Shown piece after piece: positions 1 to 64,000 of a DNA stretch of 64,000 nucleotides (positions within the stretch are counted from its first letter, which is position 1; the number at the start of each line of letters is the position of its first letter). The translations under genes were made by a program, and so were the position numbers. The notes under the pieces are model-generated. The model was not told the origin of the DNA. It ran no database searches and saw nothing but the letters and a program-made list of their open reading frames with translations. Location: assembly GCA_964057225.1 (NCBI GenBank), contig OZ059897.1, forward strand, positions 14,632,001-14,696,000. The letters run 5' to 3'. Origin of the DNA: Auanema rhodensis (lineage: Eukaryota > Animalia > Nematoda).

Positions 1-45
1 ATAAACAAACAAACAAACAAAAATAAATATTATAAATATTATTAC

Positions 46-256
46 CTATGAACAACTGTACCATTTTCATCATTTCTACGAACAGCGTATTCACATTCAG
101 GATCAGGAAATCTATAATAAATATAATAATTAAAATATAAAATATGATAATATACCGTCCCATTGGTAATTCTATTATTTCTTCTGGAGAGAATATATGA
201 TCCTTATGTGTTTCAAATGCTAATACACAAGAGATGAAGAATAAGATAAGAATCAT
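46..256 (-). CDS. 5' part of a secreted cuticlin-like (ZP-C-like) protein; gene continues off the window's left edge
   Basis: ttttcag acceptor 3 nt before the ATG at 256. Exon 1 MILILFFISCVLAFETHKDHIFSPEEIIELPMGR (signal peptide) is followed by a GT-AG intron and exon 2 FPDPECEYAVRRNDENGTVVH, which resembles the P-x-C-x-Y start of the cuticlin ZP-C half. Confidence 0.6.
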
Positions 257-1981
257 GATCTGAAAATGAAATAAAATTTAAAAAATTTTTGAAAACTTTA
301 AATACTTAATAATTTATTTACTTTACAATATACTATATACTAGATTTAATTTAAATAACATGAATTAGTATAACGAAACTGGCCCTTAGGCTATTATTGG
401 GCATTCCAGACAAATATTTTTATGTCTGTTAAACAAGCTTTAAATTCAAAAAGTATGCTTGTTAACAAGAATATAAAGAAAATTCATGACAATAACGTTT
501 TAGAATAAGTTAATCAAACAATTTACGTAAAGATATTACTAACAAGATATATCCAAACAAAGAAAAATTGATAGAAAATCAGGCAATTTATTGATAAAAG
601 AATGATCCAAGGAAAACAAAGACAATTTTTCTTCGTTTTTTTTTATTGGAAATAGTTAGTTTTGAAGGTAATTGTAGTTTGCTTGCACTATTAGGTAAGT
701 CTTAGATTTTAATGAAAAGAACGATTAGAGGAATGAGAGAAAATACCTAGAAAATGATAGAATAATGAACTAAATTAGAGCATAAAGTTTAATTTATGGT
801 TTATAAAATGATTAAAAAAATGTTAAAGAGGAAAAGAAATCAATGAGATTGCTATGGATAGAAAGAATTGTAACTACATAAGAAACAGAAAAAAGGGGAG
901 AAGAGAGAAAGAGGGGGGGGGGGTGAAGTTAAGAGAGAGAGAGGGGGGGTCATAGTCTAGTGTATTTCTGATAATCGGTAAGACCTAATAAAGACGATAA
1001 TGTTGATGACGATGAAGAAAAAAAGAAAAAGAAGGAAGAATTAATGTGGTGATATAGTAGAGTGGATGGGAAAAGGAAGAATACAGACGAAAAGAAATGA
1101 AAGATGACTATCATTCAAAGCAGTGATGAAGACGATGAATATGAAGAAGAAGATGATGTTAATGCTGATGATTGTACTACTGATGAGAAAAGAATTATGT
1201 CGTTGAGAAAGTTGATGACCAATATATACATATAGAAATATAATAGATATCTATAATAATCTTTTAATAAGAGTTATTAAAGAAATATTTAGTAAAACTT
1301 GATCAATGCTCATCATGTTTAATATCAAAGTTGAAAATTTCAGTAATAAAATGGTAAATATAAAGTTTATGTACTTAATTAAACAAAAATATATTATATA
1401 TGTATGTATTTTAGTGAAAATTATATAAAATGATTATAATGATCAGGACATTTTCAAGTTTTATGTCTAATTTTTTAAACAGTTTTTTATTTAATTAAAT
1501 GTATTAGACTTCGATTTTTACATCAAAATAACATCGATTCCAATATTTTTAAAGTTATATGGATCTTTTAAACTTTCTTTTACAATTGCTTTTCCTCATT
1601 TCAAACTTTTTTTTTTCCAATTTCATACAATCAAACATTTCGATTAATTAAGGAAATTGCCTTTGATCTTTTCCTGGCATTAGAGTTGAGAAGTTTTAAG
1701 ACTGATGAACTTAACTAAGACTATGACTTTGTACTTTTTCATTTTAATATTTAATATAATTATAATAAAGATTAAATATTATTTTAGAATTAATCTTTAT
1801 ATATATATATATACATCAGACTGTGTGTATATGAATGTGTATATATGTGGATCTTCCTGTTTACTTTTTTACGTTTTTGCTTTCATATCTCTAGAATCAT
1901 ATGTGAATATATCTTACGTTTTGCCTTTGCATCTCATACATTCTTCATTTCTTCGTTTTGGTATCTGTTTCCTTTCCTCTT

Positions 1982-1985
<4 letters not shown>

Positions 1986-2021
<36 letters not shown>
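1986..2021. repeat. (CT)n microsatellite
   Basis: Direct reading of the sequence. Confidence 0.95.
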
Positions 2022-2028
<7 letters not shown>

Positions 2029-4894
2029 TTTATCTCTCTTACCCTCTTACCTTTTTACTCTCTTTCTCTAATTAATACTCGAATCGTACAATCATCTTCT
2101 TATACTTTCGTACCACTTTTCTCTAACACTACATGCAACTTTGTCTAGCTCAATGTTCCGATTTGTGCTAAGATAGATATGGTGTACTTAGTCTAGTGCT
2201 GCTACTTCTGATTTACCAATCAACTAGAAAGATTGTTTGAGATATTAGTTATTAGGTAAAGAAAGACAGTCACTACAGATATGATGAGAAAACGAGAGAG
2301 AGAGAGAGATAGAGAGAGAGAAAGATCATCGAGGTAGGATCAATTTTCGATCGTTAGCCAGCCATTCATCTATCAGTCTAACTGTTGACAGTTATATAGG
2401 ATTATCATCAGCTTGAATGTCATTATCGTCACCTTATATCAGCTAACTATGCGTAACTATCCATATAATCTCTAATAATTTGAAATTTATTTTTTATTTA
2501 ATTTCCATTCTTCATCCGATATCCATTATCCTTGAATTGCGATCAATTATTTACATATGTTTTTCATTTTTCTTTTTTCTTTTGTAAACTTTGACAGGGG
2601 GAAGAGAAAATAGAGACAACTATACATACAATAGGGAGGGAAAGATTAGGATATATATAACGAGAGAGAGAGAGAGAGAGAAAAAGATTAAAGAGAGAGA
2701 GAAAGAAAGAAAGAGAGGATGGATTGGGATATAGAATTGACGTAAAGAATTCGCTATGGAACCGCACATATTGAATAGTTGATCTAAGGCTTTCAAGTTC
2801 TAAATTTCTTTGCTTTGAAAATCACAAAGCGTTGTTTTCCTGTTTAACTATAGCAGAAATAAAATATATGTTATGCTTTTAAACTTTTCTTGAAGATTTA
2901 AAATTTCAATTACTTTAAACATCCAAAATTTAACAAATTCCATTATTCTTTACTATGTTTCATTAATATTTTAACTATTCTTTTCTTCTTTTCTTTCTTC
3001 TTTAAAATCTATTCTGATGTCATCGCTCTATGCCATTTCAAATCGAATCAATGAATGTAGTTTGAAAAATAGATTTTTTTCTTTTGATGGCCAAACTACT
3101 TAAGAATCAGTTGACAAGGTTTCTTAGTACATGTCCTTGACCATTAACAGTCTTTTGGTCCAGCATCATTGATTTTAATTTGATATCATCATTGTTATCT
3201 TTGAAATTTACCACATTTTTCATAAATTTTGTGTTCGAAATCTTATTTTGTTAAGTTCTTTAGTCATTTTATTCATATTTCTTTTGAACATCAGCAAAAA
3301 AAAATATGAAGGAAGAATTGTGACGGCAAGGCTATGTTTAATCTCATCTTTCAAAATTTTTGTTTATTTTTCCAAAAAAAAAAACAATGTTTTTAGTTGG
3401 ATATATTGGCAGTTCATGTGATTCTTCGTTTCATCTTCGTCTTTCCGGACTCTTTCACTTGTATTCTTCATTTTCATTGTATTCATGTTTCTTATTTATC
3501 TAAAGTTTATTTTTTTCGTTTTAAATCAGAATATATGATATCTTCTTATATTTGGAAAAATAAACTTTTTCCTTTCTTTTGATGATGTTGTCAATCTATT
3601 TGATTTCATTTTCTTCTCAATCTCAAGCTTTAACACATTGTTCCGTCACCCTTTTTGCTCCTCGTTTTATTTTGTTTTTTCTCTTTGTAGTGCCATTCAA
3701 CTCCTTCTCTTTGTCTGTCTGCTTGGTTGGCTGTCTGGATGGCCAGTAGCTCTCTCTCTCTCTCTATCTCTCTCTTTCGCCTTCCCTTACTCCCTCAATC
3801 ACTCCCTCCTCTCTCTTTCAGCCTGTTTGTCCATCGTCAGTGTTGTCCTCTCAACTCCGCCTTCACTGCCATCGTCACCATCACCATCATCACCATGATC
3901 AACAACATCATCAGCTTGATGATGAGGATGATGTTGTTTATCAACACTGGTCATTCCACCGTCATCAGTGTCTTCATCACCCTTAACCTATGCTTTAGAG
4001 CAGTCATCAATATTGTCAAAGCCATGCTTGTCATTTTCATTTTCCTCTCAAAGCTAATCACTTCGAGTGCTCGTTTGTTGTGAGCCATGATACAATTGAG
4101 CAGCCCCGTTCACCATTCCTCTCCTCCATCACTCATAACCGTGAGCATAGTGTTCGCCTATGTCATAGTTCATCACATTCTTTCTTCTTGTTCCTCATGT
4201 TCAATTCCTCGTGCTTTATCCTTATTTTTGGTCGTTTTTTTCGCTTCGTTTTCTCCTTTCATTTTGAACGAATATCCTCTTATTCGCATTTGTGTCGTCT
4301 TTTCCTACTTTTCACACTCATCGTCATCCTGTCAGTCTCATTTCTCTTCTTCCTCGTCGGCTTTTTTTAAATTGCCGTATATATATATATATACATATAT
4401 GATGTGAAATAATATTAAAACATACGTATAACTCATATATTTGTTTTCTATTCTATTATCTTTCAAAGTGTGTTGAAATCTTTCAGATTCACAGAGTTTG
4501 AGAATTAGAAATGTTGTTACGATGTTTTTGTTTTTGTTCTTTCTCATCCTTTCTCAATCCAACTCTTAAAATTATGTTCTTCGATATTTCTCGCCTATTC
4601 CTCTTCCCCCTCTCCCTCTATCTCTCTAACTCTTCCTATCTGTTGCAACATAACTATTCCGAACTTACCAATTTGCCACATCTGTCATCTATCTTCATAC
4701 ATGCTATCCTTTACATACGTTTCCGACTTTACCTCTTTTAGAAGTTCTACTCCAGGATCTAACAACTTCCGACGACATTGCTGTGTCTTCCAGATTTGCG
4801 CTAGTGAGTTTTCAATAACTTTGTTATATTTTGAAAACTTTTTTTTTCTGTTCATATATTTCCTTGAAACATGTGTTATGTTGTAGTTGAAGCC

Positions 4895-7203
4895 ATGAGC
4901 CTTCTGATCAGCATCGTGCTGCTTCCTTTTTTGATTTTCGCTGACGATGAGATTGCTAGCTCTTCTTCAACAACTTGTCCACTCTTCTGGAGTTCACGCC
5001 AAAATCTTGGATATGGACAAGGAGTCCAGGTAGAAATTTCTCATTAGTCTATGTTTTATAAAAAAATTGTTTTTTTGACCACTTTTTGGTTTTTTTTACT
5101 GCTTACTCAAATCTTTTGGAGAATATTTGTCTTAGTTTTGAGGTGGTAATGACAAACATCACTTGAACTGGGCCTATTAATCCCTTGAGGGCAAATAAGT
5201 GTCATTTCAAAGCTTGAAAAAGGACAATATATTGCCTTCGTAAAGCCCATATTCCATGATCATTCTGGTTTTTTTCTTGAAGAAAAAAAAAGATTTTGCA
5301 ATTACAGCTTCAAGTTTGTTGCAATGTGTCACGGGTTCGTATCTGGTCATTTCAAGACATAGGCTCATTCTCTCAGCCATCTATAGCATATGAAGAGAAA
5401 TTCCCGAATCCTCAAGAAGCAGATATGTGGACAGACTTACAGGTATTTCAAAAATTATAATATTTATGTATTAATCTTTGATGATTTGTTGAATTTCACA
5501 GTATTTTGATTGATTTTTATTCTTTTTTTTTTTGTTTTATTTCAACATCATTATTCTTTTTGCCTCTTGTGTCTTTGACTAAAAGTCGCTTTTAAATCTT
5601 TTGAAGTGGTTTTGAGTGTGAATACACGACTTCAGGACCAACTGAAACCTCAGCTTTGAACTGACAAGTCAATGCTGTGTGGTGGACAAGCCGAAAGGAT
5701 GATGAATCGGTTGCTCATGCGATTAGCTAGCAGCTGTTGTAGTAATATCCTCATCTGAGCTATAGGTTCTGAGTCGATTTTTGGCTACAAAGGGTGTTTG
5801 AAGCTTGAAAATTAAAAAAAAACAGAATATAGTCGATATAGTTATATCTTTTGGCTCTACTTGTTTATTTTTATACACCAGCAAGTAGATGAGTAGCATT
5901 AGATTTTGCCGGATGTTCACGTGAGTAGCGTGAGCTTCCGATGACAACCCATTGGAACTCATTTTTGGAATAATCTATACTTTGAGTGGTTGCATTGTTT
6001 TTATATTATAAAAAGTATTTCCTATATCTAAATTCATGTAAAATCAACAAAATATTTGTATTTAGAACTGATATATGTTTTTGGTTTCTTTACTTATTGG
6101 TATAAAAAATATTTTTTATAATAAAGTTTTATAAAATATAAAATATATATTATAGGGTTTTTCTTTCAAATTTATTTCAGTCATTTCAGCTATCCATTTG
6201 CTCGGATCGTAGTGAGCCAACGATAGGATGGGTAGGATCACGTCCTGGAGTTACTTGTCAACATCGAAAGGGACAAGTATTAACTATTCCAACAGGTGGT
6301 TATATAATAATTATATTTTTTATTTATTTTTAAAAATTTTATTAAACAAATTATTTTTCTATAAAAAAAAACTGGATAAATATATTTATAATTTATATTG
6401 TATTTAGGTGCTTTATCACTACCTGGATGGTATCTCATATGTTATATAATGCCCGATGGATGTCAGACTTGTCTGTATGTTTGATTATCTTGTTTAAAGA
6501 AGATTAAAAAAATATTTTATTATGTTATTCAATTGAATATTTTCAGATTGGATATACTATGTGAAAATGAATTTACTGATTCATGTTCTGATAAACACAT
6601 TCTGAGCTCATCACCTGTCTCATCTAATTCGACTATCGACTATTGGGTTCAAATTGGAAAGAAATTTCCATTTTCTAATTCAGCCAGTGTTGAAGTTAGT
6701 GTACGACATCAGCGAACGAAGAATTTTGTGACAACAGAATACATGAAAGCTCAAGTAAGGCCCTTTTATCATTATTTCTGAGTTTATTTGTGAAAATGCT
6801 AGATAATTTGGCTTTTCTTCAACGATTTGCCTCCAAAAAAGCCGGGAGAGAAAGAGGGGTTGGAGGGAGGGTGAAGGATATTAGGAACAAATGCTCTGAG
6901 AAAAAGATAAAATGAAATGCTAAATCATGTTCTTTTCAGACTAATACAACTACAACTATAACAATACATGATTTGAAAGCTCACGAATTTTATAATATTA
7001 AGAGATGTCTACGTGTTCGATTACCAGCTGCTCTCGTATCAGATTCACGTTTTAGTTTTTCAGAAGAATTAAAAACTAATGGCTCATTATTCTGTATTGA
7101 AGAAATGTATCGAACATTACGTAATTCATCATCAAAACAATCATTTTCAAATTTGATTATAGCAATCCATTTAGCTCTATTTTTAATTTTTTTTGCTCAT
7201 TAA
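4895..7203 (+). CDS. Uncharacterised Cys-containing secreted, probably GPI-anchored protein (6 coding exons)
   Basis: Exons ~4895-5029, 5308-5442, 6181-6295, 6408-6474, 6547-6753 and 6940-7203 join in frame via GT-AG introns. Signal peptide MSLLISIVLLPFLIFA; C-terminus RNSSSKQSFSNLIIAIHLALFLIFFAH* looks like a GPI signal. Probable 5'-UTR exon at ~4742-4803. Confidence 0.8.
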
Positions 7204-8130
7204 TACTATATATACATAATATTATCATAGAGATTTGCATAGAATTTTATCAGTTTTTAGCAAAATTTCATGAAAAATTACAATTTTTCACGAAAACTGC
7301 TAAACGACAAAGTTTTGACCTCAGGATATCGATTATAAGATAACGAGATCATTTCTTTTGATGTTCTGTAGTTTTTCCTAATATTTCTATGGCCTGTCCG
7401 CTTTTCTTAAGGACGCTGACTAGCTAGCTAACCGAAACTACTCCTTATCATTGATTTTTTTATTTGTCAACAACAACAACAACAACAATATCCACAAAAT
7501 CCACAATATCTCTGCATTACCCAATGATCATTCTCATCAATCAGATTGTGATATATTTTGTTTTTTAATTGTTTCTCTGGAAATAATTAACACAAATCTT
7601 TTAACACTTTTCCGTTTCATTATCACTTTAGATGCCTTGCCATCTTTTACTTTAATCATTCATTACTTTCTACATAATACTATAGATGTTTTTTTTGTTT
7701 TATAATTTAGAAGATACTGTATATTTATATTTTTTCAACATTTTTTCTTCTTTTGTATTTATACGACAAGTTCATGATAGCATACTTTGTGCACACTTTG
7801 CTGTGACCTCGTTGATTACTGGTATACAACGGTCAATATTTCGTTTACTTGTTTTGATTTATTAATGAAAAATTTATTATTTATATTGTTTATTATAAAA
7901 AAAAAGAAAAAAATAGAATTATTCTACTACAAACATAAATAAATAGATCTCGTTCATTTAATGAGAATTGAGATACATTGTTGAATACAAAAAAAAAAAG
8001 AGAAGAAATATGAAAGTTTGTAAAATGAAAAGAAGCAATTGAAGATATGATATAACATTTTTGAAAATGTTTTGTTTTGAAAGTTATTCTAATAATTTCT
8101 TATTATCATGGTATATTATAACCTAATTAC

Positions 8131-8932
8131 TTAAGCTGGATTAGCTCCAGAAGGGAAAGGATATCCAGTTGAACTTGGTGGTACTCCTGGTTGAGCAGTA
8201 GCCTAAAAAAAGTTGTTAGATAACTAACTCTATGATAAGATATCATATTATAGTTAAATATGATATTAAAATAATATTATACCTGATTGTTATGAGAGTT
8301 AAAAGAAGACGTTGGTGAAACTCTCTCTCTATACCATAGGTAAGCATTGTATCCAAATGTTAAGAATAATAAAGCAGATGAACCCTATAATAAATATAAT
8401 ATTATAAATAAATAAATAAATGATAATAATAATATTTTTTTAAATTTTAAAATTAAAAAAAACTCACAGTTCCAAGTACGAACCAAAAGTTGAATGGAGT
8501 GAAGATATTAACAAGAAAATAGAAAGTATTAATACCAGACGAAATAGTAAAAACACCAGAATATATTAGTTCCTAAAGCAAAAAAAATGTATAAATAACA
8601 TATCTATCTATCTATATCATATAGTTAGTAAAATAAATTAAAAACATACTGCTAATGGCCAATAAGGTGATTTAGTAACTATTGCTATATTCAAAGCAAA
8701 TGCAATAAATACAAGTGCAGAAAAGATTAACATTAAAATTGTGGTAGTCATAGTAAACCAGCCAAAAGCATGGTATGGTGGACTGAATAGAAATATCATT
8801 TGTAGAATAACCACAAACTGAAAATAAAATAAGTTATTATAAGTTATAATTGAAAAGAACTTTTGTTTAAAAACTTACCAAACTGAATGGCTTGATGACA
8901 TGAGGCAAAGTTTTAAAATCTTCAGTACTCAT
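8131..8932 (-). CDS. Small four-transmembrane (MARVEL-like) protein, 5 exons
   Basis: MSTEDFKTLPHVIKPFSL / FVVILQMIFLFSPPYHAFGWFTMTTTILMLIFSALVFIAFALNIAIVTKSPYWPLA / ELIYSGVFTISSGINTFYFLVNIFTPFNFWFVLGT / GSSALLFLTFGYNAYLWYRER... / Pro-rich tail ending ANPA*. Canonical introns; ttttcag just upstream of the ATG. Confidence 0.75.
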
Positions 8933-11035
8933 TGTTAACTGAAAAAATAATTAAAATAATACTATAGAAGCAGAAAGAATAAGATAAATTAGTAAATTCA
9001 ATTATTTTGATTTAAATTTCAAAAGAGAATTAATGATATCATTAATAATGATAAGATATACTAATACAACAATATGATTTTAATGTGAAATTCTACAATT
9101 CAATTGAATTGGTCAATCATTGATGTCAGACAACATGATGAGGCAGACAGATAAAAGAAACAAAACTGTTGAAATGGCTACTTTATGATGTTGAAAATGA
9201 TGATGAAATGAAATGGCAAGAAATATGAAAAAGGAACAGGTGACAGTAAAAGAGGTGGGCCGACGACGATGATGTTAGGATGAGGTATAAACGGTTGCAA
9301 GGGCTGATATGGTGGCGCAGAGAAGTGAGCAGAAAACCCAAATATCATTCAAACATTTATTTTCAATATACATAGGAAAGGAGGACAATGTATGAACAAC
9401 ATGAAAACAATATTATAATATTTAAAATTATGATTTCATCATCACCAAAAGTTTTGTTGAACAAAAAATTTAAATATGATCGATGTTTATAAACGATTAA
9501 GAGAGTTGAAACGAAGGTGAAGCATGAAAGAAATACGATGAGATGAGGATGAATGAGGATAGAAAGCATGATGAATCGAATTATATAAAGGATGTACAAA
9601 TATAAATATATTTCTCATATTCAATATTCAATATAATTTTTTTTTAAAAATAAACTAAAAGAAAATTTGAAATTTGAAATAGTAATACACATTTTTGATA
9701 ATCTAACAGCTATTTAAGGAGTTTGATACAAACCATTATCACATTCAGTACCATTTCTATATAGAAATATTAATCAATACTATGTGTCACTAATTATAAA
9801 ATATTAATTTATAACTAAATACATATGATTAAAGATATAATTCGTGAATGCATAACTATATGTATAGTTAAACGTATTTTTAAAACATGCCATATAGTTA
9901 AGAATGGGGTGTTTCATGTTGATATCATGTAGCTCAGTGGTAAAAATTAATAAAGTTTATGATGTCCAAAGAATGTAAAAGGAAAGAAAAAGACAATGTT
10001 GCAGAGAGAAATAAAAAAAATGTTCTCTCTCTCTCTCTCACTCACTCTCACTCTCTCTCTGCATATTATCTCTCAGTTATTATCTGATTCTTTAAATCAA
10101 ACTTGTATGACCATTACATATAAAACATTGATTCAGAAGCATTTTCTATTCAAAGAAAATAAAAATATAATGTTCTGATGTTTAATATTGACGGATTTTT
10201 GATAATAATATATCATGAGTGACAGAATAGGACACGTTACTAAGAGTTTGAAGCCTGTTTGCTCAGATGAAAGCATTGACAACACGATTGTGAAAAGGAA
10301 ATGATGAAATAGTTTTATGTATTATGAGAGTTAGACGATCACACAAAGCACAAAACTCATCTCTGAATTCGTTTGCTTCATCTCTGGTAATCTGAGTCAG
10401 ACGGTGATGGAAATTTAACGCAAAAAGTCATCCATCGGCTGTCTTCATCATCCTACTCATGATCGAAATCAGATTCAAAAGAATTTTTATGTAAATTTAA
10501 AGAATAAAATGTTATAGTTAAGTTTTATATAATAAACTTGTTTACAAGCATTATATAAAACAAATAACAAAACAAAGAAATTTGTCTTCAACATAAAAAA
10601 ATAGTTTGTTATCAAACATTATTGATTGATTGTTTGTTTAAAATTATATATACTAATACATATAATAGTATATTATAAAAATAAAAATATAATTAATGAA
10701 TTTGAAAGTTAAAAAATATTATTTGAAAACGTGGAAAGTAATATGTTCAACGTTGAAAATATATTAATTGAGCAAGAAATCGAAACTGCAATAAACTTGT
10801 GCTCTTTACGAAATTAAAACATTGATTGATCTATTTTACAAAGTTGAAAAAATCTTTTTTTTTCTTTTAATTATGAGTCAGAATTAAAAAAAAGAAACAA
10901 ATAGATAAAGCTTTTTCTCATTGAAACTATTTGAAGCTAGAAGTGAAATATAAATAAGTCACCATTTCAAAAAGAGGGAACTTGAGAGATATCAAATGAG
11001 AGAACATGTGAGAGAGAGGGAAAATAGAAAGAAAA

Positions 11036-11110
<75 letters not shown>
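11036..11110. repeat. Interrupted (GA)n microsatellite
   Basis: Direct reading of the sequence. Confidence 0.95.
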
Positions 11111-11113
<3 letters not shown>

Positions 11114-11622
11114 AGTGAATGAACAGGTAGAGAGATGTGGAAGAATGACGAATGTGGAAAAAAGAAGTATGGCTGAGCAAATAGTAAACGTTGGCATCGA
11201 TATCATCTCTTGGTGACCCTGTGTGTCACATCAAATTTAGTATAGATATTATTAAAATATATTTAACAAAAGTAATATTAGTTATTATATTATTTTTATA
11301 AAAAAACATTTAAGTTAAAATATAAATAATTATGTGTATTAATAATGTTTTAAGTATAATAATAAAAAATTTATAATCAGCTTTTCTTTCTTTATCAGTA
11401 TTTTGGAAGAGAAATATCAAAGTTAACAGTGAACTTTGAGAATTTATCAGTTTCTTTCGATATTTAATGAAAACAGAAAGAAATATATTTATTTAAATAT
11501 TAATTTAGATGATATTTTTTAAGATTTCTATTAATATTATTATATTTATGTAAATTTTAACTTTAATTTATGTAAATAAAACATTCCAGTTCTTTATATC
11601 CTATTCTTTATATGTTAAACCT

Positions 11623-12960
11623 TTGTATTTGATTTAATTTTTATAAATTATGTGATATGATAAATAATTTAATTGTAAAATTTATTTATTTTATTATACA
11701 AATATCTTAATTTTAATATAAAATTTATAATAATTAAATATATGCATATTATTAATTGATATTACATAGTAATTAAAAAAAAAATAAATAAGATTGTAAA
11801 CTCTTATGTTATAAATAGATTCATAATCTTAAGATAATTTCTTCTTTTTTTGCGAAAAAATGCAAAAAAAACGGATTTTTAATGTTTTTTCTTCAAAGTA
11901 ATTACTGAGTTATGCAACTTTGTTTTCGAGAGTTACGTGCTTCCTCCAACACTGACTTCTTTCGTCTCTCACATCGAACTTGTTCTAAAGCGAATCGTTG
12001 TCCAGTTGCAAATGAATCTTCAAATACTTCATCCAATCCTTCCTACAAACATTAAAGTTTTGTGTTGAATTATCAACTTGAACGAAATGAACATGAAAAT
12101 TAAAAAACTTACTGCTGTTGTAGCTGAGCATTCCAGATATCGAATTGCTCCTATTTGCTTCGCAAAAATCTCAGCTTGACTTAAAGCCATTGGTTGATCA
12201 TTACTGAAACGGAGGTTCCAATTACAAAACAAAATGTTTTTGTGGAATTTGTTTATAAAAAGAAGAATAAATGTATATGTATATATGAGTATTATCAGGT
12301 GTCAAACGAATTTATAGTATTTTTGAACTCAAAAGTGTTATTTTGGCCATTTTTTGCTTCCTCTTTACAATTACATCAAAGATTAAAAGCTAATGTTTTT
12401 GATATAAATTAACTAAAAATAGATTTTAATGTACAATTTTTTGTTTAAAAAATTAAGAAAAACTAACTCTTCCGATCCTTCTTTTAAATATTTTGTCCTT
12501 TTATCAATTTGAGTACCAACAACAACGAAAGGAACAGTTCCAACATGATCTTTGATTGACATCATTAACTGAAAATAAATTATAAAATTAAATATTATAA
12601 CTATATTATTATAAAATATTTTATTTTATTTAGAATAATGAAGAAAAAAAAACATTTTGTATATTTAATTTGTATTTTTAAAACAAAAAAAAAATAATTT
12701 TTTTATCTCATTTATCACTTTTATTTCTGTTTTTTTTTTCAGAAAAAAAAATCTCCTTCCCTAATATATGTCTTCATGTTATGAACTATGTACATATGTT
12801 TGAGAAATGTTGTTTGATCTTGTCCTCTACCAACAAATCAACTTTGTATCTGATTCTAACAAGAAATATTCCAAACGTATCGTAGCTTATCTTGTTGGCA
12901 AGCAGACGATAATGTGATGAACGAACATCGAAGGAATGAATATTAGATATGAAGCTATAT
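11623..12960 (+). repeat. Direct repeat copy 1 (~1.34 kb) of 21639-22977
   Basis: Visual alignment at offset 10016-10017 shows only ~4 differences (g11631/a, c11841/t, one poly-A indel, c12473/a). The ORF track gives identical translations at 12029/22046 and 12194/22211. Confidence 0.95.
11902..12568 (-). pseudogene. Duplicated 3' half (exons 3-5) of the Cdc42/Rho-like gene, lacking exons 1-2
   Basis: Same exons as 21919-22585 (GTQIDKR, YLECSA, CITQ*). Upstream sequence diverges at 12961. Confidence 0.8.
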
Positions 12961-13143
12961 TAAATTATTTATCATATGACTTCATAAAAATAAAATCAAA
13001 TACAAAGGATTAGCATATAAAGAATAGACTGGAATGTTTTATTCACATAAATTAAAGGTTAAATTTTTATTTTATTGAAAATGTGTTTATATTGAACAAA
13101 AACATGCCATTTTATAAATTTTTTTTTAATTTTATAGGTACTG

Positions 13144-13229
13144 CTGCCAACGATGAGGAGATCGATGCTTTGGAACACATCACATTTGTTTGATGTGTTC
13201 CAAAGCATCGATCTCCTCATCGTTGGCAG
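13144..13229. repeat. Perfect 39-bp-arm inverted repeat with an 8-nt loop
   Basis: ctgccaacgatgaggagatcgatgctttggaacacatca-catttgtt-tgatgtgttccaaagcatcgatctcctcatcgttggcag. Confidence 0.95.
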
Positions 13230-14237
13230 GCGTACCTACAAAATAAAATAAATACATTTCTGTAATCAAAGTAGTAAAATATACAACATTTAAAACTATA
13301 TAAGAATACCGGCATATGCCTCCTCAGCGAGAATGGATCCAGCTGTGCATAGGTTGACATTTGGCGTGGCGAGAGTTTGATTGGGACGCACACTAAAACA
13401 AAAATTTTGAAAGAACTCTAAAAAACCTTCAAACTTCTCAAATAGCAATATTATTTATAAAAGGTTATAAAGTTATAAAAATATACCAGCATGAGCCGCC
13501 TCAGTGAGAATGGGTTCGGCTCGGCATAGGTTCGTTGTAGGATTTATCGCATCGCTTGAATCCTTAATAAATTATTATTCCATCATTAAATGTTTTTGCA
13601 TTAAGTGCTGTAATTTATAATTCTAATAATAGAAAAAAAATCATACCACGTCGACATTTGGCTTGCCGAGAGTTTGATTAGGACGCACACGAAGTAAAAA
13701 AAAATTTAAAAGAACTTCAAAAAGCTTTTAAACTTTTCCAATATCAATATTATTTATAAAAGGTTATAAAGTAGAAAAGAAAAGTTTATTCAAACCTGTT
13801 TGCAGGGTAAGCTTAGCATGAATTTCTCGGATCACTGCAAGAAGAATGCCTATGACAACTGCTTGAGTTGGAAAGTCCATATCGATTTGCCTAAACGGAT
13901 AAAAGGGTTATGAGTTATGTAAAAAAGACAATTAACATGTGAAACCAATTATTAAAGCAATTAAATAATGTTAAAAATAAAATATTCACTCACTTCGATC
14001 GCACAATTTTCATAACGCGATCATACAAATATTCAATAGCCAGAGCATCAGCCTAAAATTATATTTTCATTAAAAATATAAATATGTACATACAAAACTT
14101 CAAACAATAATAGTTCAACTTACCGAAATAAAATGAGAAGCCATCAACAAGGAACCCCGAGCACGCAATCTGTAAAGATATCCAATGAAATTTAAATGAT
14201 TAAATGATGAAATAATGGAAAAACTGCCCCCGTCCAT
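13182..14237 (-). other. Small multi-exon orphan gene or pseudogene with internally duplicated exons
   Basis: Short GT-AG-bounded segments read ...LLMASHFIS / ADALAIEYLYDRVMKIVRS / QIDMDFPTQAVVIGILLAVIREIHAKLTLQT / DSSDAINPTTNLCRAEPILTEAAHA / VRPNQTLATPNVNLCTAGSILAEEAYA / TPANDEEIDALEHIKQM*. 13357-13490 and 13653-13775 are tandem paralogous. Frame continuity is uncertain. Confidence 0.4.
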
Positions 14238-14399
14238 GTTATATGATCACTATTACAAAAATAATAAATTATTTCTTCGAACAATATCATATATTGTAGA
14301 AGCACCGAAAAAAAAATCTCTTTTCTATTCACAAAAGTCAGAATGTGGTGGAAGAATGTAACTAGTGTCGCGTCGCATGCGCATAGTTCAATTTGAAAG

Positions 14400-15034
14400 A
14401 GATCTTTTAGAAAAAACTTTTCAAATCATTGGAAATTAATCTCTTCTCAACTTATTCAGATAAAAAAGTGTTAAAAGATTTAACAGAACTCTTGAAGAAA
14501 AAATGTGGAAAATTTTTACTCTTCAAGGAAATCATAGGACTGATATTCTTGATGATGTAATTCAAGGATATAATAATCATTATCACTCATTCATAAAAAT
14601 GACTCCCACACAGAAAATAAAGGAATAGTTTACAGTAATTTATTTCCCAAGTAGAGAAAATATAAAAAGAAATAAATACAAATTTTAAGTTAGGTGATAC
14701 TGTAATAATAACTAAGTGTAAAGCTATTTTCGATAAAGGTTATTTACCAAATTGAAGTACTGAACAATTAAAAGTTTCTGAAGTTCATCTATTCTCAGAA
14801 GGACCAATTATGTATTCTATTAAAGATCTTGCATATGAAGAAATAAAAGGTAAATTCGATGAAGAAGAACTAATACTTTACAATAATGTTACTCAGGAGT
14901 ACAAAATCGAAAAAGTGATAAAACGTAGAACAAGAAAAGAAAATGGAAAACCATTCAAAGAGTTACTAGTCAAGTGGTATGGATATCCAGATAAGTTTCA
15001 TTTTTGGATTCCTGCTGATGATTTAAAATCTTAA
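14400..15034 (+). mobile_element. Degenerate Maverick/Polinton retroviral-type integrase C-terminus with chromodomain
   Basis: RFNRTLEEKMWK...DILDDVIQGYNNHYHSFIKMTP...GDTV...FDKGYLPN*STE...YKIEKVIKRR...LLVKWYGYPDKFHFWIPADDL, with stops and frameshifts. Confidence 0.85.
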
Positions 15035-15074
15035 GAATCAAACGCTTATTCAATTTTATTCAAAAATCTAGGTG

Positions 15075-15640
15075 TATTCTTTACACTGCCAACCTTAACT
15101 CGATTATCTTGACTTCAACAATATTTTCACTCAAAATAAGGCTGTAACATTTAGTACTTTTGAGGAATATTGTAACATCAGGTCTACTTTTAATAATTAT
15201 ATCATTTTGTTCTGATACATCAAATACTAATAACGGATAATAATATTAATAAACATCTTCTTCAATGAAAATATAATCTTTGACTGATTCGTAATAACTA
15301 TTTCTGAATTCTTTAGCAAAATTGTATATTTATCAAAGTCAAACTTCAGACATTCATATGGATACCTTTCTGAATTTTGTTCAACATAGATTTCTTCTAG
15401 CCCACAATTATCGAAACCCATAATTACCAAGTAAATTATCGATAACCATTAAGATTGCTCTACCAAATAGAAACATTGGAGCATTATTAGTCAGAGAGAC
15501 TTCATCAGTGTCACTTAATGCACTAGAGTCTGATTTATTCACCGATGTTTCTAAATTAATATAAGATTTATGAAAGAGAAGGTATTGATCACAAGTTTCA
15601 TTAATAAAATTAATTTCTCCATGCTGATTTAAACTAGAAC
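15075..15640 (-). mobile_element. Internally deleted Maverick/Polinton major capsid protein remnant
   Basis: N-terminal-like SYINLE...LTNNAPMFLF joined to C-terminal-like FDNCGLEEIYVEQNSERYPYECLKFDF and VFDVSEQND...CYSLILSENIVE, motifs I recognise from Polinton double-jelly-roll capsid proteins. Adjacent to the integrase. Confidence 0.65.
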
Positions 15641-16003
15641 CCTATGAAGGAAAAATGATTATTGTATTTTTTTCTTATCGAAATAAAGGAAAAGAAATAT
15701 ATTTCAAAAAATATTTTGACATTTTTGATAAAATAGGAATAGACTATTAGGCTTTTCTGCATTTCTTGCCACCAACTATTCATAGCAATTATAATGCAAA
15801 GTTCTTAGCGGTTGAAGGTGCAAATTAAATTTTAATTTTTTTGTTCATTTGTTGTATTAAGATAGTCATCTGTCTTTGCAAACCATTGTATCTTTCATAT
15901 ACTGGTGGAGTTATGAGATGACCACCATCAATTTCTGTGAAGTTCAACTACGAATACGTTTGTTCTGACATAATCAGAAATTGAAGAGAAATTATATAAA
16001 AAC

Positions 16004-16183
16004 TTTAATATTTTTGAATTTTTATTAAAGAATACGTGAATGTTCACGTGAAAATCATTTTTTATTGTTTTGTTATTACCATTTTTTTTATTTTTCAATC
16101 TCACACCTTTGTGAATCAGTTGTTTCTGATTATTTAAAATAAATAATTCTAATATATTTTATGTTCCTTGTTTAATCAAGACA
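16004..16183. repeat. Dispersed element-associated repeat; inverted copies at 19578-19658 and 20402-20522
   Basis: 16004-16070 is the near reverse complement of 19590-19658, and 16062-16183 is the near-perfect reverse complement of 20402-20522. Confidence 0.85.
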
Positions 16184-16334
16184 TAAAAATGGTGCAGCGG
16201 TAAAATAGCCGATCAAAAAATAACAAAAAAAAATAATTAACGTTCATAAGTTAAAAGAGATACCGTAATAAGACAGGAATTCAAAAAAGAATTGTCAATA
16301 CACTTGCAAAAAGAGAAGAATTACTGTATGTACT

Positions 16335-19300
16335 AGTAGAGAGCCATGCCGAATTTACTAACCACGCCCCCAAACAGTTGCTAAAAACATACTTTTGAGG
16401 GCGTCAGCTGTCAAAATCATACTTTTCATCAAGAGGCAGGCTCTCGAGCCTGCGCATGGATCAAAATGCATGATATTTTAAAAATTTATATATTTTCTAA
16501 ATATTTTTAAAATTATTTCTTTTTAAATGTGTTTTTAAAATTACCAGATAAGACTACTTCTGACCTCATCATCGTTTAGACATTTCATCTGTTTATCAGT
16601 TACTGATTGTATTAAATCTATTCCTTTATGCTCAAGAGGTCTACTAGTATGTGCTGAGTCTTCAGTCTAAATTACCTGAAAATAAAGGAAAAGCTTGTAG
16701 AAGATCTTATCAGACCTATGCTGTGACAGTACCGAAGAGTATAAAGCCTATGAATATTAAAACAACGATTCCCCCCTTTCTGTATTACCCCTTATCTCTC
16801 TGTCTTTCTCACTCGTTCTCCCTCTTTTACGATTCGTCTCTCTCTATATCTTGTTATCTTTCTTTTATATCCTTTTATCTCTTGTCTAAGATTCTTTCCA
16901 CCTTTTGCAGCCATATTATTAAATGCAAAGAAAGTAACCATAATACTAGTTATTATAATCTATGCTACACAATCATAGTTAGTGTTTCAACTCAGCTGAA
17001 TCTTTTCTGTTTTAGTGTGTCTTCTCTCATATCCATTTTTCTAATACCAACTATATGTGAGCACCTTATCTAAAGAAAACTTGTTCGGCCAATTTAGTCT
17101 TGTTTTGGTTTTTTTATTGTCTAGTATTGTGTAACTCATAAAAGTTTTGATTATTTCTGTTCCAGCACCTAATTTTTTATTTTGTACTTGACGGCTATTG
17201 CATAAATCTGATAATACAAATAGTTAAATATATCTTAAGTGCATCCAGCTTACGATAATAATTAGAAGAGCATGAAGATACAAACCAGTAATCCAATTTT
17301 GTAATTTTTCTTAAATCTGTTTCCAACATTTTGTTTGAAACGTACATTGAATGCAGACCGCTATCAACGGCTCAGCTTACGACCTTGTCTATTGTCCAGA
17401 TAGCACAGTTCCTGAAGCTAAAGGCTGGTTCATTGTTTGCTCATACGGTATAGGTGCGAGCACTTTGATATTTGGAATTTACTGTTCACGTCTGATGATT
17501 AACATATTAACAGATGAATATGGATCCTTTATTAAATATATTTATGTTTATCATATATCTTGTATGATATCCGGAATAGTCGTTTCATTATTTGGGGTAA
17601 TAATAAGTAAAATAGTCAAGAAATATGAATTAGATTTAGGCTCCAGTATATTATCTGCCACTGTTGTCTGGATATAGCATAGGTTTTTGGAATTATCTAT
17701 CCCTTCCACTTTTATATCAAACATATATTAATATTTTTCTTCATTTTGCTGGATATGCTATCTGTATCATGTTGTTTTTCTATCGATATTGGATAGTTCG
17801 AGCAGGAAACTACGATAGTAGATCTTGGATATTTCGTTTGGGAGTTATAGTAATAAGCCTGACATCTGTTGTTCCATTATTAATCGTTATGATTTTTATT
17901 CCGCATGATTTATCCAGTTTAGACAGTTTGGTTAAAGTATGTTTTGAGAAAAACTGTTCGAAATCTTCTCTTCTAGTCATGTCCAGCTTATTCTACACTT
18001 CTGAACATTCCAAACGCAGCTAATATAGGAAGATATCACAATGAATTTTTTCTTCGAATGGATCTCATTTTATTTTTTATAATTTCTGTACTTTTCATAA
18101 TATCTTTATTCGTTCTAAAACACTTAATTATAAGTAATTTGGATGAACAAAAGTTATCAATGTCTCAGAAGACATTATTGCTTCATCGAAAGCTACTTCG
18201 AGCTCTTCAGTTCCAGGTTATTTTATGACAATTTAATCATATTATTGTAACCAAAAAGATGTTTGAGGTGCAAAACAAAAATTGCGATTACAATCTGAAT
18301 GAATATACTAGAAAAGACAGATAGTGTGATATATTCAAAACAGAGCAAATTATATTCGATAAACTCTATAAACTTTTCAGCAACTGAGAAAAAAAAATTA
18401 AAATTGTATTCAAAGCACAAATGAAAATTAAATGATCCCTAAACGAACAATAAAATAGCCTAAAAGTATAGAATAACATTGTATGGGTTCGTAATGTGTT
18501 CTTTTCTATTCTGAAACATAAAACACCGCATTCTCTTATACATAGACGTAATATTTATAATTAATTTAAGGCTTTTGTTCCAAGTAGCTTTGTAGCTGGT
18601 CCAATTGTAATATTCTATATTATTTTGTATTTCGATATACCAGTACCTCTAGGTTTCACAATGTACTTTAAGTGAAATATTTAAATAAATTTCAGAAATT
18701 TCCCATTTATTGATTACATGTACACAATTGCATGGAATAGCTAATACAATAGGGATTATAGTTCTTAATAATACTTTATTAACTCAATTCATTCAAGGTA
18801 TTCTGAATATATTTTCAAATAACAAGCAGATTCCATTTAGATTTTCTTAATCTAGTGGGTGTCAAGGAACAATTTGTTCTGAAATCATCATTTTCTACGG
18901 TTCTGAAATTATCATTTATATCAAAGGTTTGGCGTTTGTCCACAGATTCATCTAAATTATTTTAAATTTCAGAAATCATCTACACTAACAACAACTCATA
19001 GTACTGTTCATCCAATTTAAGTTATTTAGTTATTTACTCATGCATTATTTATATTATTTTTATGGAATTATAATTATATTCTTCTAGCTGATTTACTGTA
19101 GTTGTGTTTTTGACGTTGGTTTAATCCTACACCCAAACTCCGATATTAACAATAAGCTGTCAAACAACCTGGAAATTGCTTTGTAATGTAAGACGGAAAT
19201 GATGAATTAACTATAAATAACAGTCAACTTAGAACTTATTCTATTATATGTAATAAACAATTTAAATACCGAATTATAGCTGTCACTAGCCATACAGAAA

Positions 19301-19820
19301 AATATGAAATCAAGAATAATATAAAGCTTCGAGTTTTTCTCAGAAATCATCAACTAAAATCAAATAAAAATAATTTGAGGTTGGGTATTCAGATGTGTAG
19401 AATCTGAAATTCCTAGTGAGATTTGGCTATGACTTCTGATTTTTCCGTAAATACGGTTTATACCGAGACCATCCACAAGGTTTGTTCACAAAGAAGTTCA
19501 GGCTGTGGTCACGTTGTGCCCAATGAATGTAAAATTAGAATTATTTATTATTAATCATCGGGAACAACCGATTAACAAACGTGTGAGATTGAACAATAAA
19601 AAATGATTTTCACGTGAACTTTCACGTATTCTATAATAAAAATTCAAAAATATTAAAAATATTTCTTTATGAAAAGTATATTTTTGACAGCTGACGCCGA
19701 AAATATGATTTTGACAGTAGACGCCCCCAAAAGTATGATTTTGACAGCTGACGCCCTCAAAAGTATGTTTTTAGCAACTGTTTGGGGGCGTGGTTAGTAA
19801 ATTCGGCATGGCTCTCTACT
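16335..19820. mobile_element. Non-autonomous Maverick/Polinton-type element (3486 bp) carrying a chemoreceptor gene
   Basis: Perfect ~91-bp TIRs (16335-16425 / ~19730-19820) starting AGTAGAGAGCC and ending GGCTCTCTACT. Flanks TGTACT (16329-34) and TGTATT (19821-26) form a 6-bp TSD with one mismatch. ~30-bp subterminal tandem repeats at 19672-19780. Confidence 0.8.
17351..19020 (+). CDS. Srh/Str-superfamily 7TM chemoreceptor, apparently intact, 7 exons
   Basis: Exons 17351-17596, 17640-17936, 17977-18216, 18571-18652, 18696-18797, 18841-18926 and 18973-19020 splice in frame. Motifs APVYYLPLLSGYSIG, FFYRY, MSQKTLLLHRKLLRALQFQAFVP, QLHGIANTI. Confidence 0.85.
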
Positions 19821-20043
19821 TGTATTCGAAGAAAATTTTGTAGAAAAAAGAGAATTTTTATGAATATTTAAAAGATTATTTGACAAGATTCTCCAATTTA
19901 ATGGAAAAAACTATAATATTGAGAAACGATGTAAATTTTCCTGAGATAATGGATAGTTCAGAAAAGTCAATAATCATTGAAAACTGGAAAAATCTTAAAA
20001 AGGAAATAAGAGAATTTGTAAAAATCGGTCAAATAAAAATAAA

Positions 20044-20565
20044 AAATACCTAGTAGAGCAGGCTATGGTTCATTAGTGTGTGTGTGTGGAATACCTTTAT
20101 AACTTTTCCAACAGTCGGAAATTATGGTTGAACCTCCCTTATTGACTCTCTGATACAAGCTACGAGAGTTTCCTTAGTTCGATCGGGGACAACATAGATG
20201 AAACATTCTTTGGTTTCGCGGCATACACTACCAAAGACCCAAGTTTGCTTCTTCAGGCGTACTACGTTGTATTTCCTTCTCGAAACTAAGCTCTCATCCA
20301 CTTCTACAGCCACCAATTTCTACGGGAGGATTTCTAGGAGACGCCAGGCACACACTTCTCGAAGAAAATTATTATAATCAACAGTAGTGTGGTGTAAACG
20401 TTGTCTTGATTAAACAAGGAACATAAAATATATTAGAATTATTTATTTTAAATAATCAGAAACAACTGATTCACAAAGGTGTGAGATTGAAAAATAAAAA
20501 AATGGTAATAACAAAACAATAACTTTAGGCAGTTAATAAACCTTAGCCTGCTCTATTAGGTATTT
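20044..20565. mobile_element. ~520-bp element bounded by ~32-bp imperfect inverted repeats containing AGTAGAG
   Basis: aaatacctagtagagcaggctatggttcatta (20044-20075) versus the reverse complement of 20534-20565, aaatacctaatagagcaggctaaggtttatta. No direct TSD seen. Confidence 0.6.
20090..20395 (-). pseudogene. Merlin (IS1595/ISXO2-like) DDE transposase fragment
   Basis: TVDYNNFLREVC...VEVDESLVSRRKYN...WVFGSVCRETKECFIYVVPDRTKETL, then a frameshift to GSTIISDCWKSYKGI. Confidence 0.85.
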
Positions 20566-20639
20566 GTTTATACTAAATTTATTCTATCATCATTACAAAG
20601 ATAATGAATTCTTTCCTCGAAAAGAACAAAAATTTTGTG

Positions 20640-21638
20640 CTCAATGACATTAGAAGTGATACTTCAGTCAAAATATTTTTGAAACAGAGTTCAGACAAAA
20701 GAAGGACTCCATAGAAGCAAAATTTGCTGTAAGATTGAAAACTAAAGAGCTGTATTGGTGAAGATCGAGAAAAATGGTATCAACATGCATGTCAAGAATT
20801 ACAAATGAATATGGAAAACATACAAACATGTGGATCAGGTTGGATTATTTCAGGAAGCAATTATCTCCAAATGGATAAAACTATTTGTAATTCACTTGAT
20901 GGAAGTAAATATATTGATCTACCTGATTGGATAAAAAATAACAAAGCTGTGATAAATGGAAAAAACAATGATGATAAATGTTTTATGTGGTCTGTACTAG
21001 CTCATCTACATCCTGCAGAAGATCATGTTGAAAAAGTTTCTAAGTACATACCTTTTGAGAATGAATTGAAGTTTGATGACCTCAAGTTTCCTATGAAAAT
21101 TAGAGATATTGATAAACTGTAAAAGATGAATGATCTTGTGGTTAATGTTTTCAAGTGTTGTCAAAGAAGCGGTGTCATCGATCGTTTACGTCCTTCAAGA
21201 AAAATCATTAGAGATACTAACAGAATTGTCAATCTTTTGTATCATGAAGACAATAAAGGAAATTCACATTACTCTCTTATTAAAAATCTCAATAAATTAC
21301 TCAACAAACGAGGTTGTCATCAGCAACAATTTTGTATACACTGTCATTCTCCTCACAGCAATAAATTTAAATATGATAGACATATCGAGGATTATGGTAG
21401 AAACAAGCAGAACATAAATTATCGAAAAAAGGAGTAACGAAAAAAAAGAACATCAGCAAAACTCAGAAACATCGCTTTGTTGTATATGCTGACTTTGCAT
21501 AATTTGAAAATTTAGTACTGTTTTATATGATCCATCAGAATCATGGACTATGGATGTTGGAAAACATATTGCAGCTGGATTTTATGTCATTGTTGTGGAC
21601 TCATTCACCGAAAAGATACATAGCATTAAGTCATATCA
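20640..21638 (+). mobile_element. Degenerate N-terminal region of Maverick/Polinton protein-primed DNA polymerase B
   Basis: GSGW...LDGSKYIDLPDWIKNNKAVINGKNNDDKCFMWSVLAHLHP...LKFPMKIRDI...HYSLIKNLNKL...FCIHC...FVVYADF. Contains stops and is truncated at the direct-repeat boundary. Confidence 0.85.
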
Positions 21639-22977
21639 TTGTATTTAATTTAATTTTTATAAATTATGTGATATGATAAATAATTTAATTGTAAAATTTA
21701 TTTATTTTATTATACAAATATCTTAATTTTAATATAAAATTTATAATAATTAAATATATGCATATTATTAATTGATATTACATAGTAATTAAAAAAAAAA
21801 TAAATAAGATTGTAAACTCTTATGTTATAAATAGATTCATAATCTTAAGATAATTTTTTCTTTTTTTGCGAAAAAATGCAAAAAAAAACGGATTTTTAAT
21901 GTTTTTTCTTCAAAGTAATTACTGAGTTATGCAACTTTGTTTTCGAGAGTTACGTGCTTCCTCCAACACTGACTTCTTTCGTCTCTCACATCGAACTTGT
22001 TCTAAAGCGAATCGTTGTCCAGTTGCAAATGAATCTTCAAATACTTCATCCAATCCTTCCTACAAACATTAAAGTTTTGTGTTGAATTATCAACTTGAAC
22101 GAAATGAACATGAAAATTAAAAAACTTACTGCTGTTGTAGCTGAGCATTCCAGATATCGAATTGCTCCTATTTGCTTCGCAAAAATCTCAGCTTGACTTA
22201 AAGCCATTGGTTGATCATTACTGAAACGGAGGTTCCAATTACAAAACAAAATGTTTTTGTGGAATTTGTTTATAAAAAGAAGAATAAATGTATATGTATA
22301 TATGAGTATTATCAGGTGTCAAACGAATTTATAGTATTTTTGAACTCAAAAGTGTTATTTTGGCCATTTTTTGCTTCCTCTTTACAATTACATCAAAGAT
22401 TAAAAGCTAATGTTTTTGATATAAATTAACTAAAAATAGATTTTAATGTACAATTTTTTGTTTAAAAAATTAAGAAAAACTAACTCTTCAGATCCTTCTT
22501 TTAAATATTTTGTCCTTTTATCAATTTGAGTACCAACAACAACGAAAGGAACAGTTCCAACATGATCTTTGATTGACATCATTAACTGAAAATAAATTAT
22601 AAAATTAAATATTATAACTATATTATTATAAAATATTTTATTTTATTTAGAATAATGAAGAAAAAAAAACATTTTGTATATTTAATTTGTATTTTTAAAA
22701 CAAAAAAAAAATAATTTTTTTATCTCATTTATCACTTTTATTTCTGTTTTTTTTTTCAGAAAAAAAAATCTCCTTCCCTAATATATGTCTTCATGTTATG
22801 AACTATGTACATATGTTTGAGAAATGTTGTTTGATCTTGTCCTCTACCAACAAATCAACTTTGTATCTGATTCTAACAAGAAATATTCCAAACGTATCGT
22901 AGCTTATCTTGTTGGCAAGCAGACGATAATGTGATGAACGAACATCGAAGGAATGAATATTAGATATGAAGCTATAT
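21639..22977 (+). repeat. Direct repeat copy 2 of 11623-12960
   Basis: See copy 1. Confidence 0.95.
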
Positions 22978-24893
22978 AGGAATGTCTGAGGATGGTCCAA
23001 TTTCTCACGTCATCTGATTCCTCTAGTGTTGCTTCTTTCTGTATTCTATTTTTCATCTTTTTTTTCCTTTTTTTCTTCTTTCTCCTTCTTTTATTCGTTG
23101 ATAATTTACTAGTATCTCATCTATTTAGTTTGTCATTTTATATACAAAAAAAAGCAAAATGGCTATAGAAATTGTAGTATGTATCATGTATGAAAGCATC
23201 AAAAAGATTTCAAAGATCAGATATAGCCTAGCCACATCACCAGCATCAGTCTACACGTCATCTTTTCATGTGTAGTTGTGGACAATCGCGTTTTGGATAT
23301 AGAATTAGCTTACTATTTACATTTAAAGTTAATTCATTGAAATTGTGAATAATCAAGAAAGAAAAGAGTTCTTTATCATCATTTTTATGGATTTATTAGG
23401 ATTATATATGGCTATTTGAGGATAAAACTCAAAGTTTTAGTAAATAAAACCTGATTATTATAATTTATAATCAAATCGTATATTATATTTTAGTTTATAT
23501 ATAACTATTTATATGTAAATTATATTAAATATTTCAATATATATTGATTGAATGAGAGAAATATGAAATATGATTCCAAATATAGAAATGTTTGTTTTTC
23601 TGAAACAAAGCATAAAAGACAATTAATATAAAAATATATTGGAAAATAGAGATGTTTTTTTCAGATAAAAAAACCTTTTTTTTCATAAAAGAAATCGCTA
23701 AACAGGTTAAAATATTATTATTTTAGTTTAAATATTCAAAAAATATAAAAAGAAGAAGAATATAACAAATTATTTGAATAAATTCTTTTTTTATTTTTTT
23801 GTTAATCAAAAATAATATTAATATTCAATATATGTATGTATTTACATCCTGAATCAAGTGTTTCAATCAAAAAAAAAACATAAATTATGAGTTATATGAA
23901 CATTCTCATAACCAAAACCTCCATTAACTGACGATTCTTTAGAACAATGCTTCATTGCTTAGATATTTCAATTTTTTTATTTTTCTTTTAGATTTTTCCC
24001 ATCAAAATTTTGAATCTGCAGGGCCTGAAGTGAGAAGTAAGACAGAACATAGAGAGGTGACGGATTATAAATGTTTCAGAATGAGTGATGAACGACACGT
24101 CATCTGAATTTTCATCGTCCAATACATAATCTGTCGTTCTTCATCTGACTTAAAAAATCATTTTTCATGAGCTTCTGCTTATCCTCTTTCGATATATTCC
24201 CGTTCATTTTTTTCTTTCCTTTTTAACTTCAATTCTTTAAGTTTAACAAGGCTTTACACAAAAATATTTGCAACTTAGCAAGAGAGAAACAGGTTTTAAG
24301 TTTATTTTATCGGCTATATATAGAGAGATGAAATTAATTTTTTTTATAATAAAGTTTATATGAGTAATCAGAAAAGTTTTATGTATATCTTAGACTTTGT
24401 TCCCTGTTTACTATTGTTAATATATTCAAAAAAATATTTAATCAAAATAAAAATGAAATATTCATCTTTTCTTTTTTTTTTTTTGAAAATAAATGTTAAA
24501 GTAACATACAGATCTGATAGATTCCTGAACCAATGCTTGACGAGCAACTGATACACAGAGAAGATAGACATGAACATCATTCGAAGGACTTTGATTCTCA
24601 TCACGACATGAATCAAAATCTACAAAAATACATTTCTGTCCATTGAAAGCTGTGACCATATCACCCATCTATAATAGTTAATTATAATAATAATATAGTT
24701 TATAATTAAAAACAAACAAACAAATAAAAGAATTTTTTCTTTTCAAAATATGAAAAAACAATGTAGTATATACCTCAGAGTTGAATGATAATCCATTGAT
24801 ATCAGCATATCTTTGAATCATCTCCAGCTTTTCAGAATCATTGTCACCCATAACAACACATTTGACGATTGGAACATCAGTTAGGATAGTCAT
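21919..24893 (-). CDS. Divergent Cdc42/Rho-family small GTPase-like protein, 5 exons
   Basis: MTILTDVPIVKCVVMGDNDSEKLEMIQRY...VHVYLLCVSV...VGTVPFVVVGTQIDKR...FAKQIGAIRYLECSATTAEGLDEVFEDSF...RKQSCITQ* (CaaX). Exons splice in frame. Confidence 0.85.
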
Positions 24894-25993
24894 ATCTTTA
24901 AAATAAATTCTGTTTATTCAATTCTTTGTAATTGATAAGAAATATTTAGTAAAATCAAATATTTTAAAAAGGCAATGAGATTTTTATTTCGTATTTCTTC
25001 ACAACGAAGTGAAAAGAATATGTTCTGAAAATGTTTTTTCCTGAGAAAAAACAAAGAAAGATGAAACATAGTAAAATTATTGGAGAAGAATTGGTGGGAA
25101 AAGGTTTATATGAGAACAAACTAATGGAAGAGGTAATGCTAGTTGAATGAGCTGAGTCTAGAATTGCAAAACCAATTATAAGATTTTTGAGATCGGCATG
25201 TATGGTTTTTCTTTGTTTTTTTTCTTTTCTCCACCTCTCTCTCTCTCTCTCTCTCGCTCTCTCGCTCTCTCTCTCTCTATATATCAATCTTATTTTTCTC
25301 TCTTTCACTATGAACTCTTTTGTTTCATTTTCTTTCTTTTTTTATATATTTATTTAATTCATTTTTGTATGTACTCCTTATATTCACTTTGACAATATGC
25401 AAGAATGTTTTTACTATAAAAAAACATTTGTTTTATATATTTCTTGATCTTAAATTATTTTCTCATTTTCATATATCTTTAACTTAACCAATAAACAAAC
25501 TATAAATAGTCAAAATGTAGTGAAAGACGGTATAAAATAGAAAAATTGAAAAGTTTTTTTCTCGCAACAACATAAGAATATGTAACCGACAACTATCTTT
25601 ATAACAAAGACCACCATGAAAAAGGAAGAAAATACAAAAAAAAAGAGGAAATGGAGTGATAGACGTAGACTATTCTTAGAAAATAATTATGAGAAAGTTT
25701 TTTTTCTGTTCAAATGTTATAATTAAGAGGGTGGTTGTGTGGAAAAAAAATATCTAACTGGGAAAGAAGACAAGAAGAAGTATGTGAAATGTGAATGAAA
25801 CGTATGAAAACGACAGGAAAAGAAGGTGATTCCAATAAACTATAGAGAGGATGGAATTTGAGAAGAAGAAAATACGTAAATCGGAAAAGGAAGAGAACTG
25901 CATTAACTAAAGTTGATATTTCGACAATATAATTATATGATTTCCATTATATAAATGGTTTGAGATTGAAGATTGAATAGACTACCATTACTC

Positions 25994-25995
<2 letters not shown>

Positions 25996-26042
<47 letters not shown>
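25996..26042. repeat. (AG)n microsatellite
   Basis: Direct reading of the sequence. Confidence 0.95.
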
Positions 26043-26045
<3 letters not shown>

Positions 26046-27944
26046 GTTTTTTAAAAAAATTTATAATCTTTTTTCTCTGTTATTCTAAGAAAATAAGGCC
26101 ATATGAGTTTAAACTTTTTTTCTGTTATTTGTTAGTCAGACTGTTTTAACATAAACATTTAAAATTAGAAACTGCAAAATGACTTGAATATAGTGAAAGA
26201 GCAAAATGGGAGCAGAAGAGTCGACTAGATGATGAGAATTTAAGACAAAAAAGACAAAGGAACGATACATTCTAAGCCAAAATGCCAACGCTAGATGGGA
26301 GACTCCGCCTCTAGGGGATGAAGTCAGATATACCATGACACAGCACCGGAATAGAAATATGCTTGTTACTTCCAAAAATAGAAGAACAAAACATTTATTT
26401 GGCATTCGAAATTGAGTCAAAAATAGAATGAAAAACTACTTGCTGAAAGTTCATGAAAATGAAAGATAAAGAGAAGATATGTGAGAATATTCTTGATATT
26501 GATGCAGATGATGAAGATGTTGATGTATATGTTGATAATACGATGAAAAGAAGTCGTTGAAAACGAAAAAGACAATTTTAAAGTTGAAAGGTTCTTCCTA
26601 TTTTTGGTTGTTGGTCGATCGTCATGATGTCATGCCGGCAAAAGATGGCTGTATTGCTAAGCTGTTTGATGTTAAGCTTTGCCTTTGTCTGAGTATGCAG
26701 AGTATGCTCTATATCTGACGTTCATCCTGCATCAAACAGCAACATGTGTTTCTGCTTGTAGATCTTGGAATCACAGCATTATGTATTGCTGACGTATAGT
26801 TAGAAATCAAATAACATCTGTACAATTGTTGTAACTCTCGATAATCCTGTTGCATCTCAGTTGTCATATTTCCTTCAAAACATATAAATGGGCTTTGCAA
26901 TAATTGAAAGTATTCCCCCAAAATAAATTTAAATTTTTCAAATAAATTTTAACAGTTTTGTAATTTTTTGAACTTTTGACCTGAAAATGTGAAAGGAATC
27001 ATCTAAAACTTGATGTAATTGCACATTGTCGTCATCACAAATTCTGAGTTAAAGGCTATTGACAGCATTTTGCTAGATCGCGTATTACTTAAAAGTAAAT
27101 TGAAGAGAGAATGAAGGAATTCAAGAGGCTAGTATTTAGTTTTTCGAGAGAAAATAGAACTAGAGGAATTCCTCAATTTCCTTTTTATTAGTCGAAAACG
27201 GAAGCATAGAATGGGGGAAGTCCTCTCGTTAACGTCAATGATTCGAATGCAATGAGTTGTAATTAGCACGTAGATGTACAAGCATATGTTGCAAGTCGTT
27301 TTCTGATTTTTCAGCAAAAAATTATGCAAAAAAACATGTAATAATTGATGAAGCATTGTATATGCAATGTTTAAAACGTTTTTTGAAAGGCTATTATCTG
27401 TAATATTTAAATAAAATCTTGCTACTTATATGAATATTATAAATGAATTTAATTTTATAAAATGATCTGTAGAACAAAAACAAAAGACTAAAAGAACGAT
27501 AGATTATCAAATTTATACATGTTCATATGAACAGATAATCTTTTATAATATATCTATATCTATCTTAATATGTAAAATAAATTTAAAGTTTATAAGTTAT
27601 CAATGATTAAGCTGGAAGAGCTGACCATATACAAGAAAATAGCTTTCACGTGAAATGACTTAAACAATCAAAATCAATCTGAATCTAAAAATCTTTTATT
27701 GAAGATTTTAATGAACTTGTTAGCTTTTTACTTCAATTTCATTTGTCTTATCGAAAATTTCTTTTTTTTTCATCAAAAAAAAAAAACAATTGTTCAATAG
27801 TAAGAGAGAAAGATTTATGGGAAAGACTAAGGTGAGAAAGCTGAACGAATGACCGAAGAAAGAAAAATCTTATAGTAGTTTCTGACGTCAAAATTCTAGG
27901 AAAAGCTTTTTAAAATGATCACTTATCCATTTGGAGTAGCCATA

Positions 27945-28170
27945 AGTAGTATTATATCAGTCAACGCTAAGACACCCTTTCACTCTAGACTTAAACTCCA
28001 GCATTTCAAGCATTTTTTCACTACAAATAGATTTTTTTTTCAATTTAAGCGTAATTTTTTAACTTTTGAGGTGTTTAGGATGACTGAGAGTCTAATACAC
28101 CTTTCACAAAATGCTGGAGTTTAAGAATAGGGTGAAAGATTGTCTTAACATTGACTAATATAATACTACT
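27945..28170. mobile_element. 226-bp MITE with Maverick-type termini
   Basis: Imperfect ~62-bp TIRs, AGTAGTATTATATCAGTCAA...TTGACTAATATAATACTACT. Flanks GCCATA (27939-44) and GACATA (28171-76) form a 6-bp TSD with one mismatch. Confidence 0.75.
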
Positions 28171-28895
28171 GACATAGAAGATCTTAAACTGACAAAAAAC
28201 ATATTACTAAGTAAAGTTTTAACTAAGTCAAATCTGGTGCTAAACAAGAGATGATTGAGCATTATACTCGTGAGAACTAAAGTTTTTAAACTTTTATTTA
28301 GTTCAAATCTGGTTTTGATTGCTTTTCGATAAACTAAGTATAAATGGTCTGAGATTTTATGAAAAGAATTGAATTGAATAAGAGAAATAAAAGAAAATTA
28401 AAAAAATTATATACATGTATATATATAGTATAAATATATATATATATATAATAAGCTTTATAATATATAAAATAAAAATATTATATAATAAATATATTTC
28501 TCACACATGTATAATCTTTTTGAATTGAAATAAATTCAAAATAATCTTATTTTCTCTTAAAACGATTTGAAAGAAATATAGAATAATAGAAAAGAAACAT
28601 TTTTCTTCTTCTTTTTCTTTTTTTTTAAATAAATGAAATAATAAAAACAAATATTTTAATATAATTATGATAGAAGAAAGGAAGTGGTAGAAGAAACAGA
28701 ATAATTTGAACGGAAAAGAGAAGATGAATGAAAATAAAAAAAAAAGGAAAATGAACACCTCATCATTCAATATAATTACCAAATGAATGTTAGTTACATC
28801 TATATATGACATCATCAACGATGATGATGATGATGATGATGATATTCAAATACTGAGAAAAGACAAAAAAAAGGAATTTTTGAATTTCAAATGAA

Positions 28896-28898
<3 letters not shown>

Positions 28899-28933
<35 letters not shown>
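28899..28933. repeat. (GA)n microsatellite
   Basis: Direct reading of the sequence. Confidence 0.95.
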
Positions 28934-28938
<5 letters not shown>

Positions 28939-31424
28939 AAATGAAGATAACTGTAAATCTTTATAAAAGTTTAAAAAAATGTTCTCACAGATTAGATTAT
29001 AACATATTAAAAAGATAAAATATTGAAAGTCATCATGAAAACAATCCTTTTTTTGAGATTTCTGCTCTTTATTTGCAAAAAAATAAGAAAATAAACAAGT
29101 TAAGCTATTTAAACGACTTGTTTCAACATGGTTTATATCTTATGCAGACATACATATATATTTTTTAAGTCGTTGTAGTGAATCTGATGCTCAAAGTTCA
29201 AAATTGATGATAATATTTCACGGATTTTATGATTACAAGCTGAAGATTACACATATATACACAAAATGGGAAATAACAATATAAATAATAGACATACATA
29301 TAAAGAAAAAATGAAAGATTAACAGAAAATAAGAAGAAAATGGAAGAATATCCGACCCATGTCCAAATCATGTGTTAACAAAATTTTTGGGCTTCGACAT
29401 TTTGGAAAATTTAGATCAGTCTTGCCTGTTTTTTCTTTAACATTCAGTTCTGATTTTATTTCTGAGATAACTTTATTTAAAAACAAAAGCTCTCAGAATG
29501 AACTTCCTGATGAGTTTGTTTCTATTTCTCCTTTCTAACACCAGAAAACTTGGAAAAAACCTCTAGTTCACATAACGAAAGGAAGACAAGTTCGAAGACT
29601 ATTGTCCCCAGGGTTCATTCGATCATTGTCTCCAGAAATTTGTAGAAATCGCTAAAAGCTACAGAGTTCAAGAAAGAGAGAAAAAGAATGAAGAAATCAA
29701 CAAAAAAGTAAATAAATCAAAGAAATCAGAATGTTAAAATTGCTTTTTCGCACTTTTGTGTTCTATATCATGGCTTCAGATAGAAAGCAACATGATAATA
29801 GTATGATATTCAATGTGTTTATGATGAAATTCTTCATTGAAACTATTCAATTTCCAATTTCCTTGTACAAATAATATAAAAATAGTTTCATAATTAGAAA
29901 ATTATACAATATGATATGTACTGTAATTAAATATTTTCTTAGAAATTAAAAGTTAACAATACGATTTATATGAAGAATATAATTAGAAAACTATACGTAT
30001 ATGTATATGTATTTCAGTTGTTTTTAGTAAATCATCAAATAAATTATATAATTTCTAATTATTATATATAAAATTATATTATATTGAAGCCTAACAATAT
30101 AAATAAATATATAAAATTTAAAAAAAAAGGAAAAAAAATAGAAATCCTTCATATTTTACGTAATCAAAAAGACCTTTGATTTCTTTGTTTTCAAATCAAA
30201 AACCAAAAAAAAAGTTGAAAAGTTGAATGGTGATTGAATTGAATGGAATAATAAGAAAACGTGATGTTCTCAACACTATAAGCATTATGTCGTAAGCATC
30301 TATGGTTTCCGGTAAATATAATAGAACTATATTGACGTCACATGAAATAGTTAATGTATGTATGAGGTTAAGTATCAGTAGTACATACTTTTTACTTTGA
30401 AAAAAGCTAAAAGCATTTATAATATTTGGAAAAAAAAGGATAAAAAGGACAATTGTTGTACAATAATAAATTTGCAGATTTTCAAACGATAAGTTCATCA
30501 ATGTATTAATGTATTAATATTATATTTTATAGAGATATACATGTATATGAATGAAAAATTTTCCAATGAGAATGGAGACACTACCATCAAAATGGGAAAC
30601 ACAAGGGAAGAGAAAGCTGCTAAAGGAGTGGAAGGGGGGGGGGGGAGAGAATGTCATGTAAAGCTGGTGGGGGTAAACGACATTCTTTCATCTCTATCTA
30701 CAATTCACGCCCCCATACCTCAATGGAAATTGTTGGTTTTTAAACTTAAAAATACAAGAAAAAGGTTAAAGAATCATAAAGATTATATAATTTTGATTCA
30801 AATTTGCATTAAAAATTTGAATTTCCAATTCAATTGAAATATCTAATCTTGAATAGATCATTTAAATTATATAATAAAATAAATATAATTTATATTTTTA
30901 ATTATATATTATATTTTTATAAAAATATTATATGAATAAAATAAAATTTTATTCTTTATTATTAAATTATTTTTTAAAATTATTGTAATCAAATTTGTTA
31001 GAAATCTATTATTTCCGGAAAATAATAAAAGGAAACAATCGTTCAATTGGTTTAAGAAATTTAAAATATTATATGTATATACCTATACATATAGTTAAGA
31101 GATTTATGTATTATAATCTCATATAATATCCTTTTCAAATAATTTTAAGTTTAAAACAAAATTTATTTAGATAATCCTCTAGATTATACATCTTATATAT
31201 TTATAATAAATAAAACACTTCGTATTTATACTTTTATTTTTTTTTAAATTATATCATATAATACATTTAGATAAACTATTAAAGATTAACTATATTATAT
31301 ACATATATTATTATTATTATTATTAATTATGTATATAGATTAGATTGAAATATGTGAGTATTTACAAGGTAGGTGAGTGACCATTCTAAGACAACAGAAA
31401 CCAATTGAATCTCCAAATATTTCT

Positions 31425-31427
<3 letters not shown>

Positions 31428-31507
<80 letters not shown>
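31428..31507. repeat. (TC)~40 microsatellite
   Basis: Direct reading of the sequence. Confidence 0.95.
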
Positions 31508-31511
<4 letters not shown>

Positions 31512-33141
31512 TATCCATAAAAATCTTTTTTTATTCTTCTTGAACACATAAATTTATTGTAAATATCTTCATTTCTTATATACTTCTCTATAATATATAT
31601 CCACACTTGTTCAAAACCTTTTTTAGCAACTTCATTTGAAATTTTAGTCCTTTGCTCTCTGTTAGTGAAGGCATTGAGCTGCAAATGAATCGTTCTCACG
31701 AAACAGCTATTTTGCTTTTGAACAGGCTAAATGAAGACATAAACGTAAAAAGCTTGGATAACAATGAATGCGTAGGAGACGGAAGAAGAGGAAAAATCTG
31801 AAAAGAGGGAGAAGATTTGTGTGCGCATTGCGTGGAGGTGGCATATGGAAAGTCTATTCTTTTAAATGAATAAATTAAATTTTTTGTTTTTCTTGTGATT
31901 ATCAATAATTTAAAAAAACTTTTTTTCCTGTTTTAAAGAAAAATATTTTCTTTACAAAAGAATAAAAATTGTATTTTATTTCAAATAAAAAAAAGCATTT
32001 AATCATCTAATAGGTTTGAACCTAAATGAATTCTCCGGGTTTTTTTTGCATTTTGAACAAAAAAAATTCTAAAAAAAAACAAACAAACAACAACAACATC
32101 ATCATCATACGGTTGATGAATTGAATTAGAAATAATATTTTAAAATGCTAAACTATATCAATTTGCAGCTTTCAAATATTTCATTTGTTTGATTTTAAAA
32201 AATAAAGTTTTTGCTTTAAAAATTACTAAAAATGTTTGTATATTCTTTTACAATTTAAATAATAACCTAAATAGAAATTCATAAAATAAAAATTTCATTT
32301 AAAATATTGAAAATCTGGAACAAAAGTTTTCGTTAGCCATGCTTCGAGAATAATGGCATCTGTTCATGTTGTATCCACGGAGCTTGTTCAGACTTTTTTT
32401 TCTGAAAGTCCTAACTAAACGAAAGATGAATTTTTAGGAACAAAAATGTTTTTTTAAGCTATTTGAGTGATTGAAATGAATTTTAATATCTAAAAATTTA
32501 TAAAAAGAATGAAAATGTTGCTGAAGGGGTGCATAGTAGTATACATATGAGTCAAGTGCGATGAAAGTCGGACGCTCACTAGAATCCCTCATATCTTCTC
32601 AGACAAACTACAAAAAATCAGAAAAAATATATTTTGAGTGTTAAAAAACGATAATGAAAAAAAGTTGAAAAATTCAAAAAATCATGTATTTTCTGAATAC
32701 TCTGAATTTATCATAAACTGCTTGAAGTCTTCTTTCGTGAATTTCAGAAGTTTCATCAAAACTTCAGAAATAATCTTTCAATATAGTGTTAGGAGTACAC
32801 TAAACGTCTATTTTTCTTTTAAATGGGAGAATTTAGTTTTACGTTAACCAAGTTCTCCTCATAGATATTCAGTAAGATTCAGATGATGAAGCTTACTTGT
32901 TTGAAGCTATGTCTGAATCATCTTAATCTCAAACTTTGTTAAATCAAAACAGATTGTTTGAAATAACCAAAAAACACTATATTTTCAAGATTAATCATAC
33001 ATACAACTATAAAAAATACAAAATATATCTAAAACAGGTTCATATTTTCTGTTTAATTTTTATATAAATGATGTAGAAGAGAATATTTTAATATTTATTA
33101 AAAAATAAAAATATAATCAATATAATCTATTATAAAATATT

Positions 33142-34774
33142 TTAAGTACTTTCTGAATGTGTATTACTTGGTAAAATATTAGGTGTATGATGATAAAAAC
33201 ATTTTTTATTTGTTTTATTTTTTGGAAGATAAAATAATTCTTTTCCATTCCACCAAACTAATAGAAATCTGAAAAATAAAATTTTAAAAAATAGTTTAAA
33301 AATTAAAATTTAATTTACACATCAATTAATTGATGATTCAAAAAAATACAAGCACAACTTATATAATTCCAAATTCTTCCAGAATCAATATTTTGACTTA
33401 AATATAAAAATAAAGATAAGGATCCAATTGAACCAAGTATCTGTACAATAGCCACAATATATTTACGAATATTTTTTAATATTCGTGTTTTTTCTGTGGA
33501 TACATTTCCATTTATAAAATACTATAAATAAAATAAATTAATTATATTTAAATATAATAAATATATATATATAGTATATAAGAAAATTTAAATAAATTAC
33601 CAATTTCTTAAATATAAGAAAAGATGTTACTAAATTTAAGATAAAAGCTATTGTACCAAGTGGTACAGCACAGTATTTTGTAAAAGCAGCTGTTTTCTTA
33701 TAACATACAGCTTCATTTAATTCATGAACCAATTTCATTGTGTCATAATGTAATCGATAATCACATTCTAAATTATTTTTTTATTTTTTGTTAAAAAAAA
33801 AATTAAAAAATACCAAAAACTAAAATAATATAAATTCTTCTTAATATACCAACAATAAATGGTAATAATGAATATATCTATGAATATTATTTATTTATTT
33901 ATATTTAAATATTTGTTTTACTTACATGACATTTTTTAAAATTAAAAAATGAATCGTATTTTGTAGCAAAAGCTATAGCACATAATCTATTAGTTGATAT
34001 AATAATACTAAATGATGTATAAAATATTGCTAAACTTGGTAAAAGTTGTAGAATATTCTCAACAATATGATTATCACTGAAAATTAATAAAAATTAATTG
34101 CTAAAGGTATGAATAGAAAAAGAAAAGTTGCGAATATTTTTCTTTATAATTCATTTTTTCAAAACTTTCCAAATGCTTAATTTGCAGTTGCAATTGATAT
34201 GTGATGTATTTGTATCTATTTGTTTATTAAATTTAAATTTTAAAAATATAAATATCTGCAAAAAGAATTTCAAAAACAAATCATATATTCGCATTTGTTT
34301 CATATGATGATGTTGTATCTCTCATAACCACCCACCACTACCACCTCCTCTATGGCGTAATTAATGTGTGTGGGCATCATTGACTAGATACCTATACACC
34401 TGTAGATATCTTTATAAGTTTCAATTTAAAAATATTTGAGAGATAAAGAGAATTTTTAAAATAAATAATTTTAATTAAATCTTAAGGGAAATTATTTATA
34501 AAAAACTTACAATAATATAACACTTATAGATGCTATATAAAAACTTGATGCTGCAATTAAATGAGCAACACCAACATAAACACATAAAAGTGTAAATGGT
34601 GTACGGATTGCTTTACAAATATAATAAAATCTCATAAATAAAATATTAATAGTAAATATAATTATAACTAACTAAAAAAAATTATTTTATTTTAAATTTA
34701 ATTTTTAAAAAAAATTTTTAGTTTACCATTGTACTATATAAAAGACATATTATATCTTCAATATAACGATCCAT
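33142..34774 (-). CDS. Divergent serpentine 7TM receptor (Srx/Srg-superfamily-like), multi-exon
   Basis: MDRYIEDIICLLYSTM...KAIRTPFTLLCVYVGVAHLI...FSIIISTNRLCAIAFATKYDSF...AFILNLVTSFLIFKK...YIVAIVQILG...SEST*. The TM3 NRxxAI motif is present; internal boundaries are approximate. Confidence 0.7.
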
Positions 34775-35302
34775 GATAGATAAAACTTAAAAAAAAACTT
34801 TTTAAAAATTAAAAGTTATACAGATAAAATATTAAAAATACGATAAAGTTACTGTATTATACGAAATAAATGACAAATCAATATTCGATATACTTCATTA
34901 TTCTTAAATTCCTTTTTAAAAAAAAACTGTTCGATGAATATTTTTTATATTTTTTTATAAAATAGTTTAATGTGTTTAAAAGATATTTCTTACATTATTA
35001 GAATATAAAAAAAAAATTTTTAATTTAAAAAACATTTTTTTGAGCTGAAAAGGATGCACAATGCATTTTTAAACAAATTTAACAATTTTAAGGAAAAATG
35101 AATATCACGCATCAGAAGATGCACATGATTCAAATATAAAAATAAAATTTGCAAAATATTAGCAAAAGGTTTGAAAAAATACAAAATGTGTTGAATGTTC
35201 CAAGTCTTCGGGCTCCTTTCACTCAATATCATGAGATACCCAAGTCATATCAAGAGAATAGAAGAACAAAAGGCTTTATGTTTTTTTCTTTTATAATTTT
35301 CT

Positions 35303-35352
35303 AAAAAATTAAGTAATTAAAAAAAAAGTTTTTTTTAATTACTTAATTTTTT
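35303..35352. repeat. AT-rich palindrome with 24-bp arms
   Basis: aaaaaattaagtaattaaaaaaaa-ag-ttttttttaattacttaatttttt. Confidence 0.85.
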
Positions 35353-36176
35353 TTTAATTTTTTTATTTTATAAAAATACTGTATAATATAATAATTAAAT
35401 AAAATAAATAATAAATAGATTATTAGTTAATTTATCACCATAATACTGATTAATTTTTAAAAAATTATTAAATTTAGTGTAATTTAATGACAAATAAGAA
35501 TAAATATTTAAAAATTTGACAAAAAGAATAGAATACGAATAGCATTTCCTAGCTCAATTTGATGTTCTATATTTTTTCGAAAAATGAAAAAAAAATTTAT
35601 TAAAAAGATTTGAAATAAAATGGCTACATCTTTAAAAGTTGTAGCTTATATATTTGAATTCATAAAGAAATATATATGTATATAAAACATTTATAGATTC
35701 ATACAATATATTTAATTATATCATATAATTATTTTTTTTAAAAAATGAATTGATATGAGAACAAAAGAAAAATGTTTATCTTATTTTCAATGATTATTTG
35801 ATATAAAAAAAATATATTTAAATATAACTAAATAATGATAATGGATATCTTATTTGAAATTATAAAAATCGGATGAAGTATATAACGTCACAATATCTTC
35901 TTTTTTTTTCAAAAATATTTAAAGTTTTGAATGTTTGTGAAGCTTATCCAATTATATTTGAAAAATACGGTAGGTTCATGATGTAATACGGATGTATCAC
36001 ACCTTTTGAAAGTATTCATATCATTATTCAGGAAATATTATATAAAATATAATTAATTTTTAAAATTAACTAAGTTATTTGATTTATATTTCTATTAAAT
36101 TATAATAAATATATTATAAAACATTATAAAAAAAGAAAGAATTTATAGTTAAGTAATTTATAACAAATTCTGCTTT

Positions 36177-36574
36177 AATGCTGTCTTCATGACAATTGAA
36201 AAAATAAAGTTTATTCTTTTTTTAGATTATTAATTGTTTTCATATATCTACTTTTTTAATTTATACTTCTACTACTAGTAATACGTTAAATTTCTTATAA
36301 GTAAAACTATGATTACGTAGAAATATGCTGTTTAATCTCTGTAGTTTATGATAACAAATTATAATCTTTTTAACTATATATAGATATTATAATTAATCAA
36401 AAAACTTTGGATTCATTACAAAGTTTTTTTTCTTTTTTTTTTTCCAAGGAAGTTTTAAATTAAATAATAATAATAATTAATTATATAGATGAAACATATG
36501 AACAATTCATATTAAATTAAAAGATTTTCTCATAAAAAAAATTTTATCTTTGCAATTGTCATGAAGACAACATT
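36177..36574. repeat. Degenerate inverted repeat pair (~35-bp core), possible old MITE
   Basis: aatgctgtcttcatgacaattg (36177-36198) versus caattgtcatgaagacaacatt (36553-36574). Confidence 0.55.
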
Positions 36575-37751
36575 TTAATCATTGGTTTCATATTTTTTTT
36601 TATAATTTCTTCTTGTTTTGTTATGATATTTGAACAAAACAAATAATTTTATTCAAAATATTAAAAACTTTGATTTTCATTCGAACATCAGTTCCATTTG
36701 TTAAAGGAGATGTATGTATTTGAATTGGAAAATAGATCTGACAGCATATTCATCATCCAATCAACTTGACAACTTTTTTTGTTTTGTTAAGAGGAATATT
36801 TCATTGTATTATACGATTTATCAAAGATTTTAAACTTCTGATTAGATTAGATTTGATCTATTGTATATCTATTGTAACTATACCAAATAATGTTTTTATT
36901 TGTAAATGTGTTATAAATTTTCTTTGAACTTAAAATATTTTATTAAGTTGATATTATCAAAAACTCTTATTTTAGTAGTATAAATTGAAATAAAAAATAT
37001 ATTATTATATCATAAATATATATAATAGTTAGTATATATTGAATACATCATCAACAATTCTATAATTATTTAAAATTTTGCAGAAAATCTATTGATATAT
37101 GATATTATTTATAATAATCTTAGTTATAAATCCATAAATATTATTATTTAAAAAATAAAAATATAAAATAATCAACCGTTCATCATATACATATATCAAC
37201 TAAATAACTTATATCATTAACTATATTGTACGTGAAGGTCACGTTCAAAAATTAGCATATCACTTACTAATAATATGATTCAAAGTATTAATAATGTGAA
37301 AATCATAGTTAATGAATATGAATGTCTTCATCAATTATTATTGAAAATTTTAATTTTATGTCTTAGAAAATTATATTGAAAATTCGAATTTATTATAATG
37401 TTTCATGATAAAGTATATTATGCATATATACGAATTTGATGATTGAAACTTAGTTTTTTAAACATTTTAAGTTGAAATATGTAGTATTCCCCCATAATAT
37501 TATAATTGTCATAAATATTTTAATCATTCAGTTTGCAAAAAAATAAGTAGAATTAATTTGACTTTCATTATATTGAGTAAGAAGGAAGTAAATATTAAAA
37601 TCTGAGTTGAATACTATATTAATTTATGTGTAATACGTAGTAAAAACATAAAAAAATTATTTATTAAAAATATTTTTAAACAATATATACATATAATATA
37701 AAAATATATTTTTATTTATTTATTTATTTATTTATATAACTATATTATAAT

Positions 37752-39025
37752 TTAATAATTTGTTCTAGTTACAGACAAATAATTATGTATTTCTGACTTA
37801 AATGATAAGAAAATATATATTAGACGTTGTCTAAATTCATTATTTAATAATGAATAAATAATTATATTAATTCCAGAATTAATACAAGTAAAGTATACTG
37901 ATGGTTTTGATATAGTTTTAGCTATCTATATATTTTTATTTTTAAATTTATTAATTTATAAAAACTTAAAAATTAAAAAGAAGAATCAGATATTGAACTT
38001 ACATCAATCATGAAAGCTGACATAATAGAAATGGCATTTGGTAATGAAACTAATATCATTGATAATAGTGAGATGAGTAATGTACATCGAATACGTCTTA
38101 GTTGCTTACCTCGTCTATAAATTATTAAAGAAAGAATATTTAGATTAATATAAAATATACTTTGTTACAGATAAAGCTTTAAAAACAGCCATAGTATTAA
38201 AGAATAATCCAAAGAAATATCCTAAAATATTAGTAGAATATATAAATACTCCATATTTATCAGAAAAAGCAGCTTTTCGTCCACAATAATATTTAACCTA
38301 CAATAGTATTTAACAGAATATTATAAAAATTTTAATGAAATTAAAGACCTTCAAATCTCTATTCTTATATGCTATACCAAATCCTACAATCATGGATATT
38401 AATACAAACAATACAGTAGGTAATATCATTATATAAGTTCTATAATTATAATTTTAGTTTTAATTATAATTATAATTAAAAAAACCTAAATCTTGCAGTT
38501 TTTTTATATATAACAGGATATATTACAGCCATAAGACGTTCCAATCCCATCATAAGCTGAATGATTGGTGGCCATAAATCTCCTATTGTATCTCAAAATA
38601 TTTGGATATATTATGACTTGAATACCTAACTGACGAAGTAAAAGCCATGATTCTATAGCACATTCCCATGCTGTTCGTATTGGGATTTGATTAGTATTAA
38701 GAACTTTTGTATAAAGATTAACTCTATTAATACCCATAAAGAATATAGCTAAACAATTAAGAGCATCAGCTATATTCAAAGCTATTAATGTCTTAAAATT
38801 AAAATTTTTTAAATAAAAAATAAAATAAAAGAATATGTTGTTACTTACTTGACATCGATCTCGAAATCGTTTATATGTAATAAATGTTATAAATAAAGGA
38901 ATATTAAATACAAAACATGTAGCACCAAGTATTATATTGATAGTATGATAACGAACATCATCTCTCATAGTATCATCAGGAATAAAAGGTTCATAATCAC
39001 TATCATTTATATTTGCAATATTCAT
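37752..39025 (-). CDS. Srsx-type (rhodopsin-like) 7TM chemoreceptor
   Basis: MNIANINDSDYEP...LIALNIADALNC...WPPIIQLMMGLERLMAVIYP...YCGRKAAFS...LVSLPN...TCINSGINIIIYSLLNNEFR...NY*. Confidence 0.85.
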
Positions 39026-39395
39026 AAATCTTAAAAATAAAATATAATAATTTAATATTTTACTAACTATATGCATATATTTTAACCAAAATTTAATATA
39101 ATATAATCGTGTATTACTCATTTCTATGTACCTATAATATTTATATATTTTGTGTAGATTGATAGAGCTAGATAATTGAATATATTGCGACTTAAATTTA
39201 ATGAAAAATCGGAAGAAATATTCAATCAGTTAGTTTTTATGAATATATTTTCTAAATTTCAATATTTTTTGGTTCAACATGTTAAAACAGGGCAAAACTT
39301 CGTAAAGATCTTTAGATAATAAATAATATTTTTTGAATTTATAAATAAATATAATAAATGTATAGTTAATAGAAATATTAAAATAAGTTTTGAAA

Positions 39396-39460
39396 AGAAG
39401 AACAGAGTTTCTTTTTGTGTTTTTTATTAAAACAAACACAAAAAGAAACTCTGTTCTTCT
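39396..39460. repeat. Perfect 27-bp-arm hairpin between the two srsx paralogs
   Basis: agaagaacagagtttctttttgtgttt-(11 nt)-aaacacaaaaagaaactctgttcttct. Confidence 0.9.
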
Positions 39461-39945
39461 TAGTAAATTGACCATAATTAACTATTCAATAATATTTAAT
39501 ATAAATTACAGAATTTATATAGTATATATTCAAATATTACATATACAATTTAAATAAAATATGTGAACCGCGTGACCGAATAACAGCAACTGAAGATGAA
39601 ATATACAATTATATTTAAAATATAAATATTTGCAATGTTAATCATATCACATATCACATTTTTGATATAGTTAATACCAATTTATAACCAGCATAAGCAT
39701 ACTATATGAGTATATGATTCATATTATTTGAATTTCTTATAATTTAAAGTTGTAATTATTTGAATAAATTATATTTTGCATCATAATAATTATGTTTACC
39801 CAATTATTAATTTTCTTCATATTTTTTTCATAAATTTGTATATTTTATTCCATAATATTTTCTTTCTTATCATATATTCATCTTATGGATATGTATGTTC
39901 TTATAATATCTAAAAATAAATATATATAAATTCAAACAGTTAAAT

Positions 39946-41401
39946 ATGGATCAAGATACTTGTCTTGAATATGTAATTTTATAAATATTTCATTTATTTA
40001 TTTTTTTTTGGATAATTTTTAATTTCAGAAATTATCATCTGATTATGAACCTATTGCTTCAGTTGATGGAATGAATGATAATATATATTACCATACATTA
40101 AATATAATATTTGGAATAATCTGTTTTCTCTGCAATATTCCACTGTTTTTGATTTTTATTACAAATTCAAATTTACGATCAAAGTTTAAAGTTAACCATA
40201 ATATATGTTTATCAATATAATTTTTTTTATATATATTCTTAGATTTTGATTACTTTAAACATAGCTGATTCGATTAACTGTTTTGCTATATTTCTTATGG
40301 GAATTAATAGAGTTAATCTTTATACATTTGTATTAAAATGTCATATTATACCTATACGTACAGCATGGGAATGTAGTACTGAAATTTGGTTGATTTTACG
40401 AGGAATTGGTTTCAGTTTCCTTGTTTCAATAAACTTTCAAGTTTTTTTTTACTTCAGGAGATTTATGGTCTCCCATAATTCAGTTATGCTTGGGATTGGA
40501 AAGATTCATAGCCGTCATTCAGCCAATACCATATAAAAATGTTGTTCAACTTCGGTTTGAATATATACTATATGTATATAAAATAATTAATAATATAATA
40601 AATTTAAACAGAAATATTGTTATAATACCTTTAAGTTGTTTATTTGTACTGCTATCAATATTTATTGGATTCAGTATATCTTTTCAAAATCGAGATTTAA
40701 AAGTAAATATTCAACTTGAAAACAAAATATAAGAACTGTATTAGATCTTTCGAATATTTAAGGTAAAATATTGGTGTGGGAGAAAAGCAGCATTTTCTGA
40801 TGAATATGCTTTATACGTTTACGGAATTAACATATTTTGTTATGTTTTTGGTTTAATTTTTAACATTGCTGCAGCTTTGGGATCTTGGAGATCTCTAAAT
40901 AGGTACAGTATATTTTATTTTTTTTATTTTTCTTATTTTTTTGTAATTATATTTAAAATATAAAATAATATATAGAAATATACATTTTGGCTTTTTCTAG
41001 ATCAAAAAGAAGTCAATTTAAAAGAATTCGTTATACATTACTTATATCATCTATTTCAATGTTACTAGTATCAACTCCAAATTTTATATCAATCTTGTCG
41101 GCCGTTTTTGGAAATGTAATTCCTAACCTAATCAACTCTTGAAAACTTTTGTTCATATCAGATTGCAAGTGCTGTTGAGAAACAATCAACATATTTGACA
41201 TGTATTAACTCTGGGATTAATATTATCGTTTATATATTCTTTAATATAGAATTTAGAAAACGAACACTAGAAATATGCAAATGTTTTACAAGAAAAAAGG
41301 CTTTAATTACCATGATTTCAAGAAAATCTATACAATCTAAAAGTAAAAAACATTATTTTGGAATATTCACAGATTATGCGTTATTTCTTCAATTATTTTA
41401 G
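39946..41401 (+). CDS. Srsx-type 7TM chemoreceptor, paralog of 37752-39025
   Basis: MDQDTCLEY/KLSSDYEP...LNIADSINC...GLERFIAVIQP...WCGRKAAFS...LVSTPN...TCINSGINIIVYIFFNIEFR. Confidence 0.85.
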
Positions 41402-41406
41402 ATTAG

Positions 41407-44145
41407 TTAATTTTTCGTAACTGATGTATCCATTTTGTACATGAGAGTCATCTCTTCAACATAACGTCCTTCTGGAGTTTCTAACACTAATGGCATTCCG
41501 TTCAAACGATCATCGTTCATGATAAATGAAAAAGCGTCCTACAAATGATTGGATTAATCAAAATAACTACAAATTTAATTATTTGGTACGAACTTTGCCA
41601 ATTTTTCCACGACCAATATATTCATGCCTATCTAAATTGCATCCTAGATCACCTATTATGAATACCTAGATTAGTATATTTTATATAATCGAGAAAAAAC
41701 CTTTAGAGTCATTAATATGAAAAGCACGAAGATACTTCATTCCAATTATTTCATCAAATTGTTTCATTGTTTTGTTATATGCAGTTTTAGTTCTGATATC
41801 ATATCCTGTATTATATGAAAATGAGTAAAACTCTAAAAAATATATGAAAACCTGCAGCGAAAATGTGACAAGTATCAATACAAACACCAACTCTGTCTTT
41901 ATTGTGAACTTGCTCTATCATACTTCTAATTTCTTCAAATTTACCACCAACTGTATGACCCTGTCCAGCCATAGTTTCAATAACTATATTAATTATTATT
42001 TTGTGAATAACATAATAACACAAACCAAGAATGATATTTTCAGTATTTTCAATTATGTAATTGATAGAAGCAGCAACTGTAGATATGCACACTTCTCGAG
42101 TGCATGCTCCTGTTGTGGAGCCTATAATCAACAATAATCATGTGTTAGAACAGTGTTCACAGAACCTGGGTGAAAATTATACATCTTAATTCCCAATAAT
42201 TCAGCTCTTTTACATTCATCTAGCATAGCTCCTCTAGTTTTTTCTAGTTTTTCTGGATCGGGTGAACCAGGATTCATCAAATATGATCCATGAGGTAAGA
42301 TTTGATCAACAGGAAATTGCATCTCCTAAGATCAATGTTACACAAGAATTTACTAGATGTCTACCTCAAGAGCTTTAAACCAATTTTTAACAGTTTCTTC
42401 TGCCATTGGCTTAGCATTCCATTGTCTCTGATTCCTACATAAAATTAGTTTTTATAAAAGATAAGTTGAAGAGTTCTAGTTAACCTGACAAATAGAGCAA
42501 AAGATCGACAACCTTCGGCTGTCGCATTGTATATTGCTTGCTCAACGCCTCCGGCTGCACTTACGTGATAACCCAACATTTTCTTACTATGAGTAGCAGT
42601 TTCCAAAACCTAAACAGCATAGCCATGAAGACGGATTTATACAATGCAAATAAGTACTATTCAAAACATTCGTTTACCTTCACACCAATAGTTTCTCTAG
42701 AAGTTTTCTGTATTTCATTTTCGCCTGAACTCTTTACAGCTGCTTTACGAGATTTTTTCTGTTGAACAGGCTCTAAAAAAGAAACTCGAAAAAAAATTAA
42801 ATATATTATATTAACCTTGAGAATCATCTTCATTATTAGTTTCGTCCTTAACTTCTTTTTTCGATAATTTTTTAGCAGGTTTAGGTTCTGCTTTACCTTT
42901 CTTTTTCGAAGCTGCAGATTTGGTGGGAACATCTTCCATATAGACATCCGTTTTAGTTTCAATTTTAGAATGTAAAAAACGAAACTCATCTATAAATATA
43001 TTAATAATGCAAAGAAATACATGGAATACCTGAGTCAGATTCTAAATCAGTTTCAGAATTATTGTGCACATCACTTATCTCTTCTTTTTTAACTTCATCC
43101 ACATTTTCTTGCTTAAGAGATTCTAAAAACACATTTTTTTTGAAAACGGAACTGAAATTTTATCTTCTACAATCACCCAATAGCGAATGCTCGGAAAACT
43201 AGGTCATCAACACACAAAAATATAAAATATAGGAAACAAGAACCTGGTTTATCTGATGCAACAATTCCTCTTTTTCGAGTAACAGCTGAAAATGACTGTC
43301 TGTTAAAGAACGATATTATGACATGCATACAAACCAGATTTTTTGGATGTTTTTGCAACGATTTTCATTTTTTCTCCTTCTTAAAGCAAAGTTCAATGTT
43401 TTTTTTATTTTAATATAATGCAAACCTTCTACAGGCTCTTCTTTTGCTTTATTAACAGCTTTCTTCTTAGTCGCAGGCTTAGACTTTGATGGTTTTACAT
43501 CTTCTCCTATTTTCAAAAGAAGATGTATGAGTTATGTTCTAATACTAAACTAACCATCATCTTCCAACAAAACGGCTTTCTTTGGTTTCCCTCTGATAGG
43601 CCTTGCTTTATTATTTTCATTCTGCTCCTGCTTCGAAGATGGAGCACCCGTTTTCGCTTTAATGCGCATAATATTACCAGACATTAAAGAAAGACTTACA
43701 TTCTGGCATCTCCTCGTCTGCTTCTACGTTCTCGAGAGTTGAGTCCATGGGAGGTGGATCGCTGAGGACCTTTTTACGTTGTGATTTTCTTACCGATGCG
43801 AAAAATGAATGCATATTTACATTGTATCAATATTTTAATAGCATTAAGCTAGTTTAACGAACACCAAAGTTGCACGATGCTTTGTATCAAATATGGTTGC
43901 CCCTCAACTTACTCTTTTGATTTTCCTTATTTTGCTCATCTTGTTTAGCTCTGGATTCCGCTAGTTCAGAAACTACTTTATTACGGCTCGATTTCCTTGT
44001 AGGTCCGAAAATAAGATAAACATTCCCTTTCAACTCATTATTAATATTGCAAACCAGAAATGGGTACATCTTCATTCTCGTTGTCTTTCTTAGTATTTTC
44101 ACATTTCTTGTTTGAAGTCTTTACTTTAGCTGTTTCCCGTGCCAT
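41407..44145 (-). CDS. apn-1: AP endonuclease of the endonuclease IV (Nfo/Apn1) family with a long Lys/Glu-rich N-terminal extension
   Basis: [82 protein letters not shown]. Confidence 0.95.
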
Positions 44146-44721
44146 ATCTATGGTAAAATATTATATATCCCTGACAAAATGATCAATATAATATACTAAT
44201 ATCAAAAACTCATGATTAACAAAAACTAGCATTCATCTGCATAATAAAATTCTATAGAATTGAACATACGACGACAAGTGGATACGTAGAGATACGGCCT
44301 CACAAAAACATAAAGCAGTATTCTTCTTGACAACTCTTTGCAATAAAACGAGTACAATATTTGGAAAACAATACCGAAAAGATACAAAAACATGTTTCTA
44401 TTCGGAAAACCGGGAAGATGACAGACCGGACAATTGAAACAGCCAAAAAATGCTATTTTTCGATTATGAACATGCTATCCGTACCTAGATGAATGTAAAA
44501 CGGACCAAAATAAATGGTAACTCAGGTACTAAATATACAATTTACGACAATTAAAAGAGTATATATATATACCAAATAATGACGGGAACATTTTAAACAA
44601 CAATGTATTTAAAGATCAGTTTCTGTGGGCACAGCTTATTATTAGATTTAAAGATGAACACGTATTGGGATAAGTTGAGGATTTCAAAGGCAATGTCAAA
44701 AAAATGAAATGACTTGTAAAA

Positions 44722-47700
44722 TTAAGCTTCGCTTACGCTACTAAGCTGAATTCTCAAAGGACGTTCTTTCCGCCTACAGATTGCTGTGTTAGGAGAAGAA
44801 GTGTTATCCTGAAATTTGAAAAAATAATCAATAACCGTATTTCGCGCCTTGTGCTCTGGCAAACCTTAATTGTGATCTGTTTACGCTCCTCTTCAGTGAT
44901 TTCTTTCTTTTTTTCGGCACTATCACTATAAATAAATGATATTACATATACGAGAGAATACAAATAGCAAAGTTACCGGTAATAAATTACACGATTTCCG
45001 AGTTTCTCCAGCGATTCGATGTTAATACGGCTAGTTGATTCAGTAATGAATTTCTGATTTCCGTCAAGTAGATCTAACCTAGTCTTCACATAGGGCCATT
45101 TTCCTGTATCCCAGGAAATCATAGCAGGCTATAATACAGATAACTTGATAGATAAATGATTCTACAAAGTACCTCTGTTATTTCCACGCGTTCCAATGGT
45201 ATATTAGAATATTTGCTAATACTTGCACGAAGAGCATGTAGGTGATTAGATGTATCAGAAGGCACCATTACTTCATGAATAGGTCCAACTTCAACAGTTG
45301 AAGGTCTAAATCTACGAACGAACACTGGCTCTCCGGGTACTCCGATAACTTTCTCATCTATAAAGAAAATCATAATGATTTATATTATAAGCAATACACA
45401 TACCCGTGAGTATTTGCATGTATATTGGCTGCATCCAATAATTTTGCCGAGATTCTAATTTTCTTGAAGGGTACAAAACAGATTTTACAGAATATGACAT
45501 ATCTCTTAATCTTATTCTAGAAAAAAAAATATGTAAGAATAAACTTTCCTAGAAAAAATACCGATTTAATTCGATGTTACTACCATAGAGTTCATGATAA
45601 AGTCTTTGACATCTCAATAAAATATCACCAGCATATTCATTTTTAGAAGCGGGAATATCAAATAAATATTTCCAATTATCCTTCTAAAAATAAGCTTTGA
45701 AATAATCTTAAATAAATTTTACTCACGTTGGGTTCTTCAGTATCGAACATAATGATTTTTATTAGTCTTTCATCATCTTTTAAAGGAGGTCTCAGCTTGA
45801 TAGATAGCTGTAAATTAAGATAAAAATTAATGAGAGAAAAACGGAATCCTCATCTCACCCAATGTGCCCCAGAATAAGCAGTACTAAGATGTTCCTCGTC
45901 TGAACATGAAGTTTCATATCCCTTGTCTTGCACATCATCCTTTAATTAGAGGGTTGATGGAAAAAAGAACATGAATTCAACTTACACTTGTATGTTTGCT
46001 TATAACAAATTGAGCAGGATCAGTTTTTACTTTATTCGCGATCCATGTTTTCAATTCTCTAACTTTTAACCTTGAGTCAACATCCAAAGTAAAGACTAAA
46101 GAAAAAAATTCAGATTAACATGAAAAATATTATTTCTCATCAAACTCACTATTTTGAGGACCTTCTTCTTTGATGATGATTTCCCTATCAAAATTACTAG
46201 ATGGTATCATAGTTGAACCTGATCCCGAATCAGTTTCTAATGACATATTAACATCATTCACTGGCTCCCGGAAGTTGAGAATTGATTGCTCACAAATATT
46301 GTTCTAAGAACGCACGTAATTACATAGAAATATATTAAGTTTTACCATAACTTCTTCGTTTCCTATTCCTTCATCAGCGTCTCCACTATCAGAAACATTA
46401 GGGGATGTTTGAGGCGTGTTCTGACATATACTTCCAGTACTGATTACCATACTACCATCATCAGAAATTTCACTGGAAGGCGATGTCGGTCTCTGTGGAT
46501 ATAGAGAACGGGGTAAATCATTCAAGTTCTATAAATAACATAATACGAAAAAATAAATAAATAGCCCTATACATCAATATTAGGAGAAGTTTCAGTTGAT
46601 TCCGAAATCGACATTGATTCAGACCAAGAAGGACCAGCACAAGCGCTACAAGCAGAAGCAGCTCTATTAACTTCTTCTTAAAAAATTAAAATAATAGTTA
46701 AAAAATCAACTAATTAATAACAAACCCTCAGTTGGAAGTTGAACGCGTAAAAGAATAGCAAACTTTTTTCGGTCCAAAATTTGGAACATTATACTTTGCT
46801 GGAAAACATAAGATCATTTTAGGTTAAGCATATTTATGTAACAAACCGGCAATTCTTTTTTTCTATCTTCCTCAACTTTCGAATCTAGGTTTTGTCCTCC
46901 ATCATAGTATATCTAAAAATAAATAAATAATTTTCACTTTAGATTATTATTCTTACTGTTGGTACAGACATATAACAATCTTTTAGTTCATTTTCTAATA
47001 GAGTATTATTAACATCCATGAACGACATCTTGTTCATAGAGTTATCTCCCTTTTCTATAACAATACGAGATTGAACAAAACTTCTAGCATTCTCTGCAAA
47101 AACAGTTCCAATCAATTGTTTCAATTTTACTACCTGAAGAAAAAATATAATATTACTCAAACATTGAAATCATACATGCTGAATATCAGAGGTGATACAT
47201 AAAGTATAAGGTGGTCGAACAATTCTATTTTTAATATCAACTCTTTGAATAGAAATTGCACGTCCAGGACCCACATCAAAAAACTTTCCATTTTCTGAAG
47301 AATTTATACTCAATACTACATTGTTCATTTGAAAATTCTTACCAGGTGGACGAACATCTAAGAGGAAATTTGTTTCGAAAGAAGTACTATAGGTGTTGCG
47401 TAAACATAATTCAAGTTTCTATAACAAAAAGAAAAATATAAGACAAAAAAAAGATAATTGAATACTTTTTCCATATCACTTCTTGACACAAATGTGTCGC
47501 TCATAACCTTTCCATCGAAACGAATCAAACGTGAACTATTTTTGCTGAAACTCACACCAACTGATCTACATTGTTCACCAAAAAATTCACAAGCCTGAAT
47601 CAAACTGTTGTACATATAATACTTAAAAACAATGTACCTTGGAAAATAAAACACTTATGGGTTCAGTTTTTGGAATTTCAGTTTTAAATTCTAATCTAGG

Positions 47701-49777
47701 TATTTCAATATCCGATAAAATATTTAGACGAACATGAATCTGAAATATTAAGCCAAAATAAAATAGAAATTATGCTCAGACTTACAGTAACTAGACTCAT
47801 TTTATATTGTTTTCTCCTCTCCTTCTCCTCCTCCTGTTCTTTCCACATATCTTTGAGAGTCAAAATATGCCGAGGAAGGTCAGTTGATCGAATGAAGGGC
47901 TTATTTTCAGTTCTATGAATCTAAATCAAATTTGAAATAAATAAAATTCAAAGAAAAATCGAAAGAACCTTTCGATACATGAGCATATAAGCATTGGTAT
48001 TGCTTCCAGACCAACCACCATAAGAACCTCCAAAACTTCTTTGAATTTCCGATGGATTTGTTGCTTCTACACGACTATCATTAAACAAATACCATTTATC
48101 TTGATCCATATTCCTAGAAATTATACAAGTAATAACACATTATTCAAAAAGAAAAAAAATCTGACTTAATGTAAGCATAATAATGTCCTCCTGCGGCACT
48201 GCCTTGGTGCACCATAACAGAGAAAAGTTCATATACAAACGGACCGTTGGCCAAAAGCTTGTCAACATAGTTCTGATCAATAGACTCGCCCACTGACACA
48301 GATTCAGGATCTAAATATAAAGCAAACTAATTGGTTATAACATCTAGTAGCCTACCAATTATGGGATGAGATTTGGCTCCTGCAGGATTCTGGTCGTCAT
48401 AAACATACGAATTCAAATCCAAGATATCAGGAAAAGTCATTCTACATATTCAAATAATGAGAAAATTAAAAAAAAACTGAAATCTTACTTGTCATTGAGC
48501 TTTATGCGATGCATTGTATTATAATCGAAATCAAAACGTTTTAGTTGAATTGTCAGCAAATAAGGAAAGTTTGTAACACGAAGACCCTAAACAATAAAAA
48601 ATGATTAGCGAGTAACATCTGACACCTCACTTTGTGCGCATCTTGCTTTGAGTTACAGTTTTCACAATGATATTGATTGCATCCAGTTAGTAATTCTGGA
48701 GCAACAAAAGCGGATAAGGCTTCTTCCTGTAAATAATAACGATAAACTTGAAACTCATAATAAAACAAACTCACAATACTCTTATATGATTCAACAGCAC
48801 CAAAAGGTTTCAAAGCAAGTGGGAGATCCAAAAAGAAATCTTTTCGTACATTTTCTTTTCCACATTTTAAACACTTAACAAAATCTTGCATGTTACCTCT
48901 GTAAACAAAGGAAAGAATGAAAATAAAAAGGTTACAACATACTGGTATAACGTTTGAATTAGTTTATCATGAGGAGAATTCTTCCATTTTACTTCCAACG
49001 CATCGAACATTAGTCTACATAGTTCTTGCACATCATGCTGATCATAAGCTTAAAACAAATTTCTTAAATGTTGAATATAAAAACAAAGCAAACCTTCATT
49101 ACTATTCCATCCAAAACTAGCAGTTAAATCTTTAGTTTCAAGAGCGCTGCTTTCTGAAGTTTGAAGAAGCAGAAAAAGCTTTTGTATTTGGCAGGGAATC
49201 GAGTTTTCCGACGACCCTTTCAACGACTTATATTCCCATCTAAGTATAAAAATTTTGAAATGAACAATATGTAACTACTAACCGATATATAGCATTTCTG
49301 AATTCCGGAGTCATATACAATGATTGTATCAAACTATTTAAGTAACACGTCATAGCCTTACATGAAAAACCAAGAATGTCACACAAAAAAAATTAAAAGT
49401 TGTACCTGATTTACTAAACCAACATAATGATGATTGTTCTCATCCACAGGAGGCCCGGATGAAGGATGAACAGTATTAGTTATAGAAAGAGGTGCATTAC
49501 TCCCTGCTAGGGCCATTGGGATCTGGTGTGTGGGGCCTGAGAAGACGCAAGTTATTTAAGAAAATAAGAATCTACTAACCGTAAGTCGGAGAAGATGAAT
49601 TCGTTGTACGACTCAACTGCATATCTCCACCTAGTAAACCCTGATTGGTTTGAGAAAATTGAACAATAGGTTTACGCGAACTATCTGAAATACAAAATTT
49701 AGAAGAGCATTACCAAAATAAGGCATACCGCTTGTTTCACCCGCTACTGGTTGTTCACCATTAGGATCAACCACCAT
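44722..49777 (-). CDS. usp47: Ubiquitin carboxyl-terminal hydrolase, USP47 ortholog, many short introns
   Basis: Cys box [43 protein letters not shown], His box [23 protein letters not shown]-terminal [11 protein letters not shown]. Confidence 0.92.
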
Positions 49778-49779
49778 AA

Positions 49780-51049
49780 CCCTGGAAAAAAAAAGAAGTA
49801 AAAGCAAGAAAGATGAAAACAAACAAGGAAAAATTTCAATGAACTGGTTAAGCACATAGCGTGCTCAATTTGAGGCCCCTTCAGACATTTCGGGATTAAG
49901 TGGGATTGCCGAAAACTAATAATAAGAATTGAGGCAGGAGAAGCCCGTCGTGATTAGTCAACTCAAACCGTGACGTTACTAGCTGAAACTAGAACGTCGT
50001 TTTTCACTAAGTATTACTTTTCTGTGGGCCAGAGAAATGAGTGCAGTAAAGATAGCAAGCAGTATATGTATATTATATATATATTATAAGTGTAGCGGCG
50101 AAGGGCTCGAAATTTCAACCAAAGGTATGACATCATTGAAATGATTGCGTAATGCATGAAGCTATTGCGCAAATCACTACTACTACGATAGAAATTTCAG
50201 TTCAAGCACATGACAAAAAAATTCAAAATATGACGGTGTCGAGACCTGTTGAAAAAATAACTAGTCCCCTGCATACACATGTCTAAATCTTTTTACTAGC
50301 TTTTCGTGAATCTGTTGTAATATTATGCTTCAAATGATAATAAGATGAAAAACAGACTAAAATAAAACTAATATAAAAAGGAAAATGAATTAATTCATAT
50401 TTTTAAAATGAAATTGACATGTGGTTTTCCAAATGAGTACAGAACATGAAATGCGTCAGAGAACATAATGTGCGCATGTAGTGCGTAATGACGTAACTTT
50501 TGTTCGTAGTCAAAATTATGGCTTCAGTCAAATGAGGGTACTAGAGCAGGCCATATTAGTATGTGGGAAATTAGGCAAAAAATTTTATTGTTATTCGAAT
50601 GGTTTATTAAGTTTTTTTCTTGTTCTTTTTGGAAATGACATATTCATGGCTTCATCTCTGATCGTTTATCGTTTAAGAGTTATTTAGTTTGTCATTCTTT
50701 GTTCTAAATGATAATAATTATAGTATTATTGCTTATGCAATTTTTTGGGCAATTACGAAGAATATCACGATATAATGTTATCATGAGGTAAATGATTATT
50801 TGATAATTTACACATGCATTATATGCTATAATGCAAAATTTTTTGTGACATCTCAGTTTTTTGGTCAGATGGGTTGCCAAATTGTTTCTTTCTGATTTTT
50901 TATTTAATAGTTTTTAATAAGGAAATTGTGTGAAGTTGTTCTTATATGCGTGTCTGATCTAATTTATGGTGAAAACCAGTTCTGTATTACTTTCGTAGTC
51001 TTTCCTTGTATCTAATGTGAATTCTCTATTATCTTCAATTAACAGAACA
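49780..51049. promoter_or_regulatory. Divergent (probably bidirectional) upstream region shared by usp47 and msra-1
   Basis: Head-to-head starts ~1.27 kb apart. Locally CpG-enriched, with TGACGT, TTGCGTAA and TGCGCA words near 49970, 50140-50170 and 50470-50495. Function is inferred. Confidence 0.45.
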
Positions 51050-51894
51050 ATGGGAGAAGTCGATGTAGCCTATGTTGGTATGCAATGCTTTTGGGGCGAA
51101 TCTGCTTTTGCTAAGGTTTGTGCAATTTAAACACTAATTTTTTTAAAAGTATTTCTTTTAGAATAAGGGTGTCACGAACACCAGAGTTGGATACGCTGGT
51201 GGAGATAGTTTGAACCCAACTTATAGAGCTATTGGAGATCATACTGGTAATATGCGACATGATGTTTTGATACAAATGTTTATAAATGTTTTAGAAATCA
51301 CTGAAGTTACTTTCAATCCTTCCATCATCACTTACAAGGAGGTATAGATTCAATTGTTAAAATAGTATTTAAAATATATTTAAGATACTCGACTTTTTTT
51401 GGGGACACCATGATCCAACTGATCACAGAAAAAAACAATACCGATCTGCTATTCTTTTTAAAGGTCCTGAGCAGGAAAAAATAGCTATGGAAACTTTTGA
51501 AGCGGCTAAGGTAGTTTTTCTCATTTATTGTTAGTAAATCAGTTTGTTTAAAGAAAACGTTTGGAGATATTGAGACCTATGTCAAGCCTTTAGATGTTTT
51601 TTATGAAGCTGAGCCTTATCATCAGAAGTATTGGCTTAGAAATAAGACTGAGATTTTCAGCCAGGTTAGTTTAGTCCGTTCGTATTATTATGGCCCTTAT
51701 CTGTCTAGCTCAAACTGTCTGATCAAGAAGTTGCTGTCAGTCCCCTGGCTTGCAAGCTCAATGCTTACTGTGCTGGTTATACTGATTTCTCTGAATTGGA
51801 AGAGCTTCAGAAGCAGTACAATTTGTCTGACAGTCTTGTAAAATTGGTTACCGAATTTGCTAAACGCGGAGGTGATTTACGAGCTTGCCACTAA
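51050..51894 (+). CDS. msra-1: Peptide methionine sulfoxide reductase A
   Basis: AYVGMQCFWGESAF, TRVGYAGG, GDHTE, HDPT, QYRSAI, FYEAEPYHQKYWL, ending GGDLRACH*. Confidence 0.95.
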
Positions 51895-52257
51895 TTTATT
51901 CATTGACATATATTTTGCACTATTCATACTAATTCTTTCAATGTATTTACGGTTTTCATACTTTGTATCTATAAATAGTTTATTCCTTTTCTGTCTATAC
52001 AATACGATATGTCATTTTTAAAAATATCTAGAATTTCTCTGGTTTCATCGAAATATATGAGATACATTGCATGCAAAATTATTATAGATGGCCAAATTTG
52101 AAACTTAAGTGAAAATTTGACAAAAAAAAATTAATTTAATTTTGGGAATATATTATTATTGGATTTCAATCGGTCGATCACAAAAATTTGAAAACATGAA
52201 GAAGGGTTAGAAGTAAAAATTTTCAGTGGTTTCTGATCTTTTAGAATTAGTTACTTT

Positions 52258-55200
52258 TTACACCACGCTTTCAATTCTGTATTTATCTTCGAGCTTATTT
52301 CTTATGTTAGTACAAATCATGTTTAGCGGGTTTGCTGTAGAGCTTTCCATTTCTAGAGCATGACATAGTATTGCATATGCTGAAAATATTAAATTATATT
52401 GATTATACTTTTTAAAATATCTAACCTTGATGATTATATAATGCTTTTAAACCAATACCTGTAGCTGCAAGAGTACCAATACATACGGCTGCCTATAACT
52501 CATAATCAAATTTAGTTCAGTATTATATTTATTTATACTTTATAACGAATACGTCGGCAATAATCAGAATGAGTCATATCAGTAGCTGTCAACATTTCCA
52601 ATAAAACAGGAATTGCTCCTTGAGCTATCAAAGCTTCTTCATATCTTCTCGCAGCCAAACGAGAAAACGTAGTTACCATCTTAATTGAGTTATCATTTAC
52701 TTTCTTTTATCGCTGTAGACTAACCTGTTCTTGAACAAAAATCGTAGAACAGTTTTGTCTATTGAAAGCCTGTATCAATCTGCTGATCGCATTTTGTCTA
52801 CAAATAATAAGCTTAGCTATAACAACTTTAATGATTTTAAAAGAATATGAAATTGTTTCTTATATTTTTTATATTTCGAAATATGTATAAAAACATGACT
52901 TTTCTATTTGAACAATTTCACGTGAGCATATAATCTGATGGTATTTCGTTAGTTCATGCTCATAACATGGCTGTCTTTAGTAATAAATAGATAGAAAACG
53001 TTATCATGTTTGAATGTTGATATAGATTATAAAATTGAAATTTCAAAGAATGTAAAATAATAATTGGGGAAAAAAATCATTATTCAATGTAGATGAAAAT
53101 GATTAAAATTGTTGATAAATATTAATTTCTAACAAATAGTTAATTAAATATCTGTTTATTATATTAATTATAAACTCACTTGTAAAGCATATCAACTGAT
53201 CGTTGATCTTGAAGAGTAACATTTGCTAGAGCTGCTGATACAAGTAAAAGAGATTCTCCTGTTGAACAAAGATCAATAAGATCTAAAAATTATAAATAAA
53301 ACGTTAATAAACCAATAGGAATTACCTAATATTCTTGTGATTATGACGTCAACATTGTTCAGTTGAATAAATGAATGTTGAGGATTAGTTAGTTGGGTTA
53401 GAACACCTGAAGCTTCTATGGCACAAAGTGCAGACGATGAAGTTAGATGATGTAGTATTACATCTAAGCCACCAAGCTTTAAAATAATTATAATGAGGTT
53501 GATAGCTTATAGTTAAAAGTCATTTTCTTTGATTTATTCTAGATATCACATACCGATAACAGGGAAAGACATCCTTTCGACACACCACAAAGAACTGCCA
53601 TGGCTCTCAAAAGTAGTCGAGCTGTGTCCGAAGGGGTTCCAGGCAGTCGAATAATTCGCATAAGGCTTGATAAACCGCCAGACTAAAACAGAAAACTAAG
53701 AATATTAAATACATTTTAGTATTTTTTCTTTTTAAAATATTTCTTATAAACTTGCCTGAATTGTTTCCAAGCATAATTCATCTCCAAATAAAACAATATG
53801 AACAAGATGTTCTAAACTTATAACAAGTAAACGATCTTTGTTTCCACATTCACTAATGTATTTACAAATAATCTAAAAAATAATAAATTATAATTATTTC
53901 AAAAACAAACAAAAAAATATTAACCTTTGCAAATAACTGTAGTACTTGCTCAATCATTTTACGAACAACAATGTTAAAATAGTTTGTAGCTCCAATAGAT
54001 GTAGTCATGTCATCTGGTGGTGATTGTTGTAGCTCAGATATTTGTGCTTTTACAGAAGCAATATCCTGGAATAGTTCTTTAATTGATAACTTTAAGTATA
54101 GTTAGAGTTACCGTCTTAGGTAAGCAATGAGAACAAGGAGATGATTCTAGAATCTGAATCAGAACTGTAGATTTAGATGCTATTTCCATAGAATTTCGAT
54201 TTTCAATAGGATGAGCGAATAAGGAATAAATAGCAGATGATGTACGAAGAACATGATCCATTGTACCTAAACATACAGTTTTAATTTTATTTAAGATTTA
54301 AATTAAAACTTACTTGCCATCCTTGGATAACTTGGAATACAACGCTGTTGATATGATTTATATGTTGATATAATTGATTGATCCAAATTATCTTTCTCTT
54401 CTCTTGATGAAGAGAATGAAGTTAAAGCCAAATCACCTAATTTATTAAATAGTTTATATGGATACTATTAAGCTAGAACTAACCTGAACATTGACCTGAA
54501 TCAACACTTAAAGTACTATCTGAGTTCATACTTTTAGGAGAAGCTGGAGCAGGAGCACATTGTGAACGACCAGCAGAATCGAGTGATATTGCTTGATGGC
54601 TGAACATATCGATATGAACAACAAAATTCATGTTTTTCAAATTAAAACAACCAACCACAATTTTCGAGCTTGGCCGAAATCATCTGAGTTAACAGCTACC
54701 GTATTACGAACAACATTGGGACGACGTCCAACAACTTTTGAATTGCCTCCCTTTTCTACTCGAACGGTTAACTAAAATACAAAAAAATATCCTTAATAGT
54801 TATATCTATCTGTATAACTAACTTGTTCATAAGTTGGTAGATTAGGTTTTCGAGGGACATGGCTTGTTGAGGATGACATAGATGACCTCAATTGCGGTGT
54901 GTTGTTTTGAAGGTTTTGAAAACGAAGTCCCGGTGGAGTCCAAGATGATGACTAAATATGAATCGAATATTTTATTATAAACAAACATTTCAATATTTTA
55001 TTGGATAACTTTATTTTCAAGTTATTATAATATCTAAATAGATGTGTAAATCGAGTTTTTAAGTTATAACCTTTGTAAACTAAATTTATTGTCAAAATAA
55101 AACTAAACAAAATTAAACAAATGTTATCCATTTAATTTTGTTTGTAAATAAGATAAAAAACAATTGTTAAGAAATCGGCTAATTGTTCATCAAAAAAACA

Positions 55201-58200
55201 AATTCAAATCTTTGAAATAGGGAAAGTTTATTAAATAAAATTATAAATAACATACATTAAATGAACGATCTGATGTATTTAAAGCCAGAGAAGATTGTGT
55301 TTGATTAGCTATAATTATGAAATAAATTATTATTTTTATAATATTTAATATATTTCAACTTATTTTTATCTTATTTAAATTCTATTGATAAAATATTATA
55401 TATACATATATCTATTTTAAAATGTTAAAATTGAAAGATAAAACGTTCTTAGATTTTCCCCAGAGATATAAATGTTTTTAAGAATTTTTACTTGTCTATT
55501 TCGGTCAGTACAGCATCAACTTAACTAAAGTTATGTTCAATTTTCGCCAATATAAGTATACCCTAAGGATTTGAATTTAAATTGTATTGAAATTGGTACA
55601 ATTCAAACGTTTCATATCACACTATGGTCATTTTTTCAAAATTACATGGTATTAAACATCTTCTTGAAGTAAAATGACTTATTCATCTATTCGAGTTTTT
55701 GAGAAAAAAAAAGAAAGAAAAGTACAAACTTTGTCTCAAATTATCTATTGAAGCATATGCAGACTCTCCAAACTTGCAAGATTCAATCAAGTCAAGTGTA
55801 GAATAGGTAACAGGCCTCTTATCTTAAACAACATGATACATAAGCGTTTTACTTTTTTTTTTGCTTTTTAAAGGTAAAAAGTTACAAACCTGCGACTTCA
55901 TTTTTGAAGTTTTCAACTCTGGCAACTCTTCGTTGCGGCTTAGGTGGAGGAGCACAAGGAACTGATGTAGATTCAGATTGGCTTCTATAAACAGTGTTTT
56001 TAAAAAAATTTCAAATAAAAACGATAAACTGCTAAATATATTCTAACTTTAATTTTATTGTTATTACTCAAAACAAGTTTCAGATTGAAATATACAAGTA
56101 TATACCTTTTCATGAAAAAACGTTGTCTTTCCATATTATAGATCTAATATTCATATGATGTTAAACAGGATTATATATTAGAAAGAAGTTTTAATTGAAG
56201 AAAAATATATAAAAGATGAATAGAAATATAGAATATAAGGTGTCGAGATTAGAAGAAAGTGAGGGGGAAAGATATGAAGAGAGAGAGAGAGACTACCTCA
56301 AGTACCGTTCAACCTCTAATAGAATATAGTATTACCATAATATGTATATTTACATATTCAAGAACAATAAAGAAATAAGATTTATATGAAACGAACAAGT
56401 TACTTATACATAGTTCTTTGAAGAATGTTTTCGTTTTCATAAAGTTGCAGGAATAGATGAAACTTCAAAATGTTTCCAAACAAACGAGTTCGAACATAAG
56501 AGATCAGTCAAATTCTTCTTAAATTGCTATTTTTCTTAGAATTTTTCTGTCGATTTCATCGATTCTTGCTCATAGTAGAAGACATAAAAAAGGTCAAAAA
56601 GGTCAAAGAGCTAAAAGAAATATAAATAATGATACATATTTATATTTATAAATATTTTATTTATATGTTACTGTATATATAAATAAATATAAATATATTT
56701 TAAAAATTAGAAATGGTAAAGACTATTTTGGATAATGGAAGACAACTGAATGAAAGCGGTGATATCCAAAGAAAAGTTGAAGAGCTAAAGCTAAAAGTTG
56801 ATTAATGTATTTGTTCATTAGCCGTTCCAATCTATTACAACATTTTTCAGTTAAGCTATTCGTCTCTCAATCAATGTTGAAAACAAAAAAAATTTTAATA
56901 TAAAAGAGATTTCAAATAGAAATTGAATTGATTAGTTATCAGGTTATGTAAGAAAGACAGCTAAAAATCTGTGATTTTGACTAACGATAAAGCTTGGATA
57001 AGAACAGAAGAACTAAAATAATAGTGAAAGAGTGGGATCTAAAGACTTATTATTCGTATTTTCAACTAATTATATTGAAAACTACAATAGTAAGATATAG
57101 GAAGAAAAGTTATCAAACTAGGCAAAACAGCATCGTTTCATATGTTTACGAACAGAAAGTTTTTAAAAAGTTCATTAATAAATGCGAGAAAATTTGATAA
57201 AAATTTAGTGAAACGAAAGGATATATGGCTGTTTAGCAGTTTAAAAGTGGAAAGTTTAAACGAAAAGCTTATTTTTTAGCTAATGTTCTAATCTCATTGA
57301 ATAAGTTAACATGCATAAGCGCAACTTAAACGAATAACTATAAGAAGAAAAAAAAGTTCGAGGGACTAAAAAGAAAAAAGAAGAAGGAAGAATTTTGGAA
57401 AAGAAGGAGAAGATGAGAAGAAGAAGAAGAAGAAGGAGGAGGAGAAGCAGGAGAAGAACGACATATTATTTGACTATCGCTATATATGGATAACATTCTT
57501 GAAGAAATTAAAGAAATGCATTTTTCTGTCAATCAAAACTATCAATTAAACGAAATATTGATAGTCAAGATTAATTCAAAACTTTAAACATATCACTATT
57601 GAGAAATTTGACAAATTTACAATAGAAAAAAAACTTCTGAAGACATATAGATGAGGATGTAATGACATCAACTTCTCTTGTTTCATTATTCATCTAACAT
57701 TTAAGCTTGATTTAGCGGAAGCTTGAATGTATTATGAAATTGAATAATGTCTTTCATTCACTATATATCGTTCAGACATGAATTTCATAAATTACAATAG
57801 AAAGAACATAACTTCTTGTCTCATTCAACCACTTTTTTAAGTGGATAGACCTTATGAATAATATGAGATTTCAATAGATAAAATAAGCAAAACTGGCATA
57901 TTCTCATAAAAATCTATTAGAATCTCATATTTTTGATAAAAAAATATATAAAAACACAGTTTAGAAAGAAATTATTAAACGAAATATATTAATAAAGTGA
58001 TGCTTACCTCAAACGAATTGATCCGGATGACGGTTTTCTTTTTGCTGCTTTAGCTAAGAGATCCAAATCTCTCTGATTGAACTGTCTACTGATCGTAGAC
58101 ATTTTATGTTCATAATCCATGGAAGGTGATGCTTGTTCATTGGAATCAACTAGAAGTGATTTAGCATATAATATAGATTGACATTCGTGTTCCGTTGCTA

Positions 58201-58413
58201 ATGATAATTCCGATAGCCATTGTTGATGGCAAATATCCACATTTTCTTTATTGAACACATCAATTTCAACCTAAAAATACAGCATAAAGCATGATTTAGA
58301 AGCTTAAATAATACTAATATTACCTCTTCAACGTCTTTACTTGTTGATCGTCTATCTTCTAAATAATCAGCACTTTCTAGAGAATCCCAATAACGAGCTA
58401 ATGCAAATGGCAT
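52258..58413 (-). CDS. insc-1: Inscuteable homolog (LGN/Pins-binding motif, ARM-like repeats, C-terminal PDZ-binding motif)
   Basis: QQWLSELSLATEHECQSILYAKSL matches the Insc LGN-binding segment. Also EASGVLTQLTNP, GESLLLVSAALANVT, FVQEQMVT, and the C-terminus IESVV*. Confidence 0.85.
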
Positions 58414-61206
58414 TTTCTTTATTACTTTAGTTCATTATTTGTTTTTAGGTTAAATATTCTGAAAAATAATAGATTATAATAGCAAATATTTAGTAAAAAC
58501 AATAAAATTAAACTCAGCAGCAATATTAATTATATACGAAAATTAACAAAAAAACTAACGATTTCACGTATAAAACGTGAAAAATTTACTAAAAATAATG
58601 CTAATGATATCATTGAAATTATTTTAACTGATAAAATCAATTTTATAATCAAAAAATAATATTATTAATCGTCTATTTACTTTTTTACGTTTTTAAACAA
58701 ACAAATATTTTATTGAAGAAATAGAAAAAGAGAAGATAAATATAATATATAAGTAAAGATAAAATAAATTATTTTAAATATATTTTCAATATGATAAATG
58801 ATTCCTAATTAGGGAATTGTTGAAAATTTAATGATCTTTTCAAGAATTTCTATTTGTCAAGATTTGACAGGAGGGTTTGATTTAGGCGCAATTAAAGATT
58901 AAGAATAATACAAACAAATAGTTTTTTTTTGTAAAACAATCAAATCTTTTATTTTTTAAAAAATAAATTGAATTAGAATAAATTTAATAAACGTGTTAGA
59001 TGATGAGAGATGTGGTGTTAGCTAAATTTTTTTAGAATAATATAACGATATAATAAATTAAAATATTTATATATTATTTAAAAATAAAATAATATATATA
59101 AGATATATGTATGTCAAATATATTAGTAAATAAACAATAAATAACTTACTTTAATCAACTAACTAATATGTATATGTATTATAGTTAGTAGATAAAGATA
59201 CAAAAATCAATAATTGCGCTTCAATTTAAAATTTAAAATATTTAGATGTTGAAAAGAGAATAAACTAAATTTATCAATTAACAAAAAGTATATGGATAGA
59301 TTTTACAATAAGCTGTTAAATGAGAAAATAGTATAATTCATTCAATAGTTTATAATTTTTACTGTTAATAAAAATAATTTTAATTGAAAATATCAAATGA
59401 TGATATAAACGAAAAAAGGGAGAAGATTAATTAGCAATAGTAATATAACTGAACATGAAAAGCTTGAATTGGAAAGAAATCAATTGAAGATTTCATGGTT
59501 TCAACGATATTTAGCACATTCATCACACGTAAATGAATGAGGAACTTCCTGCATCTAAATAGATAATTCAAAAGTGATTTGAGTTGACAATGAAATTTTA
59601 AACAATAAGGAAAAGGTGAGAAATGCTATCAAATAGATCCAATTGTGAGGAATAGTATGTAAAGAATATGAAGAAAGATATGTTTGAGAGAAGAAAGAAA
59701 AGGAGAGATTCTAATTAATGAACAACCTGGTGTGGGTCTCAGGAATCACATCTTTCTTTCATCCATCATTTGAGACCTCGATCGACAAAACACCTCCACA
59801 AGCTGTTGAAAAAAAAGAAAAGAAAAAGAAAAGAAAAAGAGAAGAAGAAGACGAAATAGCCGTGGAAAAGTTCGAATAGAGCCATGTGCCAATTTAATGT
59901 TTGGGAAAGGATGAGAAAGTTTTAAAAACTCATAATTCATATTGAATACAAAGCTAGTTAGTGATCCAAAAAAAATGAATTAAAGCTTTAAAGAATCAAA
60001 TGAAGTAGATATAACAACATATTCTTAAGATATATATTCATTCAAATAAAGTTTTCAATAAATGGCGTAGATAAGCTGATCAGTTGTTATTGCTTTTGCG
60101 GTTTTACTTGAACAATTCTTTGGCAACTGACCTGGTTGACCTGTTGTCAACTAGTTGTAATATCATATTAAAGATAATTGATATTACACATAAAAGATAT
60201 TTCTTTGTATAGTATATAATATTCATTTTTATTAATAAAATCTTATTTTTCTATTTTGTTTTTTTGAACAATAAAAACTGAAAGTTGATCTCTTAGAGTA
60301 AAATTATCTGATGTGTATCAGCAATAAATAAAAATTTTTTTTGTGTAGGAATAGCAAAGATTTACGTTTCACAATATAAATTGTCTAAATACTAATTAAA
60401 AATATTAAATATTTATTATAATAAATTAGATATTTTATATAAAATATATAATTAATAATCATTTTTTTAAATTTTAATTATATAATTAATTTTAATAATT
60501 AAAAAATTAATTAAAGAATGAACATACATTTATACATAAAAGTATAAATATAATATTTAAAATAATTAAATTAAAATATTTTTCTTCTATAAAGAATAAG
60601 AATGTACGAATTCCAAGCAATTAGGTTAAGTTTATTATTATGAACAATTAGTAGCTGAAGTAAAATTTAAAGTTTGGTGGCTTCTTTTTTCTTAAACAAC
60701 AATAATGATGCAAACAGACATTCCATAGCATTTTATATCTCTTTTTTTTCAAATTTTAACTAAAATATAAAAATATGTTTTCAAATAAAATATGAAAACG
60801 TCTTATTTATATAATATATACTATATTATATTGGTTAAAAAGATTAATAGAAAGTGAGAATTTGATTAATTGGATATTGTAATCAAAATAATCAAAATAT
60901 AAAGTTTAAGTTTCATTATTGAAGAAATAAAAATAATTATTTAGTTTCATAGCTAACTGATATTTTTGCAGTTTTCATCATTTATCTTCATTTATCTTAT
61001 TAAATCTTCTCTTTTTTTTCAAAACGAATTTTGATTTGAAAAAAAAAACTTTTTTTTTTATACTTTTCGATTGATATCAAATATAAATTTACTAAAGAAT
61101 ATTATTATAAAATAAAAAATAAATAGTATAAATACATTCAAATACAGATAATCAACAAAACAGTTCAGATTGCATTGTGATATATGGTCTTAGAATGATT
61201 AATTAT

Positions 61207-62592
61207 TTAATTTCTTTTACTCGAAGGGTGAGACGTGGTAGATTTTCTCAATAATATTTTAGGGATTTGAGAGGAAGTTTTCACGGTTGATACTGAAGCT
61301 TTCGGTGTTTGCAACGATGTTTTTGGGGTCTGGGGAGAGGTTTTGGTCGCTTGAGGTAAAGGTTTTTGCGTTTGATGTAAAACTTTAAGGGTTTGGGGTA
61401 TCACTTTGGTTTCGGATGTAGATGAAGCTGCTCTAAACTTTTTGAATGTGGGCTTTTGATGGCTACGATTGAATGACTTTCCTGGGGCGACAGGTGAGCT
61501 AACTGGGGATCGACCAAACCCTTCATTACGAGTCTTTGTTGTAGTTAATGTTGTTGATGCTGATGAAGATGATGCTGATGATGATGAGATACGTGTAATA
61601 GAGCTGGAAGCAGTGGCAGGATGATCTGATGAGATGACGTCGGCCGTTGTTGAAGTGGAGGCGGTGGAATCGGAGGAATTTGTTGGAGAGGGATTCTTTC
61701 TAGTTAAGTCGTACACAATTGTCAGCATCTTTGATTCACGTTTCTCTAGTTCTGAGATACGACGCTATAATCAGATATTGGAATAAGAATCATAAGAATC
61801 AGAATTTTACCTGAAGTTCCAATACATCAGCAGGGCTAAGATATTTAGAAGCTTCTCTGATCATACTATCTTTAAGAGCAGATGTAATTTTTTCATAATC
61901 ACCATCATAACGACGAACACTTCGTTGATAACTTCCACGCTAAAATACAAAGAACAATACTGATCATGTTTCTTTGGATATCATATGAAACATACAATTT
62001 TGTAGTAAACATTGCTCAAAGCTTGGAATGGAAGTGGGAAGTTATCAATCATTGTAGCCAAATTTTTCTGAATTGAAATGAAATTTAGAAAAATTGTGAA
62101 TGAAAGAAAATGAGAGAGAGGAGAAAGGTTAAACTAATTATAAAATAAGAAAATATACCTGGAACACACCAATCCATCTAACAACTTGATTAATAATACG
62201 CATGACTCTTACAAATTCATCCCATCCACTTCGTCTTTGTATTCTTACATCATGAAATATCTGAAATTATGGGGGATTTTAAAAAATATTTCATTTAGCT
62301 TGTATTCACCTCATTTTCAGTTTTTTCTAACTCAGCTCTATCACGAGCTAAATCAACAGTATCGGCAATCTATAAAATGTCTTATAGTATATAATATTTT
62401 TTTAAATGAATAATACGTTTTTATGACAAAAAAAAAAGTTGAAAAACATACTCGTTGAAGTACTTTATCAGAAACAACATGTCGAAGCCCCTCACGTTCC
62501 AAAATTCTATGATAAACACTCAATGGAACGGAGCAGTTAATAACATGGGCCAGTGATAGAAAGCCGATAGATATAATCAAAAATTGATTCAT
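61207..62592 (-). CDS. Uncharacterised secreted protein with a helical N-terminal part and a Ser/Thr/Pro/Lys-rich tail, 5 exons
   Basis: Signal peptide MNQFLIISIGFLSLAHVINC. In-frame GT-AG exons lead into the 61207-61728 ORF. Confidence 0.75.
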
Positions 62593-64000
62593 CAAGAAAA
62601 TATATTTGATGAAAAATTGAAAATAAAACTTCTTCCTAAAAAAAGATTTGTATATCTTAAAGAAGTATACAAAGTAAAGAATAAGAATGATAAAAGAGTA
62701 TTTAATGTATATAATGAATCAAAGAAGGAGGAGATGCGATATATGTTGCAGTTCCTGAATCATTAGAGAGGAGATGAAGGAAAAATACAAAAAACTGGTA
62801 TTCAGATACTTCATCAAGCTTTTGCAGTAATAAACGCTCGGGTCAGAAGATCTTCATCAGTTTCTTGATGTTGTTCATATTAGTGTCTAGTGGTAATGGA
62901 CGTTGTTGTCAGACGCATAGTTAGATAAGAAGGATACAACATCTAATAGTTGTTGTCTACAATGTGGATGAGACCGGAGATGTAAGTAACTGCTCTTATG
63001 ATAACTTAAAGCAATAAATCTTATTCTGTCTATATCAATAAATTAATTGGACAAGAGTTTTGATGTCTATAAGGTATTGAACATTTCAAAAATTAGTTGA
63101 TGAATACATATAACATCATGTTCTAAGTTATGCCAAGATCAAAAGGATTACGAAATGCTGCTCGACTTATATTCGCAAGTTTGTAGATTCTTATCTGCCT
63201 TAATACTTGTCATTTACGTTGAAGCTTAAAACATTAAGACCACCCATACATACTTATCTCAACATCTTTTAAGATATTTCTCATCTCTTCTTTCTTCCTT
63301 TCTGTTCTTACCGATGTTTATAACGGTCATTACCATCTGGTTCCATCATTAGATACATGCATCATCATCTGTATGTACATATATGTCTGCCAGCATATAG
63401 CCTTATTCAATTAGTTGTAAGTAACATCAACTATAACTTGGATACATTAATGATAATTATAAATTTATTAATAGAATAAATATTATAGTTTATTAACTAT
63501 ATGTATGTTTCATAGTTTTTTAAAAATAAAATGGTTCATAGATATTATGATATTAATGACATTAACAAGTTGTCGAATACAATAAGTTATGCCGTTAATT
63601 TGATTTATGAAGATATTAATTAATGTTAAAACATTGGATATATGTATGTTGAACATGTAATTCATTGTACATATCGTTTTAAAAATAAACAAAAACGATA
63701 ACGATTTCCTGTTAATGTATAATGAATATCAATATAAATTAGTTGGATATTAGATGTTCTATATTATAAATTAAATATTATAAGATTTTATTTAATAATA
63801 ATAATACATTTAAGAGAAATAAAGATTAATAATTAGAGGTAATTGAATGGTATATATGTTTGTATGTATGTATATGTAAATCTACATACCATTATATTAA
63901 GATTAAAATATATTCCAAAATTATAAGAATATTTTTACAAGAAACAAACATACTTTTACATTATTCGTTAATATACAAGACAAATATAATAAAGCAAGAA

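What the first reader, a model, noticed from the sequence alone, without database searches (positions are those of the whole stretch)
16329..19826. Mini-Maverick carrying an intact, intron-containing chemoreceptor gene as its sole cargo
Seen: perfect ~91-bp TIRs with 5'-AG...CT-3' ends, a 6-bp TSD with one mismatch (TGTACT/TGTATT), ~30-bp subterminal tandem repeats, no element-encoded ORF, and a full 7-exon Srh-type GPCR with ~900 bp of upstream sequence. Established: AG...CT termini with 6-bp TSDs are Maverick/Polinton hallmarks, and nematode Mavericks are known to move cargo genes, including between species. Inference: this is a Pack-MULE-like non-autonomous Maverick that captured a host chemoreceptor at the DNA level and could spread it in trans, which would be a route for chemoreceptor family expansion or horizontal transfer. 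I do not know of this specific arrangement being described.
Basis: partly seen in the sequence, partly recalled or inferred. Interest (0 to 1): 0.9.

Follow-up and report, generated by a model that had tools for sequence, protein, structure and literature searches.

The report
Chemoreceptor gene inside a small transposon
A 3.5-kb mobile-element-like unit with identical inverted ends carries one complete-looking nematode smell-receptor gene; its ends look like those of virus-like Maverick transposons, but that link is not proven from this one copy.

Summary
Window 16335-19820 is bounded by 92-nt inverted ends that are 92/92 identical. Its flanks are TGTACT / TGTATT (5 of 6; chance about 1%). 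It has 30-nt subterminal repeats, about 2 on the left and 4 on the right, and no detectable transposon protein inside. The only recognisable gene is an intron-containing Str-superfamily (Srh/Srj-like) chemoreceptor with consistent splice phases.

The Maverick reading is only partly supported.
- For: the ends read AGT(AG)3 ... (CT)3ACT, close to published Maverick end motifs. The layout matches nematode Mavericks with the INT-to-polymerase core removed. Polymerase-like, chromodomain and weak capsid-like remnants lie just outside the element.
- Against: the left junction TACTAGTA is a palindrome, so an 8-bp duplication (7/8) or a TA duplication fits as well as the 6-bp one. No copy of these ends sits next to a polymerase or integrase gene. 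The end sequence occurs only here in the window. The neighbouring Merlin-like element shares a 7-mer and an internal module with it.

One copy cannot show whether it ever moved as a mini-element or lost its core in place. I left out scans that could fetch animal virus-like elements. Verdict: real, unusual, classification open. Interest 0.5.

The parts
16329..16334 (.). Left flanking repeat TGTACT (6-bp reading of the target duplication)
   Evidence: It matches 19821-19826 at 5 of 6. It overlaps the palindrome TACTAGTA (16331-16338), which allows an 8-bp or TA reading.
16335..16426 (+). Left terminal inverted repeat, starting AGTAGAGAG
   Evidence: 92/92 identical to the reverse complement of 19729-19820.
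16375..16434 (-). Left subterminal 30-nt repeat units (about 2), overlapping the inner part of the inverted repeat
   Evidence: (D11, I6).
16435..17350 (+). Spacer upstream of the receptor (presumed promoter region). It includes a CT-rich stretch like those in host intergenic DNA.
   Evidence: D1 copies at 16776-16884. No protein family hit. GC 0.31.
17351..19020 (+). Str-superfamily (Srh/Srj-like) chemoreceptor gene. Exons: 17351-17596, 17640-17936, 17977-18216, 18571-18652, 18696-18797. The 3' end is either 18973-19001 (6-exon model) or 18856-18926 plus 18973-19020 (7-exon model).
   Evidence: GT-AG borders, phases consistent, no stops. Srh profile 63-152 and 188-238 are collinear. Six strong and one weak hydrophobic segments.
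19021..19533 (+). Spacer downstream of the receptor, content unknown
   Evidence: No Pfam, Rfam or tRNA hit.
19534..19657 (+). Module B ('R-ext'): the internal right-end module, also present outside the element (A, C)
   Evidence: 87-97% identical to the reverse complement of 16004-16170.
19670..19786 (+). Right subterminal 30-nt repeat units (about 4)
   Evidence: (D2, I20).
19729..19820 (-). Right terminal inverted repeat, ending CTCTCTACT
19821..19826 (.). Right flanking repeat TGTATT
16004..16183 (+). Neighbour: module A, a copy of R-ext in inverted orientation, 151 nt left of the element
   Evidence: 99% identical to C over 122 nt and 87-97% identical to B.
20041..20568 (.). Neighbour: element Y. 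It has 35-nt inverted ends (89%) that contain AGTAGAG, a broken IS1595/Merlin-like DDE remnant on the minus strand (20063-20319), and module C (20402-20522).
   Evidence: I8; PF12762, E 0.004, below cut-off.
20742..21645 (+). Neighbour: broken, 3'-truncated polymerase-N-terminal-like remnant
   Evidence: Twelve relatives match 20742-21419. One is named DNA-directed DNA polymerase by UniRef and one is C. briggsae CBG03969. No Pfam hit.
14200..15031 (+). Neighbour: broken integrase-like remnant ending in a chromodomain (domain at about 14900-15031). Only the chromodomain is supported by tools.
   Evidence: (Chromo, E 1.8e-8). The catalytic core was not detected.
15230..15641 (-). Neighbour: broken ORFs with a weak double-jelly-roll-like match
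   Evidence: PF21738, E 2.5e-4, 20.8 bits, cut-off 27.

Best explanation
The unit 16335-19820 is a cargo-only derivative of a Maverick/Polinton-type element. What remains is two identical ends, a short repeat-bearing subterminal region, and the cargo slot, which holds a complete host-type chemoreceptor gene with its own upstream region and introns.

Shown:
- It entered this site as one piece: outward-facing identical ends plus a flanking duplication.
- It encodes no mobility protein.
- The receptor reading frame is open, with consistent splice sites.

Inferred:
- The ends are Maverick-type, that is, substrates of a retroviral-like integrase that leaves a 6-bp duplication.
- The receptor was taken up at the DNA level into the cargo slot of a full element, beside one end and with its 3' end toward that end, as in nematode Mavericks.
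- One deletion then removed the integrase-to-polymerase core.

Whether that deletion came before the insertion (a true mini-element moved by proteins of a full copy) or happened here afterwards cannot be told from one copy.
For: - Ends 92/92 identical and unique in the window.
- Flanks match at 5 of 6, chance about 0.011.
- The ends read AGT(AG)3 // (CT)3ACT. Vertebrate Mavericks carry (AGT)2//(ACT)2 or (AG)3//(CT)3, 6-bp duplications and inverted ends of 46-1447 bp (PMC8097293). Nematode Polintons have ends of 100-1500 bp and duplications of 5-8 bp (PMC10748475).
- Nematode Mavericks hold a 2-5 kb region with intron-containing cargo genes between one end and the integrase, and the cargo's 3' end faces that end (bioRxiv 10.1101/2022.07.12.499685). 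Here the receptor's 3' end faces the right end and the whole interior is 3.3 kb.
- There is no transposase or virus protein signal inside.
- Polymerase-N-like, chromodomain and weak jelly-roll-like remnants lie within 1-2 kb on either side, so elements of this kind have been in this genome.
- Module A, homologous to the element's internal right-end module, lies about 0.55 kb (net of the two insertions) from the start of the polymerase-like remnant and points away from it. That is where an end of a polymerase-bearing relative would be.
Against: - The left junction contains the palindrome TACTAGTA. An 8-bp duplication (7/8, ends GAGAGCC) and a TA duplication (ends C[T/A]AGTAG) each fit with one mismatch too. 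The 6-bp hallmark is therefore not diagnostic.
- No polymerase or integrase gene is seen between a pair of these ends. The terminal 169 nt have no significant match near A, near C or at 13.0-14.3 kb.
- Tandem 30-nt subterminal repeats are typical binding-site arrays of cut-and-paste transposons.
- The neighbouring element Y, with a Merlin/IS1595-like DDE remnant, shares AGTAGAG in its ends (6 occurrences in 64 kb, 3 of them at these ends) and shares the R module.
- The end-motif comparison rests on vertebrate Mavericks. I have no nematode end sequences.
- In Caenorhabditis Mavericks the polymerase's 3' end faces the terminus, unlike the geometry suggested by module A.
Confidence: 0.45

Rival explanations
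1. It is a non-autonomous cut-and-paste DNA transposon of Pack type, moved by a DDE transposase encoded elsewhere, which acquired the receptor gene by gap-repair or template switching. The true duplication is then 8 bp (TACTAGTA / TACTTGTA) or TA, and the resemblance to Maverick ends is coincidental.
For: - The 8-bp reading matches at 7 of 8 and the TA reading is exact.
- There are 30-nt subterminal repeat arrays at both ends.
- The adjacent element Y has a DDE remnant (PF12762, E 0.004), shares AGTAGAG in its inverted ends, and carries the same R module in its right subterminal region.
- Another unit with inverted ends in the window (11552-13067) also holds gene-like exons.
Against: - No transposase with matching ends is in the window.
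- At the 8-bp boundary the ends (GAGAGCC) do not fit the hAT terminal pattern, and a 9-11 bp Mutator-type duplication is absent.
- Y's own ends extend beyond AGTAGAG, so the shared 7-mer is at a different distance from the tip.
- Pack-type elements usually carry gene fragments rather than a whole gene with about 0.9 kb of upstream DNA (my knowledge).
- Module C in Y is 99% identical to A and is best read as local filler, not as a family trait.
Confidence: 0.3
2. It is not a mobile unit. The receptor sits at its native locus, bracketed by two independent leftover ends after separate insertions, deletions or rearrangements. This would resemble the host gene eri-6 of C. elegans, which became flanked by Polinton end-derived repeats.
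For: - The region 11.5-23 kb is a patchwork of nested and rearranged repeats: a 1339-bp duplicate at 99.7% and modules A, B and C.
- There is a precedent for host genes bracketed by Polinton ends through multiple insertions (PMC11414722).
- Other GPCR genes lie 19-22 kb away.
Against: - Each side has a single arm, with the tips facing outward.
- The arms are 92/92 identical, and the outer flanks match at 5 of 6 (or 7 of 8), which two independent events would give with a probability of about 0.01 or less.
- The immediate neighbours are transposon remnants, not receptor paralogues.
Confidence: 0.1
3. It is an assembly artefact in a repeat-rich region that created the inverted pair.
For: Several near-identical repeats (99-100%) lie within 10 kb.
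Against: The two arms differ in the number of 30-nt units and are joined to different unique sequence. An artefact would not be expected to produce a matching flank duplication.
Confidence: 0.05

Closest known systems
Cargo-carrying Mavericks of nematodes (Widen et al.; bioRxiv 10.1101/2022.07.12.499685)
   Same: Inverted ends. A slot of 2-5 kb beside one end holds host-like, intron-containing genes, with the cargo's 3' end toward that end. DNA-level carriage of whole genes.
   Different: Those elements are 15-20 kb and encode polymerase, integrase, capsid, ATPase and protease. This one is 3.5 kb and encodes none of them. The reported cargo is wasp proteases and krma kinases, not chemoreceptors. 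Shared ends with a full copy are not shown here.
Pack-MULEs and other Pack-type non-autonomous DNA transposons
   Same: Inverted ends around captured host DNA with introns, and no transposase of their own.
   Different: A 9-11 bp duplication is not present here. They usually carry fragments, often from several genes, whereas this is one whole gene with its upstream region. No MULE transposase relative was found in the window.
Polinton end-derived repeats bracketing eri-6 in C. elegans (PMC11414722)
   Same: A host gene lying between sequences derived from Polinton ends.
   Different: That arrangement arose by several insertions and inversion, gives direct repeats, and is not a unit bounded by a duplication. 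Here the ends face outward with a flank duplication.
Merlin / IS1595-like transposons (neighbour Y)
   Same: Y shares the 7-mer AGTAGAG in its ends and the R module. An 8-bp duplication is one possible reading for X.
   Different: X has no DDE remnant. Y's tips lie further out than the shared 7-mer. The DDE assignment of Y is itself below the Pfam cut-off.

Membership tests
Maverick / Polinton | [quoted passage not shown] | tested here: not met
   No hit inside 16335-19820. A polymerase-N-like remnant lies outside at 20742-21645.
Maverick / Polinton | Encodes a retroviral-like integrase | tested here: not met
   None inside. A chromodomain-ending remnant lies outside at 14200-15031.
Maverick / Polinton | Encodes capsid, packaging ATPase and protease genes | tested here: not met
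   None inside. Only a weak jelly-roll-like match outside.
Maverick / Polinton | Terminal inverted repeats of about 50-1500 bp | tested here: met
   92 nt, identical.
Maverick / Polinton | 6-bp target site duplication | tested here: inconclusive
   5 of 6, but 8-bp (7/8) and TA readings fit as well because the junction is palindromic.
Maverick / Polinton | End motif of AG or AGT repeats (5'-AG ... CT-3') | tested here: met
   AGT(AG)3 // (CT)3ACT under the 6-bp reading, compared with the motifs quoted. The comparison set is vertebrate.
Non-autonomous derivative of a Maverick | Ends shared with a full, polymerase- and integrase-bearing copy in the same genome | not tested
   Only two copies of the end are in the window. 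Scans outside the window were left out (see referred steps).
Pack-MULE | 9-11 bp duplication and Mutator-type ends or transposase relative | tested here: not met
   No 9-10 bp duplication at any symmetric boundary. No MULE protein signal in 1-41 kb.
hAT / Merlin (8-bp duplication families) | 8-bp (8-9 bp) duplication | tested here: inconclusive
   TACTAGTA / TACTTGTA matches at 7 of 8. At that boundary the ends do not fit the hAT terminal pattern (my knowledge of that pattern).
Tc1/mariner | TA duplication | tested here: inconclusive
   TA is present on both sides, but then the second base of the ends differs. TA is frequent in 27% GC DNA.
Nematode Str-superfamily chemoreceptor (Srh/Srj/Srd) | Match to the family profiles above the curated cut-off | tested here: met
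   Exon 2: Srh 36.1 bits (cut-off 26.3). Exon 3: Srj 32.4 bits (24.1) and Srd 28.7 bits (22.8).
Nematode Str-superfamily chemoreceptor (Srh/Srj/Srd) | Open, spliceable frame with seven membrane segments | tested here: met
   GT-AG borders and consistent phases over exons 1-5, with two open 3' models. Six strong and one weak hydrophobic segments. This was checked exon by exon only.
Nematode Str-superfamily chemoreceptor (Srh/Srj/Srd) | Expressed and functional | not testable with these tools
   No expression data. No relative at E <= 0.001 among 1.84 billion representatives.

The most novel reading that the evidence does not exclude
A miniature, gene-free Maverick derivative whose only content is a working chemoreceptor gene. 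It would have been copied to this site by the proteins of full Mavericks. Virus-like elements would then be a route by which nematode chemoreceptor families gain members within a genome, or even across species.
Probability: 0.18. Interest if true: 0.75.

Novelty: new variant of a known kind. Interest (0 to 1): 0.5.

Why it matters
Nematode chemoreceptor families are very large and turn over fast, and their growth is usually put down to local tandem duplication. Mavericks are known to carry a few kinds of host-like genes between nematode species. A receptor gene sitting as the only content of a unit with Maverick-like ends would add a new cargo class and a new, stripped-down form of the carrier. 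It would also make two questions directly checkable in genome data: whether such units are copied, and whether receptors travel with them. My literature searches found no paper pairing Mavericks or Polintons with chemoreceptor cargo, and none describing non-autonomous, cargo-only derivatives in nematodes. One study notes the apparent absence of non-autonomous Polintons in a lizard genome (PMC3014272). If the ends turn out to belong to an ordinary cut-and-paste family, it is still a clean case of whole-gene capture, though a less surprising one.

Tried and rejected
- **Exact look-up of the exon-1 open frame in public assemblies:** not on record.
- **Whole-library search with exon 2:** no protein at E <= 0.001. 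Receptor paralogues, and through them more of this genome, could therefore not be reached.
- **Rfam and tRNA scans of 13-23 kb and of the window:** nothing relevant.
- **Sensitive local alignment of the terminal 169 nt** against the DNA left of A, right of C and at 13.0-14.3 kb: no score clearly above shuffles.
- **Pfam on all open frames of 33 aa or more** inside the element and in both flanks: no polymerase, integrase-core, ATPase or protease family.
- **PDB sequence search of the integrase-like piece:** nothing.

Considered and rejected:
- The 1339-bp direct repeats as LTRs of a retrotransposon. The chromodomain piece is on the wrong side, and the repeats carry GTPase-like exons.
- A composite of two complete small elements. 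Each side has one arm only.
- An auto-integration product of one Maverick. The orientation of the tips does not fit.
- A hAT reading with the usual terminal pattern. That boundary has no matching 8-bp duplication.

Species identity could not be established. The best relatives of neighbouring remnants are 69-76% identical, from unnamed read assemblies.
Full report
**1. What is there**

The window is AT-rich (about 27% GC). It carries nematode-only receptor families (Srh, Srj, Srd, Srx) and short introns of 40-43 nt with GT-AG borders, so it is nematode DNA. The species could not be named.

At the reported place, two arms (16331-16426 and 19729-19824) are 96 nt long and 99% complementary. From AGTAGAG inward they are 92/92 identical (16335-16426 and 19729-19820). 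A 34-nt probe of the end occurs exactly twice in 64 kb and never in shuffles.

The six bases outside the ends are TGTACT and TGTATT. Five or more matches out of six are expected in 1.1% of cases by composition and occur in 1.2% of equally spaced pairs in this window.

A 30-nt unit is repeated about twice inside the left end and about four times inside the right end. This difference explains why the arms stop being symmetric after 92-100 nt.

**2. The cargo**

Five exons have GT-AG borders and consistent phases and contain no stop: 17351-17596, 17640-17936, 17977-18216, 18571-18652 and 18696-18797.

The 3' end can be closed in two ways. One is a last exon at 18973-19001. The other is two exons at 18856-18926 and 18973-19020.

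Searched one at a time, exon 2 matches Srh (36.1 bits, profile 63-152). Exon 3 matches Srj, Srd and Srh (Srh profile 188-238). These matches are above the curated cut-offs and collinear. Exons 1, 4 and 5 are too short to score alone. Six strong and one weaker hydrophobic segments are spread over the exons as expected for seven helices.

Exon 2 found no protein at E <= 0.001 among 1.84 billion representatives, and the exon-1 frame is not on record. The receptor therefore has no close relative in the collections, and this genome appears not to be in them. Its GC and third-position GC (0.32 and 0.25) lie within the range of host genes in the window, so composition gives no sign of foreign origin.

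Nothing else inside the element matches a protein family, an RNA family or a tRNA.

**3. Is the duplication really 6 bp?**

It is not uniquely so. The left junction reads TG-TACTAGTA-GAGAG, and TACTAGTA is its own reverse complement. Three readings fit, each with one mismatch (and direct reading):

| Reading | Duplication | Match | Ends |
|---|---|---|---|
| 6 bp | TGTACT / TGTATT | 5/6 | AGTAGAGAG |
| 8 bp | TACTAGTA / TACTTGTA | 7/8 | GAGAGCC |
| TA | TA / TA | exact | differ at their second base |

My rough count of the coincidences each reading needs gives similar odds for the 6-bp and 8-bp readings. On its own, the duplication therefore does not identify the superfamily.

**4. What speaks for Maverick-type ends**

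- Under the 6-bp reading the tips are AGT(AG)3 and (CT)3ACT. Vertebrate Mavericks have (AGT)2//(ACT)2 or (AG)3//(CT)3 tips, 6-bp duplications and inverted ends of 46-1447 bp (PMC8097293). Nematode Polintons have ends of 100-1500 bp and duplications of 5-8 bp (PMC10748475).
- Nematode Mavericks carry a 2-5 kb region with intron-containing genes between one end and the integrase. In a circular form, one end joins the 3' end of the polymerase gene to the 3' end of the cargo gene (bioRxiv 10.1101/2022.07.12.499685).
- The present unit has that layout with everything from integrase to polymerase missing: right end, about 0.7 kb, receptor 3' end, receptor, about 0.9 kb, left end.
- One deletion of the core from a cargo-bearing element explains it more simply than capture by an already small element.

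**5. The surroundings**

The element lies in a patchwork of transposon remains.

- **To the right (20742-21645, + strand)** is a broken and 3'-truncated remnant with twelve relatives, all matching 20742-21419 in one frame. They include one named DNA-directed DNA polymerase by UniRef, C. briggsae CBG03969, and spider proteins. It has no Pfam hit. I know this N-terminal region from memory as the part that precedes the polymerase domain in Polinton-type polymerases, and that remains a lead. The stretch supported by relatives holds one in-frame stop. The possible continuation needs at least two frame changes. The polymerase domain itself is absent.
- **To the left, first remnant:** an integrase-like remnant that ends in a clear chromodomain (E 1.8e-8). 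Its catalytic core is not detectable. It has at least two frame changes and several stops.
- **To the left, second remnant:** two overlapping frames with a weak double-jelly-roll-like match (E 2.5e-4, below the cut-off), implying at least one frameshift.

Elements of the Maverick kind have therefore probably been in this genome, but all of these genes lie outside the unit.

**6. Links between the unit's ends and its neighbours**

A module of about 180 nt (A, 16004-16183) lies 151 nt left of the unit. It is homologous to the internal right-end module B (19534-19657; 87-97%, one 26-nt gap) and 99% identical over 122 nt to module C (20402-20522).

C sits inside element Y (20041-20568). Y has 35-nt inverted ends (89%) and a broken DDE remnant that weakly matches IS1595/Merlin (E 0.004, with rve and DDE_3 close behind). 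From memory, its motifs are those of ISXO2-like transposases. Y has at least one frameshift and a large internal deletion. I read C as filler copied from nearby A when Y lost its interior. This is inference.

A points away from the polymerase-like remnant and lies about 0.55 kb from its start, once the two insertions are set aside on paper. That is where the end region of a polymerase-bearing relative could be. This is the only in-window hint that the unit's end family belongs to such an element. However, the outer 165 nt that would prove it are absent, and in Caenorhabditis it is the 3' end of the polymerase gene that faces the terminus.

Y's ends also contain AGTAGAG. The 7-mer occurs six times in the window, three of them at these ends. 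In Y it lies further from the tip. These links are unexplained and keep the cut-and-paste rival alive.

**7. Verdict**

The unit is real and entered as one piece. It carries a complete-looking receptor gene and nothing else recognisable.

| Explanation | Probability |
|---|---|
| Maverick-derived | 0.45 |
| Pack-type cut-and-paste element | 0.30 |
| Native gene bracketed by leftover ends | 0.10 |
| Assembly artefact | 0.05 |

One copy cannot show that it ever moved in the small form. With 92/92 identical ends the insertion is recent, and the core could have been lost here afterwards.

Noticed in passing
window 20041-20568: A small element (Y) with 35-nt inverted ends (89%) around a broken, internally deleted IS1595/Merlin-like DDE remnant on the minus strand. 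Its ends contain the same 7-mer AGTAGAG as the finding's ends. No clear target duplication was found.
   Followed up: partly
window 16004-16183, 19534-19657, 20402-20522: Three copies of a module of about 120-180 nt lie within 4.5 kb: A outside the finding, B inside its right end, and C inside Y. A and C are 99% identical and inverted. A and B are 87-97% identical with a 26-nt gap. Origin unexplained; C may be filler copied from A.
   Followed up: partly
window 11623-12960 and 21639-22977: A 1339-bp direct duplicate at 99.7% identity, 10,017 nt apart, brackets the whole transposon patch. It carries Rho-type GTPase-like exons on the minus strand. The right copy cuts off the polymerase-like remnant. 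A possible first exon with an altered P-loop lies at 24681-24917 (minus strand).
   Followed up: partly
window 11552-13067: The left copy of the duplicate sits between inverted arms of about 115 nt (82% identical). It looks like a second unit with inverted ends holding gene-like exons. The left edge of the duplicate falls inside the left arm.
   Followed up: partly
window 14200-15641 and 20742-21645: Broken remnants lie on both sides of the finding: chromodomain-ending integrase-like, weak double-jelly-roll-like, and polymerase-N-terminal-like. The closest relatives are 69-76% identical, from unnamed read assemblies. One relative is C. briggsae CBG03969.
   Followed up: partly
window 13117-13254; 13353-13480 and 13650-13778: A 135-nt perfect-hairpin-like palindrome scores below threshold on two plant miRNA families and is probably a small foldback element. 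Two direct copies of a 130-nt unit (85% identical) lie next to it.
   Followed up: no
window 38507-41398: Two Srx/Srsx-like receptor genes lie head to head. Their homologous exons form a 149-nt inverted repeat (75%).
   Followed up: no
window 41814-42137 (-), 48556-48963 (-): Ordinary host genes lie further right: an AP-endonuclease-like exon and a ubiquitin-specific-protease-like exon. Both were read by eye only.
   Followed up: no
window 1962-2090, 11003-11133, 25211-25321, 25963-26065, 28857-28951, 31403-31575: Many long (GA)n/(CT)n microsatellites. A CT-rich stretch of the same kind lies upstream of the receptor inside the element (16776-16884).
   Followed up: no
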